Assembly (NCBI GenBank): GCA_017431945.1
Contig: JAFRJZ010000005.1
Span: 14,259 to 78,258, forward strand
Direction of reading: 5' to 3'
DNA from: Candidatus Saccharimonadota bacterium
Lineage (GTDB): Bacteria; Patescibacteriota; Saccharimonadia; Saccharimonadales; Saccharimonadaceae
Length of the DNA stretch: 64,000 nt
Shown: one piece after another, positions 1 through 64,000 of the stretch
How positions within the stretch are numbered: position 1 is the stretch's first letter
Layout of the letters: the number at the start of each line of letters is the position of its first letter
The notes under the pieces: model-generated
Database searches by the model: none
Seen by the model: only the letters and a program-made list of their open reading frames with translations
What the model was told of the DNA's origin: nothing
Program-made: the position numbers and the translations under genes

Positions 1-776
1 CGGGCGTGCATACGACGCTTTTTAAGAGTCCACGCGAGCTCTTCGCTTTCGGGGAACTTTTTATAAATAGCATCGCACATTTGGTCAGTGAAGGTGATGA
101 TATCGAGTTTTTTGTCACTAAATTTGCTGTTAGCAATGGAGTCTTGGCGTTGATAATATTGATATTTAGGCTCAGGACCGTAAGCAATTGAATCACATTT
201 TAAAATTGTCTGATAGGTGGTAGCAAGGTCTTCGTGAAGAGCGCCGACTGGGAATTTGATGCCTTTAAATAATTCCCTAGCGTAAAGTTTGCCCCAAGCG
301 GTGACATTGAAACCGTCCTCGGCAAGCATATGATCAAGGCACTCAGCGGTGGTATAGACGGCGGTGCGATAACCAGCGCCGCGATTGATAGTGTGACCGT
401 CTGGAAAAATTTCCTCAGTGGCGGTGATGGCGAGCTGAGTGTGATATTTGTCGGTTAATTTATAAAGGTATTCGGTGTAGTCGGGCAAAACAGTGTCGTC
501 TGAATCAATAAAAGCGACAAAATCACCGGTAGCGACTTTGAGGCCAGCGTTACGAGCGGCAGAAAGGCCTTGGTTTTTTTGGTGGATGACTTTGACACCT
601 TTGTGCTCGTTGGCATAATCGTCGCAAAGTTTACTAGAACTATCAGTGGAACCATCGTCAATGAGAATGATTTCAAGATTTTTGTAAGTCTGGGCTGTAA
701 GAGAATTGAGGCATTTGGGCAGATACAGCGCGACATTATAAACTGGAACAATAATGGAAATTAGAGGGGTTTTCAT
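1..776 (-). CDS. Family-2 glycosyltransferase (3' end lies beyond the left window edge)
   Basis: Absent from the ORF track because it runs off the edge. My translation from the ATG at 776 gives MKTPLISIIVPVYNVALYLPKCLNSLTAQTYKNLEIILIDDGSTDSS...NQGLSAARNAGL...FIDSDD, a GT-A/GT2 N-terminal signature with a DxD-type motif. Track ORFs 455..751 and 570..764 are wrong-frame artefacts. Confidence 0.85.
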   Translation of the reverse strand, partial: MKTPLISIIVPVYNVALYLPKCLNSLTAQTYKNLEIILIDDGSTDSSSKLCDDYANEHKGVKVIHQKNQGLSAARNAGLKVATGDFVAFIDSDDTVLPDYTEYLYKLTDKYHTQLAITATEEIFPDGHTINRGAGYRTAVYTTAECLDHMLAEDGFNVTAWGKLYARELFKGIKFPVGALHEDLATTYQTILKCDSIAYGPEPKYQYYQRQDSIANSKFSDKKLDIITFTDQMCDAIYKKFPESEELAWTLKKRRMHA

Positions 777-799
777 GTAATTATTATAACATGCGCGCG

Positions 800-808
800 T
801 GGTATAAT
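800..808 (+). promoter_or_regulatory. Extended -10 promoter (TGgTATAAT), 8 nt upstream of the GtrA ATG
   Basis: tgg-tataat at 800-808. The ATG is at 817 and there is no clear Shine-Dalgarno sequence between them. Confidence 0.55.
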
Positions 809-816
809 GAGAAGAT

Positions 817-1263
817 ATGGGATATTATTACAAGGAATTAAAAGCGCTGTATCACCAGTATGAAGAAATCATCAGCTACCTGATAGTGGGGGGCTTGACG
901 ACGCTGGTGTCGCTGGTAAGCAAATATGCCCTGCTGTTTACGATACTAGACGCGGCGGACGCGGTGCAGTTGCAGATTTCGGTGATAATCTCATGGATAC
1001 TAGCGGTGGCGTTTGCCTACTGGGCGAACCGCACCTTTGTGTTTAAAAGTAAGGACCCAAAGATATTGGGCGAAATCGCGAGGTTTGTGGCGGCGAGAGT
1101 GGCGACACTGCTGATGGAAGCGCTAATATTGTGGTTCTTTATTACCCTGCTTGAAATGAATAGTGATTTTCATGTGGTGCTGTGGACGGTGGTGACGCAG
1201 ATTTTGATACTGATTGGTAATTATGTATTTAGTAAGATAGTGGTGTTTAGAAAGCCAAAATAG
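817..1263 (+). CDS. GtrA-family membrane protein (glycan translocation accessory)
   Basis: 148 aa with 4 predicted TM helices. The N-terminal ...ISYLIVGGLTTLVSL... and ...WANRTFVFKS... motifs are typical of the GtrA family. It sits in a glycosylation gene context. Confidence 0.8.
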   Translation: MGYYYKELKALYHQYEEIISYLIVGGLTTLVSLVSKYALLFTILDAADAVQLQISVIISWILAVAFAYWANRTFVFKSKDPKILGEIARFVAARVATLLMEALILWFFITLLEMNSDFHVVLWTVVTQILILIGNYVFSKIVVFRKPK

Positions 1264-1304
1264 CCAGATTACTTGGGGGCGCATTTTATTTTTTCGAGGT
1301 AGTA

Positions 1305-1313
1305 TGGTATAAT
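1305..1313 (+). promoter_or_regulatory. Extended -10 promoter (TGgTATAAT), 6 nt upstream of the ATG at 1320
   Basis: tgg-tataat at 1305-1313, then aatgaa, then the ATG. Confidence 0.55.
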
Positions 1314-1319
1314 AATGAA

Positions 1320-2138
1320 ATGAGTATACCTCGGGTTTTGAATCAGAAAAATCGGATTTTGTTGAAGGAATTAACTAAAACCGATTTTAAATTACGCTAT
1401 CAGGGTTCGGTATTGGGGTATTTGTGGGCACTTTTGAGGCCACTTTTGATGTTTGTGGTACTTTATATTGTGTTTGGATATTTTTTGCGTTTTAATGACG
1501 GTACACCACATTTTTCGCTATATCTATTAACTGGTATCGTGCTTTGGAGTTTCTTCACTGAATGTACTGGCCAAGGTATTCAAGCGATGGTAATGCGAGG
1601 TGATTTGATTCGTAAAATTAGTTTTCCGAAATGGGTAGTGGTGGTATCTTCTACCGGCACAGCCTTAATTAACCTAGGTATAAACTTGATTGTGGTGGTG
1701 GTGTTTGCACTACTAAACGGAATTATGCCGAGTTGGAGCTGGCTGCTAGTTCCCTTTTCTATTGTTGAACTGTATGCATTGGCGCTGGGTATTTCTTTCT
1801 TGTTTGGAGCGATAAATGTAAAGTATCGTGATATTTCGTCAATTTGGGATGTGTTGATACAGGCGATGTTTTATGCGGTGCCAATTATTTATCCGATTTC
1901 AATGGTAATGGGGATTAGTGAATCAGCGGCGAAGGTGTTACTACTTAACCCGATTGCGCAAGCGATTCAAGATGTGCGCTATAATCTTATTACCGATCAA
2001 ACGGTGACGACTTGGGGGCTAGTAGGCGAAGGGATTTTTGTCTTAAAATTTATACCGATTTCTCTCGTAGTAGTGATTTTGATATGGGGCGCGCTATATT
2101 TCCGACGAAAATCTAAATTCTTTGCGGAGGAAGTGTGA
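1320..2138 (+). CDS. ABC-2 type polysaccharide/teichoic-acid exporter permease (TagG/Wzm-like)
   Basis: 272 aa and polytopic. The N-terminus ...DFKLRYQGSVLGYLWALLRPLLMF... is the ABC-2 permease signature. The stop TGA overlaps the start of the next ATPase gene (ATGA-type coupling). Confidence 0.8.
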   Translation: MSIPRVLNQKNRILLKELTKTDFKLRYQGSVLGYLWALLRPLLMFVVLYIVFGYFLRFNDGTPHFSLYLLTGIVLWSFFTECTGQGIQAMVMRGDLIRKISFPKWVVVVSSTGTALINLGINLIVVVVFALLNGIMPSWSWLLVPFSIVELYALALGISFLFGAINVKYRDISSIWDVLIQAMFYAVPIIYPISMVMGISESAAKVLLLNPIAQAIQDVRYNLITDQTVTTWGLVGEGIFVLKFIPISLVVVILIWGALYFRRKSKFFAEEV

Positions 2139-2914
2139 TGAGACGAACAGTTGGTAGACGCGTAGTGTATAATGATGATAATAATCCAATAGCAATCAAA
2201 GTCGTTAACTTGCATAAAGATTTTCGGTTGCCGACCGAAAAGGCTTGGGGGCTCAAACAAGCTTTCTTCAACCGATTGAAGGGCGTAAAAGGATTTAAAA
2301 CACAAAAAGTTTTGAATGGGCTGGATTTTGAAATTGAAAAAGGCGAATTTGTGGGAATAGTCGGTAGAAATGGCTCTGGTAAGTCTACCCTGCTGAAAGT
2401 GCTGTCGGGAATTTATGTGCCACAAAAGGGTGCGATAGAAATCAATGGAAATCTGGTGCCGTTTATTGAATTAGGAGTAGGGTTTAATCCAGATTTAACA
2501 GGCCGCGAGAATATTTACATGAATGGAGCGCTACTAGGGTTTTCAAACGCTGAAATGGATAAGATGTATCCTAAAATTGTGAAATTTGCCGAACTAGAAG
2601 ATTTTATGGACCAAAAACTAAAAAATTACTCTTCGGGTATGCAGGTGAGATTAGCGTTTTCAATCGCGATTCGGGCTAAGGGTGATATTTTAATTTTGGA
2701 TGAAGTGTTGGCGGTGGGTGACGCAGAATTTCAGCAAAAGTGTAATGATTATTTTAGGAGCCTGCATGGTAACCAGACGGTGATTTTGGTAACGCATAAC
2801 ATGGAAAATGTAGAGGAGTTTTGCGATAGAGCGATTTTACTGGAAAAAGGCAAAGTGACGATGGACGGTGATCCGAAAAAAGTAGCAGAGGCTTACAAAA
2901 AGTTATGGGATTAA
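2135..2914 (+). CDS. ABC exporter ATP-binding protein (TagH/Wzt-like)
   Basis: Walker A GRNGSGKSTLLK, signature YSSGMQVRLAFS and Walker B ILILDEVLAVGD. Translationally coupled to the permease. Confidence 0.85.
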   Translation: MMRRTVGRRVVYNDDNNPIAIKVVNLHKDFRLPTEKAWGLKQAFFNRLKGVKGFKTQKVLNGLDFEIEKGEFVGIVGRNGSGKSTLLKVLSGIYVPQKGAIEINGNLVPFIELGVGFNPDLTGRENIYMNGALLGFSNAEMDKMYPKIVKFAELEDFMDQKLKNYSSGMQVRLAFSIAIRAKGDILILDEVLAVGDAEFQQKCNDYFRSLHGNQTVILVTHNMENVEEFCDRAILLEKGKVTMDGDPKKVAEAYKKLWD

Positions 2915-3981
2915 GAGATACAACAAAAAAAGCAACTAAGCGAGTAGGAAAGGCGTTTGGGGCTTCGGATTTGTTGGACCAATTAAACATGGCTAATAAC
3001 GCCTTGAGGGAGGCGAACGAAAAAATTGATAGATTAACCAAGCGCTACGACGACGAAATCGCGACTCTAAATAAAAAGTTAGATAAAATTCAACAAGAAT
3101 ATGTAGGCGAATTGAATAAACAATCCGATTATTTGGCAGATGTAGTTCATACGACAGTAGATATTGAAAAAGCACCGACAGCGCGTGGGCAAACTAGATT
3201 TTTGCAAGAGGGCAATTTAAAATTATTGCTAGTAATAAAAAAGATTCTGGAAAAGAATAGTTTAGAATATTTTTTGGATTATGGCACATTGCTGGGGGCG
3301 GTGCGCCATGGTGGTTATATACCATGGGATGATGATATAGATATCTCAATGTTACGAGAGGATTACGATAAATTATTAAAAATTTTGGACAAAGAATTTG
3401 CTGGCACTAAACTGTTTTATGTGCATAGTGAAATTATAAGGATTTTTTATGATGATACTCCCTTGCAGATTGATGTGTTTCCAATAGATTTTTATGATCG
3501 TAGAGTTGAAAGCGAAGAAGAAAAAATCAAAATTGGTAAAGTGATAAAAGAAACTCAGGATAAATATATTAAATATAATTATGATAAATTGTTTACGCAA
3601 GAGCGAGTAATAATTAGCCCCGAATATAGCGAAATAGGAAAAATTCGCAACGCTAAAATTTGTCGCGAGGTGAAGCGTACGGAGGCTAAAAAAACAAAGC
3701 CAGCGATTTATCATGGGCTAGAAGAAGTAATTCCAAAAAATTTACAGTGTTTACATGATTATGAGTGGATTTATCCATTGAAGAAAATAGATTTTATGGG
3801 CGAGAAATTTTTGGCGCCAAATCGTCCAGACATACTTTTGTATCAATACTATGGTGATTATATGAGTTGGCCAAAAGATTTACATCCTAAACATGAGGAT
3901 ATAGATAAGAGGATAAACATACAAACTATACAAAAAGTAAAAGATATTATAAATGGAAAAATTGATCTTTTAGCTAAGTAA
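2905..3981 (+). CDS. LicD-family phosphotransferase with an N-terminal coiled-coil
   Basis: LDYGTLLGAVRHGGYIPWDDDIDISM matches the LicD core motif. About 90 N-terminal residues are heptad-like and charged. Confidence 0.75.
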   Translation: MGLRDTTKKATKRVGKAFGASDLLDQLNMANNALREANEKIDRLTKRYDDEIATLNKKLDKIQQEYVGELNKQSDYLADVVHTTVDIEKAPTARGQTRFLQEGNLKLLLVIKKILEKNSLEYFLDYGTLLGAVRHGGYIPWDDDIDISMLREDYDKLLKILDKEFAGTKLFYVHSEIIRIFYDDTPLQIDVFPIDFYDRRVESEEEKIKIGKVIKETQDKYIKYNYDKLFTQERVIISPEYSEIGKIRNAKICREVKRTEAKKTKPAIYHGLEEVIPKNLQCLHDYEWIYPLKKIDFMGEKFLAPNRPDILLYQYYGDYMSWPKDLHPKHEDIDKRINIQTIQKVKDIINGKIDLLAK

Positions 3982-5109
3982 CTTACTGGCAAGATCAAGG
4001 GCGTTCTTGATAGCGAGGTCCATATCCCAATAGCGGTAGGCGCCGAGGCGACCGCCGAGGATGAGGTTGGGATATTTTTCTTTGGCAAGGGCGACATATT
4101 GTTGATAGAGAGCTTCGGATTCGTCGTTATTGACTGGATAATAAGCCTCGTCACCTTTTTGAAAATCGGCGGGATATTCGCGACAAAGGATGGACTGAGG
4201 CTGGTTGACAACTTCGGGTTGATGAGATTGATAGTATTTATAGTCGTGGGTGCGAGTGTAAGGAATATTGGCGTCGGCTTCGTTGATAACGGCTTCGCCG
4301 AGGGTCTTAGTGGTGACCTCTTGTTCAAAACGGAGACTACGATAAGGTAAAACACCGAGTTCGTAATCTAAAAGTTCGTCAATTTGGCCACAATAAATGA
4401 TAGTAGTATCAGCAGGGATGTCGCTGATGATGGTTTTGATGTCAATATTTAGCTTGGTATCGATGAGGTCGTTTTTTAACATGTTTTCAACAATTTTGGT
4501 ATAGCCCGCCTTGGGGATGCCTTGATGCTTGGCGGTGATAAAATAACGATTGTCATGACTAAAACGGACGGGGATGCGAGAGAGGATAGAAGCGGAGAGA
4601 TTTTTAGGGTCGGTAGACCATTGCTTGGCGGTGTAGTTTTTGAGAAAAGCCTCATAAAGTTTGCGACCGACTAGGCTAAGACCTTTTTCTTCAAAATTTT
4701 GAGGGTCGGTAATGCCCTCTTTGGCAGCTTCCTCGGCGACGAACTTTTCGGCGGTGGGAGCGTCCATATCAGTACCGTACAGTAGATTGATAGTATCAAG
4801 ATTAATAGGCATCGGGTAAAGCCTGCCGTTGTGGCGAGTGTTGACGGTGTGAACATAATCATTAAACTCGGTAAAGCGGGTGATATAATCCCAGACTTCG
4901 TCCATTTCGGTGTGAAAAATGTGCGAACCGTATTTGTGAACTTCAATCTTGGTAGCAGGGTCGGTATAACTGTAAACATTGCCGGCTAGGTGATTACGCC
5001 TGTCAATAACTAAAACTTGGTGACCTTGGCTGGCCAAGCGTTCGGCGACGGTGGCACCAAAAAGTCCCGCACCAGCGATGATGTATTTATAACTCTTTAA
5101 CTCTTTCAT
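3970..5109 (-). CDS. glf: UDP-galactopyranose mutase
   Basis: 379 aa. N-terminal FAD fold IIGAGLFGATVAERL. Length and conserved blocks (HIFHT, YNxKQW-like TAKQW, GRLGAYRYWDMD) are typical of Glf. Confidence 0.9.
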   Translation of the reverse strand: MKELKSYKYIIAGAGLFGATVAERLASQGHQVLVIDRRNHLAGNVYSYTDPATKIEVHKYGSHIFHTEMDEVWDYITRFTEFNDYVHTVNTRHNGRLYPMPINLDTINLLYGTDMDAPTAEKFVAEEAAKEGITDPQNFEEKGLSLVGRKLYEAFLKNYTAKQWSTDPKNLSASILSRIPVRFSHDNRYFITAKHQGIPKAGYTKIVENMLKNDLIDTKLNIDIKTIISDIPADTTIIYCGQIDELLDYELGVLPYRSLRFEQEVTTKTLGEAVINEADANIPYTRTHDYKYYQSHQPEVVNQPQSILCREYPADFQKGDEAYYPVNNDESEALYQQYVALAKEKYPNLILGGRLGAYRYWDMDLAIKNALDLASKLLS

Positions 5110-5111
5110 AA

Positions 5112-6086
5112 TTATATCTTACTATAAATACGGAAAGCCCGCAAGAAAGCGGAAGGAGATTTTAAAAGCAAGTTGAGCGTAAGCCAGTGTTTGGTAGGAA
5201 AATATCGTTTTTGCAAAATGCCGGCTTTTTTAGCGTCAAGAAACTCTTGGCGCATGGCGGGGAGAAATTTTTGCAAGGCAGGCTCGGGTAGACGAAGTAG
5301 ATTCCAGTGATAACTACCAAATTTAGTAGCCTGCATAATCGGAGCGTAAGTTTGGTAGATTTTATGGTTTTTGAGAAATTCTTCAACACTAGCGAATTCC
5401 TTAGAAACAGCGAAAACCTTGGCGGTACTTTTGACAGAAGAATTAGCATTGTCGGTACGGTAATGCATCACTGGTTTGGTGGTATAGACAACGCGATGGG
5501 TGCTGGCGAGTACTTTGAAATTAAAACCGACATCTTGGTAGGCTGCGCCTGGGGTAGGGAGAAAATTAATATTATGCTTGATGAGAAAATCGCGACGATA
5601 GATGGCAGACCAAATGTCGGGAGGCTGATGAAAAATATGCTGGTTTTTGAGTGGGTCAATTAGCTTGCCGGCTTCATCAGGCTTAATAATTTGACTGATT
5701 TTATCTTGGCCATGCTGATGAAAATAGTAATTCCCTTTTGCCATGTCGGCGTTGAATTTGTGGGCAAGCGAGTAAAGCGTTTTAAACATATCGGGTTCAG
5801 CAAAATCATCTGGTTCAAGAATACCGACATATTCGCCCTTGGCGGTTTTGAGACCTTGATTCATGCTGTCGCCATAGCCGGTGTTCTTTTTGGTGATGAC
5901 TTTGATGCGCTTGTCGCTAGTGGCGTATTGCTGAATAATTTTGGATGAGCCGTCAGTAGAGCCATCATTGATAAGGATGATTTCGGTATCTGTCAAAGTT
6001 TGTGCGGTGAGACTTTTTAAAGCCTCATCAAGATACTTTTCGGTATTGTAGATGGGGACAAGGATGGAGACTTTGGGAGATTTCAT
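5112..6086 (-). CDS. Family-2 glycosyltransferase
   Basis: VSILVPIYNTEKYLDEALKSLTAQT...ILINDGSTDGS...EPDD. I prefer the start at MKSPKVS (ATG at 6086, preceded by aagga), which abuts the stop of the upstream gene. The track ORF starts 7 codons earlier, at 6107. Confidence 0.8.
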   Translation of the reverse strand: MKSPKVSILVPIYNTEKYLDEALKSLTAQTLTDTEIILINDGSTDGSSKIIQQYATSDKRIKVITKKNTGYGDSMNQGLKTAKGEYVGILEPDDFAEPDMFKTLYSLAHKFNADMAKGNYYFHQHGQDKISQIIKPDEAGKLIDPLKNQHIFHQPPDIWSAIYRRDFLIKHNINFLPTPGAAYQDVGFNFKVLASTHRVVYTTKPVMHYRTDNANSSVKSTAKVFAVSKEFASVEEFLKNHKIYQTYAPIMQATKFGSYHWNLLRLPEPALQKFLPAMRQEFLDAKKAGILQKRYFPTKHWLTLNLLLKSPSAFLRAFRIYSKI

Positions 6087-6087
6087 A

Positions 6088-7917
6088 TTATCCTTTGAGT
6101 TTTGCATAAAAATTACGCGCTAATCTGCCACGCTGAGAATTAGCGGGTAAAACTTTTTTGGCGGTCTTTTTGATGGCTGCTTTTTTGTCGCGTTTTTTGG
6201 CGATGAGACGCTCAATTAAAGTTTCGTAGTAATCACTGGTTTTGGCATAACGCCAGAATACTTCGGCAAAATCAGACTCAGGATCTGTCCAGGGTTTGTC
6301 TGGGCCAGCATAATGAATGATTTTGGGTGATTTGCGAGCGGTCATATATTCTACAAAAAGTCGTTCGGGGGCGTGACTAATGTTTTCTTCAATGCGGGCG
6401 TTTTTCCAATCGTGCATAACATTCCACGACATGTCAACAAATTTGACTTGCCCTTGGGCGAGGAAATTAAGAACATCTTGATCAAGCAATTGCCACTTGT
6501 AAGTACCGGCGAATTTTAACATTTCGGCTGTAGTGTATTGTTTGCGAAATTCAGCTAGATTAAACAAAATAACACCGGCCTGAAAGTAATCGTAAGGGTT
6601 TTTGATTTTTAAAATATTGTCCATGTAAGGTTTTTTGTCTGGTTGGGCGCCGTTATAAAGCCCGGCAGTATCAGCATCACGACAAGCAGCAAGCAATTTG
6701 CCCTGAATGTTAGTGTTATATAACTGAGCAAGATCGGCATTTACGACTAAGTCTGAATCTAGGTAAAGAACTTTGTTGTAGTGCGGAAAAATTTCTGGCA
6801 TCAGCAAACGAAACCAAGTTTCAATAACAAAATGTCCGCGTAAGAATAGATCCCGAAACTGTGGCTCAAAGCGTGAAATATTGATAAAACGCAGAGAAGT
6901 GTTTTTGCTATTAAAGGTATTTTGTAAACGAGCTTGATGGGATGGAGAGATGTTCTTGGTCATTACTATCACATCATAATTATTGCTGGGAGTAGTGTTT
7001 TGCTTGATTGAGGAAAGGACGGTAGCTAAATATGGTGTGTAATAATCATCTGCAGACAGAACAACCGCGATATTGTTTTTGGAGAAGGCAGGCTTGATGT
7101 CTGGAAGAGGGTCGGTGTCTAAGAATATGACGGTTGGTAATTCTTTAATTTTGAGATTTTGGTGGTCTTTGAGATAGGCAATGTAGATATTAAGCAAGCG
7201 CTCTGCTAGGTGACCTGGAGTACGAAGAGCTTCGGCAGAATAGTCAGTATAATCAATGCGTCTGTCGCATTCGTCTAAAATATCAAAAAGCCAAGCGCTA
7301 TAATCGTTGAAAATGGTTTTTTTCATAATAAACATGTTGTTGAGATATGAAAATTTGCCGGCTAGATAATCTTGGGCGTAGGGCAGAAATTCTGGGTACT
7401 TTTCTTTAATTACTGCCAACATAATGTCTAAATCTTTGGCGTGGAGATAGCCGGAGCTTTCGTATTGTTCGTGAATATTATCAGCACCTTCGGGCATTTT
7501 GGTGACATCTTTGGCTACTGGTAAAATAATGTCGTAATTTTTGACGAGATTATTGATGGTATCGCTATTTAGCTTGTATTTGTCAATAGTTTCTGAATCA
7601 ATAAACTTTTCAACGACATTACCCCACACGTCTACGGGGTGATTTTTGCCACTAAAATCTAAGTAGCGACGATAATGAAAGAACCCTATATATTCAAGGT
7701 TCTCAGTAGCATTCTTCCAGGCCCAATATTGGGCGGTAAGCTCGCAGTAGCGAGGATTTTTGTCGGAAATATTGTCTTTGGCGTCATCTTGAATGATGCC
7801 TTTGATTTTGAAATGCCCAGGTAGGCTAGAGCCGACTTGAATTGGAACAAAAACATCATCGTGAACGAAATCGGTTGGTTTGTGACACGAGATAAAGATT
7901 TTTAAATCTTGTGACAT
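6088..7917 (-). CDS. Bifunctional-looking glycosyltransferase: N-terminal DUF4422-like domain plus C-terminal GT8 domain
   Basis: The N-terminus IFISCHKPT...PIQVG...DNISDKNPRYCELTAQYWAWKN is DUF4422-like. The C-terminus has YLDSDLVV (DxD) and YFQAGVILFNL, both typical of GT8. Confidence 0.75.
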   Translation of the reverse strand: MSQDLKIFISCHKPTDFVHDDVFVPIQVGSSLPGHFKIKGIIQDDAKDNISDKNPRYCELTAQYWAWKNATENLEYIGFFHYRRYLDFSGKNHPVDVWGNVVEKFIDSETIDKYKLNSDTINNLVKNYDIILPVAKDVTKMPEGADNIHEQYESSGYLHAKDLDIMLAVIKEKYPEFLPYAQDYLAGKFSYLNNMFIMKKTIFNDYSAWLFDILDECDRRIDYTDYSAEALRTPGHLAERLLNIYIAYLKDHQNLKIKELPTVIFLDTDPLPDIKPAFSKNNIAVVLSADDYYTPYLATVLSSIKQNTTPSNNYDVIVMTKNISPSHQARLQNTFNSKNTSLRFINISRFEPQFRDLFLRGHFVIETWFRLLMPEIFPHYNKVLYLDSDLVVNADLAQLYNTNIQGKLLAACRDADTAGLYNGAQPDKKPYMDNILKIKNPYDYFQAGVILFNLAEFRKQYTTAEMLKFAGTYKWQLLDQDVLNFLAQGQVKFVDMSWNVMHDWKNARIEENISHAPERLFVEYMTARKSPKIIHYAGPDKPWTDPESDFAEVFWRYAKTSDYYETLIERLIAKKRDKKAAIKKTAKKVLPANSQRGRLARNFYAKLKG

Positions 7918-7926
7918 TTGTTGCTC

Positions 7927-9810
7927 CTAATAAGATTTACCACGAAGTTTTTTGAATTTTTGCCAACGCTTTGAACCATATGGAAAGGCTAGAGAATAAG
8001 TTTTGAGGACACCGGCTTTGGTTTTGTCTTTGACCTTGGTAGTAATTTGGCGTTGGCGCTTTTTAGTAGCATATTTAAGTTTGAAATTGGTGATTTGAGC
8101 GAGTAGTTCTTCGTAATAAATCGTCTGCCTAGCATAATGCCAAAACTCGTGAGCAAAATCTTCGCTAGGGTCATGCCAAGGCTTTTTGAAGCCGGCGTAG
8201 TGGATGATTTTGGGGTCTTGGCGGGCTAGTTTGTATTCTTTTTGGATGGCGTCGGGAGCAAATTCAATGACTTCAGAACGTTCGTGGTTGCAGTCAACTA
8301 GCATATTCCATTTCATGTCAATGAATTTGACATGGCCTTCACAATAAAGGTTGAGGACATCTTGATCATTATAGCGATAAGGTGTTGAAGCAAATTTGAG
8401 CCATTCGTTGACAGTATGGGCTTTGCGCATCTCGTCTTCATTGAATAGAATGACGCCAGCCTGGAAATAATTATAGGGATCTTGCATTTTGAATTTGGTC
8501 TGGATGTACTTCATGGTTTCTTGGTTGGCACCGTTGATTTGACCAAGAAAGTCAGGGTCGCGAGTGGCGGCTAGCATATAGCCGTCAATGTTGGTTTCAA
8601 AAAGTTCAGATATATCACCATTGATGACTAAATCGCAGTCAATATACAAAACTTTATGATAATCAGGCATGGCATCTTGAATCAGGAAGCGATAATAGGT
8701 TTCAACACTGATATGAGCGTTGGCTTTGAGTTTATAATCAGCTAATAGAACTGATGCATCGAAAAAGCGCAATGATAAGTTTTTGTGTGATTTAACCATG
8801 CCAAGCAAAATAGCTTTGTTTTCTGGGCTGACATCTGATTGAATTAGGATAACATCGTAGTTGTATTTAGGATTAATATGGTCAATCAATGATTGTAGGC
8901 AGGTGGCAAACATAGGGACAAAACTGTCATTGGCGGCAAAAACCACAGGGATGGTGTTGCTGTTTTGAGGGAATACTGGGCTGAGTGGTGTTTCGGGGTC
9001 GGTTTTGGTGTAGTACACGCATTGTAATTCTTTGACTTTGAGATTGGGATTTTCTTTTAGGATTTGCGTGAGAAAAATGCCAAAGAGACGCTCAGATAGG
9101 TGGCCGGGGGTACGCAAAGCCTCGGTGTTGTATTTGCTCATATCGGTGCGTTCGCAAAACTCTGCCAAGACCGCAAACATCCACTCAGAATATTTGAAAA
9201 AGATTTCTTTTTTGAGGATGTACATATTACAAAAACTAGAATAATGCCCTTTCAAAAATTCGTGAGCTGATTGACTGTATTCTGGGTATTTTTCTTCAAT
9301 AATATTTAATAGAGTATGGATGTCTTTTTTATGAAGAAGCGGGGCGCGAGCATATTGTGCCATTACCGATGGGGCTTGACCGGGCATTTTGCGAAGGTCT
9401 TTGCGTTCGGTGATAATGATGTCATACTTTTTGACAAGCTCTGTGATAGTCGTTTCGTCTAGACCATACTTAGCGATGTTGTATTCGCCCGGGTAAGTTT
9501 CTACGATGTTACCGTAAGGGTCTTCTTTGTATTTTTTATCGGAGAAATTAAAGTAGCGTCGGTAATGACAGAAACCGTAGTAGTCGGCGTCGTAATTTTT
9601 CCAGGCCCAGTATTGGGCGGTGAGCTCGCAGTACATGGGATTTAGTTTGGAAATATTGTCTTTGCCGTCATCGTCGTGTAATATACCCTTAATGCGGTTT
9701 TTTTGATTGGCACAGCCAAGCTGAATCGGCTCCATGATATTATTCTTAATATAAGCCGTGGGTTTGTGACATGAAATAAAAATTTTGATATGGGGATTAT
9801 TATTACTCAT
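7927..9810 (-). CDS. Paralog of the preceding DUF4422-GT8 glycosyltransferase
   Basis: Same architecture, colinear with 6088..7917: IFISCHKPT, CELTAQYWAWKN, YIDCDLVI, YFQAGVILFNE. Confidence 0.75.
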   Translation of the reverse strand: MSNNNPHIKIFISCHKPTAYIKNNIMEPIQLGCANQKNRIKGILHDDDGKDNISKLNPMYCELTAQYWAWKNYDADYYGFCHYRRYFNFSDKKYKEDPYGNIVETYPGEYNIAKYGLDETTITELVKKYDIIITERKDLRKMPGQAPSVMAQYARAPLLHKKDIHTLLNIIEEKYPEYSQSAHEFLKGHYSSFCNMYILKKEIFFKYSEWMFAVLAEFCERTDMSKYNTEALRTPGHLSERLFGIFLTQILKENPNLKVKELQCVYYTKTDPETPLSPVFPQNSNTIPVVFAANDSFVPMFATCLQSLIDHINPKYNYDVILIQSDVSPENKAILLGMVKSHKNLSLRFFDASVLLADYKLKANAHISVETYYRFLIQDAMPDYHKVLYIDCDLVINGDISELFETNIDGYMLAATRDPDFLGQINGANQETMKYIQTKFKMQDPYNYFQAGVILFNEDEMRKAHTVNEWLKFASTPYRYNDQDVLNLYCEGHVKFIDMKWNMLVDCNHERSEVIEFAPDAIQKEYKLARQDPKIIHYAGFKKPWHDPSEDFAHEFWHYARQTIYYEELLAQITNFKLKYATKKRQRQITTKVKDKTKAGVLKTYSLAFPYGSKRWQKFKKLRGKSY

Positions 9811-9854
9811 CTGGGGTAATTATAACATATTTAGCGGATAAAAACTAGTGTTTG

Positions 9855-12428
9855 CTACTTGGTGCTTCGCGTTTTGATGATAAGACAGAGAGTCGTCAGA
9901 ACTGCGATAAAGGATACTGCGAGACCGATTTTGAGAGTTGGATCTGAATATTTAAATTCAATAATATTCTCTCCGGTAGAAAGCGGAATCGCCATAAGAC
10001 AGTTGCCGATCAGCTGGGGAGTGGTCTTTTCGCCATTTACGGTTATATTCCAGTTTTTGTGATAAGGGATTGAGGTAAATAAGGTATCATGATGATCTTT
10101 GCTAACCTTTATAGCTACATGTTTGTTGGTAAAAGTTTGTAACTCAGCTGAGTGACTTTGGGTTTTGGTAGCGAAATCTTTGAGTGCGTCTAAATTTAAA
10201 GCGTAGAATTGTTCCGAAATCGCATCGGCGTGTTGCCTGTTGGCGGAAGAAACCTTAATAGAGCTAGAAGAAGCATCTTTTTGATTTGGCATATAAAACA
10301 CCGATGGAGCTAACCAACGATTATAACCAAGAGTGTGGCCGTCTTCAAATTGAAGTTCTACTGATTCACTGCCACCAACCCAAGTAAGGTTACCATATAG
10401 TAGATAGTTTTTGAAGTCTTCAGGAGCGGACACTTCGTATTCAGTGTAATCATTGTGGGCGGATTTTTTGAAATTAACCTGAGAAAATAGGCTGAGTTCT
10501 TTGCCGGCCAGACCGCTATATATATTATTAATGGTCGTAAATGGGTTGTTTCTATCAACTTGAATGTCTTGGTATTGATAATCAAAAGCGATTGGCAAAT
10601 AATATGGATTGTAATAGGTTTTGCGGTCGCCGTAATCTTTATTAAGTGGTTGTAAACCGTTTATGTCGTATTCAGACATAATATATTTTACCCCGAGTAG
10701 CGAGTCGGTAGCGAGGATTGAATTATTAGTGATATTAAAATTGTCGCCGTTTCTACGATAGCCAACATCATTTAAGAAGGTGAGCTGGCGAATGTCTGGA
10801 CTAGAAGTGTAACCAGAAACCGACATATAGTTTTGAGCAAGACTCTCGTTATAATTGGCGATGAGGCCGTTTTCTGTCATATATTCGGTGGAGGTTTGAG
10901 AAATTCTGTAAAGGCTAGAGTCGCTGTTTTTGATGTCTTGAATCTGGTTGGTAATACTACTTGTGTAGTTTTTATATTCATTAACGCCCAGGAAGAGATG
11001 GTTTTTGGTAATAATAAAGGCGTTAAAAGTGAGTTCTGCGGTGGTCGCGATAATAAGAATGATGGCTAAAATTAGGCGTTGTTTGACCTGGTTTTTGATG
11101 ATATTTCTGTAATAAAAAGTTAGAATCACCGAGATGATAATAATATCGGCGACAAATAAATAAGTGAGGTTTAGATTTACGGGGTGGACAAATTGTAAAA
11201 TAATTTGGATTAGAGCTATAACTAGGCCGGCCTTGAACCAAATTAGGTAATCTTTGGGTTTTGAAACTTGGCCTCTGAGAGAAACAAAGGCGGTAGCACC
11301 CAAAAATACCAGAGTAAACGACCCGATATATGCGAAACGAGTATAATAAGAGCTGGCATCTTTGAGGAGCGAAAAGAGGAAAAATAGTGGCCCCCAACAA
11401 AGGATTAAATAAATGACGCAAAGAGAGGCTATGGTGATGATTTTTTGTCTTTTAGAAAATCTATGTCTACCAATAAAGATCGAAATGATACCAAGAAGAC
11501 TGATACTACCACAGAAAAGAGATACTTCGGTTTGCGTATCAGTGGCGCCAAGGCGTAAGTTTTGAATCATTGCTGGTGCTTCGCTTCTAAAACCGAGCTT
11601 TAAATATTCAAAATCTATGCCACCACGACTGCCGCCGCTTAGTGCCGACAAAGTGGGCAGTAATATCGCTGTACTCATAGCGACGCCTAAGATAGCGGAG
11701 ATAATAAATTTAAATAGATACTGCCAAATTTCTTTGAGTTTTTTCTGTGATAATGCATATTCTAAAACAAACCAAAAACCGATAAATACACAGTCAATTA
11801 GCCCACTATACCAGTTGAAAATGATAGCTAGGGCGATTGAGAGGGGTAAGATAAGATTAAACCGGTTCTTTGAGATTAATTTGTAGGTCCCTAGCGCCAT
11901 AATCGGTAACATGTAGACGCCGTCTAGCCACATAATGTTGCAGTTTTTGGTAATAACATAGGCGCACAGCGCGTAACCTAAGGACAACGCAATCAGGAGT
12001 GGAGTGTGGAGTTTTTTAGAAAAGCGGTTATTTAGAAAAATCGCGCAAGTGACAGCCGCTAGAGAAATCTTAATAGCGATAAGAATATCAATAAAAGAGT
12101 GGAGGTCGGTTTTGTCAAAAAATACAACAAGTAGGCTGAGGGGTGACGACAGATAATAGGAAAAAACCGCAAAAGCATTATCGCCAAGTGTTTTGTCAAA
12201 AGTATAGGTAATATCGTTTTGGCCGGCTAAGACATCTTTAAAATAGGAGAAAAAATCAATGTATTGGATATAGGCGTCATTGACAGCCAGGCTGCGGTCA
12301 TTACCAAACGGTGCACAGTGAAGTACAAAAAGTACCGATAAAAAGGCAAGGAATGTGATAATAAAAATAAGCAAATAAAGGAAAGCTGGTTTATGGAAAT
12401 ATTTGAAGGTGTTTTTGAATTTGCTCAT
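9855..12428 (-). CDS. YfhO-family polytopic membrane glycosyltransferase
   Basis: 857 aa with more than 10 TM helices in the first ~480 aa, a large extracytoplasmic C-terminal domain and a terminal TM. The size and topology fit YfhO. It lies immediately downstream of a CsbB-like GT2, the known partner arrangement. Confidence 0.7.
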   Translation of the reverse strand: MSKFKNTFKYFHKPAFLYLLIFIITFLAFLSVLFVLHCAPFGNDRSLAVNDAYIQYIDFFSYFKDVLAGQNDITYTFDKTLGDNAFAVFSYYLSSPLSLLVVFFDKTDLHSFIDILIAIKISLAAVTCAIFLNNRFSKKLHTPLLIALSLGYALCAYVITKNCNIMWLDGVYMLPIMALGTYKLISKNRFNLILPLSIALAIIFNWYSGLIDCVFIGFWFVLEYALSQKKLKEIWQYLFKFIISAILGVAMSTAILLPTLSALSGGSRGGIDFEYLKLGFRSEAPAMIQNLRLGATDTQTEVSLFCGSISLLGIISIFIGRHRFSKRQKIITIASLCVIYLILCWGPLFFLFSLLKDASSYYTRFAYIGSFTLVFLGATAFVSLRGQVSKPKDYLIWFKAGLVIALIQIILQFVHPVNLNLTYLFVADIIIISVILTFYYRNIIKNQVKQRLILAIILIIATTAELTFNAFIITKNHLFLGVNEYKNYTSSITNQIQDIKNSDSSLYRISQTSTEYMTENGLIANYNESLAQNYMSVSGYTSSPDIRQLTFLNDVGYRRNGDNFNITNNSILATDSLLGVKYIMSEYDINGLQPLNKDYGDRKTYYNPYYLPIAFDYQYQDIQVDRNNPFTTINNIYSGLAGKELSLFSQVNFKKSAHNDYTEYEVSAPEDFKNYLLYGNLTWVGGSESVELQFEDGHTLGYNRWLAPSVFYMPNQKDASSSSIKVSSANRQHADAISEQFYALNLDALKDFATKTQSHSAELQTFTNKHVAIKVSKDHHDTLFTSIPYHKNWNITVNGEKTTPQLIGNCLMAIPLSTGENIIEFKYSDPTLKIGLAVSFIAVLTTLCLIIKTRSTK

Positions 12429-12429
12429 A

Positions 12430-13407
12430 TTATTTATCTTTGAGGTTACGGGATTGCTTCTTGTTGATAATATATAGTGGGCGACCTTGAGCTTCGGCGT
12501 GAATGTGCGATATGTAAAGCGCGATGGTGGCTTGTGATACCAAAATTAGACCGACCAAAAAGGTGATAAAGATAGACATTTGAACGGCACCATTCCAATA
12601 AAGATGTAGCGGATCGCCAAGTATGTACTGTTGGATGATAACAAACAAGCCAAGTAAAAATGAGCCTAACATGATGAAAGCCCCGACATACGCCAGAATA
12701 ACTAGTGGAGTGGTAGATAATGAAATAAAACTATTGATAGCAAGGTGGAGTAGTTTTTTGAAATCAAAAGATGATTTACCGGCAATACGATCGTCATATT
12801 TGTATTCAACGATGGCCTGTTCAAAACCTAGCCAATCTATTAGCCCTCTGGTTATGCGGTTATGTTCTGATAATTTGTTGTATTCGCTTACAACATTGCG
12901 GTCTAATAATCTGAAGTCAGTAGAGCCAGGAATTGTGTTTTTGTAGCCCATTTTGTTTAATAATTTATAAAATAGTTTTGAACCTAGACGCGGAATTAGG
13001 CCATGACCTTTATTATAATCGGTGCGAATGCCGGTAACTATATCGGCACCATTTTCCCAGGCTTTGATAAAATCGTGAATGTATTTGGCGGGTTGTTGAC
13101 CGTCTGAATCTATCATAATTACTGCTTCGCCAGTAGCGTGGGCGATGCCAGCAGATAGAGCAACCTCTTTGCCAAAATTACGTGAAAAAGCGATAATCCT
13201 GAAATTTTTATCTGTGGATGCATAGCCTTGGATGATTTCCAAAGTGTTATCCGATGAGCCATCGTCAATGAGAATAATTTCTTTGGTGTATTTGGAAATT
13301 TTACTGAGTTCTGGTAAAAAATGATTGTCTAAAAAGTCTTTAATAGCTTCTTGCTCATTAAAAACTGGAATAACAAAAGATATTTGAGTTGATCTCACCT
13401 TAACCAT
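12430..13407 (-). CDS. Polyprenyl-phosphate glycosyltransferase (GT2; CsbB/GtrB/ArnC-like)
   Basis: ISFVIPVFNEQEAI...LIDDGSSDNT...IDSDGQ, plus two C-terminal TM helices. This is the GtrB/CsbB architecture. Confidence 0.8.
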   Translation of the reverse strand: MVKVRSTQISFVIPVFNEQEAIKDFLDNHFLPELSKISKYTKEIILIDDGSSDNTLEIIQGYASTDKNFRIIAFSRNFGKEVALSAGIAHATGEAVIMIDSDGQQPAKYIHDFIKAWENGADIVTGIRTDYNKGHGLIPRLGSKLFYKLLNKMGYKNTIPGSTDFRLLDRNVVSEYNKLSEHNRITRGLIDWLGFEQAIVEYKYDDRIAGKSSFDFKKLLHLAINSFISLSTTPLVILAYVGAFIMLGSFLLGLFVIIQQYILGDPLHLYWNGAVQMSIFITFLVGLILVSQATIALYISHIHAEAQGRPLYIINKKQSRNLKDK

Positions 13408-13452
13408 ATAATTATAATAAACGATTATTCGGTTATTGTCAAATTGAGGTGG

Positions 13453-15642
13453 CTACAATCGCCATTTTTGGGCATTGGTATTATTGGCGGTATAAAGCTG
13501 GATATTGGTGCCATCCGTGGTGTTACCACCAGTAACATCAATAGCCAAACCAGAGCAAGCGGAGAAGAAAGTGTAGGTATTATCAGAATTCTTGATAACA
13601 CGCCATTTTTGAGCGCAAGTGTTGTTAGAGTTGTAAAGCTGAATATTGGTACTATTAGTAACGCCGGCATCTGCAACATCTATAACTTTGTTGCTAGGAA
13701 CATTGGTGATAGTGTAATAACCGTCCGAATAAGTAAATTTCCAGTTTTGTTTGTTAGACCTAGTTAAGTCGCTTAATTGGATGTTGGTTCTATTGTTGGC
13801 TTCGTTGATATCACCAGATATATCAATTACTTTGTTATTATCTAGGCTGGAGTTAATGCGATGTGTACCATCAGAAATAGTTTGCATAGAATTGAGTGAC
13901 CATTTTTGAGCATTGGAACCGTTGAAACTCCAAATTTTGATATTGGTGCCGTTGTTGGTTTTGGCATTATTAACATCTAGAGCAAGGCCAGAACAGGCAG
14001 AATATAGACTGAAAGAACTGTCGGAATTCTGGGTAATTTGCCATTTTTGGGCGCAAGTGTTATTGGAACCGTAGAGCTGAACATTAGCGCCTGGTGAGGT
14101 TTTACCGTCAGCGACATCAAGAACTTTGCCAGTAGCGGGATTAGTGATTGTATAATAACCATCGCTGGTATTATAAGTAACTTTCCAGGTTTGTGCTAGG
14201 GTGTGATTAACCTTGTAAAGTTGAATGTTGGTTTTATTATTAGCGGTCTTAACGCCACCAGCAATATCAATTGTAGTATTATTTGATAATTTAGAAGTGA
14301 TATTATAAACGCCGTCTGTTGCAGTACGGATGGGTTTTAATTGCCATTTTTGAGCTTTGGTATTATTGGAACTGTAAAGTTGGACATTAGTACTGTTATC
14401 AGTCTTACCACCAGCAACATCAATAGTCAAACCAGAACAAGCAGAGAAGAAGGTGTAAGTGTTGTCAGTATTCTTAGTGGCATACCATTTTTGGGCGCAA
14501 GTGTTATTGGGGGTGAAAAGTTGAATGTTGGTACCATTAGTAGTATTAGCGCCATAAACATCCAGAACTTTGCCAGTGGTAGGATTTTTAATGGTATAAG
14601 TATTATCGTTATTTTTGATAAATTGCCACCTTTGGGCGTTGGTATCGTTGGCGGTGTAAATTTGGATATTGGTTTGGTCATTGGCAGTATCGGTGCCACC
14701 AGCAATATCTAGCGCGATATTATTAGAAAGAGCCGAGGTAATGCTATAAGTGCCTTCTGGAATAGTGACATTGGTGTTGGGCGAATTGGTACGGGTGTCG
14801 CCGAACCAGTCGGTGAAGAAATCGTAAAAGTTGCGGTTGCCATAAGAGTAGCAACTGTATTCTTGACCGTTAACCCAGTAAGTACCAGAGCCGCCGGGCT
14901 GGTAAGGAGTGTAACGGTAGAGAGCGGCGGTAGCACGGTTCTCAATATAAACATTAGTGCCACCACAAGAGGCACCCGGACTGTATTGGACGTAGCTAGC
15001 ACGACCAGAGTGGTAAGGGTTGTAATCATCGTTTAAAACGTCACGGAAGAGATCGGCGGCGTTGCGGATTTGGTTTTCAAGGCCGTAATATTCAGAATCG
15101 CAAGGCCTGGTATCGGGACAACCATAACCAGTAGCGGAACGGTATTGATAGTTAGTGTTGGGCCATTGGTCGGTAATGAGTGATTGTTCTTTTTGAAGCA
15201 AAACTAGGAGGACTTGAGGGTTGATATGATAATCTTGGGCGGCACGATAGATGATATGAGCGGCGGTTTTACCATTAAAACGCTCGTTGCCAAGGCAGAT
15301 ATATTTACCGCCATTAGCATGATAGTGATAATACTTATCACCGTAAGTGGCACCGTAATTAAAAGTGACGCCATAGTCATTACCAGCGCCAATATAGCCA
15401 CCGCCAGAAACGCCTTTATTGCAAGAATTCTTGGAGTTAAGGAAAGATTGAATCTGTGATTCGTTCATGGTATTATAATTGCCCATAACATAGTCGCTCA
15501 TAATATTGCCTGGGCGAAAGCCAGCCGTAGTGGCATCAGTGGTATTCATATTTTTAGCTAACAAAAAACTTAGCGTGCCAACAAAAGCAAAAGTAAAGCA
15601 AGCTAAGAGGATCTGTTTGGTGGTGAAATGAGGAGTTTTCAT
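13453..15642 (-). CDS. Secreted protein: N-terminal possible cell-wall hydrolase-like domain plus three ricin-B (beta-trefoil) lectin domains
   Basis: There is a signal/anchor sequence (FTFAFVGTLSFLLA). Nine QxW motifs occur in three groups of three (AQRW, AQKW, AQKW / AQTW, AQKW, AQKW / KQNW, AQKW, AQKW). The call for the N-terminal ~290 aa (INPQVLLVLLQKEQS...) is tentative. Confidence 0.75.
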   Translation of the reverse strand: MKTPHFTTKQILLACFTFAFVGTLSFLLAKNMNTTDATTAGFRPGNIMSDYVMGNYNTMNESQIQSFLNSKNSCNKGVSGGGYIGAGNDYGVTFNYGATYGDKYYHYHANGGKYICLGNERFNGKTAAHIIYRAAQDYHINPQVLLVLLQKEQSLITDQWPNTNYQYRSATGYGCPDTRPCDSEYYGLENQIRNAADLFRDVLNDDYNPYHSGRASYVQYSPGASCGGTNVYIENRATAALYRYTPYQPGGSGTYWVNGQEYSCYSYGNRNFYDFFTDWFGDTRTNSPNTNVTIPEGTYSITSALSNNIALDIAGGTDTANDQTNIQIYTANDTNAQRWQFIKNNDNTYTIKNPTTGKVLDVYGANTTNGTNIQLFTPNNTCAQKWYATKNTDNTYTFFSACSGLTIDVAGGKTDNSTNVQLYSSNNTKAQKWQLKPIRTATDGVYNITSKLSNNTTIDIAGGVKTANNKTNIQLYKVNHTLAQTWKVTYNTSDGYYTITNPATGKVLDVADGKTSPGANVQLYGSNNTCAQKWQITQNSDSSFSLYSACSGLALDVNNAKTNNGTNIKIWSFNGSNAQKWSLNSMQTISDGTHRINSSLDNNKVIDISGDINEANNRTNIQLSDLTRSNKQNWKFTYSDGYYTITNVPSNKVIDVADAGVTNSTNIQLYNSNNTCAQKWRVIKNSDNTYTFFSACSGLAIDVTGGNTTDGTNIQLYTANNTNAQKWRL

Positions 15643-16181
15643 AGGTTAACCTCTCCTGTAATTATACCAGTTCTATCGCTAGAGGTCAACTTAATGTTTA
15701 TGTTCCAGGTGCCACCACTGAGTTCGCTGAGTGGTATATCAAAACCGTCGCAAGTGGAAGAAGAGGGATTGGCGAGGATGTCGGCAGTGCGAGAGACGGT
15801 TCTGCTACCTTGTGTTAAAGTGAGCTCACAAGTACCAGAAGAGAGGTATTGATCAATAGTAGTACTGATAATGAGGTTATTGTCGGCGGGGCCAGCGTAA
15901 GTAATGACACCGCTGAGGTAATCAAGAGTATTGACGTCGGGACCTTCATATTGTTTAGGAGTCTTATCATTAGGATCATCAGTATTGTTGGTGGTGATTT
16001 CAGTAGTGGTTTGCTCGGTAGTTTCGGTAGTTCCCTTGGGTTCGTTGTTGACATTATTTTGACTGATAGAAGCGAGGATTTTGGCGGTGATAAGGGCAAC
16101 GACGGCCATCAAGAGAATTAGACCAATAATTAGGGCTGGTTTGCGTTTAAAGGATGGTAGTTTTTTTGTTTGTTTTTTCAT
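15639..16181 (-). CDS. Membrane-anchored hypothetical protein
   Basis: 180 aa with an N-terminal TM (ALIIGLILLMAVVALITA) and a Thr/Asn-rich linker. 4-nt overlap with the downstream lectin gene. No family recognised. Confidence 0.5.
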   Translation of the reverse strand: MKKQTKKLPSFKRKPALIIGLILLMAVVALITAKILASISQNNVNNEPKGTTETTEQTTTEITTNNTDDPNDKTPKQYEGPDVNTLDYLSGVITYAGPADNNLIISTTIDQYLSSGTCELTLTQGSRTVSRTADILANPSSSTCDGFDIPLSELSGGTWNINIKLTSSDRTGIITGEVNL

Positions 16182-16211
16182 ACGATACTCCTACTCTATA
16201 TTATATCATAA

Positions 16212-17807
16212 TTAATTATTTTCATTACCTAAAATAATTATAAAGTCGAAGCCGTCGGCTTGGACGGGTTCGGGAAGTTGGTCGGCAGTTTGAACTTGGA
16301 CACCATAACGCTGAGCGAGAGCGTCTTTGGTACCATTCTTTTCACTGTTAAGAATATATATCATAACGCCACTATATTTATTGTCAGCGTTGCCGGCGTA
16401 GCCAACTTTATAGCCGTCGTTTTCTAGCTTACTCTTTTCGGCCTCAGCGACGCCTGGCTGACTAGAACCGTTGAGCACCATGATATTGGCACCTTCACGC
16501 ACCGCTGGATTATTACTAAACATTTGTTTAATATAAGTATGGATATCGGTATAATTATTAACACCGGCGGCTGGTACTACAAATGAGACTCCACCGATAG
16601 TTGCAGTGGTAACATATTTGATATCCTTTTCTTGGTCAGATAATGGTACTTGACGGATGGCATTAAAGTCAATGTCTTTGAGCAAGTTGGCGGCAGTTTT
16701 AATCTCGTCAATATTAAAATCAGTGCGAAGATTATCGCCCAAAGCATTGACTAAGTTAATAATCTCAGTAACACCTAAGTCTTTATCTTTGATCTTTTGA
16801 GCGATGGCGGAGAGGATTTTTTGTTGGCTATTACCACGCGTAAAATCACCGCCAGAAGTACCATGACGCGCCCGAGCTAAGCCGAGAGCTTGTTCACCGT
16901 TTAAAGTAACTGGTTCACCAGCGTTGATAAAAGTATTAGTCCAATAATCGTTGATATCTTCATCAAGAGTGACTGTGATACCACCGATAGAATCAACTAT
17001 TTGAATTAGTGAACCCCAGTCTACATGGGCGTAATATTGAATATCGATACCAAGGACATCTTCAACGGTTTTTTGGAGAGCCTCTGCGCCGGCTTTTTCA
17101 TTGTCGCCGTTTTGATTATTACACCAATAAACTTCATTAATTTTACCGGCTGAGCAAGCATCGGCTACCTTTAAATCACGCGGGATGTTGACCATGGCGA
17201 CATCTTTGGTTTCTTGGTTGAGACTAATTACCATGATTGAATCGGTAAGCTGAGCACCATCGTGGACACCATTGCCCTCGTCACCTTCCATATTATAACC
17301 GCTAGTACCAAAGGCTAAGATATTAGTACGGCCATCGGCATCAGTCTTGAGCGGTACATCACTCCAAAGGGTACCAATAGCATCAAAGACATTTGAATTA
17401 CCACCGGTGAGCTTGGAAATAATCGCGTTACCCCAGATTAAAAATGCTAAAAGTAGAGCGGCAAGTACCGAAGCAATAATAGTTAAAACTTTGCGTTTTT
17501 TGGACCATTTTTTGCGCGGTTTTTTGCCCTTTTTGCCAGATTTTTTGATATCGTCCTCGGTGAAGTCAAAATCAAAAGCTTCAACTGGTTTCAAAAAATC
17601 GTCGGTGGCAGATTTGCGTTTTTTGGCGTTATCCTTAGCCATTTTTTCTACGGCGTCGGCGTCGATGCGCTTAGTTTGAACTGGAATGGTGGTTGGTTTG
17701 GCTGATTTAACTGGTTTTTTGACGGTTTTTCGGTGCAAAGAGTCAGCACTCGTCACCCGATTGCTGCGCGTCACCAACCCGTCAATTGATTTTTTCTGAT
17801 TATTCAT
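16212..17807 (-). CDS. LytR-CpsA-Psr (LCP) family glycopolymer-peptidoglycan ligase
   Basis: Basic N-terminus and one TM, then NILAFGTSG...DSIMVISLNQETKDVAMVNIPRDL...RARH, typical LCP blocks. There is a C-terminal LytR_C-like domain. Confidence 0.8.
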   Translation of the reverse strand: MNNQKKSIDGLVTRSNRVTSADSLHRKTVKKPVKSAKPTTIPVQTKRIDADAVEKMAKDNAKKRKSATDDFLKPVEAFDFDFTEDDIKKSGKKGKKPRKKWSKKRKVLTIIASVLAALLLAFLIWGNAIISKLTGGNSNVFDAIGTLWSDVPLKTDADGRTNILAFGTSGYNMEGDEGNGVHDGAQLTDSIMVISLNQETKDVAMVNIPRDLKVADACSAGKINEVYWCNNQNGDNEKAGAEALQKTVEDVLGIDIQYYAHVDWGSLIQIVDSIGGITVTLDEDINDYWTNTFINAGEPVTLNGEQALGLARARHGTSGGDFTRGNSQQKILSAIAQKIKDKDLGVTEIINLVNALGDNLRTDFNIDEIKTAANLLKDIDFNAIRQVPLSDQEKDIKYVTTATIGGVSFVVPAAGVNNYTDIHTYIKQMFSNNPAVREGANIMVLNGSSQPGVAEAEKSKLENDGYKVGYAGNADNKYSGVMIYILNSEKNGTKDALAQRYGVQVQTADQLPEPVQADGFDFIIILGNENN

Positions 17808-17827
17808 TTATTATATTATTATAGCAT

Positions 17828-18169
17828 ATGAGTATTAAATTAACCAAAAAGCAAACGCTAATTTTAGACTTTATTAATGATTTTACCGATGCGCATGGGT
17901 TTTCACCATCGTATCGAGAGATTATGAATGGATTAGGATTATCATCGGTGTCGTCGGTGGCAGAGCATGTTGATAATTTGGTAATGAAGGGGGCTTTGAA
18001 GAAGGTGCCGGGGACAGCGAGATCCTTAGAAGTAATAGACCTTAGTTTTCCGGAGACCACTACGCTTTTTAAAGCCAAGCTTAATACTGCCACAGAAGAA
18101 GAAACTGAAATACTAATGAAAGCAGCGAAAATTTTAGATTTAAACTTAGGCGATTTTGGAAATGATTAA
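17828..18169 (+). CDS. LexA N-terminal (winged-helix) DNA-binding domain protein lacking the S24 peptidase domain
   Basis: LTKKQTLILDFINDFTDAHGFSPSYREIMNGLGLSSVSSVAEHVDNLVMKGALK resembles the LexA DNA-binding domain. At 113 aa it has no Ser-Lys protease module. Confidence 0.6.
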   Translation: MSIKLTKKQTLILDFINDFTDAHGFSPSYREIMNGLGLSSVSSVAEHVDNLVMKGALKKVPGTARSLEVIDLSFPETTTLFKAKLNTATEEETEILMKAAKILDLNLGDFGND

Positions 18170-18604
18170 TTTGCGTTCTTTACCTTCACCTTCGGAGTGG
18201 GTGGAGATGTCCGAGTAGTCCTGGGCGACTTTGTGGACGATGCGGCGGTCGGCGGGATTGAGGTCGAGAGTCATAGATTCGCCAGTACTTCTAACTTTAT
18301 TAATCCAATCTTCGGCGCGTTCAGCAATACGGTCTGCACGCTGGCGCTTGTAGTCGGCAATATCAACACTGACGCGAGTGATTTCGGCAGATTTAGCGGT
18401 AAGAGCGTTGGACACGATATATTGTAAAGCCCGTAAATTGTCGGCATTTCTACCGATTAATAATGAATTCATAGAGGTGGAAGGTACCGAAAGTTGGATA
18501 ACTTCGTCTTCTACCGTAGAATATACTGCAACATTGATGCCGAAGAATGATAATAAATCTTCGGTAAATTTAGTTGCAAAACGAATTGATTCGTCTTTGT
18601 CCAT
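18146..18604 (-). CDS. jag: Jag/KhpB-like RNA-binding protein (KH + R3H)
   Basis: 152 aa. It has a C-terminal R3H-like DLNPADRRIVHKV motif and the conserved position downstream of yidC. Confidence 0.75.
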   Translation of the reverse strand: MDKDESIRFATKFTEDLLSFFGINVAVYSTVEDEVIQLSVPSTSMNSLLIGRNADNLRALQYIVSNALTAKSAEITRVSVDIADYKRQRADRIAERAEDWINKVRSTGESMTLDLNPADRRIVHKVAQDYSDISTHSEGEGKERKLIISKIA

Positions 18605-18606
18605 AA

Positions 18607-19605
18607 TTATTTTCTCCTTTTCTTATTATCTTTAGCGGAAATACGGGTGATTTTTGTGCCGGTTTTTTTGTTTTCAATAACCTGAGCTTCTTTGATTTTT
18701 TGGACCTTGGTAGCGGTCTTTTCGCCAGCGATGGCTTCGAGCTCAGTTTCATCTTTTTTAAAGATAAACTTTTGTTGAAAAGCGTTAACGATATTGATTA
18801 AGAGATAGTAAAAGACCAGGGCGCCAGGGAGTGGAATCATAATGAAAAGCATCATGATAGGCATAATTTTAGTCATTTGGCCGGTCATAGCGGAATTGAG
18901 CTCGGACTGGTCGGGTTCTTTGCCTTCGGCGGCCTCTTTCATCATCTGGCGGATGGTTTTCTTCTTTTTATCCTTACTAGAAGGCATCTGCTGGCGCATC
19001 ACGAGCGTCTGGATGGCTGCAGCGGAGAGAGCAAAAATGAGGACGATAAAGGCACTGACCGAGATATTGCTAGAAAAGATGTCGGTAGCACGAGCATCAA
19101 GATTGACCAAGCCAAAGAGTTGGGGGTGAAAATCGTAAGAGTTGGTGGCGGTATCGGCGAGGTAAGCTTGTTGCTTGGCAATAACATCAGCAGTGTTAGA
19201 AATTTGGGCAAAAGGATAGGCGCGAATTTCAAGGTTGTCGGTAGGGGTAGGCATAACCATGACGCGGATAGCGGTGTAGATGGCAATAAAGATAGGAAGT
19301 TGAATTAAAAGAGTAAGAATGGAGCGAAAAGGTTTAACATTGTGGCGCTTGTAGAGGTCCATAGTTTGGATGGACTCCATTTGGCGGTTCCCTTTGCAAT
19401 TTTTCTTGATCTTGGCGAGTTCGGGCTGGAGACTGCGCATAAGTTTGGTCTGGTGAAACTGGCGTTTCATTAAGGGCCACATACAGAGACGAACTAGAAG
19501 CGTGAAAAGAATGATAGCCAAGCCAAAATCACCGACAAAATTGTAGATGATAAAGAGGATGTTCGCAATCGGGCGAACGATAATTATATCGATGAATTCA
19601 AACAT
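18607..19605 (-). CDS. yidC: Membrane protein insertase YidC
   Basis: 332 aa. WPLMKRQ...QPELAKIKK...MMEAA blocks, multiple TM helices and a basic C-terminal tail. Synteny is rpmH-rnpA-yidC-jag. Confidence 0.85.
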   Translation of the reverse strand: MFEFIDIIIVRPIANILFIIYNFVGDFGLAIILFTLLVRLCMWPLMKRQFHQTKLMRSLQPELAKIKKNCKGNRQMESIQTMDLYKRHNVKPFRSILTLLIQLPIFIAIYTAIRVMVMPTPTDNLEIRAYPFAQISNTADVIAKQQAYLADTATNSYDFHPQLFGLVNLDARATDIFSSNISVSAFIVLIFALSAAAIQTLVMRQQMPSSKDKKKKTIRQMMKEAAEGKEPDQSELNSAMTGQMTKIMPIMMLFIMIPLPGALVFYYLLINIVNAFQQKFIFKKDETELEAIAGEKTATKVQKIKEAQVIENKKTGTKITRISAKDNKKRRK

Positions 19606-19627
19606 ACTCTATATATTATATCACAAA

Positions 19628-19975
19628 TTAGGTTTTAGGGGTAGTAGTGCGAGTAAGAAGCTCAAATATTAAATTTTGAAGTTGAAAAAATGGCATATCT
19701 AGGAGGTCTTTACTATTAATAATAAAGATACAGTCAAGATTTTGTTTGAAATCAGGGAGTAATAGACGAATAGCTTCATAAACGCGACGACGAATTCGGT
19801 TGCGACTAACGGCACTTTTGAGAATTTTTTTAGAAACTACTACGCTGAAACGCTGGTGGTGACGAGAATTGGGAGCAAAAACAAGGGAAATCTGAGCACC
19901 ACGAATAGTAGTACCGTTTCGGTAAGTATATTTGATACCACCGCGAGAATGAAAACGGTATTTTTTGGCAATCAT
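19628..19975 (-). CDS. rnpA: Ribonuclease P protein component
   Basis: 115 aa and basic, with the RNR motif region SRNRIRRRVYEA. It lies between rpmH and yidC. Confidence 0.85.
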   Translation of the reverse strand: MIAKKYRFHSRGGIKYTYRNGTTIRGAQISLVFAPNSRHHQRFSVVVSKKILKSAVSRNRIRRRVYEAIRLLLPDFKQNLDCIFIINSKDLLDMPFFQLQNLIFELLTRTTTPKT

Positions 19976-19990
19976 AATTCCCTTTTAATA

Positions 19991-20128
19991 TTAGACGCTA
20001 AGTCGAGCGCGACCTTTAATACGACGACGCTTCAAAACTTTTTTACCAGCAGGAGAACTATTGCGTTTCATAAAGCCATGTTCGCGTTTGCGTTGGCGGG
20101 TATGTGGTTGATATGTGCGTTTTGGCAT
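19991..20128 (-). CDS. rpmH: 50S ribosomal protein L34
   Basis: Below the ORF-track size cutoff. My translation is [45 protein letters not shown] (45 aa), a canonical L34. Confidence 0.9.
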
Positions 20129-20185
20129 AAATAATTCCTATATAAACTTTTAAAATTGACAAATATTGTATATAGTATACCGTAG

Positions 20186-20315
20186 ATTTCCACTATTTTC
20201 AAGAAGTTTTCCACATAAAAATCTGGTTAGTGGTATTAGTTGTGGAAAAAATGACCTCTGTTTAGTGTTGTCAAGTATTATAAAATATAAAATGAGAAGA
20301 AAATCCTGTGGAAAA
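20186..20315. promoter_or_regulatory. DnaA-box cluster upstream of dnaA (left half of a probable bipartite oriC / dnaA autoregulation)
   Basis: ttttccaca at 20207-20215, and tgtggaaaa at 20241-20249 and 20307-20315. A further tgtggaaaa lies at 20393-20401 inside dnaA. Each is a 1-mismatch variant of TTATCCACA. Confidence 0.6.
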
Positions 20316-20372
20316 GTCGGGAAAATTTGTTATAATAAGAGCAGTTATAAATTAAGTTGGTCAGGAGGTGAA

Positions 20373-21728
20373 ATGTTTGATGTGTGGAAAAATGTGCTAG
20401 CTGAGGTAGAACAAGAGATTCCACACGCCGCCTTTTCAACTTGGTTTACTGGGGTGACTTTAATTTCGGTAGAAGATGGAGTAGTGACGGTGGGGGTACC
20501 AAATGTCTTAAAGGTCAAACAGCTGGAAGTAAAATATAATGATTCGGTAAAGACCGCCCTAAGAAATAATGGGGTGGATTTTAAAGAAGTGAGATATATT
20601 GTTCATACTAGAGCTAAAACTAAACCTAAATCGCGCGAGGTGACAGGTGAACCAATAACGATAAAGAAAAAGAAGCTAAGTATACCAAAACGGAAATCGG
20701 GAGAATTTCAAACGGGCCTAAACCCGCGCTATACACTAGATAATTTTGTGATTGGTTCAAATAATGATTTGGCGGTAAGTGTAGCAAAAAGCGTGGTAGA
20801 AAATCCTGGTAAGAAGGCTAATCCGTTTTTCTTATATAGTGGTCCTGGGCTAGGTAAAACTCATCTGGTACAGGCAATTGGTAATGCCCTTTTGGCGCGT
20901 GACCCGAGTTTAAAAATATTATATATACCAATTAGTCATTTTTATTCGGATTTTATCAACTCAATTCAAAATAAGACCAGTGAAGAATTTACAAAAAAGT
21001 TTCGTAAACTAGATGTACTAATAGTGGATGATTTTCAATTTATTGTGGGTAAAGATAGAAGTCAAGAGGAATTTTTCCATATTTTTAATGATTTATATCA
21101 GTTAAATAAGCAGATTATTGTGACAAGTGATCGACTACCAAGCCAAATTAAAACGGTAGATGAAAGGTTGGCATCAAGGTTAACTTGGGGTAATGCGATT
21201 GATTTACAGATGCCAAGTTTTGAGGATAAGTGTGCAATTTTGAAATCTAAGGCGGAATTTATGGGGGCGGAAATTGAAGATGAGGCGGTAGAATACTTGG
21301 CGGATAATGTACGAACGAATATTCGTGATCTTGAAGGTGAATTAAATCACCTACTAGCAATTGCAGATTTAAAAAATATTACACCACTTGAAGTAATTAA
21401 TGATGGTTATATAAATACGGTAAAAACTCCGCATATGCAGACATTATCACCAAAGAAAATCCTAGAGAAAACAGCGAAATATTATGATTTAACAGTGAAA
21501 GAAATGTGTAGTAAAAGTCGGGTGTCGCATATTAAAAACGCTCGGCAAGTGGCGATGTATTTATTATCAGAAGAATTAGAAATGAGTACACCGAAAATCG
21601 CGCGAGAGGTGGGAGTTAAAGATCATACGACAGTAATGCATGGAATTAAGAAAATTAAAAACGATTTAAAATTAAATTTTAATTTGAGAGAACAAATTGC
21701 GGGGATACGAGAGAGGCTTTATGAATAA
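20373..21728 (+). CDS. dnaA: Chromosomal replication initiator DnaA
   Basis: The start is set at MFDVWKNVL (ATG at 20373, preceded by aggagg). The 69-codon N-terminal extension in the track ORF covers the DnaA-box region and is rejected. Walker A GPGLGKTHL, box VII and a C-terminal HTH (KDHTTVMHGIKKI) are present. Confidence 0.95.
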   Translation: MFDVWKNVLAEVEQEIPHAAFSTWFTGVTLISVEDGVVTVGVPNVLKVKQLEVKYNDSVKTALRNNGVDFKEVRYIVHTRAKTKPKSREVTGEPITIKKKKLSIPKRKSGEFQTGLNPRYTLDNFVIGSNNDLAVSVAKSVVENPGKKANPFFLYSGPGLGKTHLVQAIGNALLARDPSLKILYIPISHFYSDFINSIQNKTSEEFTKKFRKLDVLIVDDFQFIVGKDRSQEEFFHIFNDLYQLNKQIIVTSDRLPSQIKTVDERLASRLTWGNAIDLQMPSFEDKCAILKSKAEFMGAEIEDEAVEYLADNVRTNIRDLEGELNHLLAIADLKNITPLEVINDGYINTVKTPHMQTLSPKKILEKTAKYYDLTVKEMCSKSRVSHIKNARQVAMYLLSEELEMSTPKIAREVGVKDHTTVMHGIKKIKNDLKLNFNLREQIAGIRERLYE

Positions 21729-21731
21729 AAT

Positions 21732-21985
21732 TGTGGATAAAATGTGGGGAAGTTTGTGGGTAAGTCTGTGGAGAAATTGTGGGGAAAAAATTAGTGGGTG
21801 GTGGAAAAATGTGATTTTTATAAAAAAATGTGAAAAAGTGGGTGGTTTTACACATAATGGGGGTGATTCTACACTGAGATTTACACAGGAAAATTACCTC
21901 TGTTATAATAGTTTATTTTCCACAATTTCCACAGGGTTTATTACTACTATAATAAATAATTTATTAAATTATAATATAAATGTGA
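21732..21985. promoter_or_regulatory. Probable oriC core: DnaA-box array plus AT-rich unwinding region in the dnaA-dnaN spacer
   Basis: A perfect tgtggataa lies at 21732-21740. Degenerate tgtggg/tgtgga boxes follow through ~21810. Then come ttttccaca (21916-21924) and atttccaca (21925-21933), and a nearly pure A/T stretch at 21937-21985. Confidence 0.65.
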
Positions 21986-21995
21986 GGAGGTGTAT

Positions 21996-23108
21996 ATGAA
22001 AATTGAAGTCACACAAGAAAAAATAAATAAAGCGTTAAACATCGTAAGTAAAGTGGCGGGTGGAAATAGAGCAACTTTACCTATACTAAATAACATTTTA
22101 ATAAAAGTGGAAAAAAAGAAAGTTTCATTAACTGCGACTAATTTAGATGTGGCAATAGTAGATTATATACCAACTAGTAAATCAGAAGATGGTAATGTAA
22201 CGATACCAGCAAGACTGTTGGCAGATTTTGTGAGTAATCTACCGAGGGGCGAGATGGTAGAAATTAGTACTGACGGTAATAAAGTGAAAATAAAATCGGG
22301 CAAGTACGCTTCAATTATTAATGGGACGCCAGCGGATGATTATCCAGAATTACCGGAAATTGATGAGAAAAAAGCATTAACATTTAAGATGAATGTGGAT
22401 GATTTTAAAGAAGGTTTGGAAGGGATAGTATTTGCAAGTTCAAATGATTTAACTAGGCCGGCACTAACTGGGGTATATTTTAATACTAATGATAGTGATT
22501 TGTATTTGGCGGCGACTGATGGGTATAGATTAGCAGAACGAAAATTTATTAGTAAAGTAAAAAGTGAGGTAGAAGCAATTGTGCCGGCGGGGTCACTACA
22601 AGAAGTGTTGCGTTCAGTAGATGATGAGACTGAGGAAATTGAGATTTTGTTTGACGAATCACAAGTGAGATTTAGATTAGATGAAATAGAGATAACTTCA
22701 AAATTGATTGATGGGTCGTTCCCCGATTATCGTCAGTTGATACCAAAAAAATCAGATATAGAGGTAGAACTAGAGCGTGAGGAACTAGTGAGAGTGACGA
22801 AACTTGCGGCGCTATTTGCACGAGAGGTCGGGGGATCGGTGATATTGGAAACTAATAAAGAAAAGCAAGTTTTTACGATTGCATCGGTAGTAAATGAATA
22901 TGGTGAAAATACTTCGGAAATTGAAACTAAAATAGATAAAGATGTAAAAGTGGTGCTAAATTCGCGATATCTACTAGATGTATTAAATATATTAAAAGAT
23001 GAGAAGGTGGGACTGAGATTTTCAAATAAATTGGATCCGGTGGTGGTTAAAAATGCCTCTGATAAGGGTGAATATACACATATAATTATGCCGTTAAATA
23101 TGAAATGA
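21996..23108 (+). CDS. dnaN: DNA polymerase III beta sliding clamp
   Basis: MKIEVTQEKINKAL...ATDGYRLA... The length (~370 aa) and the position after dnaA fit. The ATG at 21996 follows gaggagg; the track uses GTG at 21990. Confidence 0.93.
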   Translation: MKIEVTQEKINKALNIVSKVAGGNRATLPILNNILIKVEKKKVSLTATNLDVAIVDYIPTSKSEDGNVTIPARLLADFVSNLPRGEMVEISTDGNKVKIKSGKYASIINGTPADDYPELPEIDEKKALTFKMNVDDFKEGLEGIVFASSNDLTRPALTGVYFNTNDSDLYLAATDGYRLAERKFISKVKSEVEAIVPAGSLQEVLRSVDDETEEIEILFDESQVRFRLDEIEITSKLIDGSFPDYRQLIPKKSDIEVELEREELVRVTKLAALFAREVGGSVILETNKEKQVFTIASVVNEYGENTSEIETKIDKDVKVVLNSRYLLDVLNILKDEKVGLRFSNKLDPVVVKNASDKGEYTHIIMPLNMK

Positions 23109-24115
23109 TAATTAAGAGAGTAGAATTAGTAAATTTTCGTTGTCACACGAAGTATCAGTTAGAATGCGTAGAGATGACTTCGCAGATTTTGGGTGAAAAT
23201 GGAGCGGGCAAAACTTCAGTACTGGAAGCGATTTATGAGGCGATGCGAGGTAAAAGTTTTCGGGCGGTGGATACGGAAATATTGAAGCGGGGAGAGGAAT
23301 TTTATCGGGTAGAAATAGAATATAATAGTGGTGAGCGAATAGTAGTGGTGTATGACGGGGTAAAAAAGCAATTTTTAGTAGAAGATAAGAAATTTACTAG
23401 GTTACCGAAAAAAAATCGTTATCCAGTGATATTATTTGAACCGAGTGATATGGGATTAATAGGGACAAGTCCAACCAAAAAACGCGACTATTTTGACCGC
23501 TTTATAGGCGGTTTTGATGAGAAATATGTGTCTGATCTTAATAAGTATAAAAAGGCGCTCAAACAGCGAAATGAGACCCTTAAAAGTGATTTAGTGACGC
23601 GAGATGCGTTATTTTCGTGGAATGTATTATTAGCAAAACTGGGGTGCGAGATTGCAAAAAAACGGCGAAAATTAATCACAGAGGTGAATAATGAATTAAC
23701 CGATTATTATCGTTCAATAGCCGAAAATAAGGATAAAGTATGGATAGAATATTTGAATTTTGGTGAAATCGAGGAGATTTTGATAGATGAGAGTCAGTAT
23801 TTGAGACGACTGGAAACAGATTTTGAACGAGATAAAATATTACAGCATACGAGTTTTGGAATACATAAAGATAATTATAAGTTTATATTTAACAATCAAG
23901 ATGCGGATGGTTCGGCAAGTCGGGGAGAGAGTCGTTCGGTGATATTAGCATTAAAATTTATTGAGGCGAAAAAATTGCAAGAAAATACTGGTAAAAAACC
24001 GCTGGTACTACTAGATGATGTGTTTTCGGAGTTAGATAAAAAGCGCCAAAAATATTTAGTAAAGAATTTTCAAAATCATCAAGTGATATTAACTAGTGTA
24101 ACTAAGAATTTGTAG
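23105..24115 (+). CDS. recF: DNA replication and repair protein RecF
   Basis: N-terminal Walker A GENGAGKTSVLEAI, an SMC-like signature region, and C-terminal LLLDDVFSELD. Coupled to dnaN (ATGA overlap). Confidence 0.85.
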   Translation: MIIKRVELVNFRCHTKYQLECVEMTSQILGENGAGKTSVLEAIYEAMRGKSFRAVDTEILKRGEEFYRVEIEYNSGERIVVVYDGVKKQFLVEDKKFTRLPKKNRYPVILFEPSDMGLIGTSPTKKRDYFDRFIGGFDEKYVSDLNKYKKALKQRNETLKSDLVTRDALFSWNVLLAKLGCEIAKKRRKLITEVNNELTDYYRSIAENKDKVWIEYLNFGEIEEILIDESQYLRRLETDFERDKILQHTSFGIHKDNYKFIFNNQDADGSASRGESRSVILALKFIEAKKLQENTGKKPLVLLDDVFSELDKKRQKYLVKNFQNHQVILTSVTKNL

Positions 24116-25958
24116 TGGGGGGAGGAGTATTTTCGCTGGCGGTAGCGGCGGGATTGGTAGTGATGAGAGATTCTTCGGTTTCGGAGGCGATAACTTGAAT
24201 ATGGACATGATTACTACCAGCAAAGAAGAGGCCTTGACCGACTGGGAAATTATTAAGGCGTTTGCGCTCTTCGTCGGTGAGTTTAAAGACATCAGAGAGA
24301 ACATCAACAGCAGAGGAAGATTGTTTGAGAAGAAGTTGCATAGAGGAGTTATTAACAATGGCGCGACCCATCTTGGTAGACATAAAATCTTCAACGTCCT
24401 GAGTGATAGTAGTAAGGCCAAGATAGTACTTACGGGCGCGCTTAGCAAGGCTGAATAAGAAATTAGCAGAATCTTCAAATTGCATCAGTTGCCAGGCCTC
24501 ATCAACGATAAGGAGGCGTTTTTTCTGCTCGGCGCGAACGACATTCCAAATATGGCTAAGAATAATATACATAGCGACAGGACGGAGTTCGTCTTCGAGG
24601 TCGCGAATATTGAAGACTACCATTTGATTATTAATGTCAACATTGGATTGTTGGGAAAAGATACCAGCAAAAGTACCAGTAGTGTATTTACGGAGGCGCT
24701 GAGCGAGTTCGGGACCAGAACCGTCCATGTGGGCGAGAGTATCATAGAGTTCTTTGATAGTGGGTGGTGGTGACTGGTGAGTGAGTGGATCAGAGGTGAT
24801 ACCGGCGCGTGCGTAGGTATCAATAAGGGCTTGATCGAGATCGGCTTCTTCGTTAGCAGAGAGAGCGGGAATAACCATACCATTATTAGAAGTGGTGGCG
24901 CTACCCATCATGAGGCGGAAAAGGCCATGGAGAGTAACGAGATTAGCACGCAATGCGTCGTTAGCGTCTTCGGAATCGATAACTTTGGGTAAGTCAAAAG
25001 GGTTAATACGAACGTCAGAGTTGAGTGAGAGGCGAATATAAGAGCCACCGACGGCGTCGCAGAGTTTTTGGTATTCGTTCTCGGGGTCGATGATGATGAT
25101 TTCAGTGCCAATCATCATGGAGCGAATAGCTTCGAGTTTAACGGCGAAAGATTTACCAGCACCAGACTTAGCAAAGACTACCATATTGGCATTTTCAAGG
25201 GTGAAACGATCGAATATTACAAGACCGTTATTATGCATATTGATACCATATAAAATACCTTTTTCTTGAGTAAGGTCGGCGGAAGTAAAAGGAAAACTAG
25301 TAGAAATGGCGCCAGTATTCATATTACGACGGATTTGAAGTTGATCGGTGCATTGAGGCATAGTACTATTCATTCCCTGCTCTTGTTGAGAGCTGGCAAC
25401 CTTAGAAAAAACCATTTGTTGACCAAAGATAGTTTCGATTTTGTGTTGAACGAATTCAAGTTCTTCGAGTGAATTAGCCCAGAGAGTAATATAAAGACCA
25501 AAACGGAAAAATTTCTCGGCACCGACTTGTAGTTGGTCGCGGAGTTCCTCGGCGTCACTAATAGCGGCTTCAAGCTCAGGATCGCGGATTTTACCCTTTT
25601 CGGAATTAATACTGTAAGATGCTTCAAGCTGGGTGACTTTTTTACGGAGGTTTTTCATAACGACGCCAGTATCAACTGGGTAGATATACATAGAAAGGTC
25701 AAGGACTTCGTCAATATTAATGATAGATGAAAGCCAACCAGTAAAGAGTTCGCGCGGATAACCATAAACATAGATAGTACGGCCATATTTAGTACCAAGA
25801 CGGAAATAGCTAGAATGAATTTCAATAGAAGAAGGAGAAATCATATCGCGGAGAGTGGTAATACCCTGCTCGAAGGCGCGCTGAATCTCGGCATCTTCTT
25901 GGGCCTGAGCATTGGCAGCAATTTGAGCGGGGGTTGGCTGAGGTTGTTTTTTAGCCAT
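24102..25958 (-). CDS. virB4: VirB4/TraC-like type IV secretion ATPase
   Basis: 618 aa. Walker A FAKSGAGKSFAVK and Walker B RLLIVDEAWQL (the DEAW typical of VirB4/TrbE). The N-terminal region is of the Gram-positive VirB4 type (YGYPRELFTGWL). Confidence 0.85.
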   Translation of the reverse strand: MAKKQPQPTPAQIAANAQAQEDAEIQRAFEQGITTLRDMISPSSIEIHSSYFRLGTKYGRTIYVYGYPRELFTGWLSSIINIDEVLDLSMYIYPVDTGVVMKNLRKKVTQLEASYSINSEKGKIRDPELEAAISDAEELRDQLQVGAEKFFRFGLYITLWANSLEELEFVQHKIETIFGQQMVFSKVASSQQEQGMNSTMPQCTDQLQIRRNMNTGAISTSFPFTSADLTQEKGILYGINMHNNGLVIFDRFTLENANMVVFAKSGAGKSFAVKLEAIRSMMIGTEIIIIDPENEYQKLCDAVGGSYIRLSLNSDVRINPFDLPKVIDSEDANDALRANLVTLHGLFRLMMGSATTSNNGMVIPALSANEEADLDQALIDTYARAGITSDPLTHQSPPPTIKELYDTLAHMDGSGPELAQRLRKYTTGTFAGIFSQQSNVDINNQMVVFNIRDLEDELRPVAMYIILSHIWNVVRAEQKKRLLIVDEAWQLMQFEDSANFLFSLAKRARKYYLGLTTITQDVEDFMSTKMGRAIVNNSSMQLLLKQSSSAVDVLSDVFKLTDEERKRLNNFPVGQGLFFAGSNHVHIQVIASETEESLITTNPAATASENTPPPTTNS

Positions 25959-26847
25959 TTTGAACTCCTTTCTTTACATAGGTGGTAGCAAGTTTATGAA
26001 AATCACCTAACGGTTCGCGAACGGCGGTGTCGGGATTATTAAAGTTATAATATAATTCACCGAGTTCCTTAGTATTAAGGCGGACGGACTGGATACCAAT
26101 TTGAAAAAGGCCAGAGATGACAGATTCGACGCGGTTGTTAATTTCAGTGATAGCTTTTTCATAAGTGTCGCGATTAATGCGAGTGACTTCGGGGGCTTTG
26201 GTTTTACCGAAAGTTTTGAAGAAATTTTTGCTTTCTTCGAGGGATTTTTCGGCTTCTTTGGAAGTATAATATGGGATAACAATAAAGAAAGATTTATCCA
26301 TAATATTGGCTTCTTGAGAGAGAATATCGATAAAGTTGATATAATCGTCCATGAGAACGCCAAGGAGCATATTATCATTATTGCGACGGATATTAGAAAG
26401 ACGTTCTAAATAAGGGCCGATATCAACGCGTTGGGAACGGACAAGAATTTGGATAGTAAAAGTGAGAGAATTGAGAAAGTTTTGATAAGAATATTCGACG
26501 CCTTCGCGTTCGGCGGCAGACATAAGGTCGAAGTTGATAGATTTACAGGCGACGACGGCGCGGAACGAGCCGTCTTTCATGATGACGAGACTATCGCGAA
26601 GCTCAGAGATAAGTAGAGTGGACTGAGTGGCGACGGGGGAGTCGGGGGTGGTGTGAGTGGAGACGGGCTTTTGCTCGGGGGCGGCAGGCTGAGGAGCTGG
26701 CTGTTGTTGAATAACTGGTTGGGGTTGAGTAGCCTGGGGGGCAGGTTGCGGTACTGGTTGTTGGGTTACCGGTGGTTGTGGTACTGGTTGTGGTGCTGCC
26801 TGGGGTGCCGGTTGTTGTTGATAGGGTTGCGCTTGATTATTATCCAT
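25951..26847 (-). CDS. T4SS-associated hypothetical protein with a Pro/Gln-rich N-terminus
   Basis: 298 aa. The first ~60 aa are a QP/AP low-complexity tract. The remainder loosely resembles the N-terminal region of VirB4-type proteins (my impression only). 8-nt overlap with virB4. Confidence 0.45.
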   Translation of the reverse strand: MDNNQAQPYQQQPAPQAAPQPVPQPPVTQQPVPQPAPQATQPQPVIQQQPAPQPAAPEQKPVSTHTTPDSPVATQSTLLISELRDSLVIMKDGSFRAVVACKSINFDLMSAAEREGVEYSYQNFLNSLTFTIQILVRSQRVDIGPYLERLSNIRRNNDNMLLGVLMDDYINFIDILSQEANIMDKSFFIVIPYYTSKEAEKSLEESKNFFKTFGKTKAPEVTRINRDTYEKAITEINNRVESVISGLFQIGIQSVRLNTKELGELYYNFNNPDTAVREPLGDFHKLATTYVKKGVQNG

Positions 26848-26850
26848 AAA

Positions 26851-27732
26851 TTACCTCAAAGAAATATAAACTTCGTCCTTTTGATTAATACGATTAGCTT
26901 CTTTTTGAATAGTCTCGATTGAATAATCGGGATTATTAGCTAGTTCTATTATACTAGGTTTTGGTGGTTTTGTGCTAGTGGTTTTTGATGATTTAAGGTC
27001 AGGTTTAACCATAACATCGTTTTGAGATGTTATGGATTTTTCTTCAGTTTCTATATTTTTTGTACTAGATTCAACTTTATCTTTAGGAGAATTTTCGGAT
27101 TTTTTGTTATGTTTTTCAATACTTGGTGGTGTTAAATCTTTTTCTCTTTCGATTTCTTGAATAGCAGTACGCATTTGGTTTAGAACTTCGCTTTTGTGAG
27201 CAGCTTGTTCTTGGTTAATCATGTAATCAATATTATTAGTGTTAGTATTATCGAAAATATCGGGGGCGTTGTTGGCTTCAGCGGCATAATCGTCACGCAT
27301 AGAAGTGGTGTTTTTGATGGATTCACCCTCGGTATCGACGATATCAGCGAGGAAAGAGAGGCGGTGGCTGGCTTCTTCTTCGGAAATGTCGCGGACGCGG
27401 GGTTTCTCGACAACTTTGGGGGCGGTGATGGTAATAGTAGACTCGCGCTGGCCGGGAATCCAAAAACGTTTGCGGGGCTTGAGATAAAAAGAGACGAGAG
27501 CAGCGAGATAAGTCTCCATGGGCTGGTCTTTTTTAAGGGGTAGGGCAAGGATAGCGAAGAAGAAAATAATCGGAATAGGAATAATGGCGAGTAGAGGAAA
27601 AATCTGAAAAAGCCCAATAGCAATGGCAACACCAGCACCAGCAATTAAAAGATAGATGAATTGGCGGAACGAAAAAGGCCCGAGGAGTTTATCGTCGGCT
27701 TCGACGTCTTGAGGAACTTTGTATTGTGCCAT
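26851..27732 (-). CDS. PrgI-family (VirB3-like) T4SS membrane protein with a long disordered C-terminal extension
   Basis: The N-terminus MAQYKVPQDVEADDKLLGPFSFRQFIYLLIAGAGV, followed by two TM helices, matches the PrgI-family pattern as I remember it. Confidence 0.55.
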   Translation of the reverse strand: MAQYKVPQDVEADDKLLGPFSFRQFIYLLIAGAGVAIAIGLFQIFPLLAIIPIPIIFFFAILALPLKKDQPMETYLAALVSFYLKPRKRFWIPGQRESTITITAPKVVEKPRVRDISEEEASHRLSFLADIVDTEGESIKNTTSMRDDYAAEANNAPDIFDNTNTNNIDYMINQEQAAHKSEVLNQMRTAIQEIEREKDLTPPSIEKHNKKSENSPKDKVESSTKNIETEEKSITSQNDVMVKPDLKSSKTTSTKPPKPSIIELANNPDYSIETIQKEANRINQKDEVYISLR

Positions 27733-27786
27733 ATATTGTATATTATAGCATAATTTTTATGGTTGTTGAATTGGCCGAGTATGTAT

Positions 27787-30732
27787 TTAGACGCCAAGGG
27801 CGCGACGGATACCAGGGCGCATACCGCTGAGGGCGCTGGGGTTGGTGGCTTTGATACGTTCGAGATCGGCGACAACACCCTTTTTTTCCATGATTTTACG
27901 AAATTCAGCAAGAGCGGCATTTTCGTCACCACCTTTTTGATACTGGAGCTGAGCAATGACGGCTTTGAAGGCATCAGTCTTGAAACCAATAACGTTTTCG
28001 GTAGTCATCATTTTAAGATAAATTTCAGTGCGGTCTTTATGTTCGGCAAGTTTCTCGGGGGTGAGCTTATCAGTAGGAATATCCCAAGTATCGGTTTCGG
28101 TGTGATATTTGGCGCCAGTGATGAAGTTAGCGGTATTAACCATTTGTTCGCTACCAGATGAGAAAGAACTGATAGCACTAATGAGACTAGGTGTCATGTT
28201 GCGGAAGAGGAGGTCGCGAGCTTTTTTGGCTTGACTAGCGCTGCCGTCAAAGTTTTCAGCAACTAAGTATTTGTCGATATCGTGTTCAAGGCCGCTATAG
28301 AAGGTACGATCAATTTCTTTGAGGCTGGTGCCTTGGAGGAGACCTTGGGCATTAAATTTAGTGGGCTGACCACTAGCATCTTTACCAGTAAAGTATTCTT
28401 TCATAGTGACGGTATTAGTGTCGCGATCACCGTTGGTGTATCTCCAAGTCTCGACGTTAATATGTTTGCCGAGACGGCCAAGGCTAGGTGCGGCATTTTT
28501 CATACCTAAGAGGTTAAGAGCAAGGACGTTAGCAAAGTCGGTGTTGAGTTCGAGATAACCCTCTTGGTCCATATATTCGCCGAGCTTCTTCTCAATTTTA
28601 TCGTAATCGCCGCGTTTGGCGGTGATATTTTGAGCGGCGACGATACCCTCGATATTTTTGCTGGCAAGCATTTGGTCGTAGACTTTATCAACTTCAAAGC
28701 TGACTTGTTTGTCAAGGTAGGTAGTGTATTTAGCGGTATTGATAGCGCGTTCTTTTTCAATCATATCGTAAGCGTCGGCGACGACTGAGGTGGTAGCGTC
28801 AAAGCGAGTTTTCTCGGCATCAGCGCGAGCTTGGCCGGTGAGACTACTATCGACAAAGGCGTCAGCACCAGCACCGGCTTCGATGAAGCGACGATAGGCA
28901 TCGGGATTTTTGAGAGTGCCATCGCTGTGACGCTCGGCGGCTTTTTGAAGTTCGCCGAAGTAGTAGCGCTTATCGCTGAGATCATTACGACGAGCAGCAG
29001 ACTTCAGGGTTTCATTGTCGAGATAATTTTGAGCCTGTTGGTCGGCGATTGAGCGCAGACGAGTGTCAGTAATGTTGTGCTGAGTGAGATAGGTACCCAT
29101 GGAGCCAATAGCATTTTCGGCAGCTTGGTGAGTATTTTCGGCATTAAAGGCGGCGGCGCGAGTAAGTAGATTATCACGCATGTAACGGTTGGATTTGACG
29201 AGATCTTCACCAGTTTTAGGATCTTTAGCATAAATAGCGCGGCCAGTTTGCTTATCAAAACCAGTAATTTGTTTGCCCATGGATTGAGCTTCGAGCTGCT
29301 GCTTGAGACGAACATTAGTAAGATCTTCGTATTGTTTGAGTTGCTCGGCATTTCTAGCGCGATAATTTGCGATAGCACCACTAAGAGAACGACCAGTAAC
29401 TGGACGAACAAAGCGACGCCTGCCATCAGTGCCACGCTGAATAGGGTTACGAAAAGTTAGAGGATTTTGCAGGCCTTTGGCGGTATGGCGGGCGCGAGCG
29501 GTAGCTTGGCGACTGGCTGAAAAATTGCGGGCGCCACCATGGAGACTATTACCAGCACGATTAGCAAGGTTACCAGCGCGGTCAAGGAAAGTGCCAGAAG
29601 TTTTCATTAATGGAAGAGCGAGACAGAGAGGAATAATTTGAACAGCCATGCCAATAACAACCCAAAAAGCATTTTGAGCAGAGGAAATTAAAATCCAACC
29701 GATTAAACTAGAAGCGCCAAATAAGAGACTGAACATAGGATAAAAAACAAGCATGGTAGTGAAAAGTTTGCGCCAACTATCAAATAACCTACTGGTATTA
29801 GGTAGGAGATAAGCAACAAAAGCAAGGGGGGCAATCATGACAAGGATAACTACAAGAGCTTGACGCAAAGAAATCATGATAAGAGCAATAATAATAGAGA
29901 TGATAGCGCCAATGATGACCGGAATGAGTAACCAGAGGAGGCCGATAATACCACCAGATAAGGAAGCGGCAAGAGCGCCAATGCCAACAACGCCAACACC
30001 AGTGAGTATTCCGCCAGCGATTTCGCTCCAAGATAAATGAGAAGCTTCACCGTTATTGCCAACGACGGTTTCGGTGATATGATCGAAGAAACCGACTAGA
30101 CTACTACCGATGATATTACTAATATCGACAGCAAACGAACAGATGATATAACTGAGGTTGACGAGAATGGCGGCGATAATGATTTTAGGTAAAGTCTTTT
30201 TGACACCATAGTTACTGATACCAAGGCCGGTGATTTGTGAATAGACGATAATAAGGATAAAAATGATAAAAACGACATTAGTAATACCGCGAGCGTATTC
30301 CCAAACTTGATAGATAGGAGAGTCGGCATCGGTAGAGATGGGCTTGACGACGAGAAAATCCTCGATGATGTTGTAGGCAGCGTCAACGGCTTTGGCAATG
30401 GTTTTGATGGTAGGACAGACTATCCAGCTAATAGCACCAGCTTGATCATAACAGTTAGGGGCGGAGGAATTTTTTTCAGAGTTTTCTTCGGAGTTTTCTG
30501 TGGAATTTTCGTTATTAGTGTTATTAGCGTCGTTGTTATTGTTAGTATCGGTATTTTCGGTAGTATCGCTAGTTTCGGAGGTGTTTTCGGAATTATTTTC
30601 GGAATTGGTGGAGTTTGATAAATCTTCGGGAGCGGCAATAACAGGGGTGGACGAGAATAATACTAGAGAACCAAAAAGCAAACCAAGCAGCGCCAGGAAT
30701 AACTTCGGCAGTTTAGTTTGTCGTTTTATCAT
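27787..30732 (-). CDS. Large polytopic T4SS membrane protein (VirB6/TrbL-like core) with a ~550-aa C-terminal soluble domain
   Basis: It has a signal peptide, an Asn/Glu/Ser/Thr low-complexity tract and ~8 TM helices (aa ~150-400), followed by a long hydrophilic helical region. The assignment rests on topology and context, not on a motif. Confidence 0.5.
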   Translation of the reverse strand: MIKRQTKLPKLFLALLGLLFGSLVLFSSTPVIAAPEDLSNSTNSENNSENTSETSDTTENTDTNNNNDANNTNNENSTENSEENSEKNSSAPNCYDQAGAISWIVCPTIKTIAKAVDAAYNIIEDFLVVKPISTDADSPIYQVWEYARGITNVVFIIFILIIVYSQITGLGISNYGVKKTLPKIIIAAILVNLSYIICSFAVDISNIIGSSLVGFFDHITETVVGNNGEASHLSWSEIAGGILTGVGVVGIGALAASLSGGIIGLLWLLIPVIIGAIISIIIALIMISLRQALVVILVMIAPLAFVAYLLPNTSRLFDSWRKLFTTMLVFYPMFSLLFGASSLIGWILISSAQNAFWVVIGMAVQIIPLCLALPLMKTSGTFLDRAGNLANRAGNSLHGGARNFSASRQATARARHTAKGLQNPLTFRNPIQRGTDGRRRFVRPVTGRSLSGAIANYRARNAEQLKQYEDLTNVRLKQQLEAQSMGKQITGFDKQTGRAIYAKDPKTGEDLVKSNRYMRDNLLTRAAAFNAENTHQAAENAIGSMGTYLTQHNITDTRLRSIADQQAQNYLDNETLKSAARRNDLSDKRYYFGELQKAAERHSDGTLKNPDAYRRFIEAGAGADAFVDSSLTGQARADAEKTRFDATTSVVADAYDMIEKERAINTAKYTTYLDKQVSFEVDKVYDQMLASKNIEGIVAAQNITAKRGDYDKIEKKLGEYMDQEGYLELNTDFANVLALNLLGMKNAAPSLGRLGKHINVETWRYTNGDRDTNTVTMKEYFTGKDASGQPTKFNAQGLLQGTSLKEIDRTFYSGLEHDIDKYLVAENFDGSASQAKKARDLLFRNMTPSLISAISSFSSGSEQMVNTANFITGAKYHTETDTWDIPTDKLTPEKLAEHKDRTEIYLKMMTTENVIGFKTDAFKAVIAQLQYQKGGDENAALAEFRKIMEKKGVVADLERIKATNPSALSGMRPGIRRALGV

Positions 30733-30866
30733 CTCTATAATAACTCCTTAGAGCTTATATCTTAATTATAGCACACATAAGCAAAATAGTCAACAGTTAT
30801 GACATATTTTACCCCAGTAAGTTTTGTGCTGGTATTTTAGAGAAAATGATGATATGATTATAACAT

Positions 30867-31307
30867 ATGAAACAGAAAATTCTGCTATTTGTTGGTATCG
30901 TGATAATGGGGGCGATGGCGTTTAGTTTGATACCGGAACCAGTGATGGCGGCGAATAGTTCTGGTGATTGTAAACAAGGTGGTTTTTTAGGGTTTAGGGC
31001 TTGGTATGATGGTCTGCCATGTGAAGACGGTGCAATTAAAGCGCCAAAGGGTGATACTAGTGGCGCTTCAATTGCAGGATTTGTATGGACAATTGTAGCA
31101 AATGTATTAGTAGATTTGTTTATGGTGGTAGGTTTCTTGGCCGTAGGTTTCTTGATGTATGGCGGATATCTCTATATCATGTCAAATGGTGATCCAGGGA
31201 AAGTAGCAAGCGGAATGAAGACAATTAAAGCGGCAATAATTGGATTAATTATTGCAATACTGGCGAACGTAATTATTAGAACGATATTGGTAATACTAGG
31301 AGTGTAA
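30867..31307 (+). CDS. T4SS pilin-like protein (VirB2/TrbC-type), paralog 1
   Basis: Signal/TM, then the two-helix module ...YGGYLYIMSNGDPGKVASGMKTIKAAIIGLIIAILAN... Confidence 0.6.
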   Translation: MKQKILLFVGIVIMGAMAFSLIPEPVMAANSSGDCKQGGFLGFRAWYDGLPCEDGAIKAPKGDTSGASIAGFVWTIVANVLVDLFMVVGFLAVGFLMYGGYLYIMSNGDPGKVASGMKTIKAAIIGLIIAILANVIIRTILVILGV

Positions 31308-31308
31308 A

Positions 31309-31596
31309 ATGGAAATAATGAAGTTTTTAGGAGATTTGCCAGGGCTAGGACCGATTCCTAAGAAGGATTGGAGTAGCGCTAGTGCAGTAACGACATTTTT
31401 CCAGGTAGGCATTGCAGCGGCTGGATTGGTAGCGGTGGCATTTATCGTAATAAACGCAATCCAAATGGCAACATCAAATGGTGATCCAGGAAAAGTAAAA
31501 AAAGCGCGCGAGGGGATTTTGTATTCAGTAATTGGCTTGATAATTGTAATAATGGCAGAAGCGATAATATTCTTTGTGTCAAGTAATGTGGAGTAA
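31309..31596 (+). CDS. T4SS pilin-like protein, paralog 2
   Basis: ...INAIQMATSNGDPGKVKKAREGILYSVIGLIIVIMAEAIIFF... Same module as the neighbouring paralogs. Confidence 0.6.
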   Translation: MEIMKFLGDLPGLGPIPKKDWSSASAVTTFFQVGIAAAGLVAVAFIVINAIQMATSNGDPGKVKKAREGILYSVIGLIIVIMAEAIIFFVSSNVE

Positions 31597-31599
31597 AAA

Positions 31600-31941
31600 A
31601 TGAAGGAAAAAATTTTTGAAATGATGGCTGCTTATAAGGATCCAGCGTGCGATAGTTTAACAGATGAAGCACAAAAGAGTGCAGCAGGTTGTGATTTAGG
31701 AAAAAATGCGAATGCTTTTGCTTCTTTTCAAAATATAATTTATGTGATGATTGGTGTAACGGCGGTAATAGCGGTAGCTATGATTGTTATTGGTGGTATA
31801 AATTATACAACAAGTGCTGGGGATGGGGCGAAGGCTAAAAAAGCCAAAGATACGATTTTGTACGGTGTAATTGGTTTGATAATTGCGATTATGGCATTCG
31901 CAATTATAACCTTTGTGACAGGTGCGATAAAGATAAGTTAG
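31600..31941 (+). CDS. T4SS pilin-like protein, paralog 3
   Basis: ...GGINYTTSAGDGAKAKKAKDTILYGVIGLIIAIMAFAIITFV... Confidence 0.65.
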   Translation: MKEKIFEMMAAYKDPACDSLTDEAQKSAAGCDLGKNANAFASFQNIIYVMIGVTAVIAVAMIVIGGINYTTSAGDGAKAKKAKDTILYGVIGLIIAIMAFAIITFVTGAIKIS

Positions 31942-32007
31942 GGTTGATTTTTAAATATAAGTGTGATATATTAAAAATAGCTAATAAATAATAGGAGTTA
32001 CAAGACT

Positions 32008-32397
32008 ATGAAGAAATTAATACTGAGCACAATGATGGCTGTGATGACAGTACTAGGCTTAGGTGGTGTGGCGATGCTTTCGCCGGTGTATGCGGCGCAA
32101 GATGGCGCCAAAAAAGGCACAGAATACATGGGTGAAGCTGGCGCAAAAGACCAAGAAACTGATGTCATGAGTATTGTGACGGTTGGTATTAATGTGGTGC
32201 TTGGTTTAATTGCGTTGGCAGCAGTAATTATGATTATTATTGGTGGTCTTAATTACACCACTTCGCAAGGCGAAGCGACTAAAGTAAAGAAAGCTAAGGA
32301 TACAATTCTCTACGGTGTAATTGGTTTAGTGATTGCACTTCTAGCTTTCGCGATTGTGAACTTTGTACTTGGACAAGTATTTGGTAGTGAGATATAA
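32008..32397 (+). CDS. T4SS pilin-like protein, paralog 4
   Basis: Signal peptide ending VYA-AQ, then ...GGLNYTTSQGEATKVKKAKDTILYGVIGLVIALLAFAIVNFVLG... Confidence 0.65.
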   Translation: MKKLILSTMMAVMTVLGLGGVAMLSPVYAAQDGAKKGTEYMGEAGAKDQETDVMSIVTVGINVVLGLIALAAVIMIIIGGLNYTTSQGEATKVKKAKDTILYGVIGLVIALLAFAIVNFVLGQVFGSEI

Positions 32398-32459
32398 AAT
32401 ATAAAAAATAAAAGCCCCGAAGAGTTTCTTTTGGGACTTTTTTGTGATATGATATTAGT

Positions 32460-32909
32460 ATGAAGAAAATTATAAAAATAAAGACAATTTTATTAGTTTT
32501 AGCGATGATGTTTTTGGGCGCAGGAATAATGATTCCTAGTGTTAGTGCCGTAAGTTGTCCGAGTGACTCGATTAATGGTTCGGCAGATAGTTTGGCGGAA
32601 TGTAACATAGAAAAAGATGATAGTTTTTGGCCAACAATAACAACCATTATAAATGTGGTGTTGGGATTGATAGCAGTAATAGCGGTGATTATGATTATCA
32701 TTGGCGGTATTGAGTATACAGTATCACGAGGAGATGCGACTAAAACTAAAAAAGGTAGAGATACCATTATTTATAGTGTGATTGGCTTGGTGATAGCATT
32801 GCTGTCATTTGCGGTTGTGAACTTTGTATTAAGAGAAGTGTTTGATAGCGGCATCAAGAATAAGAGTAGTTACATAGAAGTTATTAACACAACAGAACGA
32901 ATAGGATAG
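32460..32909 (+). CDS. T4SS pilin-like protein, paralog 5
   Basis: Signal peptide, then ...GGIEYTVSRGDATKTKKGRDTIIYSVIGLVIALLSFAVVNFVL... Confidence 0.65.
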   Translation: MKKIIKIKTILLVLAMMFLGAGIMIPSVSAVSCPSDSINGSADSLAECNIEKDDSFWPTITTIINVVLGLIAVIAVIMIIIGGIEYTVSRGDATKTKKGRDTIIYSVIGLVIALLSFAVVNFVLREVFDSGIKNKSSYIEVINTTERIG

Positions 32910-32931
32910 GTTCTCTTTTAAAATTTAGAAA

Positions 32932-32959
32932 AATACCGCCCTGCGAGGAGGCGGTATTT
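32932..32959. terminator. Bidirectional stem-loop between pilin paralog 5 and hsp20
   Basis: aataccgcc-ctgcgagga-ggcggtatt, flanked by an A-run and a T-run. Confidence 0.6.
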
Positions 32960-32980
32960 TGATATTTCGGCCTAGGTGAA

Positions 32981-33499
32981 TTATTGAACCTTGATTTTGA
33001 GGGCGGGTTCAACACGTTCCTTTTCAAAGGTGATAGTGAGTACGCCATCTTTGAGTTCGGCTTTGACACTACCCTCGTCTTCTTTAACCTGAACTGGAAG
33101 AGCGATAGTACGGGAGAATTCACCCCAATAACATTCTTGGATGTGCCAACGAGTGGTGCGATCGTCTTCGCCACCGCTTAAGACGCCAGAAATCGTAAGG
33201 ATGTTTTCGGCGATGGTGACATTGAGATCGGACTTGCTGATGCCAGCAGTGCGAGCCTTGACGATTAACTTGTCGGCAGTTTCGTAAACATCAACAGCTA
33301 GCTGACCAGGAAAATCGTCGGTGGTATCAACCCACTCTTCAGAATCGGCCGAATCTGGTTCGACAGGAGTTTCTTCCTCTGGAACTGTTTCGATGTCGGC
33401 ATTAGCTTCTTGGTCGATAATAGTAGTATTGTCATTCTCTAAGAACGCGGCAGCTAATTCGTCCTCCATTAGCATGTCGTCAGTATCTTTGCGAGCCAT
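32981..33499 (-). CDS. Small heat-shock protein (Hsp20/alpha-crystallin)
   Basis: C-terminal alpha-crystallin domain (...LAVDVYETADKLIVKARTAGISKSDLNVTI...FSRTIALPVQV...AELKDGVLTITFEK). The start is set at MARKDT (33499), preceded by ggagga. The track ORF adds 5 codons. Confidence 0.85.
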   Translation of the reverse strand: MARKDTDDMLMEDELAAAFLENDNTTIIDQEANADIETVPEEETPVEPDSADSEEWVDTTDDFPGQLAVDVYETADKLIVKARTAGISKSDLNVTIAENILTISGVLSGGEDDRTTRWHIQECYWGEFSRTIALPVQVKEDEGSVKAELKDGVLTITFEKERVEPALKIKVQ

Positions 33500-33569
33500 A
33501 TATTTTTCCTCCACTTTAAAACTCTTGTTATGCTTTATTATAAACAGGTTTTATAGTAAAATCAAGCAA

Positions 33570-34364
33570 ATGAGCGACTTTATTGTAAAAAATACAACAA
33601 GTGTCAGTATCTTAGACCTGTTTTGCCCCCACTTCTGTAGGGGTTGTGGATGTCTGGGGAGGCCGTTTTGTAAGTGTTGTAAAAATTACATCGTTCGGAC
33701 CTATGTTAATTATTGTCCGGCTTGTTATGAGCCGAGCGAGGGTAAATGTACGGATTGTGAATTGCCGTTTGACGGACTATATATGGTGGGGTGGCGAGAT
33801 ACGGAAATCGGTGAACTGGTAGAGGAATATAAATATCAGTCGGTGCGAAGTGCGGGAAGCGATTTGGCGGAAATGTTGGATGCAGTGATTCCCTGCTTAA
33901 AAGGTGAGGTGGTGGTAGTGCCACTGCCAACGATTCGTAAGCATATTAGGGCGCGGGGGTTTGATCATACTAAGGCGGTGGCGCGAAAATTGGCAAGAAG
34001 GCGGGGATGGAAAATGCAGAGTGTACTAGTGAGAGCTCAGGATACGGTACAGGTGGGAGCGGATAATGAGCAGAGAAAAAAGCAGGCGAGTGAAGCGTTT
34101 GAGCTGAAGGGTGAGATTTGTCGAGATGTGACTTATTTGTTATTTGATGATATTTGGACGACGGGGGCGAGTATGATGGCGGGGGCGGAGTTGTTGAAGG
34201 AAGGCGGGGCAACCAAAATAATGGGGGCGGTGATAGCGGTGAGCAGGATGAAATTAGTCGCCGGTGACGGTTTCGGTGGGAGCGGTGGTGTCGGTAGGAC
34301 TGCTAACGCCGATAGCGTTGAGGACGAAGTTGACGATCGCAAAAGCAAGGATAGCGATAATTAG
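33570..34364 (+). CDS. comFC: ComF-family phosphoribosyltransferase (ComFC)
   Basis: The start is set at MSDFIV (33570). It has an N-terminal 4-Cys zinc finger (CPHFCRGCG...CKCC / CPAC...CTDC) and a C-terminal PRTase motif LLFDDIWTTGASM. The track ORF start at 33321 is antisense to hsp20 and is rejected. The last ~37 codons overlap the convergent pilin gene. Confidence 0.8.
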   Translation: MSDFIVKNTTSVSILDLFCPHFCRGCGCLGRPFCKCCKNYIVRTYVNYCPACYEPSEGKCTDCELPFDGLYMVGWRDTEIGELVEEYKYQSVRSAGSDLAEMLDAVIPCLKGEVVVVPLPTIRKHIRARGFDHTKAVARKLARRRGWKMQSVLVRAQDTVQVGADNEQRKKQASEAFELKGEICRDVTYLLFDDIWTTGASMMAGAELLKEGGATKIMGAVIAVSRMKLVAGDGFGGSGGVGRTANADSVEDEVDDRKSKDSDN

Positions 34365-34673
34365 ACCGATGATGGCGTAAAGGATGGTGTTTTTGGCGTC
34401 GGTGACTTTTTTGTTGTCGCCACCAGAGAGGATGTAGCGAATACCACCCCAGATGAGCATAATGACTGAGACAATACCGACAATATAAAGAATAGTGTTA
34501 GAAATCTTGGTAAAAACGCCGTCGGAGCCGATAAGAAAACGGGGCATGTCGTCACCTTTGGCGGCTTCGGCGCCTTCGCGAACACCAAAGGCCATAACTT
34601 TACCTGCAGTAAGAGTGCAGGCGGTAGCGACAGCGGTTGCGGAAGTGGTAATAAACTTGGTAATTTTTTTCAT
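34254..34673 (-). CDS. T4SS pilin-like protein, paralog 6 (detached, opposite strand)
   Basis: ...WGGIRYILSGGDNKKVTDAKNTILYAIIGLIIAILAFAIVNFVLN... plus a Thr/Pro-rich C-terminal tail. Confidence 0.65.
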   Translation of the reverse strand: MKKITKFITTSATAVATACTLTAGKVMAFGVREGAEAAKGDDMPRFLIGSDGVFTKISNTILYIVGIVSVIMLIWGGIRYILSGGDNKKVTDAKNTILYAIIGLIIAILAFAIVNFVLNAIGVSSPTDTTAPTETVTGD

Positions 34674-34724
34674 ATGAAACCTCTTAGAGATAATTATAAC
34701 ACATTTTAATGGAATTCTAGAAAA

Positions 34725-34733
34725 TGTTATAAT
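34725..34733 (+). promoter_or_regulatory. Extended -10 promoter (TGtTATAAT), 6 nt upstream of the ATG at 34740
   Basis: tgt-tataat, then ttaaat, then the ATG. Confidence 0.5.
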
Positions 34734-34739
34734 TTAAAT

Positions 34740-35606
34740 ATGTTAATAAAGGAAAAAATTAGGAAGTGGTGGTGGGTAGTGCTGATGGCTGCGATGGTGG
34801 CAGTAGCGGTGTTTTTGGTAATGATGGTTCTAAATGGAAGAGGGGAGATGAAAGAAGAAGTAGTGCCGGTGGAGGAGATGGAGAGTGTCGAAGTGGCGGA
34901 GCCAGAAGAGCCAGAGGAGGAGCTGACGAGCGATTTACCGGCCAGCAGTACGGGAAATTGCACTCTGGAGTTTGGCAAGTTAGCAGTGGTGAATTATAAC
35001 TTTACGGTGGATCCAGAATTTATTGCGAAGCGAGGAGAACAATTGGTGAATATTACGGAATTGTATGGAATAAGAGAGGCACATGCTTATAATGGAGTGC
35101 CGATGCTAGATAAAGAGGCGGGAGAGCATTTGAATGAGATGCTGAATGCGTACAAGGAAGCATATCCGGGGCACGAGATGCAGACAATGTCGTGTTTTCG
35201 TAGGGTAGGAACGCAGTGTGGGAGGTTGTGTGCGGAGACGGGAAAGTCAGACCATCACTTGGGTTATACTTGTGATTTGATAGATACGGCGTATGGAAGT
35301 GAACTGGACACTGATTATTATGATGTGCATGTGGATTGGCAGTGGCTGAAGGAAAATTCGTATAAGTATGGATTTATTGACCGTTATCCAGAGGAATGGG
35401 CGGGAGGCTCAATGTTGGAACCGATAAATGTGGACGAAAATGGCTCAACGGGGTTGTATGAAACTTGGCACTATCGTTATGTGGGGATAAAGGCGGCGAC
35501 TGAGATAGCGGAGGGCAAGTATAATGACGGTAAATATGATTCGTTAGAACATTATCTAAAAGAGCGGGGACTGGTGACGGATTTGATAGGCAATGTGTGT
35601 AGATAA
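34740..35606 (+). CDS. Membrane-anchored D-alanyl-D-alanine carboxypeptidase (VanY / peptidase M15B-like)
   Basis: N-terminal TM. SDHHLGYTCDL matches the SxHxxGxAxD zinc-ligand block of M15B, and WHYRYVG is the C-terminal His block. Confidence 0.75.
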   Translation: MLIKEKIRKWWWVVLMAAMVAVAVFLVMMVLNGRGEMKEEVVPVEEMESVEVAEPEEPEEELTSDLPASSTGNCTLEFGKLAVVNYNFTVDPEFIAKRGEQLVNITELYGIREAHAYNGVPMLDKEAGEHLNEMLNAYKEAYPGHEMQTMSCFRRVGTQCGRLCAETGKSDHHLGYTCDLIDTAYGSELDTDYYDVHVDWQWLKENSYKYGFIDRYPEEWAGGSMLEPINVDENGSTGLYETWHYRYVGIKAATEIAEGKYNDGKYDSLEHYLKERGLVTDLIGNVCR

Positions 35607-35645
35607 TTTATTATTATAGTGTAATTGTGCTATAATGGTAATTAT

Positions 35646-35738
35646 GGAGGGTTACCCAAGTGGCTGAAGGGGACGGTTTGCTAAATCGTTAGTCTGGGGA
35701 AACCTGGAGCGGGAGTTCGAATCTCCCACCCTCCGCCA
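35646..35738 (+). tRNA. tRNA-Ser (anticodon GCT), class II with a long variable arm; CCA encoded
   Basis: Manual fold: acceptor ggagggt/accctcc, anticodon stem acggt/atcgt with loop ttGCTaa, T-arm gggag-ttcgaat-ctccc. A TGcTATAAT promoter lies at 35628-35636. Confidence 0.9.
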
Positions 35739-35744
35739 AAAGTT

Positions 35745-36212
35745 ATGACAGAAAATATTAACGATATTAGATGGGAAGCACACGAATATATCCAGCGTGA
35801 TAAGAACGCAGGATGGTATGTGGCAATGGTATTGATTGCGGCGGCGATAGTGGCCTTGGCAGTGTGGCGAGGCTGGTGGACTTTTGCGGCCTTAATAGTG
35901 GTGTGTGTAATTGCACTGATTTTGTATTCGGTGCGCCCGCCCCGTAAATTGCACTATGTTTTGAATAAGGAAGGATTAAAAGAGGAGAATAAATTATATA
36001 AATTTGAAGATTTTAAGGCATTTGGAATAGATAAGGACGATAAATATTATGCGATAGTTTTGATATCAAAAAAGCGGTTTTCGCCACGCGTGAGGGTATA
36101 TTTTCCTCAAGAAAGCGGTGAACAAATTATAGATATGTTTGGGATGAGGTTGCCAATGGAGGAGGTGAAGCCGGATTTTGTGGATAAAATTGTAAAACTC
36201 TTGCGCATTTAA
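35745..36212 (+). CDS. Hypothetical membrane protein (two TM helices)
   Basis: 155 aa. The hydrophobic hairpin is WYVAMVLIAAAIVALAVW...FAALIVVCVIALILY. No family recognised. Confidence 0.5.
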   Translation: MTENINDIRWEAHEYIQRDKNAGWYVAMVLIAAAIVALAVWRGWWTFAALIVVCVIALILYSVRPPRKLHYVLNKEGLKEENKLYKFEDFKAFGIDKDDKYYAIVLISKKRFSPRVRVYFPQESGEQIIDMFGMRLPMEEVKPDFVDKIVKLLRI

Positions 36213-36263
36213 AAAATATGGTGTATAATAAAGCATAAGTAATTTTAATAAATAAGGTGGGCT

Positions 36264-36977
36264 ATGAATTCTAACGAAGATGAGCTTCAAAAAGCAATAA
36301 ACGATATAACTAATAACATGTTGAATGAAACGCCGGTAGCACCGGAGGGTGTTGCACCAGCGCCGGTAGCGGAGACGCCTGCAGCACCGGTCGAACCGGT
36401 AACGCCAGTTGAACCAGTGGCTCAAGTGGCACCAGAAACTGCTAATATGGTACCGCCAACGGTAGCGCCGTTGCCAGATGCACAAAATTTGCAAACAGCG
36501 CCAGTGGCGCCAGTAGCGCCAGTGGCGGAGGCGACACCTGAGCCAGCTCCTGCTGAGGAAGTAGTATCTGAGGTGGTGACGGCGGATATTCCAGATTTGT
36601 CGATGCCAGAACCGGTGAGTGAGCCGGAGTCGGCTGATGAGCCAGCTAAGGAAGATGAGATTAAGAAACCGGAAGAAGTAAAAGAAGAGCCAAAGGAAGA
36701 AGAAAAACCAGTAGAAGGAATGACGATGGATTTCAGTGAAAAAATGGAGATAGAGCCGGGTGGAGTGAAAGAGAAGGCTTTGCGTGACTTGATGCCGATA
36801 TTGAGCGGAATGAACAATATAGATGCCGAAAAGAAGTTTAAGATTTATTGTGATATGATGGAAGTGTTGGGTGAGAAAGATATCGCAAATGACGCTTATG
36901 AAGTGGCAACACAGATTGGTGACGACAACGTACGCGGTGAAGCCTTGCTTAAATTAGTTGATTTGTTAGATAAATAA
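36264..36977 (+). CDS. Hypothetical acidic Pro/Ala/Val/Glu-rich protein
   Basis: 237 aa with a good SD (aaggtggg). It has low-complexity PVAP/EPV repeats and a structured-looking C-terminal ~70 aa. Confidence 0.5.
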   Translation: MNSNEDELQKAINDITNNMLNETPVAPEGVAPAPVAETPAAPVEPVTPVEPVAQVAPETANMVPPTVAPLPDAQNLQTAPVAPVAPVAEATPEPAPAEEVVSEVVTADIPDLSMPEPVSEPESADEPAKEDEIKKPEEVKEEPKEEEKPVEGMTMDFSEKMEIEPGGVKEKALRDLMPILSGMNNIDAEKKFKIYCDMMEVLGEKDIANDAYEVATQIGDDNVRGEALLKLVDLLDK

Positions 36978-36996
36978 GAATGTATTAAATAAAAAT

Positions 36997-37030
36997 TAGG
37001 GCGCTTCGTGTCGCGCCCTAGTAATTTTTA
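36997..37030 (+). terminator. Intrinsic terminator after 36264..36977
   Basis: tagggcgc-ttcgtgtc-gcgcccta, followed by a T-rich tract. Confidence 0.6.
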
Positions 37031-37046
37031 CAACATATTCGCGATA

Positions 37047-37084
37047 TAAAAACCGCAAAGAGGCTAAAGCCTTGCGGTTTTTAT
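37047..37084. terminator. Bidirectional intrinsic terminator (serves groEL on the minus strand)
   Basis: aaaaaccgcaa-agaggctaaagcc-ttgcggttttt, with A/T runs on both sides. Confidence 0.7.
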
Positions 37085-37134
37085 TCGGAAATGTTGTTAA
37101 AATTGGGGCTCACTCAGAATGCCCTAATTTTTAT

Positions 37135-38757
37135 TTAATACATTCCCATTCCACCACCAGCAGGAGCTGCGGGGGCTTCGGGTTCGGGGATATCGACAAT
37201 CAAAGCGCCCATGGTGATGGTGGTAGCGGCAATACTGATGCTATTGGCGACCGCTTCTTTGGTGACCCTGGCGGGGTCGATGACACCGGCTTTCTTGAGG
37301 TCAATAAGGCCTTTTTCGGGCTTCATAACATTAACGCCATAGCCGGGTTTGGCTTTTTCAACTTCGGCTAAGAGAGCTTGAGAGTTGAGACCGGCATTTT
37401 TAGTAATATGAATAAACGGAGTTTTGAGGGCGTTTTTGACGATAATAGTTCCTTGGTCTTCGCCTTTGAGTTGATCGGCGAGGTTAACGAGGGTGACGCC
37501 ACCACCGGCAACTACACCATCAACAAGAGCGGCCTTAGTGGCGGCGACGGCATCGTCAACGCGGAATTTCTTTTCGTTAATTTCAGTTTCGGTAGTACCG
37601 CCAACTTTAATAACGGCAACTTTGCCGAGGAGAGCGGCGGCGCGCTTTTCGAGCTCTTCGCGCTCGTAGTCGCTAGTAGCGAGGTTGGCCTGGGATTTGA
37701 TGAGGGTAATACGCTCTTTAACAGCCTTGCTATTGCCAGCACCTTTGATGATGGTAGATTCGTCTTTGGTGGCAATAATTTTATTAGCGGAGCCGAGAAC
37801 TTCGAGGCCGACATCTTCTAATTTAAGACCTTTGTCGGCGGAAACGACAGTGGCGTCGGTGAGGATAGCGATATCTTCCATGATTTCCTTGCGACGGTCA
37901 CCAAAAGCGGGAGCTTTGAGTACGAGAGTGTTAAAGACGCCTTTGAGCTTATTAAGAACAAGTAAAGAAAGAGCTTCGCCTTCAACCTCTTCGGCGATGA
38001 TAACGAGTTCTTTTTTGCCAGCCTGAGCAACTTTTTCAAGGAGAGGAACGATTTCGTTGGCTGAACCGATTTTGTTGTCGGTGACGAGGATGAGAGGTTT
38101 GTCAAAAATGGCTTCTTGACGGTTGACATCAGTGACAAAGAAAGGCGAAGAATAACCCTTGTCATAGCTGAAACCTTCGACGATTTCCTGTTCCATTTCG
38201 AGACCTTGACCTTGCTCAACGGTAACCACGCCATCGGGGCCGATTTTACTGATGACTTCGGCGATGAGTTTACCAATTTCGGCGTCGCCGGCAGAGATAG
38301 TAGCAACTTCGGCGACTTTGGTATCATCACCGGCGATTTGTTCGGCGGATTTTTCAATACCTTGAATAATTTGTTCGCCGGCTTGCTCAATACCTTTACG
38401 AAGCTCCATCGGGTTGACGCCAGCGGCGATAAGCTTGTTGGCTTCATTTAAGATATTATAGGTGAGGACGGTGACGGTGGTGGTACCATCGCCAGCGACC
38501 TTATTAAGCTTCTTAGCGGCCTCTTTGATGATACGAGCACCGATTTGCTCGCCGAGATTGTCTTCGGTGGCGCCAAGATCGACGGCTTCAGCGACAGTGA
38601 CGCCATCATGAGTGATGGTGGGGGCGCCGTAAGATTTCTCGATGACGACATTTTGACCTTTAGGGCCAAAAGTGACTTTGACGGCGTCGTAAAGTTGTTT
38701 GGCGCCGCTTAGAACCTTGTCGCGGGCTTCTTCGTTGTAAAAAATTTTCTTTGCCAT
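37135..38757 (-). CDS. groL: Chaperonin GroEL
   Basis: 540 aa: MAKKIFYNEEARDKVLSGAKQLYDAVKVTFGPKGQNVVI...AGDGTTT..., with a C-terminal GGMGMY tail. Confidence 0.97.
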   Translation of the reverse strand: MAKKIFYNEEARDKVLSGAKQLYDAVKVTFGPKGQNVVIEKSYGAPTITHDGVTVAEAVDLGATEDNLGEQIGARIIKEAAKKLNKVAGDGTTTVTVLTYNILNEANKLIAAGVNPMELRKGIEQAGEQIIQGIEKSAEQIAGDDTKVAEVATISAGDAEIGKLIAEVISKIGPDGVVTVEQGQGLEMEQEIVEGFSYDKGYSSPFFVTDVNRQEAIFDKPLILVTDNKIGSANEIVPLLEKVAQAGKKELVIIAEEVEGEALSLLVLNKLKGVFNTLVLKAPAFGDRRKEIMEDIAILTDATVVSADKGLKLEDVGLEVLGSANKIIATKDESTIIKGAGNSKAVKERITLIKSQANLATSDYEREELEKRAAALLGKVAVIKVGGTTETEINEKKFRVDDAVAATKAALVDGVVAGGGVTLVNLADQLKGEDQGTIIVKNALKTPFIHITKNAGLNSQALLAEVEKAKPGYGVNVMKPEKGLIDLKKAGVIDPARVTKEAVANSISIAATTITMGALIVDIPEPEAPAAPAGGGMGMY

Positions 38758-38787
38758 AATTGCTCCTTTTATATTTATAATGTGATT

Positions 38788-39042
38788 CTATAATGTAGCG
38801 AGGATATCTTTGTCCTCAACGATGATATAGGTGGTGTCGTTTAATTTAATTTCTGAGGTGGAATATTCTTTGAAGACGATTTTGTCGCCTTTTTTGATAT
38901 TTTTAACATCGGGACCGACGGCTTCAACGACGGCGTAGGCGGGTTGTTCTTTGGCCTCGCCGAGTAGAATACCGGATTTGGTCTTGGAAAGGGCGGCCTC
39001 TTTTTGAGCCACGACGTGATTAGTTAAAGGTTTTAGTGCCAT
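38788..39042 (-). CDS. groES: Co-chaperonin GroES (short, 84 aa)
   Basis: MALKPLTNHVVAQKEAALSKTKSGILL...GDKIVFKEYSTSEIKL...YIIVEDKDILATL. It lies immediately upstream of groEL. Confidence 0.9.
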   Translation of the reverse strand: MALKPLTNHVVAQKEAALSKTKSGILLGEAKEQPAYAVVEAVGPDVKNIKKGDKIVFKEYSTSEIKLNDTTYIIVEDKDILATL

Positions 39043-39078
39043 AATTTTCTCCTTTTACCCCTATTGTAGCACAGTTTA

Positions 39079-39105
39079 TTGGCACTTGCAAGTGCTGAGT
39101 GCTAA
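39079..39105. promoter_or_regulatory. CIRCE-like operator (HrcA site) upstream of groES
   Basis: TTGGCACTT-N9-GAGTGCTAA, compared with the consensus TTAGCACTC-N9-GAGTGCTAA. It lies just upstream of a tgtgctacaat -10 element on the groES strand. Confidence 0.8.
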
Positions 39106-39138
39106 TTTTTAAGGTTGGTTTTAGTGTATAATAGAATT

Positions 39139-39525
39139 ATGTTGAAAATTACAGATGAACCGGAGGTGGTGCTGGCGGAATTAGCGAAATCTAAGTTTAG
39201 AGCGAGTTTTAAATTGCCGAAATATCTGGTGAAATATGTGGATGAGAAGGGGCTGGATGCGATTGAGGGTCATGCGTATGATTTTATCAATAAACGATTG
39301 AAGCCGGCAAAAATTGTGAATGATGGGAGACAGACGCCGATGAAGAATCACCCGGTGTTTATAGCGCAACACGCGACGGCGACATGTTGTAGGGGGTGTT
39401 TGATGAAATGGTATGGAATACTAAAAGGGCGGGAGCTGACCGAGCCAGAAGTAGAGGCGATAGTGGGGGTGATAATGGCGTGGGTGAGGCGAGAGCATAA
39501 TTTTCATGATATAATGGAGAGATGA
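39139..39525 (+). CDS. DUF4186-family protein
   Basis: ...FRASFKLPKYLVKYVDEKG...HPVFIAQHATATCCRGCLMKWYGI... matches my recollection of DUF4186. The start is set at MLKITDEPE (ATG at 39139), 6 nt after TATAAT (39127-39132). Confidence 0.7.
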   Translation: MLKITDEPEVVLAELAKSKFRASFKLPKYLVKYVDEKGLDAIEGHAYDFINKRLKPAKIVNDGRQTPMKNHPVFIAQHATATCCRGCLMKWYGILKGRELTEPEVEAIVGVIMAWVRREHNFHDIMER

Positions 39526-40811
39526 AAGAATTATTAGAGAAATTACCTTTTTATAATCAGGCGGTGTTGCCGTATCATTTGGGACAGTCGGTGGTGGCAG
39601 GAACGAAGTATGGATGGCCAGCGAAAAAGTTGAAAGTGATTGGAGTGACAGGAACGAATGGCAAGACTACGACTTGTTTTATGATTTGGAATATGTTGAA
39701 CGCGGCGGGGCATAAGACGGGACTGATGACGACAGTGGCTTGGGGGGTGGATAGATTGGAAAAGCAGATAGAGCATATGACGACAGTGGATGCGTTTACT
39801 TTAAATCACCGGATGAATAAAATTTTTGAGGCGGGGGCGGAATATTTGGTACTGGAACTGACTTCACATGCGTTAGTGCAGTTTCGGGCGCTGGGAGTAC
39901 CGATAGAGGTAGCGGTATTTACTAATTTGACACACGAGCATTTGGACTATCATAAGACTTTGGAAAATTATCGTGACGCCAAGCGCAAACTGTTTAAGAA
40001 GGCGAAATATGGGGTGGTGAACGCGGATGATCCGAGTGGTAAATACTTTGCGATGGATGTGGACGAATATATCATGTATGGCATAAAACAGGGTGATTTG
40101 CGAGCCGAGAAAGTAAAACTAGAGGCTAACGGCGTGAAATATACGGCAAAATTTGCCGGGGGTAGAAAAGGTAAATATGCGTCTGGTGATATATTGATAA
40201 AGACGCGAATTCCGGGAGAGTTTAATGTGTACAATTCCCTGGCGGCGGTGGGGGTAGGCAAGCGTCTGGGGTTGACTAATAAACAGATTGCTGATGGGAT
40301 TTATGGACTAAAAGATGTGGAAGGGCGGATGAACCTAGTAGACGAGGGGCAAGATTTTACGGTGATTGTGGATTATGCGCATACGCCGGATGCGATCCAG
40401 AAGGTGTTTGATTCGGTACGAGGTACAGGAAAACGAATTATTTCTTTGCATGGTGGAGCGGGGAGGCGCGATGAAACTACGCGACCGGAGCGCGGTGAGA
40501 TACTTGGTAAAGAGAGTGATATTGTGATTGTGACTGAGGATGATTCGCGTGATGAGGATGTACAAAAAATAGCAAATGGGTTCGTAGAAGGCGCTGAAAA
40601 AGTTGGAAAAAAGATGGGAAAAGATTTGTTTGTGGAATTAGATAGACGAAAAGCGATTCGGAAAGCGTTTGAGATAGCAAAGAAAGGTGACTTGGTATTG
40701 GTGCTTGGTAAAGGGCATGAAAAAACTATTTTGCGTGCGGATGGGGAGCATCCGTTTGAGGATCTCAAAGTATCGCGAGAAGAGCTGAGGAAGTTGAAAG
40801 AAGCAAAATAA
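39522..40811 (+). CDS. murE: UDP-N-acetylmuramoyl-tripeptide synthetase (MurE-type Mur ligase)
   Basis: P-loop GVTGTNGKTTT, a central Mur-ligase domain, and IVDYAHTPDA and GRxDxxxR blocks typical of MurE. Confidence 0.8.
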   Translation: MKELLEKLPFYNQAVLPYHLGQSVVAGTKYGWPAKKLKVIGVTGTNGKTTTCFMIWNMLNAAGHKTGLMTTVAWGVDRLEKQIEHMTTVDAFTLNHRMNKIFEAGAEYLVLELTSHALVQFRALGVPIEVAVFTNLTHEHLDYHKTLENYRDAKRKLFKKAKYGVVNADDPSGKYFAMDVDEYIMYGIKQGDLRAEKVKLEANGVKYTAKFAGGRKGKYASGDILIKTRIPGEFNVYNSLAAVGVGKRLGLTNKQIADGIYGLKDVEGRMNLVDEGQDFTVIVDYAHTPDAIQKVFDSVRGTGKRIISLHGGAGRRDETTRPERGEILGKESDIVIVTEDDSRDEDVQKIANGFVEGAEKVGKKMGKDLFVELDRRKAIRKAFEIAKKGDLVLVLGKGHEKTILRADGEHPFEDLKVSREELRKLKEAK

Positions 40812-40926
40812 GCACTTTTGTTCGTGGACTTGAAACGAAAAAATCTCATACACTGGTAAACGGCAGGAATATAGATTTTTTCGTTTCAAATCTGACTTAA
40901 CAAACTACTCACAAAAGTGCTTATTT
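40807..40926. repeat. Nested palindromic repeat, copy A (~120 nt), starting at the murE stop codon
   Basis: Outer inverted repeat: aaataagcacttttgt / acaaaagtgcttattt. Inner inverted repeat: cttgaaacgaaaaaatct / agattttttcgtttcaa. The core ...tttcaaatctgacttaacaaa is shared with copies at 62496 and 63124. Confidence 0.8.
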
Positions 40927-40945
40927 CTGCTTCTTGTATATATTT

Positions 40946-41662
40946 TCACTCTTCGTAATTAGCGATGCCAGTGGATATGATAGTGGTGGAGATTTTGAGG
41001 GCGCTGGCGATGCAGGCGGCGCAAGCCATATAGGAAACGGCAGGTTCGCCAGTGACGAAAGTGGCAGTGGAGAAATTTTTGAAGCCGATGGCGAGATTGG
41101 CCTCAGTCCCCTTTTTATAAAGCGTGAAATCGTCAATGCGGACGGTAGCATCTTCGTCGACGCCATAAGTGTAAGTGTCTTTGACGCCATGAAATTTGGC
41201 GAAGTCAGCAAAATGACGATCGTCTTGATTTAGAATAATATAATTAGGGCGCATTTTGAAAAGAGTAGTCTTAGCGGAGAGGTAATTCTTGGCCGAGATG
41301 GACTTAAGGGTGGAGGGGATGAAGTTAGTAAGAGCGGCGACGTGGATGGGGAGGTCGTAGAAAGCGTTGTCGGCGAGGGCTTCGGCAGGGGTGGTGATGA
41401 TAGCGTAATTGGCGCCGTTTTTCTTAGCGTCGCTGAGGAACTTGTGGATGATGCTGGCCTTAATATTGCCATCAGAGGCGAGAACGGCGGATTTGATGTT
41501 GGCGGACTGGAGGATTTCGTGAACATAGCGAGCAACGATGGCTTTGCCAGTAGAGCCAGTGATGCAGATGAGCTTGAGGCTCTTGGCAGGGTGACCGTAA
41601 TAGGCTTGGAGAATCTTGGTACGGGCGCGAGTGCTGCTACCGTGAAACTTACTGTTATTCAT
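40946..41662 (-). CDS. Mur-ligase-family protein, short form lacking the C-terminal domain (possible truncated paralog)
   Basis: 238 aa with a divergent P-loop ICITGSTGKA and a central-domain-like sequence. It ends (...GIANYEE*) about where the Mur ligase C-terminal domain should begin. Confidence 0.5.
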   Translation of the reverse strand: MNNSKFHGSSTRARTKILQAYYGHPAKSLKLICITGSTGKAIVARYVHEILQSANIKSAVLASDGNIKASIIHKFLSDAKKNGANYAIITTPAEALADNAFYDLPIHVAALTNFIPSTLKSISAKNYLSAKTTLFKMRPNYIILNQDDRHFADFAKFHGVKDTYTYGVDEDATVRIDDFTLYKKGTEANLAIGFKNFSTATFVTGEPAVSYMACAACIASALKISTTIISTGIANYEE

Positions 41663-41709
41663 ATTTATATTATATCACATGTGGTATAATGAGAAAAAGG
41701 AGTTACACT

Positions 41710-42402
41710 ATGGCAAATAAAAAGAATGAAAAGGTTGGGTTGAGCACTGATGGGGCGGTGATAATTGGTGCGGTAGTGGGGGCGATATTGTTTCTTGGTG
41801 GGGGAGCGGGGCTGTTTTTGCTGACTGGATTAGTAAAGTTTAACTCTGGCGGGTTGGATTTTTCGGGGTTTGAAGAATTAGGCAGAATTATAGAGGAAAA
41901 TACTGATGTTGAAATTGAGAATACGGGTGGCACTAACACAGGTGGTACGATTACTGGTGGTACTAGTGAACCGAGATTGGTTGACAACCCGAATCCGCGC
42001 GTGAGAGTGAACGGTAGGTTGGCAGAGGCGAGAAATTTGGAGTTTTATCTGCCTTATGCGTTTTCACCAGCGAGTAATAATGGCAAAGGTGGTGTATATA
42101 CCTATAATTTGATTAATGATGACGGTTGGGCGGATGTAAAGGTGTATGTAGAGAAGAGTTCGCTGTCGCCAGAGAAATATTTGGCAAAATTGAACTCGTC
42201 ACTAAAAGTGACGGACAGAAATTACAGAATAAATGGTACGAGCTGGGTGCAGGCAGAAAACGGCTCGGTGTTGGCTTATGCGACGAATTTTAACGGTGAT
42301 ATATATGCGGTGGTATATGGGGTGAAATTGGAATCGGATGCAACTAGCGAGGCGATGCAGATGATACCAAAGACCCTGAGAATGAAGAAAATCTATCAGT
42401 AG
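41710..42402 (+). CDS. Membrane-anchored hypothetical protein
   Basis: The start is set at MANKKNEKV (SD aaggag; TGgTATAAT promoter at 41682-41690). The track start at 41689 lies inside the -10 element. It has one TM and a Gly/Thr tract GGTNTGGTITGGTS. Confidence 0.5.
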   Translation: MANKKNEKVGLSTDGAVIIGAVVGAILFLGGGAGLFLLTGLVKFNSGGLDFSGFEELGRIIEENTDVEIENTGGTNTGGTITGGTSEPRLVDNPNPRVRVNGRLAEARNLEFYLPYAFSPASNNGKGGVYTYNLINDDGWADVKVYVEKSSLSPEKYLAKLNSSLKVTDRNYRINGTSWVQAENGSVLAYATNFNGDIYAVVYGVKLESDATSEAMQMIPKTLRMKKIYQ

Positions 42403-42478
42403 GGTGATCTGTTGAATAAATTATAAGTTTGGCTTCGGTGAGTCTAGCTGACGCTTAGTTGGCGGATAAGGGGAGATG

Positions 42479-42487
42479 TGGTAAAAT
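42479..42487 (+). promoter_or_regulatory. Extended -10 promoter (TGgTAAAAT), 6 nt upstream of the mature 5' end of tRNA-Ser(CGA)
   Basis: tgg-taaaat, then aagggc, then the tRNA G+1 at 42494. Confidence 0.5.
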
Positions 42488-42493
42488 AAGGGC

Positions 42494-42584
42494 GGAAGCG
42501 TGGCCGAGTGGTTGAAGGCGCACGACTCGAAATCGTGTAACGGTTCTAAGCCGTTCGGAGGTTCGAATCCTCTCGCTTCCGCCA
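42494..42584 (+). tRNA. tRNA-Ser (anticodon CGA), class II; CCA encoded
   Basis: Manual fold: acceptor ggaagcg/cgcttcc, anticodon stem cacga/tcgtg with loop ctCGAaa, a long variable arm, and T-arm ggagg-ttcgaat-cctct. Confidence 0.9.
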
Positions 42585-42714
42585 TTTTTGTTTCACAAAA
42601 AATGGCTTTAGCGACACGTCCCAAGGGGTGAGCGCTTCCGCCAGGACTCTTTGGAGTCTTTTTTGTGATATAATGTGTATTACGGTGGGGGTATCTTTAG
42701 AGGGAGGTGATTTC

Positions 42715-42972
42715 ATGTCAGTAGTATTAAAAATCAAAGTTGAGAACTGTATCGATTGTCCCTATTCAGAACGGCATCAAATGGTGACTCCTGATTCATT
42801 TGAACATGATGTGGGCGTATTTTGCTCGAAGGTAGAAGATGATGAGCGAGAACACCATACTTATGATGGGATAATAACCAAAAAATTGATTTTTAGCTTT
42901 GAATGGCCATCAGAAATAGAAGTCCAAGAGATTCCGGACTGGTGTCCGTACAAAAATGACGCAGGAAGATAA
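42715..42972 (+). CDS. Small Cys-containing hypothetical protein (85 aa)
   Basis: The start is set at MSVVLKIK (SD gggaggtg). It has CIDC...C...C spacing and is followed by a strong terminator. No family recognised. Confidence 0.4.
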   Translation: MSVVLKIKVENCIDCPYSERHQMVTPDSFEHDVGVFCSKVEDDEREHHTYDGIITKKLIFSFEWPSEIEVQEIPDWCPYKNDAGR

Positions 42973-42985
42973 ACCTCTCCCACTA

Positions 42986-43011
42986 AAAGCCCCACAAATG
43001 TGGGGCTTTTT
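42986..43011 (+). terminator. Intrinsic terminator
   Basis: aaagccccaca-aa-tgtggggcttttt. Confidence 0.7.
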
Positions 43012-43091
43012 AAACGCTTCTGTCGCTTTTGTTTTTATGATATAATGAGAGTAATAAATGGTGGGCTTAATTTTTAAAAAGGAGGGCTCAC

Positions 43092-43922
43092 GTGGGCAAT
43101 AAAAATTCACGAATACAACCGTTTGAAGAAATTCGTCAAGAAAATGAGAAAATCGGCGAGTTTTGGAGTGCAAGAGATTTACAAAAAGCACTTGGGTATA
43201 CTTCATGGCAAAACTTTACGACAGCCATCAGAAAAGCAAAAGAATCGTTTAAAACTAGTGATTTAACAGCAAGAACAGAGATATCTGACCATTTTAATGA
43301 TATCATTAAAATGGTTCCTACGGGGAGTGGAGCAGAACGCCCGGTAAAAGATTATTTACTTTCGCGCTATGCTTGTTATTTAATAGCGCAGAATGGCGAT
43401 CCGTCAAAGGAACCCATTGCGCTTGCGCAGGCTTATTTTAATATACAGACTTTTCGACAGGAGCAGTTTGAAAAAATGTCTGATGATGAGCGTCGGCTTT
43501 ATGCGCGTCGCTGAGTGACAGATGAGAACAAGCGATTGTTTGATGTCGCAAAAGCTAGCGGTGTTAGAGATTACGCTAAGTTTAGTGATGCCGGGTATAT
43601 CGGCCTTTATGGTATGAAGAATAAAGATATTGCGAAGAAAAAGGGGCTTGGTAAAGACAAATTGTTAGATAGGGCTGGGGCGACTGAGCTAGCGGCAAAC
43701 CTTTTTCGGATTACTCAGACGAAAGATAAATTACAAGGTGAAGTTGATAGCGGAAGGGTGGTTGGTGAGAATAAGGCGGCTAACACGCATTTTTATGTAG
43801 GTAGGAAAGTAAGAAAGACTATTGAAGAAATTGGTGGAACGATGCCAGAAGATCTGCCTCCCGAAGAAGAACATATAAAGAAGTTGGAAAAAAGAGCAGA
43901 GAATAATAAGAAGTTATTGTAA
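43092..43922 (+). pseudogene. dinD: DinD-like (DNA-damage-inducible protein D) gene interrupted by a single in-frame TGA
   Basis: ORFs 43092..43514 (140 aa) and 43515..43922 (135 aa) are contiguous and in the same frame. They are separated only by TGA 43512-43514 (...YARR*VTDENKRLFDVAK...). Their combined length of ~275 aa and their sequence resemble DinD as I remember it. Confidence 0.65.
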
Positions 43923-44030
43923 TTTTTACCACAAATTAAAAAAATGTGGTATAATATGATTGTTACAGTATATCTGTAATGTTCGTTTAATTTCTAGGTG
44001 GGTGTGCGAGTTGATCAAGCATCCACATAT

Positions 44031-44107
44031 GTGCCCGTAGCTCAGCTGGATAGAGCGTTGGCTTGCGGAGCCAAAGGTCGTAGGTTCGAATCCTGTCGGG
44101 CATACCA
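44031..44107 (+). tRNA. tRNA-Arg (anticodon GCG); CCA encoded
   Basis: Manual fold: acceptor gtgcccg/cgggcat (G1-U72 wobble), D-arm gctc-agctggata-gagc, anticodon stem ttggc/gccaa with loop ttGCGga, and T-arm gtagg-ttcgaat-cctgt (two G-U pairs). Confidence 0.8.
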
Positions 44108-45694
44108 AAGTTTAAAATCGGGACTTTTGTCCTCATCTGACCTCTTTAAATCGCAGGTTCTACCCACCGTCAAATCTTCATTTGCCTTGGCGGTGGTTTT
44201 TTGTATCGGAATCAGGTACTTATTAGGGGTAAACTGAATGGTTCTACCCGAAAGTTTTAAGTTTTTGCCCAGGGCTTTCATGACATATTGTTTTTCCTCC
44301 AGGGTGCCATTGTCAAATAAGCCTTTAGCCTTATTGGCAAACAATAATACATCATTAATGATTCGCTTCCAATCTTTCGCTACAGTTTGTATGTTGGCTA
44401 ATTGCTGATTAACGTCGGCTATTTCCGCCTTTATTTTTTCTGCGTCCATATTAAACTCTTCGTCGCTAATCATGTCATCACACCGCATTCTGCGCAAATT
44501 GGCAAGACGTATTTCACGCTTTTTCAGTTGCTTATTCAGATTTATTATCTTGCCATCTTGTTTTGAGGCTTCCAGCTCCTCTTCCTCGCATAAAGCCTCT
44601 ACAGCCAAACGGTAAAAGTCGTCGTCGATTGTATATTTAAGAAGCTCGTCTTGCACTTGCGTTATCAAATCTTCTTCCCTTACGAAGATATTTCTTTGCG
44701 GGCATTTAAATTTTTTACATTTTCCGCTGCAGTGACAATACGTAAACACGCCCTCATTACCATTTTTGTATTTTTTCGTTTTTCTTTCCGTAACCACGGC
44801 AAAACCGCATTCGGCGCAAGTCAATGTTCCTCTGAAAACAAAAGGGTACAGTTCAGATTTTGGTCTAGTAACCCGCTCCTTTTTACGTAGTAACTCCTGA
44901 GCTCTATCAAATTCCTCCTTTGTAATCATTCTTGGGTGCTTGCCATCGTGCAAGACGCCTTTCCAACGAAACTTACCATAATAATATGGATTCTGAAGCA
45001 TACTTTGAACGCCAGTATAACTCAATGCTTTTCCACCAGATTGAAGCCGTTGGTGTGTCTTAAGATGTAATGTTTTATCGGCATACCTTGTCAATTCTGC
45101 AACCGTAGTATTACCATCCAAGAATTTGTCCCAGACCATCCTCACCTTTTCCCAGGTTTCAGGGTCTTCCACGATAGTTTTCATATCACGATTATTCAGG
45201 TAGCCAATCGGAGCTGGCATTGGCTGCCAACCACGTTCCGCTTTTCCGCCTAAACCCCTTCTAACGTCCTGCATCAATCTTTTTCTAAATTCGGCACTCA
45301 TACTCCCCTCAACGTCAAGTGCAAGACCATCTTCTTCGTAATAGTCCTTGCCGTTCGTCAATATGAGCAACAACTTTTTATCATCCATCAGTTGATGTAT
45401 ATACCCAGATTCTTGCGGGTTTCTGCTGAGCCTATTGAACTCCCAAGCTATAATACCCTGCACTTTCCCATCTTCTATCATCTTTATCATCTTATTAAAT
45501 TCTTCCCTAGCCCCTGGATGTCCAGCAGACTTGGACTCTTTAAAAATGGCTACAATCTCTAATCCCTCTTGCGCAGCTCGTGTTTTGGCATATTTCAGTT
45601 GGTCGTCTAGCGATTGTACTTGTCGTTCAGATGATTCCATACTTTTACGTGCGTATATGGCGTATTTTATCTTTCTTTTGTCTATTTTTTCCAT
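44042..45694 (-). CDS. Large serine recombinase (integrase)
   Basis: N-terminal resolvase domain [15 protein letters not shown]...RLSRN, a recombinase domain and a zinc ribbon (CAECG...CHCSGKC), then a coiled-coil. SD aggagg. The last ~22 codons (...[19 protein letters not shown]) are encoded antisense to tRNA-Arg. Confidence 0.85.
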
Positions 45695-45777
45695 TTTTAC
45701 CTCCTAGAGGAACATTTGACTTTTTATGATAACATTGTATAACAATTAAGCCAAAATGTCCCTCCGATTTTTAATTA

Positions 45778-45915
45778 TTATTGATAAATCTTTTTTATTA
45801 AATGTGCTAACTCATACAATTCCCGCTTGGCTACCTCGTATTCGATATCTTTGCCAAACTTAGTTTTGTATAGTCCTCGAAATCTACCGACCAAATCTTG
45901 CGAATACTCTACCAT
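45778..45915 (-). CDS. Possible small ORF (45 aa) upstream of the integrase
   Basis: My translation is MVEYSQDLVGRFRGLYKTKFGKDIEYEVAKRELYELAHLIKKIYQ. A weak SD (aggaa) is present. It is below the track size cutoff and no homology was recognised. Confidence 0.25.
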   Translation of the reverse strand: MVEYSQDLVGRFRGLYKTKFGKDIEYEVAKRELYELAHLIKKIYQ

Positions 45916-46119
45916 CTTCGTTCCTACTTCTTCCCAATTTATGAATAACCCACTATAGTATCTAAAACTAATATGATAACCTAAACTATCAATTAACCTA
46001 TAACTATGTATACAACCTATATTTCCTATTAAAAGAATCTATAAGTATATAGTTATAATCTATAATATATATAGATATAATCTAGTTAATCTATAGCGAG
46101 TTATAAAAGTACAAATTTT

Positions 46120-46590
46120 TTAGAAGCCAGCCTCCGCTAAAGCATTCTTGATGTCGGTGCTATCGTCTAAAAACTCGTCTGGCGATTCCTGACTGTTTAT
46201 GGAATCGGTATTTTTGCGGTTTTCAGCGCATTTCTCGCGCGACCCGAACAAGTTGTCGATATCGACGACAAAAGCCCTGCCATACTCGTGCAAACGGCCA
46301 GTAGAGCTATAAAACTCGTAGGCTGAATGACACGCTTTTTGAATTGCCTCAACCATCTTATTATCTTTTGGATGAGCAAACTCTATAAAAGATTTATACT
46401 CACCGCTTCGGCTATCCCGGCGTGACGGCGGAAATGCCACCATCCTTTCAGGATTTCCGTACGTATTTGTCACTACATAGGAATTTATATTGAATAAATT
46501 TCCAATAGCCACGTTGGCAAAAGCCTTCTTGGCAGTCATTCCGTCAGTGACGGCATATATTTTTGCCTTTATTTCAATCTTGGCGCTCAT
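46120..46590 (-). CDS. SpoVG-like nucleic-acid-binding protein
   Basis: ...AKKAFANVAIGNLFNINSYVV...MVAFPPSRRDSRSGEYKSFIEFAHPKDNKMVEAIQKAC parallels the SpoVG core (...[21 protein letters not shown]...). Confidence 0.55.
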   Translation of the reverse strand: MSAKIEIKAKIYAVTDGMTAKKAFANVAIGNLFNINSYVVTNTYGNPERMVAFPPSRRDSRSGEYKSFIEFAHPKDNKMVEAIQKACHSAYEFYSSTGRLHEYGRAFVVDIDNLFGSREKCAENRKNTDSINSQESPDEFLDDSTDIKNALAEAGF

Positions 46591-46853
46591 TTTAGACCCT
46601 CCAAGATTTCGCTTTTTATTGCATTAATTTTACTAATCAATGCCGTTTTTTGTGCTTCTAAATTCGTCGCATCATTAAAATCGACGACAAAATCTTTTAG
46701 TTCCGTCCTGACACGATAGTCGGATAAATCACTTATCGCCATTTCAAGCGTCGGGTAATGTCCAATCGGTGTCCATTGACTACCTTTTGGTTTTAAAACT
46801 TTATATTCTTGCTCGGACGAAACAATCCGATATTTTTTAATAAAGACTTCCAT
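46587..46853 (-). CDS. Hypothetical protein (88 aa)
   Basis: 4-nt overlap with the SpoVG-like gene. No family recognised. Confidence 0.45.
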   Translation of the reverse strand: MEVFIKKYRIVSSEQEYKVLKPKGSQWTPIGHYPTLEMAISDLSDYRVRTELKDFVVDFNDATNLEAQKTALISKINAIKSEILEGLK

Positions 46854-47233
46854 GTCTTTATTTCCTTTCTTAGCCCTCGAAGTGTCTTTGTCGTTTCTTC
46901 GATTTACAAGGAATTCAAAGAAGGAATTACTAATATTGATGTTTTACTCGTGCCCCCCAAGAAACCGAAATTCCCACTGCAACGGGCAAAAACTCTCCTT
47001 CCAAAAGAAGAACTCTTGTATGTTGCAGTGGGTTGTGAAAAACACTATTGTGTATCTACAAATTGTTTTTGTAAATAAGTTGCTTCCACATATGGGTTTC
47101 GGTCCCATTTCTTAATGGATTAATACTATTGTAATACACTTTTACTGGGATTTCAAGGGGGGTAAGAACAGGGGTAGAACAAAAAATCTTTTACAAAATT
47201 ACGTATTTCTTCGTTCATTTTCGGTTAAAAAAA

Positions 47234-47242
47234 TGGTATAAT
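47234..47242 (+). promoter_or_regulatory. Extended -10 promoter (TGgTATAAT) of the Type III RM operon
   Basis: tgg-tataat. The predicted TSS at ~47249 coincides with the first base of the 5' UTR hairpin. Confidence 0.5.
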
Positions 47243-47248
47243 TAGAAT

Positions 47249-47333
47249 GCTAAACTATAGTCAAAATCATTATCTCTATTCGAGGTAAGTATGCGGCCAT
47301 TTGCCGTTCTCGAATAGAGGACTATAGTTTAGC
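47249..47333 (+). promoter_or_regulatory. 85-nt nested hairpin in the mod 5' UTR
   Basis: gctaaactatagtc (47249-47262) pairs with gactatagtttagc (47320-47333). ctctattcgag (47274-47284) pairs with ctcgaatagag (47309-47319). The 10-mer gctaaactat recurs at 47399-47408, overlapping the mod ATG. Confidence 0.5.
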
Positions 47334-47406
47334 GACTTGGCAGATGGTCGCTTCTTTTGTGTATAAAATCATAGTGGCGTGCCAGATGTCGGAAAGTTGC
47401 TAAACT

Positions 47407-49125
47407 ATGGAAAATAAGTCGCTAAATGAATACTCAAAAGAAGAATTGATAAAGATAATCAACTCGCTGAAAAAGCAAAAGAAATTTGGGCTTGTATGGG
47501 AAGACAAGCCAGAAAAAGTCGCCATTGAATGCGAGCAGAAACTTCCAGTTTTAAAAGAAGTTGAGGAAAAGACGATAAATGGAGCCAACAGCTCTGCCCC
47601 GACAAATATCATCATCGAGGGCGACAATTATCATACCCTTTCGGTCCTAAACTACACCCACGCCGGCAAAATCGACGTAATCTATATCGACCCACCATAT
47701 AACACCGGTAATAAAGACTTTATCTACAACGACAGGTTTATAGATAAGGAAGATTCTTTCCGCCATAGCAAATGGCTTTCTTTTATGGCTAAAAGGCTAT
47801 CATTAGCAAAAAATTTGCTATCGCCAAAAGGGGTTATATTTATTTCGATAGACGACAATGAACAAGCGAACCTACAATTGCTTTGCAATAGTATATTTGG
47901 CGAAGACTGCAGAGTAGCAAATATGATTTGGCGAAGAAAAACTGGTGCGTCCGACGCTAATGGCTTGGCGACAATCACTGAGCACATACTTGTTTACACA
48001 AGAAACAGTGATAAGAGTACGTGGAGTACCTTTTTTAGAGGGAATAGTGATTCTTATGACAGAAATCGGTATCGTTTGTCTGATGAGTATAAAAATGAAC
48101 GAGGCAATTATTACACAGACAGTTTAGACAGGGGCGGTCTCAGATATTCCGATTCGCTTAATTACCCAATAGAATGCCCTGATGGCACTAAAACATACCC
48201 AAATGGTCGCTTATCTTTCGCCAACGACGGTTGGACCTGGAAATGGGGACAAGAAAAAGTTAAGTGGGGGATAGAAAACGGTTTTATTGTATTTAAAAAA
48301 TCGAAAAACAAACCATCTGGTTGGACGGTACAGTACAAGAATTATATGTTTGTAGATAATAATTGTAATCACATTGAGCGAGCCGCCCCATTCAAAAATC
48401 TAATACTTGATATCTTAAACACAGACGGCGCAATGGAACAAAAAGCTATTTTTGGCAAAAAAGTTTTTAATAATCCTAAACCAGTGAAACTAGTCAAATT
48501 TTTAACATATCTCGTAAAAGAAAACAATATAGTCCTAGACTTCTTCGCTGGCTCGGGTACTACTGGTCAAGCCGTGATGGAGCTCAACCAAGAAGATGGC
48601 GGCAACCGTCAATTTATTCTTTGTACCAACAACGAAAACCAAATTGCCGAGGAAGTTACCTACCCGCGCATAAAAACTGTTGTTACTGGTACTCGCCCAG
48701 ATGGAACTAAATACTCCGATGGCATACCTGCCAATGTTCGCTACTTTAAAACTGATTTTGTCGAGAAAGACGACACCCTGGACAAACTTCGCCGTAAACT
48801 GTCGCCTGCTTGCGAAGATATGATTCGGATTCGTGAGGGGGCATACGAAAAACTAATTGATGACGATATGTTAAAGGTCTATAAGAACTCCCATGGTCTA
48901 ACCGCTATCGTATATGACCGTTTTGAGCTAGAAGAACATCTAGCGAAAATTGAAGAACTGGAAACCGATTCACCCGTCAATCTTTACGTGTTCTCCTACA
49001 CCAAACACGACAGGCTAGATGAAATCGACAAACCCCTAAAGCATACTTACATTAGCCAACCAATTCCCGAGGGAGTACTGGAAATCTACAAAAGAATTTT
49101 TAACCAAAAAGGAGGTAACCGGTGA
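47407..49125 (+). CDS. mod: Type III restriction-modification methyltransferase (Mod; N6-adenine/N4-cytosine beta-class)
   Basis: Motif IV VIYIDPPYNTG precedes motif I FFAGSGTTGQAV (beta-class order). There is a variable middle region (putative TRD). Overlaps res (GTGA). Confidence 0.85.
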   Translation: MENKSLNEYSKEELIKIINSLKKQKKFGLVWEDKPEKVAIECEQKLPVLKEVEEKTINGANSSAPTNIIIEGDNYHTLSVLNYTHAGKIDVIYIDPPYNTGNKDFIYNDRFIDKEDSFRHSKWLSFMAKRLSLAKNLLSPKGVIFISIDDNEQANLQLLCNSIFGEDCRVANMIWRRKTGASDANGLATITEHILVYTRNSDKSTWSTFFRGNSDSYDRNRYRLSDEYKNERGNYYTDSLDRGGLRYSDSLNYPIECPDGTKTYPNGRLSFANDGWTWKWGQEKVKWGIENGFIVFKKSKNKPSGWTVQYKNYMFVDNNCNHIERAAPFKNLILDILNTDGAMEQKAIFGKKVFNNPKPVKLVKFLTYLVKENNIVLDFFAGSGTTGQAVMELNQEDGGNRQFILCTNNENQIAEEVTYPRIKTVVTGTRPDGTKYSDGIPANVRYFKTDFVEKDDTLDKLRRKLSPACEDMIRIREGAYEKLIDDDMLKVYKNSHGLTAIVYDRFELEEHLAKIEELETDSPVNLYVFSYTKHDRLDEIDKPLKHTYISQPIPEGVLEIYKRIFNQKGGNR

Positions 49126-51551
49126 ATCTAGTTCAATATCAATCCGAAGCAGTAGAAAAACTGGTGCAAGGGTTTAAAGAATTGACTTTGGCTGGCAATT
49201 CAAACGCCACTATAATACTAAAATCCCCCACAGGCTCAGGCAAGACCGTAATGGTGGCGGCAATGCTAGACCAACTCCGTCAGGAAAATCTACCTAGCGA
49301 ATTCGTTTATATTTGGGCTAGTATGGGCGATTTAGCCCACCAGAGCTATGATAAGCTAAACAACCACTATCTCGCCGACAGCGAGTACAATATGCTAGAA
49401 ATTAGCGATATTGGTTCGGAACCATTACCCGCCAATACAATTCTGTTTTGCAACTGGGAAAAGATGTTTAAGACTGGTAAAGGTACAGACGATGACGGCA
49501 ACGAAATCGAAATCTTTGCCAATGTGTTTGTCCGAATCGGCGAAGATGGCAGAAACCTCCAGGAAGTCCTCGAAAAGACACGTGAGCAAGGTTTAAAAGT
49601 TGTACTAATAGTTGACGAAGCTCACCGAACATACCTTGGACCAAAATCGCAAAAACTGGTGGAAGAAGTCATTAAACCAAACCTCACTATTGAAGTTTCC
49701 GCCACACCAATCCTAAAACTCGAGCAGGGTTATCACGAAAACAATACTGGACGTTTTATCGAGGTCAAACTTCGCGACGTAATCGACAGCGGGCTTATAA
49801 AAAACAACACTATCATTAACAACGATATTGCTGGCGTAATCGACAAAAATTCTACTGACGATGTTGTACTTGCCGCCGCCCTGAGACAGCGTGATTATCT
49901 TGTGAGTGAATATAAAAAACTGGGCTCAAATGTAAACCCACTTGTACTGGTACAATTACCAACCGAATCTGCTGATAAAATGAGCGAAGCCGACCAAACC
50001 ACTCGTGAAAAAGTTGAAAAGTTTATGGAATCGCAAGGTATCACGTACGACAACGGAAAACTGGCGATTTGGGTTTCTGGCGACCACTACCCAGAAGATG
50101 TAAAAGAAGTTACGCCTAAAAACGATTCGGAAATTGAAGTTTTGATTTTCAAACAGGCGATTGCTACTGGTTGGGATTGTCCTAGAGCTTCAATACTTGT
50201 AATGCTTCGTGATATAAAATCGGTTGTATTCGAGATTCAGACCGTGGGACGCATTCTACGTATGCCCGAACTAAAACACTATGAAAATTCCGCCTTAAAT
50301 ACCGCTTTTGTATATACAAATATCAACGATATGGCTTTGCGTGAAGACGAGGATACGAGAACATTCTTCAAGACCCACACTAGCCATAGAGCCAAAGACT
50401 TTTCCGATAATTTCGTCTGGTCGAACGTCTATCGTAAGCGGATAGTCGGCTCACGCCACCGTTTGAATAGGAATTTTAGACGTATATTCTTCCCCCTGAT
50501 GAATGAGTATTTTTCCATCAAACAAGATGACGACAAGGAAACCCGTGTCGCCAAGCTCGACGACAAACTGGAAATCTATGCCGACGAACTAGCAATTCCA
50601 ATTCTGTCGGACATCAGTTTTGAGCATTTAGATTCGGTGGACAAAACAATTCTAGAAAGTGCCAACCAAGTGAAATTGACTGCCGATAAACCTTACATAG
50701 AGCGAATCTATAATCTATTTCTAAAGTCGGCTTCTTCGCCATACGCACCGCACGATTCTAGTCGTATTCTAAAGGACGCACTCTATAAGTGGTTTTCCGA
50801 TAATGGCTTTGATGATGAAGCCGAGGTCCAAAGAATTATCGCCTGCTCTAAAGTCAATCAAGATGTTCTAAATGAAGTAATTGACGCTGCCAAAGAGAAA
50901 TTCGCCGAAACGATGGACAAAGAAACCGAACTAGCCTATACGACATTTTCAATTCCTAAGTCTCAAGAATTTGGTGACGGCTATGAAATGTATGGAAGCA
51001 AGAAACAGGTTATGGAACCCTATTATCACCCAATCAAAATGTGGACTACCGAAGAAAAGTTTGAAAAGAAACTGGACGAATCTGAAAGTGTGGATTGGTG
51101 GTTTCGCAATGGCATCAACCAACCGAAGTATTTCGGCACACCATATCTCAAACTCAATAAGGACGGTATTGAAGAAGAAGCCATCTTTTACCCTGACTAC
51201 ATTGTAAAGTTTAAGGACGGCACCTACGGCGTATTTGACACTAAATCAGGCGACACTACCAGACCAGGGACCACACTTGGTGGCTCCGTGGACGAAAAAG
51301 CCAACGGCTTCCAATCCTATTTACGACAATATGATTTTATCGCTAAAATATGCAAAGAACGTTGCGGTATTGAACCAACCGACGGCAAATGCATATGGGG
51401 CGGACTAGTAAAAGTTGTGGACGAAAACCACTTTGAGTTGCAAGCCGATGCCATCACTCACGAAATGGCGCTTGCGAGAATGACAGGCAAAGACATAGAA
51501 ATACCAGAAGTAAATTACGACCCCAATGAGTGGAACAAACTGGTAATTTAA
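49122..51551 (+). CDS. res: Type III restriction enzyme Res subunit (SF2 helicase plus C-terminal nuclease)
   Basis: Walker A KSPTGSGKTV, DEAH box VDEAHR, and motif VI-like QTVGRILR. The C-terminal PDYIV...GVFDTKSG fits a PD-(D/E)xK nuclease. Confidence 0.85.
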   Translation: MNLVQYQSEAVEKLVQGFKELTLAGNSNATIILKSPTGSGKTVMVAAMLDQLRQENLPSEFVYIWASMGDLAHQSYDKLNNHYLADSEYNMLEISDIGSEPLPANTILFCNWEKMFKTGKGTDDDGNEIEIFANVFVRIGEDGRNLQEVLEKTREQGLKVVLIVDEAHRTYLGPKSQKLVEEVIKPNLTIEVSATPILKLEQGYHENNTGRFIEVKLRDVIDSGLIKNNTIINNDIAGVIDKNSTDDVVLAAALRQRDYLVSEYKKLGSNVNPLVLVQLPTESADKMSEADQTTREKVEKFMESQGITYDNGKLAIWVSGDHYPEDVKEVTPKNDSEIEVLIFKQAIATGWDCPRASILVMLRDIKSVVFEIQTVGRILRMPELKHYENSALNTAFVYTNINDMALREDEDTRTFFKTHTSHRAKDFSDNFVWSNVYRKRIVGSRHRLNRNFRRIFFPLMNEYFSIKQDDDKETRVAKLDDKLEIYADELAIPILSDISFEHLDSVDKTILESANQVKLTADKPYIERIYNLFLKSASSPYAPHDSSRILKDALYKWFSDNGFDDEAEVQRIIACSKVNQDVLNEVIDAAKEKFAETMDKETELAYTTFSIPKSQEFGDGYEMYGSKKQVMEPYYHPIKMWTTEEKFEKKLDESESVDWWFRNGINQPKYFGTPYLKLNKDGIEEEAIFYPDYIVKFKDGTYGVFDTKSGDTTRPGTTLGGSVDEKANGFQSYLRQYDFIAKICKERCGIEPTDGKCIWGGLVKVVDENHFELQADAITHEMALARMTGKDIEIPEVNYDPNEWNKLVI

Positions 51552-51586
51552 ATAATTTAAGGTATCATAGCAGAAAGGAATAATCT

Positions 51587-51976
51587 ATGGACAAAACCAA
51601 CAAAAACCTAACCGAGAAAATCGCAAAGTATCTAGAAATACGTCAAGCTGAACTAGAACAGTATATCGAGGACTTCAACCGCCAAACCACCGAAGACATA
51701 GAAACAGGTGCTTTTCTAGGTGGTGGCAACCAAAAGTTTAACCCCTCCGACCCAATAGTTCGTAAAGCCGTTGAAATCTGTATAAGTAAAGGTAAGTTTT
51801 CGTCGGCTATTCTGCAAACTTATTTAAGTAAACGGCACGGGTATATCGCTGGTCTTGCCATCTGGCTTGAGGAAATGGGCGTTATCGGTCCAATGAACGG
51901 AAACAAGCCACGAGATTTGCTGATAAGTTCAATGGAAGAATTCGATAAAAAAACGGCTAATGTTTCGGGAGAATAA
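51587..51976 (+). CDS. Standalone FtsK-gamma-like winged-helix protein
   Basis: DPIVRKAVEICISKGKFSSAILQTYLSKRHGYIAGLAIWLEEMGVIGPMNGNKPRDLL parallels the FtsK gamma domain (DPLYDEAV...ASIS.LQR.L.IGYNRAARIIE.ME..GVV...NG.REVL). Confidence 0.6.
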   Translation: MDKTNKNLTEKIAKYLEIRQAELEQYIEDFNRQTTEDIETGAFLGGGNQKFNPSDPIVRKAVEICISKGKFSSAILQTYLSKRHGYIAGLAIWLEEMGVIGPMNGNKPRDLLISSMEEFDKKTANVSGE

Positions 51977-51977
51977 G

Positions 51978-52544
51978 ATGGGCAATACTTACGAACAAGA
52001 CCTCAAGAAAGCCGCAGAAATACTGACATCCCAAGCCGACAAGGGCGACACAGGAAAAGCGCTCTGGGCGAAAATTAAGCCTAGTTTGGAATGTAGCGAT
52101 ATTGAAATTACGCAAATTGTCAACGACCTAGCGAATCTCGGCATAATTATCGTCCTACACAATGATAGCTATGAAATAGCCGTATCAAAAAATGAGCTAG
52201 ATAAAGTCTGGGATTCATATTTATTTAAACGTCTAATTTCCATTCGCGAAAAGGAAATTGAACTTGGCATATTTGATGCCGATAAATCCATAAACTTCTT
52301 TAGAACTTTTAGCCCAGACAACCAGGACGTTCGCAAGGCAGTTGAGGTCTGCGTTAATGCAAAAAAGTTTTCTACGGCTTTAATAATGTCTCACATTGGC
52401 AAAGGACACGCCTGGACTAATGCGCTGGTAAACTGGCTTGAACAGATAGGCGTCGTCAGCCCACTTGACGACAAATTACACCGTAAACTTTTGATTACCT
52501 CAATGGAAGAATTTGACAAGAAAGCAGCCGAAGCATTGACATAA
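51978..52544 (+). CDS. Second FtsK-gamma-like winged-helix protein (longer N-terminus)
   Basis: The C-terminus is DVRKAVEVCVNAKKFSTALIMSHIGKGHAWTNALVNWLEQIGVVSPLDDKLHRKLL. The start is set at MGNTYEQ (51978), 1 nt after the upstream stop. Confidence 0.6.
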   Translation: MGNTYEQDLKKAAEILTSQADKGDTGKALWAKIKPSLECSDIEITQIVNDLANLGIIIVLHNDSYEIAVSKNELDKVWDSYLFKRLISIREKEIELGIFDADKSINFFRTFSPDNQDVRKAVEVCVNAKKFSTALIMSHIGKGHAWTNALVNWLEQIGVVSPLDDKLHRKLLITSMEEFDKKAAEALT

Positions 52545-52633
52545 TCAAACAACTAGACAATTTTTACTAATATCTTCTGTGCTTTTTCTCTGCTCAGAGA
52601 AACTTTTACCCTGTTGTATTTTCCATCTAAAAA

Positions 52634-52642
52634 TGGTAAAAT
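52634..52642 (+). promoter_or_regulatory. Extended -10 promoter (TGgTAAAAT), 6 nt upstream of the antitoxin ATG
   Basis: tgg-taaaat, then gtgctt, then the ATG at 52649. Confidence 0.5.
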
Positions 52643-52648
52643 GTGCTT

Positions 52649-52819
52649 ATGACAACCAAAGAAAAAAGAATGTATGCAAATATAGAAAAATGGCGCAACT
52701 TATCTAAAACCGAGCGTCGTTCCATTTTGCGTGCCTCAAATGTCAAACAGGTTGCGAGTTCAATGGCAATGGAAGGTGAGCCAGTTTCCGACTTATGGCT
52801 ACAGAAGAACGCCCGTTAG
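52649..52819 (+). CDS. VbhA-like antitoxin of the Fic toxin (56 aa)
   Basis: Below the track cutoff. My translation is MTTKEKRMYANIEKWRNLSKTERRSILRASNVKQVASSMAMEGEPVSDLWLQKNAR. It contains the Fic-inhibitory motif S-x-x-x-E-G (SMAMEG). It overlaps the fic start by 25 nt. Confidence 0.6.
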   Translation: MTTKEKRMYANIEKWRNLSKTERRSILRASNVKQVASSMAMEGEPVSDLWLQKNAR

Positions 52820-53391
52820 AAAGCACCACTAGAACCTTTGATACTACCAAAGGCAAACTTACTTATGCCGAACTTTCAGATTTAATTGCTCCGAAATTAC
52901 TACAATTACTAGACGACATTACAGACGGTAAGTTCATAAATCAACCTTTTGATGAGGAACTAATCAGGAACTTCCATTTTCATATTATCGGTGATATTAT
53001 GCCTGAAATTGCAGGCAAATGGCGCACCGTGCCAGTTCAGGTTGGCAACTGGTTTCCACCCGAGCCATACGAAATACCAGTTAAAATACACGAATACGTT
53101 GCTAATATGCAGGCTCGCCTTAACAATTCCGCTACGCTAGACCTGCAAATTGAAGCCTTAGCCTATGCCGAGGGCGAATTCTTACATATACATCCATTCC
53201 AAGATTTCAATGGTCGCACCATTCGTGCCATTCTATCTGAACTCTTAATGCGATTTGACTTGCCACTAGTAGATACTGCCGTAAAACGTGAAACTCCCGA
53301 ATTCAAAAAGTACCAAAACGCCCTTGCCGAATACGACAACGGACGAATCGCCAGCTTAATTGAATTCTGGCAAGACCGCCTCAGCGAGTAA
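52795..53391 (+). CDS. fic: Fic-domain protein (AMPylase-type toxin)
   Basis: The Fic motif HIHPFQDFNGRTIR compares with the consensus HxFx(D/E)GNGRxxR, with one deviation (F for G). Confidence 0.8.
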   Translation: MATEERPLESTTRTFDTTKGKLTYAELSDLIAPKLLQLLDDITDGKFINQPFDEELIRNFHFHIIGDIMPEIAGKWRTVPVQVGNWFPPEPYEIPVKIHEYVANMQARLNNSATLDLQIEALAYAEGEFLHIHPFQDFNGRTIRAILSELLMRFDLPLVDTAVKRETPEFKKYQNALAEYDNGRIASLIEFWQDRLSE

Positions 53392-53436
53392 GACCGTCAG
53401 ATTTACTTTTGCCAAAGTTCGTGATATAATTTAACT

Positions 53437-53566
53437 AGATTTCCAGAGGTTTTAACAACTAAAGGCGAAATCTACATTTACGCCATTAAGCAAGTCTTCC
53501 TTTATTTGGGTTACTACTTGTTTAACTTCGTTATACCATAAAAAATCCCCTTCGGGGCTTTTTTAT
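53437..53566 (+). ncRNA. Candidate ~130-nt non-coding transcript (promoter to terminator, no ORF)
   Basis: A TGaTATAAT promoter lies at 53422-53430. There is no ATG before the stem-loop/T-run aaaaaatcccc-ttc-ggggctttttt (53540-53566). Confidence 0.3.
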
Positions 53567-53640
53567 AGCATGCTTGGATCGTCCCAGGAGGCAAATGGGC
53601 ATATTTTTTTGAAACCCCTTTTTGGGTTTTTATTGATGAG

Positions 53641-53975
53641 CTAGTGGCAGCACCAGCACTAATACCTTTGGCGCTCTCTCCTTGGCCTATGGTGGTTCTG
53701 GTTGGAATCAGACTGATATGGCGGTTAATCAACGTTTTCGTGCTTATCCGAATAATTTCCTCTCTTCCGGCTACGTTAACGGTTCCTCGGTGAGCAGCCG
53801 TGGCTCGATCGGGTACTGGTGGGCTAAGTCGGCGTACTCGGCTCCGAACGCGTACCGCTTGAACCTGGCTTACAATGGCAACGTCTACCCGTCCGGCTAC
53901 GACCGTAAGTGGCTCGGATTCACGGCGCGCTGCCTTGCTGGCTCGTAGCTGAGGGTTGGCTGGGGTGGGGGTAAG
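53641..53975 (+). repeat. Hypervariable repeat copy 1 (DGR variable-repeat-like 3' gene cassette)
   Basis: It includes track ORF 53682..53948 (...GFTARCLAGS*). The variable core is 53772-53915. The invariant GC-rich end is ggattcacggcgcgctgccttgctggctcgtag, followed by a G-rich tail. In-frame tga tga lies immediately upstream of the homology. Confidence 0.75.
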
Positions 53976-53996
53976 AGGGAATAAAATTCTTAAAGC

Positions 53997-55022
53997 TTAG
54001 CGGCCAGTAGAATCGGCTTTAGCGTGCTCGACCATTAATTTGATGGAATTAGATGCGTTAATAACTTCGAGTTTGATATTTGGGTGAGAAATGTTAAAGA
54101 CCCGAAAGATTTCGTCGGCAAAGGCTTGACCGATAACGTTGATACCAGCGAAATCAAAGATGATTTTTTTGTATTTTTCGAGACCGGCGAGAAGCTTCTT
54201 GGCCTGAGAGCGAGAAATCCAAATGTCGCCTTCTTCGAAGAGCCTAACGGGGATGATGGTAGTGTCGATGGTAGTATGTTGGTGGTCGAGTGAAAATTCG
54301 CGAAAGAGTTCTTGTAGAGATTTGGTGGTGTGAACATTGATTTCAAAATATACTTCGGTGCCGATTATCGGCTCGGTGAGTTCAGAGATGGTGTAATCGT
54401 CTAAACTGTTGGCGATGGCGAGTTTTAAGTCGTAACTTTTAAGTTCGAAGTAATCAGCTACCTTGGATGTCCAGAAGATGCCTTCACCAGAGTGCCAGCG
54501 TGGTGCGGTGGTGAATTTGCCTTTGACAAGCTCGAGGATGGCGTCGGTTTCGGAGTTTAAGTGCTTTTTAGTCATGATATTCCTAAAAACGCCGATGCCG
54601 CTATCTTTGACAATGAATTTGAGGGTGTCGTCTTCGAGCCAGATTTTGACATAGCCGAACCCAGATCGAGAGTGGTCGATGGCGTTATTAAGCATCTCGG
54701 TGAAGGCGAAATATAAAATGTTGGTGGCGTTCTCGGAAATGTTATCTAGAAAATTGGTGCTTCTGATAAGTTTTTTCCAGATTTCGTCTTCGTGGAGACC
54801 GGGTAGCTTGAGGTTTTCTTCGAGGGCGATGATTTTATCTGAGACGAAATAAATTACTTCTCGGCCGTGCTTTTCTTTACGTACTTTGCCTTCGGCGATG
54901 AGAGTAGCGAGGTTTTTGCTCACGTATGTACGATTACCGACAGGGGCTTTTTGGCTAATTTGTAGCGCTGAGAGGCCGGGATTATTCGAAAGGATTTCGT
55001 AGATTTTGTCTTTATAGGTCAT
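53997..55022 (-). CDS. HTH + histidine-kinase-like ATPase (HATPase_c) + STAS-like (DUF4325-type) protein
   Basis: N-terminal wHTH (IYEILSNNPGLSALQISQKA...), N-box TEMLNNAIDHS, G1 box VKDSGIGV, and a C-terminal ...IIFDFAGINVIGQAFADEIFRVF typical of DUF4325. Confidence 0.65.
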   Translation of the reverse strand: MTYKDKIYEILSNNPGLSALQISQKAPVGNRTYVSKNLATLIAEGKVRKEKHGREVIYFVSDKIIALEENLKLPGLHEDEIWKKLIRSTNFLDNISENATNILYFAFTEMLNNAIDHSRSGFGYVKIWLEDDTLKFIVKDSGIGVFRNIMTKKHLNSETDAILELVKGKFTTAPRWHSGEGIFWTSKVADYFELKSYDLKLAIANSLDDYTISELTEPIIGTEVYFEINVHTTKSLQELFREFSLDHQHTTIDTTIIPVRLFEEGDIWISRSQAKKLLAGLEKYKKIIFDFAGINVIGQAFADEIFRVFNISHPNIKLEVINASNSIKLMVEHAKADSTGR

Positions 55023-55090
55023 GTATACATATTAACAAATATGTATAGTTTTGTCAAGGATATGTATAGATTATGTATAGTTTATGTGAG
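55021..55090. promoter_or_regulatory. Direct-repeat array (atgtatag x3 plus two variants) in the divergent region upstream of the HTH-HATPase gene
   Basis: atgtatag at 55041, 55062 and 55073. atgtatac at 55021 overlaps the start codon. tatgtgag lies at 55083. Confidence 0.4.
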
Positions 55091-55107
55091 TTTTTAGTAA
55101 ATGGGCA

Positions 55108-55435
55108 TAGCGGCACCACCAGCACCAACTCCTTTGGCGCTCTCTCCTTGGCCTATGGTGGTTCTGGTTGGAATCAGACTGATATGGCGGTTAATCAACG
55201 TTTCCGTGCTTATCCTAATAATTTCCTCTTTTCCGGCTACGTTAACGGTTCCTCGGTGACCAACCGTGGCTCGCTCGGGGACTGGTGGGCTAAGTCGGCG
55301 TACTCGGCTCCGAACGCGTACAACTTGTACCTGGGCGGCACTGGCAACGTCGGCCCGTCCGGCGGCAACCATAAGTGGGTCGGATTCACGGCGCGCTGCC
55401 TTGCTGGCTCGTAGCTGAGGGGGTGGCTGGGGGTT
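55108..55435 (+). repeat. Hypervariable repeat copy 2
   Basis: It lies within track ORF 55073..55414. The variable core is 55238-55381. The conserved flanks match copies 1 and 3. Confidence 0.75.
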
Positions 55436-55484
55436 GAATAGAAAAGGTCTTGTTATATTTTGGCAATTGTGATATAATAAGGGT

Positions 55485-55558
55485 AGAGGAAGTCAGCCCG
55501 AAAAGTGTCCGTATGGACGCCTGCTCGAAAGAGATAGGGCTGATTTCATTTTATTTTT
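55485..55558 (+). ncRNA. Candidate ~75-nt structured transcript
   Basis: A TGaTATAAT promoter lies at 55470-55478 with no plus-strand gene downstream. The stem tcagccc (55493-55499) / gggctga (55537-55543) encloses an inner gtcc-gtat-ggac hairpin and is followed by tttcattttattttt. Confidence 0.3.
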
Positions 55559-56183
55559 GGTTTATGCGCTTTATCTTAATGATTTTATTCTTAATAATGT
55601 CAATATAGACTTTGGCATCTGTTTTGTCTGTCATTGAACGGTTAATGGAACCAGCGATTAGGTCGGCTAGCTGAATTAGATTATCTTCTGTTGAGTCTTC
55701 GAATTTAATTGTGATTTTCTTCACGCCATTTCTATTGATTTCGCGACGAAGATAGGTCGCGGTTTTGCGCATGTTTTGTTTGCTTGAGCGCCCGTCAATC
55801 TCAATCTTGGCTTCTTCTATTGGGATTATGTCTAAGAGCTCTTTAATCGTCCAGTCGTAGAGTTTCTGCTTATCGATGATGGCGGATGTCTGGCGAAAGC
55901 TGGCTTTATCAACATAAGTGGCATAGATCTGAAAGTCATATTCAGAAATGATTTTTAGAAGGTCTGCGATAATATCTTTGCGTATTTTGGTAAACTTGAA
56001 TTCGTAATCGTTGCGCCACCCAAGGGACTCGCGATATTTTGTAATGCGCTCTGATAACGACATTGCTATTTCGGGATCAATAAAAAGTGCGGCCGCTATG
56101 ACAAAATTGCTACTAGAGGCTTTTTTAAACCCTGGATCCCCTGAATCGTCTATGAATATCAGCTGTTTGCTCATTGTTAGCAA
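55551..56183 (-). CDS. DUF3800-family protein
   Basis: The N-terminus LIFIDDSGDPGF and the C-terminal ...LIQLADLIAG... are the DUF3800 hallmarks. Confidence 0.7.
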   Translation of the reverse strand: MLTMSKQLIFIDDSGDPGFKKASSSNFVIAAALFIDPEIAMSLSERITKYRESLGWRNDYEFKFTKIRKDIIADLLKIISEYDFQIYATYVDKASFRQTSAIIDKQKLYDWTIKELLDIIPIEEAKIEIDGRSSKQNMRKTATYLRREINRNGVKKITIKFEDSTEDNLIQLADLIAGSINRSMTDKTDAKVYIDIIKNKIIKIKRINQK

Positions 56184-56213
56184 TTATAGCATATGTATTT
56201 ATTAAAAATACTA

Positions 56214-56540
56214 TAGTGGCACCACCAGCACCAACTCCTTTGGCGCTCTCTCCTTGGCCTATGGTGGTTCTGGTTGGAGTCAGACTGATATGGCGGTTAA
56301 TCAACGTTTTCGTGCTTATCCTAATAATTTCCTCTTTTCCGGCAGCGTTAACGGGTCCTCGGTGCTCAACCGTGGCTCGCGCGGGCGCTGGTGGGCTAAG
56401 TTGGCACTCTCAGCTCCGAACGCTTACGACTTGGGCCTGGACGGCGATGGCTACGTCGGCCCGTCCCTCAACACCCGTAAGTGGTACGGATTCACGGCGC
56501 GCTGCCTTGCTGGCTCGTAGCTGAGGGGTGGGTGGAGTGA
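56214..56540 (+). repeat. Hypervariable repeat copy 3
   Basis: It includes track ORF 56254..56520. The variable core is 56344-56487. An in-frame taa lies 4 codons upstream of the homology boundary. Confidence 0.75.
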
Positions 56541-56627
56541 GATAAAACTAATAAAGTTTTAGCTAAATAGTAGAATGTAAATATTAGGTTGTGCTATAAT
56601 TACTGCAAAGCATTTAAAGGAGATATT

Positions 56628-58595
56628 ATGGAGAATGACTCAACAAGTAGTGCCCGACATGAAGAACAACCTGAAGACCTACCATCATCCACTCTTTCGG
56701 ATTTACCAGATTACGAAGAACACATAGCAGAATTAAAACGAGGCTCCAAAGTCCTTTCAAGTACCAGCTATGAAAGTCGTCACAAAAGTGTAGAATCTAG
56801 TTTCAATAAAGCTCGTAAGCAAGGCGAGAAGCTCCCAGGTAAGAATAACGAACGTCGTAATTATAGCTACCTTAGTCGTCTAGAACAATTAATCGCTAAA
56901 CATGGTAATCCTATAGAAAAGAAACTTTGGAAGGAATCTAGCCGCAGATTAATCATACAGGAAGATGAGATTCCAGAAAGCTATTGGCGATCCCAAGAGC
57001 AAATACTGCGAGACGAGGGGCACGGTGATTATGGCATAGATAGAGTTGCCAAGACGGCAGAAATACAAAGATTACAAGAAGAGTCTTTAGCATCTTGGGC
57101 TAATTATCTCGGCAGCGAGAACTCTCCTTATCCCACATGGTTTAAGGTTTATGCCTGGGATGGTATGAGCAAGATGGGCGTCTTTGACAAGGATAAACAA
57201 CAATTTGCAAAGCGTGATAAACACACCGTAGCTCCTTATCCTAAGCTGAATCCAGCTGTACTAGCTAAAACTTACGGCCTAGTTAAAGACTTCTATGATC
57301 AACCAGACAATGATAGACATCATCAAGAAAGATCTGCAGAAGACGCTGAGCTAGAAGCTCTCGTTAAGTCTGGTAATTTCAATAAACTCTATTCCAAGAT
57401 CCTATTAAGTGAAAAAGCTATCCCCAAGACCCCAGAAAGGACCGAGGATGTTCATGGTGAATGGGTAGAATACTTACCAGGTGAAGAAGAACATCTCGCT
57501 AGTGCTGCCGAAGGTACCCCTTGGTGTATCGCAGATTCTGGTACTGGACGTAACTATCTAAAATATGGCAATTATGGAGGCTATTATGAATATAATGGTC
57601 CTGGAAACAACAGTGCCAGCAATCAGGCTAAATTCATTCTCTTCCATTTACAAAACCCAGAAACCAATACTTTATCCGAATCAGCCTGTGCTTCAATTCG
57701 TCTAGGCACCGATGGCAGAGTCGCCGAAATCTCTGGGCTAAATGAAGGACAAGCTCTAGAAGATTCGCTAGTACCAATCGTAGAAGAAAAAGTACGCTCA
57801 CTACCTGGTGGCGAAGATTTTCTTGAGGCCTTCGCAGATAAGAAACAGTTAATAGCCTTAGATCGTAAGATGCAAAACAACGAAGACCTAACAAAAGAAG
57901 AATTAGAATTTATCTATGAAATAAATCGTCCCATTAAAACTCTTGATACCTATAACAAAAGCGACCCTAGAATTCCTGAACTACGCCAAAAATATGGAAT
58001 TGGATATGCCCTAGACCATGGGGTTAATATTGATGGCCTTGTCTCGCAATTAGACTCCCATCAAATAGCCAAAAACCTAGACGCTCTCCTAGACCATGGA
58101 GCTAATATTGACAACCTTGTCTCGCAATTACTGCCCCATCAAATAGCCTTTAACCTAGACACCCTCCTAGACCATGGAGCAAATATTAATATTAACGACC
58201 TTGTCTCGCAATTACTGCCCCATCAAATAGCCAAAAACCTAGACGCTCTTCTAGACCATGGAGCTAATATTAATATTAACAACCTCATCTCTTATTATTT
58301 GGACTCATATGATATAGTCTATAACCTAGACACCCTCTTAGACCATGGGGCTAATATTGATGGCCTTGTCTCGCAATTAGGCCCCTATATGATAGCCAAG
58401 AACCTAGACGCTCTCCTAGACCATGGAGCTAATATTAACAACCTCATCTCTCGTTTGGACTCATATGGTATAGTCTATAACCTAGACACCCTCCTAGACC
58501 ACGGAGCAAATATTGATAACCTTGTTTCACGTTTAGACCCTGATGATGTACTCAAACATCGCGAAACCCTTATTAAACACGGAGCCAACATCTGA
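56628..58595 (+). CDS. Large hypothetical protein with a C-terminal array of 26-29-aa tandem repeats
   Basis: The start is set at MENDSTSS (SD aaaggag; TGcTATAAT promoter at 56592-56600). The last ~195 aa contain about 7.5 repeats of LLDHGANI(D/N)xLVSQLxxxxIAxNLDx. The N-terminal ~460 aa are unrecognised. Confidence 0.6.
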   Translation: MENDSTSSARHEEQPEDLPSSTLSDLPDYEEHIAELKRGSKVLSSTSYESRHKSVESSFNKARKQGEKLPGKNNERRNYSYLSRLEQLIAKHGNPIEKKLWKESSRRLIIQEDEIPESYWRSQEQILRDEGHGDYGIDRVAKTAEIQRLQEESLASWANYLGSENSPYPTWFKVYAWDGMSKMGVFDKDKQQFAKRDKHTVAPYPKLNPAVLAKTYGLVKDFYDQPDNDRHHQERSAEDAELEALVKSGNFNKLYSKILLSEKAIPKTPERTEDVHGEWVEYLPGEEEHLASAAEGTPWCIADSGTGRNYLKYGNYGGYYEYNGPGNNSASNQAKFILFHLQNPETNTLSESACASIRLGTDGRVAEISGLNEGQALEDSLVPIVEEKVRSLPGGEDFLEAFADKKQLIALDRKMQNNEDLTKEELEFIYEINRPIKTLDTYNKSDPRIPELRQKYGIGYALDHGVNIDGLVSQLDSHQIAKNLDALLDHGANIDNLVSQLLPHQIAFNLDTLLDHGANININDLVSQLLPHQIAKNLDALLDHGANININNLISYYLDSYDIVYNLDTLLDHGANIDGLVSQLGPYMIAKNLDALLDHGANINNLISRLDSYGIVYNLDTLLDHGANIDNLVSRLDPDDVLKHRETLIKHGANI

Positions 58596-58635
58596 CCTTA
58601 GATTCTCATTTTTAAACTATTTGCTGTAATATAGG

Positions 58636-58680
58636 CACGATTGCCGACAGGGGCTTTTTGACTAATTTGTAGGGCTGGTA
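58636..58680 (-). pseudogene. Remnant of a paralog of the HTH-HATPase gene (5' fragment only)
   Basis: acgattgccgacaggggctttttgactaatttgtagggctg is ~90% identical to 54930-54972 (acgattaccgacaggggctttttggctaatttgtagcgctg), the wHTH-coding part of 53997..55022. Confidence 0.6.
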
Positions 58681-58743
58681 TAGTTTAGGTTGTGGACTTG
58701 GCGAAAAAAGAGCACAAAATTTAAAATGTTGTATAATAAAGAT

Positions 58744-59121
58744 ATGAGCAGTATTTTTAGTAAAATCATTATGGGTGAAATTCCCTGTTATAAAATCTAT
58801 GAAGATGATAAGACCTTGGCGTTTTTGGACATTAACCCGGAGGTGATGGGGCATGTGCTGGTGGTGCCGAAAGTGGAGGTGGACAAGATTTATGACCTGA
58901 GTGACGAAGATTATCAGGCGCTGATGGCGACGGTGAAGAAGTTGGCGAAGCATATGGAGGAGGTGCTGGGTGCGCGAACGCTGATGAAGGTAGTGGGGAC
59001 GGATGTGCCGCATGCGCATGTGCACTTGACGCCACTAGATGAAAAATGGGAATATGGGAAGACTTTGAAGCCAACAGAAGCTGAAATGCAAGAAATGGTA
59101 GAGAAGCTGGCACTAAAATAG
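58744..59121 (+). CDS. HIT-family (histidine triad) hydrolase
   Basis: MSSIFSKIIMGEIPCYKIYEDDKTLAFLDINP... and the triad HAHVHLTP. The ATG at 58744 lies 6 nt after TATAAT (58732-58737). Confidence 0.85.
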   Translation: MSSIFSKIIMGEIPCYKIYEDDKTLAFLDINPEVMGHVLVVPKVEVDKIYDLSDEDYQALMATVKKLAKHMEEVLGARTLMKVVGTDVPHAHVHLTPLDEKWEYGKTLKPTEAEMQEMVEKLALK

Positions 59122-59260
59122 GTGTATTTCGCGAATTTTGGGGGATTAGAGCGATTTTTGGCATAAACATGAAAGGGTATAAAAAAGGGTAAAGGCCCGC
59201 GGTACATGAATTCGCGAGCCTTTTGAAAGGAGTGTGACTGTGGTATGATGTAGCTTAAAT

Positions 59261-59635
59261 TTAAGCAGCATACACATATTCGGGAAGAGTCTGAGTAAGG
59301 AGCTTCTCTAATTTGAGAATGAACTTACCAGCTTCGGCAGAATCAAACTCATTAATGTCTTTTCTGAATAAAAGAGTGAGTTTGCCATTTTCTTTGGCGG
59401 TGAATTCTTCGAAGTTTTGATTGTTTGGGTCGGGAGTGACTTGCAAGACTTGATTGGTGCCACAGAAAACTTTGGCACGTAACAACTCCCAACTAGTGGC
59501 GCCGATATCGCAACGGACGCCTGGACGACAACGGATGACGAGGTAAAAATCTTTGCCGTGAGACAAAAGTTCAAGAAAGAAATTTTCTTTGTGGCGCTGA
59601 TTCCACCCCTGGATGTAATAATTAACTCTCTCCAT
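59261..59635 (-). CDS. Hypothetical protein (124 aa)
   Basis: A clean ORF with a plausible SD (ggagag). No family recognised. Confidence 0.45.
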   Translation of the reverse strand: MERVNYYIQGWNQRHKENFFLELLSHGKDFYLVIRCRPGVRCDIGATSWELLRAKVFCGTNQVLQVTPDPNNQNFEEFTAKENGKLTLLFRKDINEFDSAEAGKFILKLEKLLTQTLPEYVYAA

Positions 59636-59748
59636 AATACAATCTCCTCTGAAAGGTGCATAAGATATAACTAGTTAAGTGCGGCAATAACTTACTCTAT
59701 GATTATAACATGAATAAATGAGGAAGGGAAGGTGGTGTGGTGGCGGTG

Positions 59749-59757
59749 TGATATAAT
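59749..59757 (+). promoter_or_regulatory. Extended -10 promoter (TGaTATAAT), 6 nt upstream of the valS ATG
   Basis: tga-tataat, then gagggt, then the ATG at 59764. Confidence 0.55.
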
Positions 59758-59763
59758 GAGGGT

Positions 59764-62499
59764 ATGATGAAATTTGCGAAATCTTATGAACCGGGGGATA
59801 AGGAACCAGAAATTTATGCGGCTTGGGAGGCGTCGGGGGCGTTTCGGCCGAAAGTGCCACAGTATCCAGTAAATGATGCGTCTTCTCGGGGTGTTGATGC
59901 GGAAAAGGGGTTGGATCAGAGTAAGTATTACAGTATAGTGATGCCGCCACCGAACGCAAATGGGAATTTACATATTGGCCATGGGCTGACGGTGGCTTTG
60001 GAAGATTCGCTGACGAGATATTATCGGTTGCGTGGTAGATCGGCTTGGTATATACCAGGGGCGGACCATGCTGGGTTTGAGACCTGGGTGGTGTATGAGA
60101 AGTCGCTAGAAAAGATAGGTAAGTCGCGATTTGAATATTCGCGAGATGAGCTGTATGCGCAGGTGTGGGATTTTGTAGAAGAACAGCGGGGGAATATGGA
60201 GTTGCAACTGAGGGCGCTGGGAGCGTCGTGTGCCTGGGATGATTTGACATTTACGTTAGATGAAAATGTGGTGGCGAGAGTGTATAAGACATTTGAAAAA
60301 ATGTGGAATGATGGGATGATTTACCGAGGGGAGAAGTTGGTAAATTATTGCTCGAAGCATAGGACGGCGTTTGCGGATATAGAGGTGGAGCACAAGGATG
60401 AGAAAGGGATGTTGTGGGAGATTGCATATCCGATAGTAGAAGATGATTCAAATCAGAATTTTTCGGAGGCGCGTCCGTCCGGCCCGTCGTTACGGGCGGA
60501 CGGCGCTCAAGCTCGCCGCAGCTCCGCATCCTCCGAAAAATTTGATGTTGAATCATCTTCCGCTCTTGTCGTGTCCACCACTCGTCCTGAAACGTTATTT
60601 GGGGATGTGGCGGTGGCGGTGAATCCGGAGGATGAGCGATATAAGGATTTGATAGGTAAACATGTGAGGTTGCCCTTGACAAAACGCGAGATTCCTGTTA
60701 TAGCTGATGAACATGCTGATATGGAGTATGGAACAGGGGTGGTGAAGATTACGCCAGCGCATGATTATGATGATTTTGAGGTGGGGGAGCGGCATGATTT
60801 GCCTAGAGTACAGGTGATCGGTGAAGATGGTTTGATGCTGGATGCGGCAGGGCCAAATTATGCTGGGCTGACTACCGAGGAATGTCGTAAAAAGGTGTTG
60901 AAAGATTTGAAAGAACAGGGATTACTGCGGGGAGAGAAGAAGATTGAGCATGCGGTAGCGCATTGTTATAAGTGCGGTACAGTGATTGAGCCAATGCTGA
61001 AAGAACAGTGGTTTATAGATGTGGAGAAATTGGCGGAATTGGCAATAGAACGATTAGAAAAGGGTGAAATTAAGTTCTTCCCTGCTAGTAAGAAAAAGGT
61101 GCTGGTGAATTATCTAAGGGGGTTGAAAGATTGGAATATTTCACGGCAGATTCCGTGGGGGATTGCGATACCGATGTTTAGGAAGGTAAATGAAGATGCG
61201 ACGGATTCGCCGGATTGGGTATTTGACACGAGGACGAATTTGACAGAGATAGAGGTAGGTGGTGTGAAATATATGCGAGATGAGGATACATTTGATACAT
61301 GGTTCTCGTCGGCGCATTGGCCGATGGTGTGTACGGATTGGGTAGAGGGGGTGCCGAACCCGTATTATCCGCTGAATGTGATGGAAACAGGGGCGGATAT
61401 TCTGTTTGCATGGGTGGCGCGGATGATTATGATTGGCGTGTATGTAACAGGTGAAGTTCCCTTCCGCGAGGTGTATTTGCATGGCTTGGTGCTAGATGAA
61501 CATGGACAAAAAATGAGTAAATCAAAGGGGAATGTGATAAACCCGATGGAGCTAGTGACGAAATATGGATCAGATGCGTTTAGACTGGGGATACTGAGGG
61601 GGCGATCGGCAGGGATGAATCAAGCGTTCTCAGAGAATTCGGTGGTATCGGGGAGGAATTTGTGTAATAAGTTGTGGAATGTGGCGAGGTTGGTGGATGA
61701 TATTGTGAGTGAAGACGACGACTTTGATACATGCACCACGCTCAACACTGGGGAGGATTGGATTTGTAGAGAGCTGGATGTGTGTCGGGAGAAAGTGGAA
61801 TTAGATATGCTGAATTATCGGTTTGCGGAGGCGGTGGAGACGCTGTATTCAACGATTTGGGATAAATATGCGGATTGGTTTTTGGAAAGTCAAAAGATTT
61901 ATCGTAATTCCCCACTCTTGAAGAAAACTTTGGAGATGATTTTGGTGATGCTACATCCGTTTGCGCCGTTTGTAACAGAGGCGATTTGGCAAAATTTGTC
62001 GTGGACGGAAGATATGATTATTACGCAAAAATGGCCAGCAAAATTAGAGTATGACCCGATGACAGCAGGCGAATTTGAACGAATTCGTGAAGTAGTAAAC
62101 GAAGCAAGAGCGACTTTGCAGGTGATTGAAGGTGGTAAACGCTGGAAAATTTTGTATGGTGATGATTCCCTGGTGGCGGAAAATGCGGAGCTGATCTGTA
62201 AGTTGACGGGGGTACCGGCGGTAGAATCGTGTGAAGGACAACCGAGGGGACTAAGGTTAGCAACCATGAATAGCGAAGCGTACTTAGATGTGCCAGAGAA
62301 GGTGGTGGCGAAGTATCGAGCGACTTTAGAGGAGAAAATTTTGGCGGTGGGGCGTGAATTGGATGCCCTAAATGCGAGGATGATGAATCCGGCGTATGTG
62401 GATAAGGCGCCGGTACATCTAGTGAAGCAGACGCAAGATGGGATTAAAGAGAAACAGGCGCTGATAGAGAGACTTAAGAAACAACTAGAGGTAATATAA
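59764..62499 (+). CDS. valS: Valyl-tRNA synthetase
   Basis: HIGH motif PPPNANGNLHIGH, TTRPET, the KMSKS motif and a C-terminal coiled-coil. 911 aa. Confidence 0.95.
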   Translation: MMKFAKSYEPGDKEPEIYAAWEASGAFRPKVPQYPVNDASSRGVDAEKGLDQSKYYSIVMPPPNANGNLHIGHGLTVALEDSLTRYYRLRGRSAWYIPGADHAGFETWVVYEKSLEKIGKSRFEYSRDELYAQVWDFVEEQRGNMELQLRALGASCAWDDLTFTLDENVVARVYKTFEKMWNDGMIYRGEKLVNYCSKHRTAFADIEVEHKDEKGMLWEIAYPIVEDDSNQNFSEARPSGPSLRADGAQARRSSASSEKFDVESSSALVVSTTRPETLFGDVAVAVNPEDERYKDLIGKHVRLPLTKREIPVIADEHADMEYGTGVVKITPAHDYDDFEVGERHDLPRVQVIGEDGLMLDAAGPNYAGLTTEECRKKVLKDLKEQGLLRGEKKIEHAVAHCYKCGTVIEPMLKEQWFIDVEKLAELAIERLEKGEIKFFPASKKKVLVNYLRGLKDWNISRQIPWGIAIPMFRKVNEDATDSPDWVFDTRTNLTEIEVGGVKYMRDEDTFDTWFSSAHWPMVCTDWVEGVPNPYYPLNVMETGADILFAWVARMIMIGVYVTGEVPFREVYLHGLVLDEHGQKMSKSKGNVINPMELVTKYGSDAFRLGILRGRSAGMNQAFSENSVVSGRNLCNKLWNVARLVDDIVSEDDDFDTCTTLNTGEDWICRELDVCREKVELDMLNYRFAEAVETLYSTIWDKYADWFLESQKIYRNSPLLKKTLEMILVMLHPFAPFVTEAIWQNLSWTEDMIITQKWPAKLEYDPMTAGEFERIREVVNEARATLQVIEGGKRWKILYGDDSLVAENAELICKLTGVPAVESCEGQPRGLRLATMNSEAYLDVPEKVVAKYRATLEEKILAVGRELDALNARMMNPAYVDKAPVHLVKQTQDGIKEKQALIERLKKQLEVI
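60439..60560 (+). repeat. 122-nt GC-rich palindromic element inserted in frame within valS
   Basis: The 31-nt arms are gaagatgattcaaatcagaatttttcggagg (60439-60469) and cctccgaaaaatttgatgttgaatcatcttc (60530-60560). They are complementary at 26 of 31 positions. They flank a 60-nt GC-rich core with its own imperfect hairpin. Confidence 0.75.
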
Positions 62500-62619
62500 G
62501 AAATAAATTAGTCTTTACTCAGACGACTTGAAATGAAAAAATGCTCCCTAAAGGGTGGCATTTTTTCATTTCAAATCTGGACTTAACAAAGTCTTCGTAA
62601 AAACTAATTTATTTCTTAT
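62496..62619. repeat. Nested palindromic repeat, copy B (~124 nt), starting at the valS stop codon
   Basis: Perfect 17-nt outer inverted repeat: ataagaaataaattagt / actaatttatttcttat. Inner inverted repeat: cttgaaatgaaaaaatg / cattttttcatttcaa. Core: ...tttcaaatctggacttaacaaa. Confidence 0.8.
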
Positions 62620-62916
62620 TTCGCTCATATTTCCCTGTTGAGTCCGTGAAATTTTTTGACTGTTTGGCGGTTATGGTTTGTTGTGGTTGTCAGCTTGAGT
62701 GTTTTATGACATAGCCATAAAAGCTAAGCTGTGAAATAGTGGTATTAAAAACTTAGCTTGGCATATCAGTAGGTGCTCCCAATTACCGCCCACTCGCTGG
62801 TAATTGTTATGGCTAGTTTAGCATGGGCGGGTTGCTAAGTCAAGTGGTTGCTAAATATAAGGGAATTAAAATAAAAAACATGAGCTGAATTGTGTAAAAC
62901 TTGATATAATGGAGCT

Positions 62917-63120
62917 ATGGCTTATATTAGAAAATTTGAGACGGGATCGGGGGCGACGGGGGTGCAGGTGTGCTATAAAGAGAAGGGAAGAGTAGTGAAA
63001 ACGGTGCATGTGGGGTCGGCGAAATCAGAAGTGGCGCTGAAAAAGTTGATGAAGAAGGCGCAGGGAATTATTGATGCCGAAAAACAACCGCTGTTTAATT
63101 TGAAAAAATATGATAAGTAG
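62917..63120 (+). pseudogene. Probable N-terminal fragment of an IS1634-family (IS4-like) transposase
   Basis: MAYIRKFETGSGATGVQVCYKEKGRVVKTVHVGSAKSEVALKKLMKKAQ follows the N-terminal pattern I recall for IS1634-type transposases (xRKxxxxSGxxxVQVxxKxxGxxxxxxxxGS...). It stops at 67 aa and no DDE domain follows. Confidence 0.45.
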
Positions 63121-63123
63121 AAA

Positions 63124-63284
63124 TAAGAAGTAAATTAAACACTTTTTGTTCGTGACTTGAAATGAAAAAATGTCATACATTGGTAAACGAAGGTCGCGTC
63201 CCAAGGGGCGAACAAGAATATACATTTTTTCATTTCAAATCTGACTTAACAAATACTTACAAAAAGTGCTTAATTTACTTCTTA
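63124..63284. repeat. Nested palindromic repeat, copy C (~161 nt)
   Basis: 26-nt outer inverted repeat (1 mismatch): taagaagtaaattaaacactttttgt / acaaaaagtgcttaatttacttctta. The inner part is nearly identical to copy A, with an extra GC-rich insert (gtcgcgtcccaaggggcgaac). Confidence 0.8.
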
Positions 63285-63299
63285 AAAATCCAAGAAAAG

Positions 63300-64000
63300 T
63301 TAATTCATGATTTTACGCTTGATTCTGTTCAAAACGCGGAAGATTTTGTAGAGAGTATATCTGAAAGGTTTGAGGATGAGGTCGTAGGTGCCGGAGTAAT
63401 GGACGGCTTGGCCGCCGAAGGATTTTTTGAAATCGGTGAAGCCGGCCCAAGGATGGCTTTTTGGGGCGCCGTCGGGGGCGATGCCCCAAAAATCAAAATT
63501 CTTAAGACCTTTGTCTTTGGCGTCAAAAATGGCGGTGGTGAGTAGGGCAACGGTGGCGGGGAGTTTGCGATAGTCAAGATCGGCGGCGGACTGCATGTAG
63601 TAGCGGGTGCTAGCGTGGTCGAAAAACAGGGAAGCGGCGATGATTTTATCGGTTTTTTCGTTAGAAGGAGTATAGTGGACGAGGTAGAGGGTGGCGAAAT
63701 CTTGCTCGAGTTCGGTTTTTAAGTAGTTTTCGGAAAAAGTGCCGATATTTTTGGATTTGGCGAGTTTTTGCTGGAGAGCGACGAGATATTTGATGTCGGC
63801 GGGGTTTTTAGAAGTGGTGACCGTGAGACCTTTGCGCGCAAATTGGTTGTAGCGGGTGCGGGTGCCCTGTGAAAAACCGCTGATGATGGCGGGTTTATCA
63901 GGGGTGAGGTCGAGAACCCAGGTGTCGGCGGGGTCGAGGTCGTGGGATTTTTTGACTTTTAAGGGTCTTATAGGTTTGGGGCTGTGTTTGGCGGATTTTT
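63300..64000 (-). CDS. FemAB-family peptidoglycan interpeptide-bridge aminoacyltransferase (5' end beyond the right window edge)
   Basis: The frame is open to the window edge. My translation is ...FARKGLTVTTS...LYLVHYTPSNEKTDKIIAASLFFDHASTRYYMQSAADLDYRKLPA...FDFWGIAPDGAPKSHPWAGFTDFKKSFGG, typical FemAB C-terminal blocks. The track lists only the part from the internal Met (63300..63596). Confidence 0.8.
   Translation of the reverse strand, partial: KSAKHSPKPIRPLKVKKSHDLDPADTWVLDLTPDKPAIISGFSQGTRTRYNQFARKGLTVTTSKNPADIKYLVALQQKLAKSKNIGTFSENYLKTELEQDFATLYLVHYTPSNEKTDKIIAASLFFDHASTRYYMQSAADLDYRKLPATVALLTTAIFDAKDKGLKNFDFWGIAPDGAPKSHPWAGFTDFKKSFGGQAVHYSGTYDLILKPFRYTLYKIFRVLNRIKRKIMN

Follow-up and report, generated by a model that had tools for sequence, protein, structure and literature searches.

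A relaxase-free, dnaA-proximal 'Patescibacteria T4SS' has been described in a survey of 3,035 genomes (Quinonero-Coronel 2025, PMC12102498), and the same properties are given in PMC12857230. T4CP homologues distant from virB4 are frequent in Patescibacteria (PMC12102498). In the cultured saccharibacterium Southlakia epibionticum ML1, Tn-seq scored the genes of the T4SS and of the pilin array as essential in epibiotic growth (Wang 2023, PMC10633639), whereas ML1 can grow on its host bacterium without comF and comEC. Thus the transposon fitness test in a cultivable relative, proposed in the initial annotation, had already been published for the orthologous locus. Even for a cultured relative, the role of the T4SS has been called 'completely unknown' (PMC11665869).

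Here we consider a chromosomal T4SS/pilus cluster of an uncultured Saccharibacterium from the ruminant gut. It occupies positions 24102-34673 of the window, that is, of the whole 64-kb stretch of DNA that was analysed. The locus is not a new finding, being already covered by the Tn-seq study (Wang 2023) and the survey (Quinonero-Coronel 2025). It is a trimmed copy of a chromosomally fixed 'Patescibacteria-type' T4SS, of the relaxase-free kind already described in Saccharibacteria, and this type is derived from monoderm (MPF-FATA) conjugation machinery. Added here are conservation counts, the loss of hydrolases in this lineage, a similar module in Pontibacillus, and the GC skew at dnaA.

Components of the locus

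The minus-strand operon encodes an extended VirB6-like protein, a PrgI/VirB3-like protein, a PQ-rich TrsD-like protein and VirB4. The array of pilin genes is divergent from it, and hsp20, comF and vanY are interleaved with the T4SS and pilin genes. The initial annotation had called the region T4SS-like, in agreement with the profile and PDB matches of the components, and its order of the operon, facing VirB2-type pilins, was correct.

The VirB4 ATPase (24102-25958, minus strand, 618 aa) is of the MPF-FATA/CD1110 type. It matches the NCBIfam profile NF045971 (conju_CD1110) at 383 bits (cut-off 325), Pfam P-loop_TraG (1e-30) and PDB 4ag5 (3.6e-49), and both Walker A (GAGKS) and Walker B (LLIVDE) can be read in the sequence. 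The NF045971 match extends from profile position 179 to 732 (of 752); the ~180 residues usually present at the N-terminus are missing. The 3' ends of virB4 and recF overlap by 14 nt.

The adjacent gene (25951-26847, minus strand, 298 aa) overlaps the start of virB4 with its last 8 nt. It encodes a PQ-rich N-terminus of ~70 aa, then a globular domain similar to the N-terminal domain of VirB4. The NCBIfam matches are TrsD (2e-7), VirB4_plasma (positions 111-254) and VirB4_CagE (positions 19-179); there is also a precomputed match to PF26593 (TraC-like) and a weak alignment with residues 20-196 of full-length VirB4 (E = 0.079). The AF2 model has pLDDT 40, and homologues among the matches listed are 64-97% identical. 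The protein had been left unassigned as 'PQ-rich'. This label can be replaced, as the TrsD, VirB4 N-terminal and PF26593 matches identify a recognisable T4SS component: judging by sequence, it is a TrsD homologue, a putative free-standing counterpart of the VirB4 N-terminal domain absent from the virB4 gene.

The PrgI/VirB3-like membrane protein (26851-27732, minus strand, 293 aa) matches PF12666 (PrgI) at 1.3e-12 (48.5 bits, cut-off 27). According to its hydropathy profile, a single long hydrophobic hairpin (residues 21-68) precedes a C-terminal tail that is hydrophilic. The gene has the same position as SEML1_0010 in ML1.

The extended VirB6-like protein (27787-30732, minus strand, 981 aa) starts with a signal peptide and an N/S/E/T-rich low-complexity spacer, followed by about seven hydrophobic segments (residues 143-378), an Arg-rich linker and a ~530-aa all-alpha C-terminal domain. 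From its hydropathy and charge (15 K+R in 376-450), the C-terminus would be cytoplasmic. The similarity to known families is weak: TrbL at 0.041, TrwI/VirB6 (7o3v_F) at 0.12, and a precomputed match to PF19590 (TrbL_3). Among the orthologues, 14 of 31 match TrbL at E<=0.01, the best at 7.7e-5. There are more than 1,500 full-length homologues, and the named ones come from Saccharibacteria. In the AF2 model, pLDDT is 70-94 in the C-terminal domain and 50-65 in the TM part; a Foldseek search with this model, in which the TM part is poorly modelled, produced generic alpha-solenoid matches alone (E > 0.05) and no specific PDB fold. The original VirB6 assignment is thus weakened, as it depends on sub-threshold or precomputed sequence matches.

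The divergent region between this gene and the pilin array is 134 bp long. Upstream of the VirB6-like gene it contains a candidate sigma-70-like promoter (30765-30793, minus strand; TTGACT-17 nt-TATAAT with TG preceding the -10 hexamer), which is the top consensus match in the region 23800-36300, with 11 of 12 positions.

The VirB2-type array, which had been recognised previously, consists of five plus-strand genes (30867-31307, 31309-31596, 31600-31941, 32008-32397 and 32460-32909); a sixth pilin gene on the minus strand (34254-34673; PF18895 at 2.4e-13) had not been listed. All six products score above the PF18895 (T4SS_pilin) cut-off; their mean pairwise identity is 37%, with the maximum of 52%. 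The array pilins all match NF045849 ('Mbov_0395 pilin-like'), and two of these matches pass the cut-off. In each pilin of the array a G-D/K-rich loop connects a pair of hydrophobic helices, and in three there is an N-terminal signal-like segment. A hairpin with a 12-bp stem and T/A runs (32930-32960), found by pattern matching, is likely a bidirectional terminator separating the end of the array from the end of hsp20.

No members of the T4CP, relaxase, VirB1, VirB8, VirB9 and VirB10 families were observed among ORFs of at least 230 aa in the whole 64-kb window, and within this range the absence of these components in or beside the locus, claimed earlier, is confirmed. The rest of the genome may contain a gene for a coupling protein. 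In this lineage, which carries a pared-down version of the Patescibacteria-type T4SS, the locus lacks the cell-wall-hydrolase genes commonly found next after virB4.

Conservation and chromosomal setting

Of 64 species-level Saccharibacteria genomes, 62 share the order VirB6-PrgI-TrsD-VirB4. A pilin array was observed in 54 of 57 genomes, with two to six pilins per array and a gap to the VirB6-like gene of mostly 70-200 bp. The neighbouring hsp20 and comF genes keep their positions in 54/57 genomes each, and the reverse-oriented pilin in 53/57. The flanks also are conserved: groEL, comF and hsp20 lie at one end, and recF, dnaN and dnaA at the other in those genomes where the flank is long enough. 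Co-conservation across Saccharibacteria had been suggested as a check by the initial annotation; these counts supply it, and uphold the location in the chromosome core rather than in a mobile element.

The locus had been placed next to the origin. Indeed, it adjoins dnaA-dnaN-recF, and DnaA-box-like 9-mers form two clusters, one on each side of dnaA. However, GC skew does not change its sign at dnaA, and this lack of a GC-skew signature of the origin in the lineage bears on the gene-dosage idea of PMC12102498. A serine-recombinase island with restriction-modification, Fic and DUF3800 genes lies at 44-58 kb, about 10 kb away.

The Hsp20 small heat-shock protein (32981-33499, minus strand; PF00011 at 1.4e-15) is a conserved neighbour, at most an unproven candidate member of the T4SS; its orthologue SEML1_0020 was scored as essential (PMC10633639 Table S1). 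The gene of a membrane-anchored VanY/M15B D-Ala-D-Ala carboxypeptidase (34740-35606, plus strand; PF02557 at 1.7e-14) is a lineage-specific neighbour outside the conserved locus, and its product has no similarity to the hydrolases encoded 3' of virB4 in other Saccharibacteria. The proposed functional link between this peptidase and the T4SS is not supported, because VanY is found within 9 kb of the locus in only four of 45 genomes.

Possible functions

The best explanation overall, and in our opinion a reasonably probable one, is a non-conjugative Patescibacteria-type T4SS that builds a VirB2 conduit to the host and moves macromolecules. VirB4, complemented in trans by the TrsD-like protein, would be docked at the membrane via PrgI/VirB3 and VirB6. 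This complex would pull signal-peptide-processed pilins from the membrane for polymerisation into a pilus or conduit of the VirB2 type. The latter would extend to the host cell at the site of epibiont-host contact and move macromolecules over it, most probably proteins outward to the host. Conjugation of plasmids would not be expected, because a relaxase, an oriT-processing protein and a coupling ATPase do not accompany the T4SS. As the locus lacks the hydrolase genes that were scored as essential in ML1, its machine may have another mode of action or depend on hydrolases encoded at a distance.

Another possibility, rather unlikely in our view, is that the machine imports host DNA, nucleotides or other building blocks, similarly to ComB or Ced/Ted. 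This would feed an organism unable to make nucleotides, and a system devoid of a relaxase and T4CP would be equally consistent with import. The idea is explicit in PMC11665869, on the grounds that the T4SS, unlike the competence genes, is essential. On the other hand, with comF and comEC non-essential and the T4SS essential in ML1, import would bypass the known inner-membrane DNA channel. VirB4 has partial matches to the DNA-import ATPases CedB (3.8e-11) and CedD, but these lie far below the cut-offs (42 vs 700 bits) and involve the shared ATPase core alone, and no DNA-binding component was identified. The ComF/ComFC-family phosphoribosyltransferase-like gene (33570-34364, plus strand; TIGR00201 comF at 2.4e-18, below cut-off), which shares 111 nt at its 3' end with the sixth pilin gene, had also been considered as a functional link. 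Its adjacency is indeed retained in the 54 of 57 genomes. However, this synteny proves little, because groEL/ES are similarly conserved nearby, and the ML1 orthologue SEML1_0021 was scored as non-essential, unlike the T4SS genes (PMC10633639 Table S1). ComF is probably a conserved neighbour and not a part of the machine.

More doubtful still is an organelle for pilus formation or adhesion only, in which the VirB4/VirB3/VirB6 platform only builds variable VirB2 filaments to keep the epibiont attached to its host, and nothing is translocated. It would agree with the six divergent pilin paralogues (mean identity 37%), with the conservation of arrays of two to six pilins, and with the lack of a substrate-recruiting T4CP in the 64-kb window. 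Moreover, the retained set, VirB2, VirB3, VirB4 and VirB6, is the one that, to judge from the R388 T4SS structure, would be necessary for pilus biogenesis. However, adhesion and motility of Saccharibacteria have already been attributed to type IV pili, and the conserved 530-aa cytoplasmic domain of VirB6 may serve for docking of a substrate or a partner.

Finally, an ordinary or decaying integrative conjugative element with the relaxase and coupling protein just beyond the window is highly improbable: VirB4 is indeed a member of the CD1110 conjugative family, most of its plasmid relatives have been typed as conjugative, and the serine-recombinase island is close, but the same order between recF/dnaN/dnaA and groEL is found in dozens of species-level genomes, the T4SS genes agree with the native genome in GC3 skew and the island does not, the island contains no relaxase or T4CP, no integrase or repeats flank the locus, and of 3,035 Patescibacteria genomes only 103 have relaxases (PMC12102498).

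Comparison with known systems

H. pylori ComB and archaeal Ced/Ted are, like the considered locus, T4SS-derived and relaxase-free, and are used other than for conjugative export. However, only the generic CedB/CedD ATPase core matches, and no other Ced or ComB component was found.

The Clostridium botulinum plasmid pCDC3875 (CD1110/CD1112/CD1115-type MPF-FATA) has a similar order, VirB6/TrbL, PrgI, one gene and VirB4, followed by a cell-wall hydrolase; its VirB4 is 31% identical to that of the window. Unlike the window, it encodes a VirD4-like T4CP and an SLT transglycosylase and is typed as carrying a MOBP relaxase; its VirB4 is full-length (797 aa), its VirB6 is short (260 aa), and its annotation includes no pilin genes.

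The most similar plasmid-borne VirB4 found (37.6% identity) is encoded by a linear plasmid of Embleya sp. NBC_00896 (NZ_CP108778.1). It is also short (643 aa) and preceded, as in the window, by a large membrane protein (753 aa) and a PrgI-family protein. No TrsD-like protein was detected in this locus, and the intervening XF1762-family gene gave no match. In contrast to the window, the genes immediately after virB4 encode a T4CP, a replication-relaxation family protein and an NlpC/P60 hydrolase.

The same module as in the window was found in the 898-kb megaplasmid of Pontibacillus sp. ALD_SL1 (NZ_CP062975.1, 351.8-361.4 kb), in the order of two Mbov_0395-type pilin-like genes, a 779-aa polytopic protein, a small VirB3/TraL-like protein, a TrsD homologue and VirB4. 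The latter is short (621 aa) and 36% identical to the window VirB4 over 97% of its length. The TrsD homologue upstream of it (274 aa) aligns with the TrsD-like protein at 99.3% hhalign probability (E = 3.7e-20), whereas the similarity between the large membrane protein and the VirB6-like protein is confined to one 36-residue motif (E = 0.0018). There is no T4CP or relaxase within 7 kb, and the replicon is typed as non-mobilizable. The differences are a free-living Bacillota host, a 1,050-aa M23 peptidase following VirB4, and only two pilin genes, co-directional with the operon.

The match to ML1 is gene for gene (SEML1_0008-0011, 0014-0021 and 0024), and the sizes of the genes agree as well. 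In both genomes dnaA-dnaN-recF are followed on the opposite strand by VirB4 (612 aa in ML1), a protein of 293 aa in ML1, PrgI and a VirB6-like protein of ~1,000 aa, and then by the divergent pilin array, hsp20, comF and the reverse pilin; neither the ML1 cluster (SEML1_0006-0019) nor the window contains a recognisable relaxase or coupling protein. The counterpart of the sixth pilin, SEML1_0024, was scored as non-essential (PMC10633639 Table S1). Only ML1 has four additional genes between recF and virB4, encoding a hypothetical protein, a PEGA protein, a lysozyme+CHAP protein and a 1,113-aa protein with a DD-peptidase domain, all scored as essential (PMC10633639 Table S1), as well as two genes that separate the VirB6-like gene from the pilins and encode an NTF2/VirB8-like protein and another VirB6-like protein. 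The small vanY gene after the sixth pilin, on the other hand, is specific to the window.

With the systems of the Patescibacteria survey (PMC12102498) the locus shares the MPF-FATA-nested VirB4, TrsD, PrgI/VirB3, VirB6, VirB2 arrays near virB4, the absence of a relaxase, and the proximity to dnaA, dnaN and rnpA. The pilins are somewhat more alike (mean identity 37%, compared to the survey average of 25% within arrays), and there is no difference in kind.

Gene organisation and component identities

The T4SS-like locus (24102-34673) and its surroundings were mapped using ORF lists and Pfam and NCBIfam scans of the window. The backbone genes yidC (18607-19605) and rnpA (19628-19975) lie on the minus strand, whereas dnaA (an ORF from 20166, with a probable start near 20373, ending at 21728), dnaN (21990-23108) and recF (23105-24115) lie on the plus strand. 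The locus begins with minus-strand genes encoding VirB4 (24102-25958; NF045971, PDB 4ag5), a TrsD-like 298-aa PQ-rich protein (25951-26847), PrgI (26851-27732) and a 981-aa VirB6-like membrane protein (27787-30732). These are followed by five plus-strand T4SS_pilin genes (30867-32909), hsp20 (32981-33499, minus strand), comF (33570-34364, plus strand) and a sixth pilin gene (34254-34673, minus strand). Further to the right are VanY (34740-35606, plus strand), tRNA-Ser (35646-35738), two small conserved ORFs and groEL/ES. Approximately 2.4 kb separate the 3' end of virB4 from that of dnaA, and there are no genes in the virB4-recF interval or in the interval between the VirB6-like gene and the pilins. 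The gene map and the scans show that the initial annotation described the locus accurately at its coordinates. Two points are refined: the right end of the span is occupied by the sixth pilin, and the protein described as PQ-rich is identifiable as TrsD-like.

The convergent comF and sixth pilin genes overlap tail-to-tail by 111 nt (34254-34364), and the part of ComF inside the overlap is a low-complexity G/D/E/S-rich tail. Pattern matching yielded two candidate elements: ahead of the VirB6-like gene, a sigma-70-type promoter close to the consensus, and 3' of the pilin array, a strong hairpin. The DNA runs holding the locus are from ruminant and other gut metagenomes; no RNA runs holding it were found. 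The two small ORFs (35745-36977) are situated between the sixth pilin/tRNA-Ser and groEL. One encodes a protein of 155 aa in which two hydrophobic segments lie side by side, the other an acidic protein of 237 aa that is P/A/V/E-rich and matches no family. Neither has an evident counterpart in the gene list of Southlakia epibionticum ML1, a cultured relative with an orthologous cluster.

The identity of VirB4 is secure. Its score with NF045971 ("VirB4-like conjugal transfer ATPase, CD1110 family") is 383 bits, for a cut-off of 325; it also matches PDB 4ag5 (E 3.6e-49) and contains both the Walker A and Walker B motifs. From synteny and the source names of the homologues we infer that it belongs inside the Patescibacteria clade. 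The alignment covers only positions 179-732 of the 752-position NF045971 profile, and thus the N-terminal domain is absent. The stop of the TrsD-like gene overlaps the start of VirB4 by 8 nt. In its product, a P/Q-rich stretch of about 70 residues precedes a region that matches the NCBIfam TrsD profile (2e-7, below the curated cut-off) and the N-terminal parts of two VirB4 profiles (positions 111-254 and 19-179, below the cut-offs); there is also a precomputed Pfam match to PF26593, "TraC-like". In hhalign comparisons the TrsD profile matched the gene directly upstream of the short VirB4 of a Pontibacillus megaplasmid (99.3% probability, E 3.7e-20) and, weakly, a full-length clostridial VirB4 (E 0.079) at the expected place, residues 20-196; no match was found among PDB sequences. 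The AlphaFold2 model of the TrsD-like protein has a pLDDT of 40, probably reflecting a too shallow alignment, whose members are 68-88% identical to the query. The simplest reading of these matches is that VirB4 is encoded in two pieces, TrsD and the ATPase. The first part of this arrangement is the TrsD component of Quinonero-Coronel et al. (PMC12102498).

PrgI matches PF12666 at 48.5 bits, above the cut-off of 27. All six pilins exceed the PF18895 cut-off, match NCBIfam NF045849 ("Mbov_0395 family pilin-like conjugal transfer protein") and have the VirB2 layout of two hydrophobic helices, as judged by hydropathy and alignment. Their pairwise identity is 23-52% (mean 37%), and pilins 2 and 3 have no obvious signal peptide.

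Component identities and operon structure can be regarded as established, except that the weakest assignment, that of the 981-aa protein as VirB6, is tentative. This protein has a precomputed PF19590 (TrbL_3) match; its similarity to TrbL is sub-threshold (E 0.041), as are the TrbL matches with E <= 0.01 seen in 14 of 31 orthologues, and that to TrwI has E 0.12. Comparison of the VirB6-like profile with a bona fide CD1112 VirB6 by hhalign was not significant, and the 31-orthologue profile found only low-complexity matches among PDB sequences. In the AlphaFold2 model (mean pLDDT 68) the transmembrane part is poor, and a Foldseek search of the model against PDB retrieved only generic ARM/HEAT solenoids (E > 0.05). 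The C-terminal domain of about 530 aa is all-alpha and well modelled (pLDDT 70-94). The hydropathy profile indicates a signal peptide, some seven hydrophobic segments and then a linker with 15 Arg/Lys; together with the charge distribution, it suggests an N-out/C-in protein with a cytoplasmic C-terminal domain. This topology and the position in the operon fit VirB6, and the large hydrophilic C-terminal domain fits the "extended VirB6" class (PMC12857230).

Conservation and chromosomal setting

Eight metagenome contigs encode exactly this VirB4 protein, all with identical synteny. A one-genome-per-species scan produced 493 relatives of the 981-aa protein; the 80 retrieved were all titled Saccharibacteria, Saccharimonadales, Nanosynbacter or Nanosyncoccus, and the nearest, from sheep ileum, is 82% identical. 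Among loci whose flank extends far enough, the order VirB6-PrgI-TrsD-VirB4 is present in 62/64 genomes, the divergent pilin array (two to six genes, most commonly five) in 54/57, hsp20 and comF each in 54/57, the reverse pilin in 53/57, the two small ORFs in 34/45, and groEL in 36/45. The locus is therefore part of the conserved chromosomal backbone, with hsp20 and comF as stable neighbours, and this conservation is equally well established. The placement of the locus in the chromosome core rather than in a mobile element is upheld, since the context of the operon is fixed in 62/64 genomes and the composition of the T4SS genes is native. VanY, present in only 4/45 genomes, is a lineage-specific insertion; it was rejected as a T4SS component, and the proposed link of this M15B peptidase to the locus is not borne out.

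Most genomes have two to four co-directional genes after virB4, and those scanned encode phage-tail-lysozyme, CHAP, M23, NlpC/P60, GH3 and PEGA domains. RecF abuts virB4 in only 3/61 genomes, all of the window's clade.

It was also claimed that the locus lies next to the origin. Two clusters of four DnaA-box-like 9-mers flank dnaA (20207-20391 and 21732-21924), and the dnaA region has the lowest GC content of the window, in agreement with this claim, but the GC skew, a very pronounced strand asymmetry, does not switch there. The plus-strand skew is positive in every native stretch on both sides of dnaA, over approximately 24 kb to the right and 29 kb to the left (the window and an adjoining stretch, L085 1-10000, which adds 8.7 kb leftward). 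With the plus strand as reference, native genes have a GC3 skew of +0.17 to +0.88 as far as 62.5 kb, whichever their orientation. A skew switch at dnaA is likewise lacking in the relatives. Values between -0.38 and +0.34 were obtained for the skew of 84 Saccharibacteria loci, and hence the effect is lineage-specific. Judging by composition, the replication origin of the clade may be elsewhere than dnaA, and a position of the locus next to the origin is plausible, though not settled, in the window's clade. If the origin is not at dnaA, the explanation of the T4SS position by origin-proximal gene dosage would be undercut.

To the left of yidC, a 729-aa protein (13453-15642) contains four ricin-type beta-trefoil lectin repeats; its N-terminal 290 aa or so have no family match. 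Beside it are a LytR-CpsA-Psr gene and a large cell-envelope cluster of glycosyltransferase/YfhO genes (3970-17807). The product may bind glycans at the cell surface, with possible relevance to host contact.

Missing components and the conjugation alternative

Pfam and NCBIfam scans of the ORFs of the 64-kb window produced no match to the coupling protein, relaxase, VirB1, VirB8, VirB9 or VirB10 families, confirming the absence of these components noted in the initial annotation. In particular, no VirD4/TcpA-family coupling protein was found among the window ORFs, where matches related to FtsK are confined to two small gamma-domain proteins of the island described below. The operon contains neither a VirB1-like hydrolase nor a VirB8-like (NTF2-fold) protein, VirB8 having been sought by sequence families only, and a tblastn search of the window with the cell-wall hydrolases of the relatives yielded no match.

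VirB4 stays below the equivalog level of the DNA-import ATPases, with 42 bits against CedB (cut-off 700) and 28 against CedD (cut-off 600), and no other Ced/Ted or ComB components were found. An ICE or another conjugative element was rejected, given the conserved backbone position and the absence of a relaxase and T4CP from the window.

The region 44031-58595 is a probable integrated island beside tRNA-Arg (44031-44107). In contrast to the native genome, GC3 skew is negative for the majority of the island's genes. It contains genes for a serine recombinase (44042-45694, minus strand), a SpoVG-like protein (46120-46590, minus), a type III R-M methylase and Res helicase (47407-51551, plus), the two FtsK-gamma-domain proteins (51587-52544, plus), Fic/DOC (52795-53391, plus) and a histidine-kinase-like ATPase with DUF4325 (53997-55022, minus). 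A DUF3800-IX RNA motif (55489-55551, plus; Rfam RF02968, 55.6 bits, gathering score 36.8) abuts the 3' end of a DUF3800 protein gene (55551-56183, minus), and at the island's edge there is a 668-aa ORF (56589-58595) of no Pfam or NCBIfam family. The window scans found no conjugation genes in the island, and it was rejected as the missing conjugation module, having only restriction-modification, Fic and DUF3800 genes.

Comparison with known systems

The best-supported reading is that the locus encodes a non-conjugative, contact-site T4SS and pilus. In such a machine, TrsD would complement VirB4 in trans and the pilus would be assembled via VirB3 and VirB6; any direction and nature ascribed to the cargo would be conjectural. 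The Saccharibacteria T4SS is among the few machines known to be necessary for the epibiotic life of candidate-phyla-radiation bacteria. Here, a natural lineage manages with pilins, VirB3, the VirB6-like protein, TrsD and VirB4 alone at the locus, which narrows the requirements of the core machine and offers a compact construct for heterologous or complementation work in cultured relatives.

Outside Patescibacteria, comparators were obtained by searching the window VirB4 against plasmids. The conjugative form is seen in Clostridium botulinum pCDC3875, where VirD4, VirB6, PrgI and a hypothetical gene are accompanied by a full-length VirB4 and an SLT hydrolase. On an Embleya plasmid the VirB4 is short, and immediately after it come a T4CP, a replication-relaxation protein and an NlpC/P60 hydrolase; in hhalign, the XF1762-family protein of this plasmid gave no match to the TrsD profile. 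The megaplasmid of Pontibacillus sp. ALD_SL1 (L090; NZ_CP062975.1, 351.8-361.4 kb), a replicon typed as non-mobilizable, repeats the Saccharibacteria module: a pair of pilin-like genes is joined by genes for a large polytopic protein, a VirB3-like protein, TrsD and a short VirB4. It also has an M23 peptidase. Neither a T4CP nor a relaxase was found around this module, in the 7 kb to its right or in some 16 kb to its left. The VirB6-like profile shares with the large membrane proteins of Pontibacillus and Embleya one motif of 36-43 residues only (hhalign). The Pontibacillus module lies among flagellar and chemotaxis genes, and its host, a free-living and cultivable member of Bacillota, makes the look-alike a possible model. 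The published VirB4 tree has outgroups from conjugative elements only (PMC12102498), so such non-CPR look-alikes may not have been compared.

A broader joint reading, which we consider unlikely, would combine the smallest pilus-forming T4SS of monoderms, a wider Pontibacillus-type class and an origin away from dnaA. The window's lineage may then show the minimal set, namely VirB2 paralogues and VirB3 with an extended VirB6 and a VirB4 in two pieces, TrsD and the ATPase; a dedicated cell-wall hydrolase, VirB8 and a coupling protein would all be lacking. The Pontibacillus module would in that case suggest that non-conjugative, pilus-bearing T4SS of Gram-positives form a wider class, so far unrecognised, whose members may be importers.

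The system itself is known from published work on Patescibacteria. The window cluster is orthologous to the essential-scored cluster of ML1, an "apparent T4SS (SEML1_0006-0019)" whose pilins are essential and in which neither a coupling protein nor a relaxase is recognisable (Wang et al. 2023, PMC10633639). Table S1 of that study has the same gene order as the window, with Hsp20 essential and ComF and the reverse pilin non-essential; the requirement for epibiotic growth is known for the ML1 orthologue only (PMC10633639). A survey of 3,035 Patescibacteria genomes (Quinonero-Coronel et al. 2025, PMC12102498) lists VirB4, TrsD, PrgI/VirB3, VirB6 and VirB2 arrays as the T4SS parts, with relaxases nearly absent, T4CP homologues mostly distant from virB4, and dnaA nearby. 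A 2024 perspective calls the role "completely unknown", with effector delivery and the uptake of nucleotides or DNA as its candidate functions (PMC11665869), and a 2025 review counts these systems among the "newcomers" of the T4SS superfamily (PMC12857230). The interpretation in the initial annotation was largely right, but had already been overtaken by this literature. The window has the MPF-FATA VirB4, TrsD, PrgI/VirB3 and divergent pilin array of the Patescibacteria-type T4SS, and is likewise chromosomal and near dnaA, with no relaxase or coupling protein in 64 kb. The locus is a compact member of this already described system, and not a new kind of system.

Follow-up and report, generated by a model that had tools for sequence, protein, structure and literature searches.

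In the usual view, diversity-generating retroelements (DGRs) act on an expressed gene where it stands, and with each round of homing the earlier variant is overwritten and lost. Their variable proteins include members with C-type-lectin/FISUMP folds, such as Mtd of a Bordetella phage and TvpA of Treponema. Silent-cassette gene conversion is known from Neisseria pilS/pilE, the vlhA pseudogenes of Mycoplasma synoviae and MgPar of M. genitalium, and polymorphic toxins have orphan C-terminal modules (the CdiA-CT and Rhs-CT orphans). The vls locus of Borrelia is another silent-cassette gene conversion system (PMC11499132). Among DGRs, the distal variable repeats of Pseudogulbenkiania lie more than 370 kb from the reverse transcriptase (RT), and in Pelodictyon a variable repeat stands outside any open reading frame (ORF) (PMC3521204).

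The window that we analyzed, 64,000 nt from a Candidatus Saccharimonadota bacterium (GCA_017431945.1, contig JAFRJZ010000005.1, positions 14,259-78,258), contains three direct repeats of ~300-320 nt on the same strand (53642-53951, 55108-55417 and 56214-56523), which are 86-91% identical. No fourth copy of this repeat family is present in the 64 kb. All three follow one plan, in which a 129-nt 5' arm leads into a hypervariable core of ~150 nt and then an invariant 33-nt GC-rich end. We refer to them as cassettes c1, c2 and c3. The cassettes and the features around them are:

44031..59200, unstranded: variable island (GC skew, tRNA, Pfam and PADLOC matches, strain comparison)
53642..53975, + strand: cassette c1 (repeat family D1, alignment, codon table), with arm 53643-53771, core 53772-53915, GC-rich end with the stop codon 53916-53948 and G-rich trailer 53949-53975
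53997..55022, - strand: intervening module 1, between c1 and c2, an HTH + HATPase + DUF4325 (STAS-like) gene (Pfam)
55108..55435, + strand: cassette c2, with arm 55109-55237, core 55238-55381, end 55382-55414 and G-rich trailer
55489..56183, unstranded: intervening module 2, between c2 and c3 (Rfam, Pfam, PADLOC)
55489-55551, + strand: DUF3800-IX RNA (Rfam RF02968, 55.6 bits)
55551-56183, - strand: DUF3800 gene (Pfam PF12686; PADLOC PDC-M04A)
56214..56540, + strand: cassette c3, with arm 56215-56343, core 56344-56487, end 56488-56520 and G-rich trailer

Our proposal, to which we assign a probability of roughly 0.55, is that these repeats are silent, 5'-truncated copies of a DGR target that were written in trans, and that they are possibly a reservoir of variants or relics. 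The locus resembles the remote DGR targets (PMC3521204) in that its variable repeats stand far from an RT and its copies differ only at adenine-derived positions. Unlike those targets, every copy here is beheaded at the same point and interleaved with opposite-strand genes in a defence island, the copies recombine together, and no RT or template repeat (TR) could be linked to them.

The initial annotation of this DNA had described three repeats with a near-identical 5' part and an identical GC-rich 3' end, a description that both the repeat search and the alignment bear out. The 33-nt end, ggattcacggcgcgctgccttgctggctcgtag, is the same in all three copies and is followed in each by the G-rich trailer. 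It contains acggcgcgctgcc, identical in c1-c3, a GC-rich invariant element of the kind that serves as the IMH feature of DGR variable repeats, and it is near-identical in the cassettes of three related metagenome contigs (L010, L014 and L032). We therefore consider the invariant end a candidate IMH-like element. A hairpin or cruciform just 3' of the IMH is known at the Bordetella phage target and is not universal among DGRs. No hairpin was found after the invariant end here: the DNA folds of six copies have no shared stem (z-scores -0.6 to +2.1), and folding is no better than that of shuffled sequence. The c1 trailer contains a canonical G4 motif, so that one copy has a G4-forming run beside it, as pilE does.

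We then analyzed how the cores vary. Twenty-three core codons differ among c1-c3, and 15 of these end in a fixed C, with all of their variation at bases 1 and 2; the codon table thus returns the count of about 15 given earlier. Among c1-c3 alone, 25 of the 38 A-bearing core columns are variable, against 13 of the 115 others (p=2e-10), and in the 5' arm the corresponding figures are 2/24 and 7/105 (p=0.67). With L010, L014 and L032 added to give six copies, they become 39/47 against 7/106 in the core (p=3e-21) and 3/25 against 7/104 in the arm (p=0.41). The expectation that DGR products differ only at template adenines was assessed by comparing variable repeats with one another, and in that comparison the 39/47 against 7/106 and the NNC pattern are strongly consistent with it. 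The adenine-specific variability of NNC codons put forward in the initial annotation is statistically strong and confined to the core.

The variable core columns fall at codon positions 1, 2 and 3 in 20, 19 and 6 cases, and 23 of 45 show three or four states. At 21 of the 46 variable columns (27 with ties counted) the plurality base is A, and across the 43 columns inferred to be A in the template it accounts for 50% of the states; the A content of the invariant core columns is 5%, against 18% in the arm. The same codons are variable in the L011/L023 copy, which comes from another species, and a second cassette family (L010 minus strand, L035 and L036) has the same variability pattern. The 5' arm evolves as ordinary coding DNA: all 10 of its variable columns are two-state, 6 of them lie at codon position 3, the arms of c1 and c2 differ at 8/129 nt, and differences to the other species (L011) are mostly synonymous.

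Judged by these alignments, the core variation is a DGR-type footprint, and from it we infer that a DGR authored the cores. This part of the earlier DGR reading stands; a cognate template and a DGR reverse transcriptase, which that reading also calls for, were found in none of the searches described below. Point mutation under strong diversifying selection, or conversion among paralogues, would make do without a retroelement. It would fit the failure to find an RT or TR, the core changes that do occur at non-adenine columns, and the tandem arrays of other Saccharibacteria (P0135), which vary with residues that NNC codons cannot encode. However, it would leave unexplained the tie between variation and adenine-bearing columns, the restriction of changes to the first two bases of codons whose third base is always C, the three or four states at many columns and the normal drift of the adjoining arm, and we regard it as very improbable.

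None of the copies is itself the template, as had been stated, since of the 43 columns inferred to be A in the template, each retains the A at no more than 19-25. The cassettes are not retro-copies of the template itself either, which is ruled out by the 22-25 adenine columns of the 5' arm that do not vary. The adenines reported as invariant held up in part. Five core columns stay A in all of seven copies, against the 50% A retention at inferred template-A columns, but the AAC at window position 53847 (alignment codon 69, the N of SAPNAY) varies once more copies are included. As far as the sequences tell, the adenines that never vary are best explained by selection on the encoded protein. This suggests that the variable regions had at some time been part of an expressed gene and exposed to selection there.

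Next, we examined the upstream boundaries. In-frame stops lie 2 (c1), 14 (c2) and 4 (c3) codons upstream of the homology boundary, in agreement with the 5'-truncation first reported for all three copies. They comprise two in-frame TGA codons directly upstream of c1, a TAG for c2 and a TAA for c3. With these stops upstream and no common start codon, the variable repeats do not end an intact target ORF. The copies had also been described as having no SD. An AGGAGG-ATG pair does exist upstream of c1, yet its frame reaches a TGA after five codons, which rules it out as a genuine start. A further correction concerns c2, where an ATG 12 codons upstream (55073) opens a 113-aa ORF (P0001) that is identical in 12 contigs. 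The database protein P0003 has W at the window's TGA, so its prediction evidently used a genetic code that reads TGA as Trp.

Upstream of c2 and c3 we found no promoter-like site on the + strand. One is present upstream of c1 (53402-53430), and a terminator hairpin intervenes before the cassette; two terminator-like hairpins lie upstream of c1 in all, and terminator hairpins also stand directly upstream of the L010 cassette. Neither the window nor its 10-kb flanks hold a full-length gene sharing the arms. The copies are promoter-less and partial, with conserved arms around a variable core, as expected of silent cassettes. In this, and in the segmental exchange described below (P0160), they are like the pilS, vls, vlhA and MgPar copies, whose users are likewise small-genome, host-attached bacteria.

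It could be argued that the copies are complete small genes, encoding miniature variable proteins of 88-116 aa that are direct DGR targets. An ATG lies just upstream in c2 and L011, and in family-2 copies a TTG stands at an appropriate distance after GGAGG. However, start positions and leader peptides are different in every copy, and c1 and c3 have their stops 2-4 codons upstream. The reading frames are intact in all copies, but open frames are expected anyway, because NNC codons never give stop codons. As the segment is also only the C-terminal half of a domain, and as AlphaFold2 gave no confident fold for it (mean pLDDT 31), we find this explanation quite unlikely.

The domain assignment rests on profile matches. 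P0002 and full-length homologues match FISUMP profiles, which upholds the CLec/FISUMP resemblance noted from the sequence. P0002 aligns with positions 41-174 of 176 of TIGR02145 at 27.3 bits (cutoff 41.65), and L031 lies above both cutoffs (PF09603, 34.2 against 33.9; TIGR02145, 57.4 against 41.65). The subthreshold partial match of P0002, together with the passing score of L031, indicates that the cassettes are fragments of a FISUMP domain. L031 and L030 are proteins of 596-660 aa whose C-terminal domains are 41-47% identical to P0002; L030 has no FISUMP match in Pfam. Relatives number 1929, mostly giant multi-domain proteins, and complete versions of the FISUMP domain occur in large Saccharibacteria surface proteins. 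P0018, which has a complete domain, matches PF09603 and is 77% identical to the L010 cassette, is a close full-length relative. Its gene was seen only on a metagenome contig of 1653 nt that is unlinked to this genome. A full-length homologue, which the annotation had suggested looking for, was thus found in other contigs (L031, P0018) and not in the window or its flanks.

FISUMP profiles gave no match to the window cassettes, which fall below the family threshold. The suggested check of a CLec fold by structure prediction failed, the AlphaFold2 model from an 8-sequence alignment being unusable at that pLDDT, and a profile search of PDB sequences returned chance matches only. Sequence comparison nevertheless supports the view that what the copies encode is a FISUMP (C-type-lectin-like) domain from which the N-terminal half is missing. 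Like the Mtd and TvpA type of protein, they carry the variable region at the extreme C-terminus, AAC-rich and with a conserved G-F-x-x-R-C end. FISUMP homology is seen for the longer copy and for full-length relatives; unlike Mtd, TvpA and FISUMP proteins, the window copies are the domain's C-terminal half, below the family threshold and with no predictable structure.

The absence of an RT and template from the window, as originally reported, was confirmed. No open frame with YxDD occurs in the window or its +/-10 kb flanks, no RVT domain was detected in window ORFs of at least 237 aa or in flanking-locus genes, and a predicted all-A template matched only the three cassettes when compared with the window by blastn. 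The wider search that the annotation had advised was equally unproductive. The 10 kb beyond each window end contain no RT, no TR and no further cassette, and a 24-mer specific to the template had no exact match in viral or metagenome contigs. Viral contigs also yielded nothing in scans with the 5' arm or with either of the conserved ends (the invariant end and that of family 2), or in a protein-guided scan. Phage and plasmid record searches produced no template and no DGR reverse transcriptase. In representative genomes, a degenerate 24-mer gave chance matches in high-GC genomes and a match to the Saccharibacteria MAG L023 (= L011). Within the ~84 kb of this genome that were inspected, there is neither a cognate template nor a DGR-clade RT.

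These results bear on whether the copies are fossils, that is, decaying pseudogene fragments of a former DGR target whose retroelement was lost, with cores that are a frozen record of earlier homing and copies that now serve only as accidental substrates for recombination. The absence of RT and TR from all searches and of a target-site hairpin would agree with such decay, as would the inconsistent start codons and the invariance of the cassettes across many contigs. Moreover, five changes are private to c3 and fall at non-adenine columns that are constant in the other copies, as in a decaying copy. On the other hand, the 33-nt end is identical in c1-c3 and nearly so in three related copies, the non-adenine core columns are almost unchanged even though the c1 and c2 arms have diverged, and arm divergence to the other species is mainly synonymous. 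Strains also carry different cores at similar positions (L014, L032, L010), and the inspected ~84 kb are only a portion of the genome. We consider fossils possible but doubtful.

Comparison with other contigs revealed that cassette copies recombine with each other via the conserved arms. In L012, the c2 leader is fused to the c3 core and the DUF3800 module is deleted, by recombination between c2 and c3. P0160 corresponds to c2 except for codons 41-58, which are a patch from c1 (patch conversion). In L014 a single cassette with a new core connects the 5' and 3' flanks of module 1, with the upstream flank of c2 on one side and the downstream flank of c1 on the other; P0160 and L014 are on short contigs, where assembly chimeras are possible. 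A duplication or a circle among the variant contigs is possible. The core begins alike in L036 and L010, although their contexts differ. A dozen other contigs, which come from several sample series, carry c1-c3 either unchanged or with a single-base difference, and the cassettes are therefore not diversifying at present; this sameness says little about retroelement activity, since the flanks are equally clonal.

The island that houses the array contains a tRNA-Arg (44031-44107) and a large serine recombinase (44042-45694, - strand). Besides the cassettes, it also has a type III restriction-modification system, FtsK-gamma paralogues, Fic and a repeat protein. The region 44031..59200 is the only one over which cumulative GC skew is flat, and gene content upstream of Fic is strain-dependent. 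Whereas defence genes alternate with the cassettes here, the arrays of other genomes (P0135, P0031) run head-to-tail. This setting raises the alternative that the copies are gene ends carried by integrating elements. Each element would insert into the 3' portion of the surface-protein gene and supply a new 3' end, and serial insertions would leave orphan 3' ends with a common 5' boundary, each beside its cargo gene, DGR writing being secondary. One 5' boundary (TAG[CT]GGCA) is common to c1-c3, L011, L014, L032 and L036 in unrelated contexts, the L032 cassette lies directly after a tRNA with a duplicated 3' end, and the cargo between copies is accessory or defence-type, in an island whose serine recombinase adjoins a tRNA. 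However, the left end of the array has no intact 5' gene part, the intervening modules have no integrase, 310-nt repeats are far longer than usual attachment sites, and L010 has a different, longer 5' boundary. We judge this origin improbable. A gene split here by the island's own serine recombinase is ruled out, as no 5' gene half exists in the window.

We return to silent DGR-target copies written in trans. Our model suggests that each copy is the last ~100 codons of a surface-protein gene, comprising the C-terminal half of the FISUMP domain, the stop codon and the G-rich trailer, and that the variable region of the parent gene was written by a DGR. A template repeat elsewhere in the genome would give rise to cDNA with random bases opposite template adenines, and this mutagenised cDNA would replace the core, entering at the invariant end in an IMH-like role. 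As homing requires no more than homology and a target site at the 3' end, copies that are truncated and unexpressed would also be written. The reverse transcriptase and template would either be absent by loss or be located at a distance of more than 10 kb from the window. Cassette recombination may, in the least certain part of the model, swap variable segments with a full-length gene, and the cassettes would then be a store of variants that had already passed through selection.

Extended further, this becomes a two-tier system in which the DGR writes variants, silent beheaded cassettes keep the selected ones, and segmental gene conversion returns them to an expressed FISUMP protein; we offer it as speculation and think it unlikely. 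In pilS, vls, vlhA and MgPar, in contrast, archive variation is ordinary divergence and not retroelement mutagenesis; here, moreover, no expression site was found in the window or flanks, and exchange is seen between cassettes only (P0160, L012). With the CdiA-CT and Rhs-CT orphans the array shares 5'-truncated gene ends, a short homology arm for recombination with the main gene and interleaved genes. Those orphan tips, however, are unrelated domains with same-strand immunity genes, whereas here one domain differs only at template-adenine positions. By analogy, a retroelement-written cassette archive comparable to pilS or vls would be new.

If the copies are only relics, DGR footprints can outlast their retroelement or stand far from it, and surveys that demand an RT beside the variable repeat would miss them. 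If silent copies are also written, or capture selected variants, the view of DGRs as in-place, overwrite-only systems changes. And if they recombine with an expressed gene, a tiny-genome organism would be able to generate binding-site variants and also to remember them. The locus thus bears on the spread and decay of DGR targets and on how attachment proteins of episymbiotic Saccharibacteria may adapt to their hosts.

A 300-310-nt repeat occurs exactly three times in the window, always on the plus strand, starting at 53642 (c1), 55108 (c2) and 56214 (c3). The copies are 86-91% identical in pairwise comparison and have a G+C content of 57-59%, against 42% for the window. Alignment divides each copy into a 129-nt 5' arm, where copies differ from one another at 3-8 sites, a variable core of about 150 nt (19-35 differences), an identical 33-nt end (ggattcacggcgcgctgccttgctggctcgtag) and a G-rich trailer. 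The initial annotation had described them accurately as same-strand copies with a conserved 5' part, a variable core and an invariant GC-rich end. When read in the frame that closes at the TAG of the 33-nt end, 23 core codons vary across c1-c3, and the third base is a fixed C in 15 of these 23, in agreement with the earlier count of about 15. Upstream of the homology boundary, in-frame stops are 2 (c1), 14 (c2) and 4 (c3) codons away, which bears out the 5' truncation, with stops within 15 codons, proposed previously. The three are thus truncated gene-end copies, and probably silent ones. The database protein for c1 (P0003) has W where window 53585-53645 has TGA; the prediction evidently used a code that reads TGA as Trp, and under the standard bacterial code the ORF is closed.

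Four extra copies were obtained from public contigs: those of L010, L014 and L032, which are close relatives, and that of L011 (identical to L023), which belongs to a different Saccharibacteria species. The first three, together with c1-c3, formed a six-copy test set. In the core of these six copies, 39 of the 47 columns with an A in any copy were variable, compared with 7 of the 106 others (p=3e-21); in the 5' arm the values were 3 of 25 and 7 of 104 (p=0.41). Thus, the diversity-generating retroelement (DGR)-type adenine footprint noted initially is indeed limited to the core. The G and T versions of the test were also significant, though far weaker than that for A, because variable columns naturally contain more kinds of base. 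A is the plurality base in 21 of the 46 variable columns (27 with ties). By codon position 1/2/3, variable core columns are distributed 20/19/6, and half show three or four states, while the 10 variable arm columns are all two-state, six of them at third positions. The A share of invariant columns is just 5% in the core versus 18% in the arm. Relative to the other copies, L011 shows mainly synonymous changes in the arm and core variation at the same codons. The adenine specificity of this pattern is robust, and the variation bears the mark of adenine-directed mutagenesis acting on an AAC-rich template; we know of no other process that yields such an adenine-bound pattern.

We then asked what the copies encode. 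None of c1-c3 matched any Pfam or NCBIfam model. A longer copy on L010 (P0002), with 32 residues more upstream, matches TIGR02145 (FISUMP, a C-type-lectin-like domain) from position 41 to position 174 of the 176-position model. The related loci L030 and L031 code for surface proteins (596-660 aa) with C-terminal domains 41-47% identical to P0002; that of L031 is above the cutoffs for PF09603 and TIGR02145, and that of L030 gave no FISUMP match in the Pfam search. Searching 1.8 billion representative proteins with a profile returned 1929 relatives, most of them of 600-6000 aa with several such domains per protein, and the C termini of those inspected read ...GFSVRCLxxS. These matches establish the FISUMP ancestry of the copies, in line with the C-type-lectin/FISUMP-like end recognized at the outset, and the window cassettes correspond to the C-terminal half of the domain. 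Structure prediction gave no usable fold (pLDDT 31). The initial annotation had also proposed looking for a full-length homologue. P0018 (296 aa), encoded on a 1653-nt ENA contig, includes the whole domain and shares 77% identity with the L010 cassette across 143 residues. Communities of this kind therefore contain a full-domain gene belonging to the same variable-region family.

The window had been reported to lack a reverse transcriptase (RT) and a template repeat (TR). Our searches agreed, detecting no YxDD frame, no RVT domain in any window ORF of 237 aa or more and no A-rich template copy; with nothing found in the 10 kb past either window end, RT and TR are absent within the roughly 84 kb inspected. 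Scans of viral and metagenome contigs with the predicted template gave zero matches, as did scans of viral contigs and phage and plasmid records with cassette segments, and the only copy found in a genome-collection scan was the one from the other species. The core of this template, within a repeat of some 150-200 nt, is predicted to read AAC GTT AAC GGT TCC TCG GTG AAC AAC CGT GGC TCG AAC GGG AAC TGG TGG GCT AAG TCG GCG AAC TCG GCT CCG AAC GCG TAC AAC TTG AAC CTG AAC AAC AAT GGC AAC GTC AAC CCG TCC AAC AAC AAC CAT AAG TGG AAC GGA TTC ACG GCG CGC TGC. Saccharibacteria genomes are roughly 1 Mb in size, and a trans-acting DGR elsewhere in the same ~1-Mb genome is plausible. This is because there are documented cases of variable repeats over 370 kb away from the RT and of one lying outside any ORF (PMC3521204), and because Patescibacteria possess a DGR clade of their own (PMC8144416). 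We hypothesize that such an element would have written the copies in trans, with the invariant end as its putative homing site.

Overall, A is kept at 50% of the inferred template-A positions. Invariant adenines inside the core had been pointed out previously, and with seven copies five all-A columns remain (K62 second base, K89 both A bases, Y71 and N80 second bases), for which chance retention would be ~0.5^35. Either mutagenesis spared these adenines, a protection with no known example among DGRs, or selection acting on the protein sifted the cores. A half-domain that has lost its N-terminal part would hardly be selected on its own account, and the pattern points to an exchange, past or continuing, between the copies and an expressed gene; the partner would be a full-length gene. 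Five private changes in c3, at columns that otherwise never vary, count against continuing renewal. The main rival reading, which we consider unlikely, takes the copies for remnants left by a DGR that has since been lost.

The cassette protein cluster occurs in NCBI records. In the dozen other carrier contigs, which come from several sample series, c1-c3 are unchanged or one base off; the flanks are as clonal as the cassettes, so this sameness shows only a lack of rapid turnover. Other contigs show that the cassettes recombine among themselves. L012 has the c2 leader fused to the c3 core, with the DUF3800 module gone; P0160 is c2 carrying a c1 patch at codons 41-58; and one and the same core start is seen in L036 and L010, each in its own context. 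In L014, a new core is preceded by the flank found upstream of c2 and followed by the flank found downstream of c1; this arrangement may reflect a tandem duplication, an excised circle or a chimera.

The window comes from a Saccharibacteria chromosome and has dnaA, dnaN and recF at 20-24 kb; the cassettes lie inside a 15-kb stretch of flat cumulative GC skew, with the following features.

Features of the flat-skew stretch
44042-45694, minus strand: large serine recombinase overlapping the end of tRNA-Arg; the two open the stretch
Within 44031-53400, after the recombinase: a SpoVG-like gene, type III methylase and restriction enzyme, two FtsK-gamma-domain paralogues and Fic
53402-53430, plus strand: promoter-like site upstream of c1 (TTTACT-17-TATAAT with TG extension); a terminator hairpin intervenes before the cassette
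55450-55551, plus strand: DUF3800-IX RNA (Rfam RF02968, 55.6 bits), including a promoter-like site at 55450-55478, with a terminator-like stem
55551-56183, minus strand: DUF3800 gene, converging with the DUF3800-IX RNA

The stretch holds Fic (PDC-S04/SoFic-like match) and DUF3800, and in strain L001 different genes stand where the restriction system is here. The genes between copies, reported as unrelated and on the opposite strand, were identified as an HTH-HATPase-DUF4325 gene (c1-c2 gap) and the DUF3800 gene, which shares the c2-c3 gap with the DUF3800-IX RNA, a class of unknown function (PMC5737381). Terminator-like hairpins lie directly 5' of c1 and of the L010 copy, and no plus-strand promoter-like site was found upstream of c2 or c3. 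Window 53402-53570 (plus strand) carries a structured element of ~130 nt after the promoter-like site, ending in an intrinsic-terminator hairpin (fold z-score -3.2) and without a match in Rfam; the promoter is similar to that of the DUF3800-IX RNA, and the element is a possible unannotated small RNA immediately before c1. The divergent region that precedes the HTH-HATPase-DUF4325 gene (55023-55100) contains four to five copies of ATGTATAG/ATGTATAC, which look like operator sites for the HTH protein; L014 has one extra copy. On L032 (228-400), the 3' end of a tRNA gene is repeated after the gene (ttcccgcacgctccaccagaggataagaa), in the manner of an integration site, with a cassette like c1-c3 ~30 nt beyond.

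A second cassette family comprises ~103-aa FISUMP C-terminal pieces.

Second-family fragments
L010, 607-879, minus strand
L035, 51-362
L036, 275-586

This family has its own variable core with the same NAC-type variation, is placed head-to-head or tail-to-tail with copies of the first, and has GGAGG plus TTG ahead; the L035 copy adjoins a tRNA gene. In other genomes, P0135 (MBR5408769.1, IK112_02355, NCBI Ca. Saccharibacteria, on a 79-kb contig) and P0031 are each an ORF of four head-to-tail units made solely of the variable C-terminal FISUMP part, and resemble tandem silent-cassette arrays.

Elsewhere in the window, a 668-aa protein (56589-58595, plus strand) with zero Pfam matches has a C-terminal tandem array of 26-aa units (78-nt period, LDxLLDHGANI, ankyrin-like), and its length varies by strain (601, 655, 657 and 668 aa). 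Two adjacent intergenic repeats of 63-65 nt at 40798-40926 recur 22 kb apart at 63125-63275 with 82-83% identity. A 729-aa protein (13453-15642, minus strand) has four ricin-B lectin repeats. A TraG/VirB4-like ATPase gene (24102-25958, minus strand) and a PrgI-family gene (26851-27732, minus strand), with a 298-aa uncharacterised ORF between them, adjoin the replication-origin genes.

As a whole, the locus is best explained as silent truncated DGR target copies written in trans, a reading to which we assign a probability of about 0.55. That the copies form a DGR-written archive of silent cassettes is doubtful; if true, such an archive would be a new way to combine two known diversification strategies.

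Follow-up and report, generated by a model that had tools for sequence, protein, structure and literature searches.

A hairpin insert in valS as a putative copy of a dispersed, strand-polarised palindromic repeat family of Saccharibacteria

We find that valS, the valine-tRNA ligase gene of a Saccharibacterium (59764–62499, plus strand), carries a 122-nt hairpin element in frame (60439–60560), and that this segment, to judge from its sequence, belongs to a dispersed family of ~118-nt hairpins of Saccharibacteria of the Nanosyncoccus group. Positions refer to the window, the 64,000-nt stretch of DNA analysed here. The reading that we favor, with a probability of roughly 0.8, is that of a selfish or neutral hairpin family of the same kind as the Rickettsia palindromic elements (RPEs), one copy of which was inserted in valS after the lineage had split. 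The original prediction, a palindromic element that lies in frame and resembles RPEs in its behavior, is supported by the insert being lineage-specific and by the abundance of copies outside valS. We take this likeness to be one of behavior and not of family membership, the comparison with RPEs being by description alone.

The element is delimited by the pairing of its arms and by its fold as single-stranded DNA, and amounts to a net insertion of 117 nt (39 codons) relative to sister genomes. The left arm (GAAGATGATTCAAATCAGAATTTTTCGGAGG; 60439–60469, plus strand) and the right arm (60530–60560, plus strand) are each 31 nt long and pair at 26 of 31 positions (84%), with two perfect 13-bp blocks (GAAGATGATTCAA/TTGAATCATCTTC and AATTTTTCGGAGG/CCTCCGAAAAATT), just as had been described beforehand. 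The distal part of the left arm is specific to this copy, and the final ~10 nt of the arm are part of the family junction. The 60 nt between the arms (60470–60529) are 75% G+C (45/60), compared with 35–47% in the 2-kb windows of the region. A GC-rich core with an imperfect hairpin of its own had been noted, and the hairpin was found as P3 (60472–60503; CGTCCGTCCGGCCCGT-CGTT-ACGGGCGGACGG), which is better conserved than any other part of the family; P2 (60510–60523; AGCT CGCCGC AGCT) appears in the fold as a shortened version of the family's second hairpin. Folded as ssDNA, positions 60430–60570 reach -45.6 kcal/mol versus -20.0 +/- 2.8 kcal/mol for 200 dinucleotide shuffles (z = -9.2), none of which folds as well (0/200). 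The family core profile matches 60456–60540 on the minus strand (nhmmer, 46.3 bits, E = 5e-12), and the forward strand of the window copy (RRCG loop) is the minus strand, antisense to valS and locally C-rich.

The 911-aa open reading frame of valS confirms that the segment lies in frame between the WEIAYP and TTRPET blocks, 60439–60560 being translated as VEDDSNQNFSEARPSGPSLRADGAQARRSSASSEKFDVESSSA, flanked by WEIAYP and LVVSTTRPET. Homologues of this ValRS carry PF00133, PF08264 and PF10458 and are named valine--tRNA ligase of Candidatus Saccharibacteria bacterium. The insert site is a beta-turn, probably at the surface, where the editing domain of ValRS begins; the Thermus thermophilus enzyme (1GAX) has an EGGG beta-turn only (...RYEV-EGGG-FIEIATVRPET), and the loop is 5 residues long in the nearest non-identical orthologues. 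The insert is presumably translated as a disordered loop of 39 residues: an AlphaFold model that is poor overall (mean pLDDT 56), and of use here only in that the insert appears as a loop with no structure, has residues 227–265 as coil (pLDDT < 50) flanked by two strands. The element would have been retained in valS because the frame is preserved and no stop codon is present.

The insertion in valS postdates the split of this lineage from insert-free sister genomes. In two of these (L081 and L083; ~83% nucleotide and 86–88% amino acid identity in valS), a clean 117-nt gap stands in place of the insert, which is present in all four near-identical ValRS sequences (P0001–P0004; 13 contigs); the alignment of orthologues that had been proposed as a check therefore shows it to be lineage-specific. 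The empty alleles do not contain the element arms. A fold-back or template-switch origin, with one arm supplied by the host and the other its inverted copy, was rejected for the window copy because the loop of the sister alleles is ~15 nt long and has little beyond GATGAT in common with the arms, the net insertion being 117 nt for a hairpin of 122 nt. Other Saccharibacteria also have inserts in the same loop of ValRS, and their peptides are not conserved: GPSLRA (window) and SPV(A/T)TG (elsewhere) are both encoded by one CCCGT-NNNN-ACGGG hairpin, which occurs in the ValRS loop in both orientations and in several reading frames, so that a conserved insert peptide was rejected. Presence also varies at the same site, with copies in P0047 that are missing from P0146 and P0145. 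No filled and empty pair close enough to expose a fresh insertion junction was found among the compared alleles, and we infer the mobility of the element.

Outside valS the family is large. In 2.2 Mb of related DNA the profile has 209 matches; at the valS loci the core profile has 97. The hairpin motif was counted 83 times across 1.49 Mb and 0 times in shuffles. A metagenome scan returned at least 120 matching stretches, 112 of them verified by profile and these mostly on contigs of 39–48% GC. Long open reading frames contain 172 of the 209 copies in frame (82%), across 79 Pfam families, with host genes that include those of a P-type ATPase, TsaD, FemAB, Der, MnmA, TrmD, Dus, ArgRS, LepA and RecX. 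Only one of the 209 has no open frame across it, and the nine exceptions among the 82 copies examined first were intergenic and not gene breaks. The family behaves as selfish or neutral DNA, ~80% of its copies being fused in frame to housekeeping genes and the remainder intergenic. The search for further copies that had been suggested found many outside valS and a single one in the 64-kb window, where neither a search at ≤ 3 mismatches nor a profile search at E ≤ 10 gave a second. The sister genomes L081–L083 have no copies in ~20 kb of each, and the family is nearly absent from the window lineage, where the valS copy could be a relic. We found no description of the family in the literature that could be searched. 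Viral contigs gave no match, for which reason a phage origin was rejected.

The single copy in the window would agree with a lineage-specific insertion domain of ValRS, or with a one-off local duplication-inversion, unrelated to repeats, and the latter had been named as an outcome that would speak against a mobile element. We give these explanations next to no weight, since the window core shares 80–85% identity across 79 nt with copies from genes and contigs unrelated to it and matches more than 200 copies elsewhere, the DNA hairpin and not the peptide is conserved between lineages, and the empty alleles are without arms; motif counts, profile matches and core identity to unrelated copies already refute them.

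Copies of the family have a median length of 118 nt (IQR 116–124 nt) and share a conserved core of ~80 nt, in which two hairpins on a closing helix form a three-way junction. The core consensus has 34 pairs, 19 of them with compensatory changes, and one-sided changes are almost nil. The stems covary, whereas three GA/GA pairs and one G.T, all of them non-Watson-Crick, show no variation. The covarying pairs switch from Watson-Crick to Watson-Crick and G-U wobble intermediates are almost missing, which is why we suggest that complementarity may be upheld by templating at the DNA level, for example by quasipalindrome correction. The flanking arms of ~20 nt have a sequence unique to their site yet are self-complementary: within a copy the two arms show 94% complementarity along a median length of 18 nt, whereas combining the arms of different copies gives matches of 6 nt (measured by local alignment, RNAfold and anchored X-drop extension having proved unreliable). 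Distal arms of non-orthologous copies are identical at 0.50, the random level, even where the cores are at least 93–97% identical, and between these copies there is no conserved terminal sequence; orthologous copies reach 0.89–0.96. We know of no transposon that endows each copy with new self-complementary termini. As the arms are copy-specific across the family, the short resemblance of the window arms to the 3′-end palindromes carries no weight. The original prediction made no link to these AT-rich palindromes (GACTTGAAAYGAAAAAAT), where the profile search has no match, and kinship with them was rejected for lack of any profile similarity.

The orientation of the copies follows the GC-skew (replication) strand. 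The forward strand is the C-rich strand by GC skew in 149/160 copies (93%), and the rule holds for sense (83/90), antisense (44/47) and intergenic copies (22/23). Copies residing in valS switch orientation with the skew of valS (35/37), and the window copy follows the rule as well, the skew of the window being independent of gene direction. In 179/198 copies the forward strand also forms the more stable ssDNA hairpin. As orientation is tied to the skew strand and not to gene direction, this points to a replication-linked process at the DNA level rather than to a function of the RNA or the peptide, and spread and maintenance may take place on DNA at the replication fork. Which strand is taken as the lagging-strand template depends on the G-richness that leading strands show as a general rule (PMC7143001). 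The strand rule could arise from differential survival instead of insertion.

An element acting at the RNA level, either a regulatory structure of the mRNA or a hairpin that is cut out of the valS transcript like an intron or by RNase processing, would make use of the high stability of the hairpin, in which the two junctions come to lie next to each other, and of a core that is a conserved, structured three-way junction. Nevertheless, we regard it as highly improbable: an open frame, kept in all but one of the 209 copies and within long reading frames in 172, would be needless if the element were excised, 61 of the 172 genic copies (35%), including that of the window, are antisense to the host gene so that the mRNA holds the complement, orientation goes with the replication strand and not with transcription, and G-U intermediates are missing from the covariation. 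A search of Rfam gave no family match, only sub-threshold microRNA-hairpin noise.

The hallmarks of transposition were looked for and not found in this family. Flanking direct repeats, as left by target-site duplication, are no commoner than in swapped controls, and outside the hairpin no position is conserved that would indicate a target motif, an end tetra- or pentanucleotide or a GTAG/CGTC tag. Left-half and right-half profile matches 0.15–5 kb apart, which would indicate an autonomous or split version, were absent, and tblastn with three approximate Y1 (HUH) transposase sequences, a weak test, gave no match in 2.2 Mb. A Pfam scan of the 145 open reading frames adjoining intergenic copies revealed no recurring transposase, and the 25 commonest families listed are housekeeping genes only. 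Loss of copies is documented by a 96-nt deletion allele with the left arm kept (L205) and by an arms-only palindrome (L016), and copies may decay through slippage deletions, with footprints of the arms left behind.

IS200/IS605-type elements with their miniature derivatives and the REP/BIME (RAYT) elements resemble the family in being hairpin-based with imperfect stems and in having neither sequence-conserved terminal inverted repeats nor target-site duplications. The orientation of IS200/IS605 elements is also coupled to the replication fork, as is the case here (149/160). The family differs from both in having no conserved tetra- or pentanucleotide at its ends, and in forming one large three-way hairpin as opposed to two subterminal hairpins or a GTAG/CGTC-tagged REP of 20–40 nt, and the sampled DNA gave no Y1 transposase in the weak test above. 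Classical MITEs (Correia/NEMIS, ERIC, RUP) are likewise short, non-autonomous and hairpin-capable. Their terminal inverted repeats are conserved in sequence, target-site duplications flank them and their composition is usually AT-rich, whereas in the present family the termini are not conserved, duplications are lacking and the core is ~75% GC. REPs inside genes are known (PMC3733652), and MITEs are, like the present family, sometimes fused to open reading frames (PMC2229807).

The cores are far more conserved than their surroundings, being 95–99% identical between species in which valS is only 73–78% identical. In the pair L023/L067 the core is identical at 80/81 positions compared with 75–78% in the flanks, and in L064/L077 it is ~95% identical compared with 73%. 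The same sites are filled in many genomes with constant polarity and differing core subtypes. Such conservation could mean that the core is selected for a role in the host and is not selfish. Under the selfish or neutral reading, the cores may instead be renewed through re-insertion or gene conversion from a cross-species pool. A host-selected or uptake- or recombination-driven ssDNA signal, with a core bound by a replication, repair or uptake protein, with coding regions that merely tolerate it and with valS as one site among others, would account for this conservation, for the invariant GA/GA and G.T positions amid covarying stems, for the strict strand polarity and for the occupancy of sites across genomes, and Saccharibacteria are naturally competent (PMC10187176). 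We nevertheless consider it unlikely, as close relatives do without the signal (none in L081–L083, one in the 64-kb window), ordinary deletions remove copies, the junction G.A mismatch of the family is lost in the window copy, the partner protein is hypothetical, and hairpins of 118 nt within essential genes would be a costly way of signalling. More tentatively, and at odds that we place well short of even, the family may be a new replication-polarised element, whose ~80-nt core spreads within and between genomes, possibly by natural transformation, and ends up between site-specific palindromic arms, by landing or by conversion, through a mechanism that matches none of the transposition pathways described, or else a selected ssDNA signal for replication, repair or uptake that has colonised the coding regions of an ultra-small genome.

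With the RPEs (Ogata et al. 2000, 2002), as far as the summaries in PMC2229807 and PMC2996958 describe them, the family has in common that both are hairpin-forming repeats of 105–146 bp, dispersed in the reduced genome of a host-dependent bacterium, found in intergenic regions and as in-frame fusions at loop positions of conserved housekeeping genes, and without a known transposase. Analogous protein-coding palindromic repeats are known from Wolbachia and Methanocaldococcus jannaschii. The Saccharibacteria are, on the other hand, an unrelated phylum, and their copies share just the ~80-nt core with site-specific terminal arms, show a strong replication-strand polarity and have near-identical cores across species whose valS is 73–78% identical. 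We know of no replication-strand polarity described for RPEs. To our knowledge, essential genes that contain palindromic repeats in frame had been an oddity known from Rickettsia and a small number of other taxa, and no mechanism had been established. The family would be a second such case, large and independent of the first, from the Candidate Phyla Radiation, and it offers clues that the classic case lacked, namely a strand polarity of 93%, a core that appears to move or convert independently of its arms, cores nearly unchanged at ~25% divergence of housekeeping genes and documented deletion footprints. How such elements spread, how the perfection of their palindromes is kept up and how proteins gain disordered loops become questions that can be tested by sequence and in cultivable Saccharibacteria. 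We point out that the elements inflate and diversify marker proteins (ValRS, ArgRS and TsaD) used in the phylogeny and annotation of these genomes.

Some copies, such as that at site B of L023, continue the palindrome into host codons, which leaves room for a small contribution of the host to the palindrome. ValRS loops of intermediate length (23–37 aa) were considered as arms-only footprints and rejected as such, most of them not being palindromic; those that are palindromic are L016 and perhaps L041.

The valS gene of the window (59764–62499; 911 aa, with valine-tRNA ligases of Candidatus Saccharibacteria as homologues) contains, in frame, a hairpin element at 60439–60560. Our arm, base composition, fold and ORF measurements agree with the original prediction, which had described self-complementary arms with two 13-bp blocks and a GC-rich core with its own hairpin, maintained in frame. 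The 31-nt left arm (60439–60469) is 84% complementary to the 31-nt right arm (60530–60560), two perfect 13-bp blocks included, and the 60 nt that separate them have a G+C content of 75%, against 35–47% in 2-kb windows of the region. Within the core, a strong inner hairpin (60472–60503) and a small one (60510–60523) are folded, and the element as single-stranded DNA reaches −45.6 kcal/mol, compared with −20.0 ± 2.8 in dinucleotide shuffles (z = −9.2). A profile of the family core finds a sole match in the window, at 60456–60540 on the minus strand (E = 5e-12), and the window core shares 80–85% identity over 79 nt with copies on unrelated contigs. We put the chance that this valS segment is a copy of a dispersed family of in-frame elements at roughly four in five.

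The insert is present in all four near-identical ValRS sequences (13 contigs), whereas the next relatives (86–88% aa identity) read WEIAYP-GDDFE-LIVSTTRPET at its position, and valS DNA of the nearest non-identical loci, L081 and L083, is ~83% identical to the window with a clean 117-nt gap at the element. The ortholog alignment that had been proposed thus finds the insert to be lineage-specific. Thermus thermophilus ValRS (1GAX) aligns on either side of the insert with only RYEV-EGGG-FIEIATVRPET between, where EGGG is a hairpin turn at the editing domain's N-terminal edge. Built on a shallow alignment, the AlphaFold model is of poor quality (mean pLDDT 56); in it, residues 227–265 are a low-confidence coil between two strands. 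The insert sits in a beta-turn of ValRS.

Among 120 homologues and 80 genomic loci, this loop measures 17–21 aa in many and 45–106 aa in about 25. The loop peptides group as, for example, (A/S)RPS(L/S)R and SPV(A/T)TG, all derived from one hairpin, CCCGT-NNNN-ACGGG, differing in frame and orientation, and all long inserts fold into extended hairpins (−41 to −107 kcal/mol). What occupies the loop in other genomes is common DNA, not a common peptide. At least three element sites recur in the valS loci L001–L084: site A at ~10.2 kb (near window residues 45–55), site B, the loop of the window element, at ~10.74 kb, and site C at ~11.9–12.0 kb (near window residue 650), and therefore ValRS length ranges from 865 to 1010 aa among related genomes. 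The gene calls P0070, P0140, P0146 and P0155 differ only by 18–31 additional N-terminal residues (e.g., MFIIPLKCYLVNYYRGSGFWLVGECVWYNGG-), probably alternative start calls and not biology.

Copies also appear to be lost. The valS locus L205 (P0146; 3001–5877) is 91% identical at the nucleotide level to L008 (3564–6455) and is missing 96 nt of the ValRS loop, where it retains the left arm in full, and L206 (P0145), compared within the same 90% protein cluster, is without the site-A copy. In locus L016 (~10652–10744) there is an arms-only palindrome, GAGCCAAAAGATG/CATCTTTAGCTC, and its arms are orthologous to those of L026. From these alleles we infer that copies decay through deletions across the hairpin, and some of the intermediate-length ValRS loops are probably footprints of such deletions.

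The search for further copies, also proposed at the outset, found them in numbers. A strict motif for the hairpin is present 83 times in 1.49 Mb and not once in shuffles, and the core profile detects 97 copies in valS loci (one in the window, none in the sister loci, four in L084). A wider scan with a 20-base degenerate pattern gave no match in viral contigs and at least 120 stretches in metagenome contigs; among those listed, 112 were verified by the profile, mostly in contigs of 39–48% GC, while eight unverified ones lie in contigs of 62–71% GC and are probably chance matches. Counting copies at ≥30 bits (n = 209), 172 sit inside long ORFs whose frame stays open to either side, 36 are found between genes or at the end of an ORF, and a single copy has no open frame; the nine exceptions among the first 82 copies were intergenic, not gene breaks. 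Proteins of 79 Pfam families serve as hosts, among them P-type ATPase, TsaD, FemAB, Der, MnmA, TrmD, Dus, ArgRS, LepA, RecX and NAD synthase. Most of the source genomes are MAGs from gut or rumen that carry a Saccharibacteria or Nanosyncoccus label, Ca. Nanosyncoccus alces being one of them.

We define the forward strand of a copy by an apical loop reading RRCG. On this strand a copy comprises an outer stem, a junction TTCGAG...CGAGAA with a tandem G.A mismatch, and two inner hairpins, P2 and P3, the latter broken by two further GA/GA pairs; the median hairpin length is 118 nt (IQR 116–124). The copy in the window is intact, although the junction has turned into a perfect helix (TTCGGAGG/CCTCCGAA). 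Neither a target-site duplication nor a conserved flanking base was found at family copies. RNAalifold on 22 ungapped copies of one subtype gave 34 pairs, 19 of them with compensatory double changes; one-sided (wobble) changes were nearly absent in this set, and the GA/GA pairs and one G.T position were invariant. This pattern fits complementarity upheld at the DNA level better than selection on RNA.

Core and arms behave as separate units. Copies within one genome can share cores of 66–89 nt that are 95–100% identical, with sharp limits near the junction and unrelated arms. For 185 copies, the two arms of a copy show 94% complementarity along a median of 18 nt, and when arms of different copies are paired instead, the match extends over 6 nt. 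Non-orthologous pairs have a distal-arm identity of 0.50, as expected by chance, at any core identity; in orthologous pairs it is 0.89–0.96. Loci L023 and L067 share 80 of 81 positions of the site-C core with valS flanks 75–78% identical, and L064 and L077 have cores ~95% identical in flanks of 73%, so cores are, on these alignments, far better conserved than the host gene. One site often holds differing core subtypes across genomes, as in the window and L084. Two models are consistent with all this: each insertion might gain fresh arms; alternatively, old full-length copies would retain diverged arms while cores are swapped through re-insertion or gene conversion. The limits of identity shift by a few nucleotides from pair to pair, which makes us lean toward conversion of cores.

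Orientation follows replication strand. With elements masked, 149 of the 160 copies with usable skew have their forward strand on the locally C-rich strand, be they sense (83/90), antisense (44/47) or intergenic (22/23), and the window copy, antisense within valS on the G-rich strand, conforms. Across 80 valS loci, roughly half of the genomes have the gene on the G-rich strand and the others have it on the C-rich strand, a split that implies inversion relative to replication more than once and long enough ago for skew to re-equilibrate; resident copies flip to match in 35 of 37 cases. As orientation is tied to the skew strand, an mRNA or peptide function is excluded as the organising principle, and the rule points to single-stranded DNA at the replication fork. 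Leading-strand assignment is here assumed from the general rule that this strand is G-rich (PMC7143001). The polarity may reflect strand-specific insertion, by analogy with IS200/IS605-type transposition, or may instead reflect differential survival; the forward strand forms the more stable single-stranded hairpin in 179 of 198 copies (median −39.4 vs. −36.5 kcal/mol).

Rickettsia palindromic elements (RPEs) are long stem-loops of 105–146 bp, in frame in conserved genes and with no transposase known (PMC2229807; PMC2996958). The family resembles them in size, stem-loop, placement in conserved genes and the failure to find a transposase, and it likewise resembles in behaviour the analogous repeats of Wolbachia and M. 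jannaschii; the RPE-like reading in the original prediction holds. The family does not qualify as a classical MITE, since its termini are not conserved and it makes no target-site duplication. Its polarity, hairpin dependence and absence of duplication are shared by single-strand (HUH) systems and by REPs, which are known within genes (PMC3733652); it lacks the tags and target motifs of those systems, and no transposase was found in the DNA sampled. Considering the RPE match, the MITE failure and this partial likeness together, we regard the family as RPE-like in what it does, by analogy, and claim membership in no described family. No Rfam family matches the element, no split or autonomous copy was found, three unverified Y1 transposase query sequences gave no match in 2.2 Mb, and the 25 commonest Pfam families beside intergenic copies include no recurrent mobility gene. 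Our confidence in any single mobility mechanism is low. Full-text literature searches turned up no account of elements of this kind from Saccharibacteria or the Candidate Phyla Radiation. The valS copy, a modest feature taken alone, is the visible tip of a large, apparently undescribed family, and no current mechanism explains its strand polarity together with its core and arm behaviour.

The GC skew of the window is strongly positive (0.18–0.40) from 1 to 44 kb regardless of gene direction; it is near zero or below between 44 and 54 kb and returns to positive values past 54 kb. As it is unchanged across stretches with genes on both strands, it is not an effect of transcription; the change near 44000 might mark a rearrangement, a stretch of foreign DNA or a landmark of replication. 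AT-rich palindromes that form a family (GACTTGAAAYGAAAAAAT.../...ATTTTTTCRTTTCAAATC), with no similarity to the GC-rich element, lie at 40827–40892, 62525–62577 and 63154–63241, and also at 36973–37150, the second and third nested within larger inverted repeats (62471–62644 and 63124–63284). These palindromes are intergenic, directly past gene ends (e.g., 26 nt beyond the valS stop), and probably represent terminators or a further family of small repeats. Three GC-rich (≤78%) repeats of ~190 nt at 53785–53971, 55246–55434 and 56345–56537, with common strings CGTGGCTCG...GGATTCACGGCGCGCTGCCTTGCTGGCTCGTAGCTGAGGG, are probably repeated surface-protein domains; the gene in the syntenic position of L081 gives weak matches to Fib_succ_major and Flg_new.
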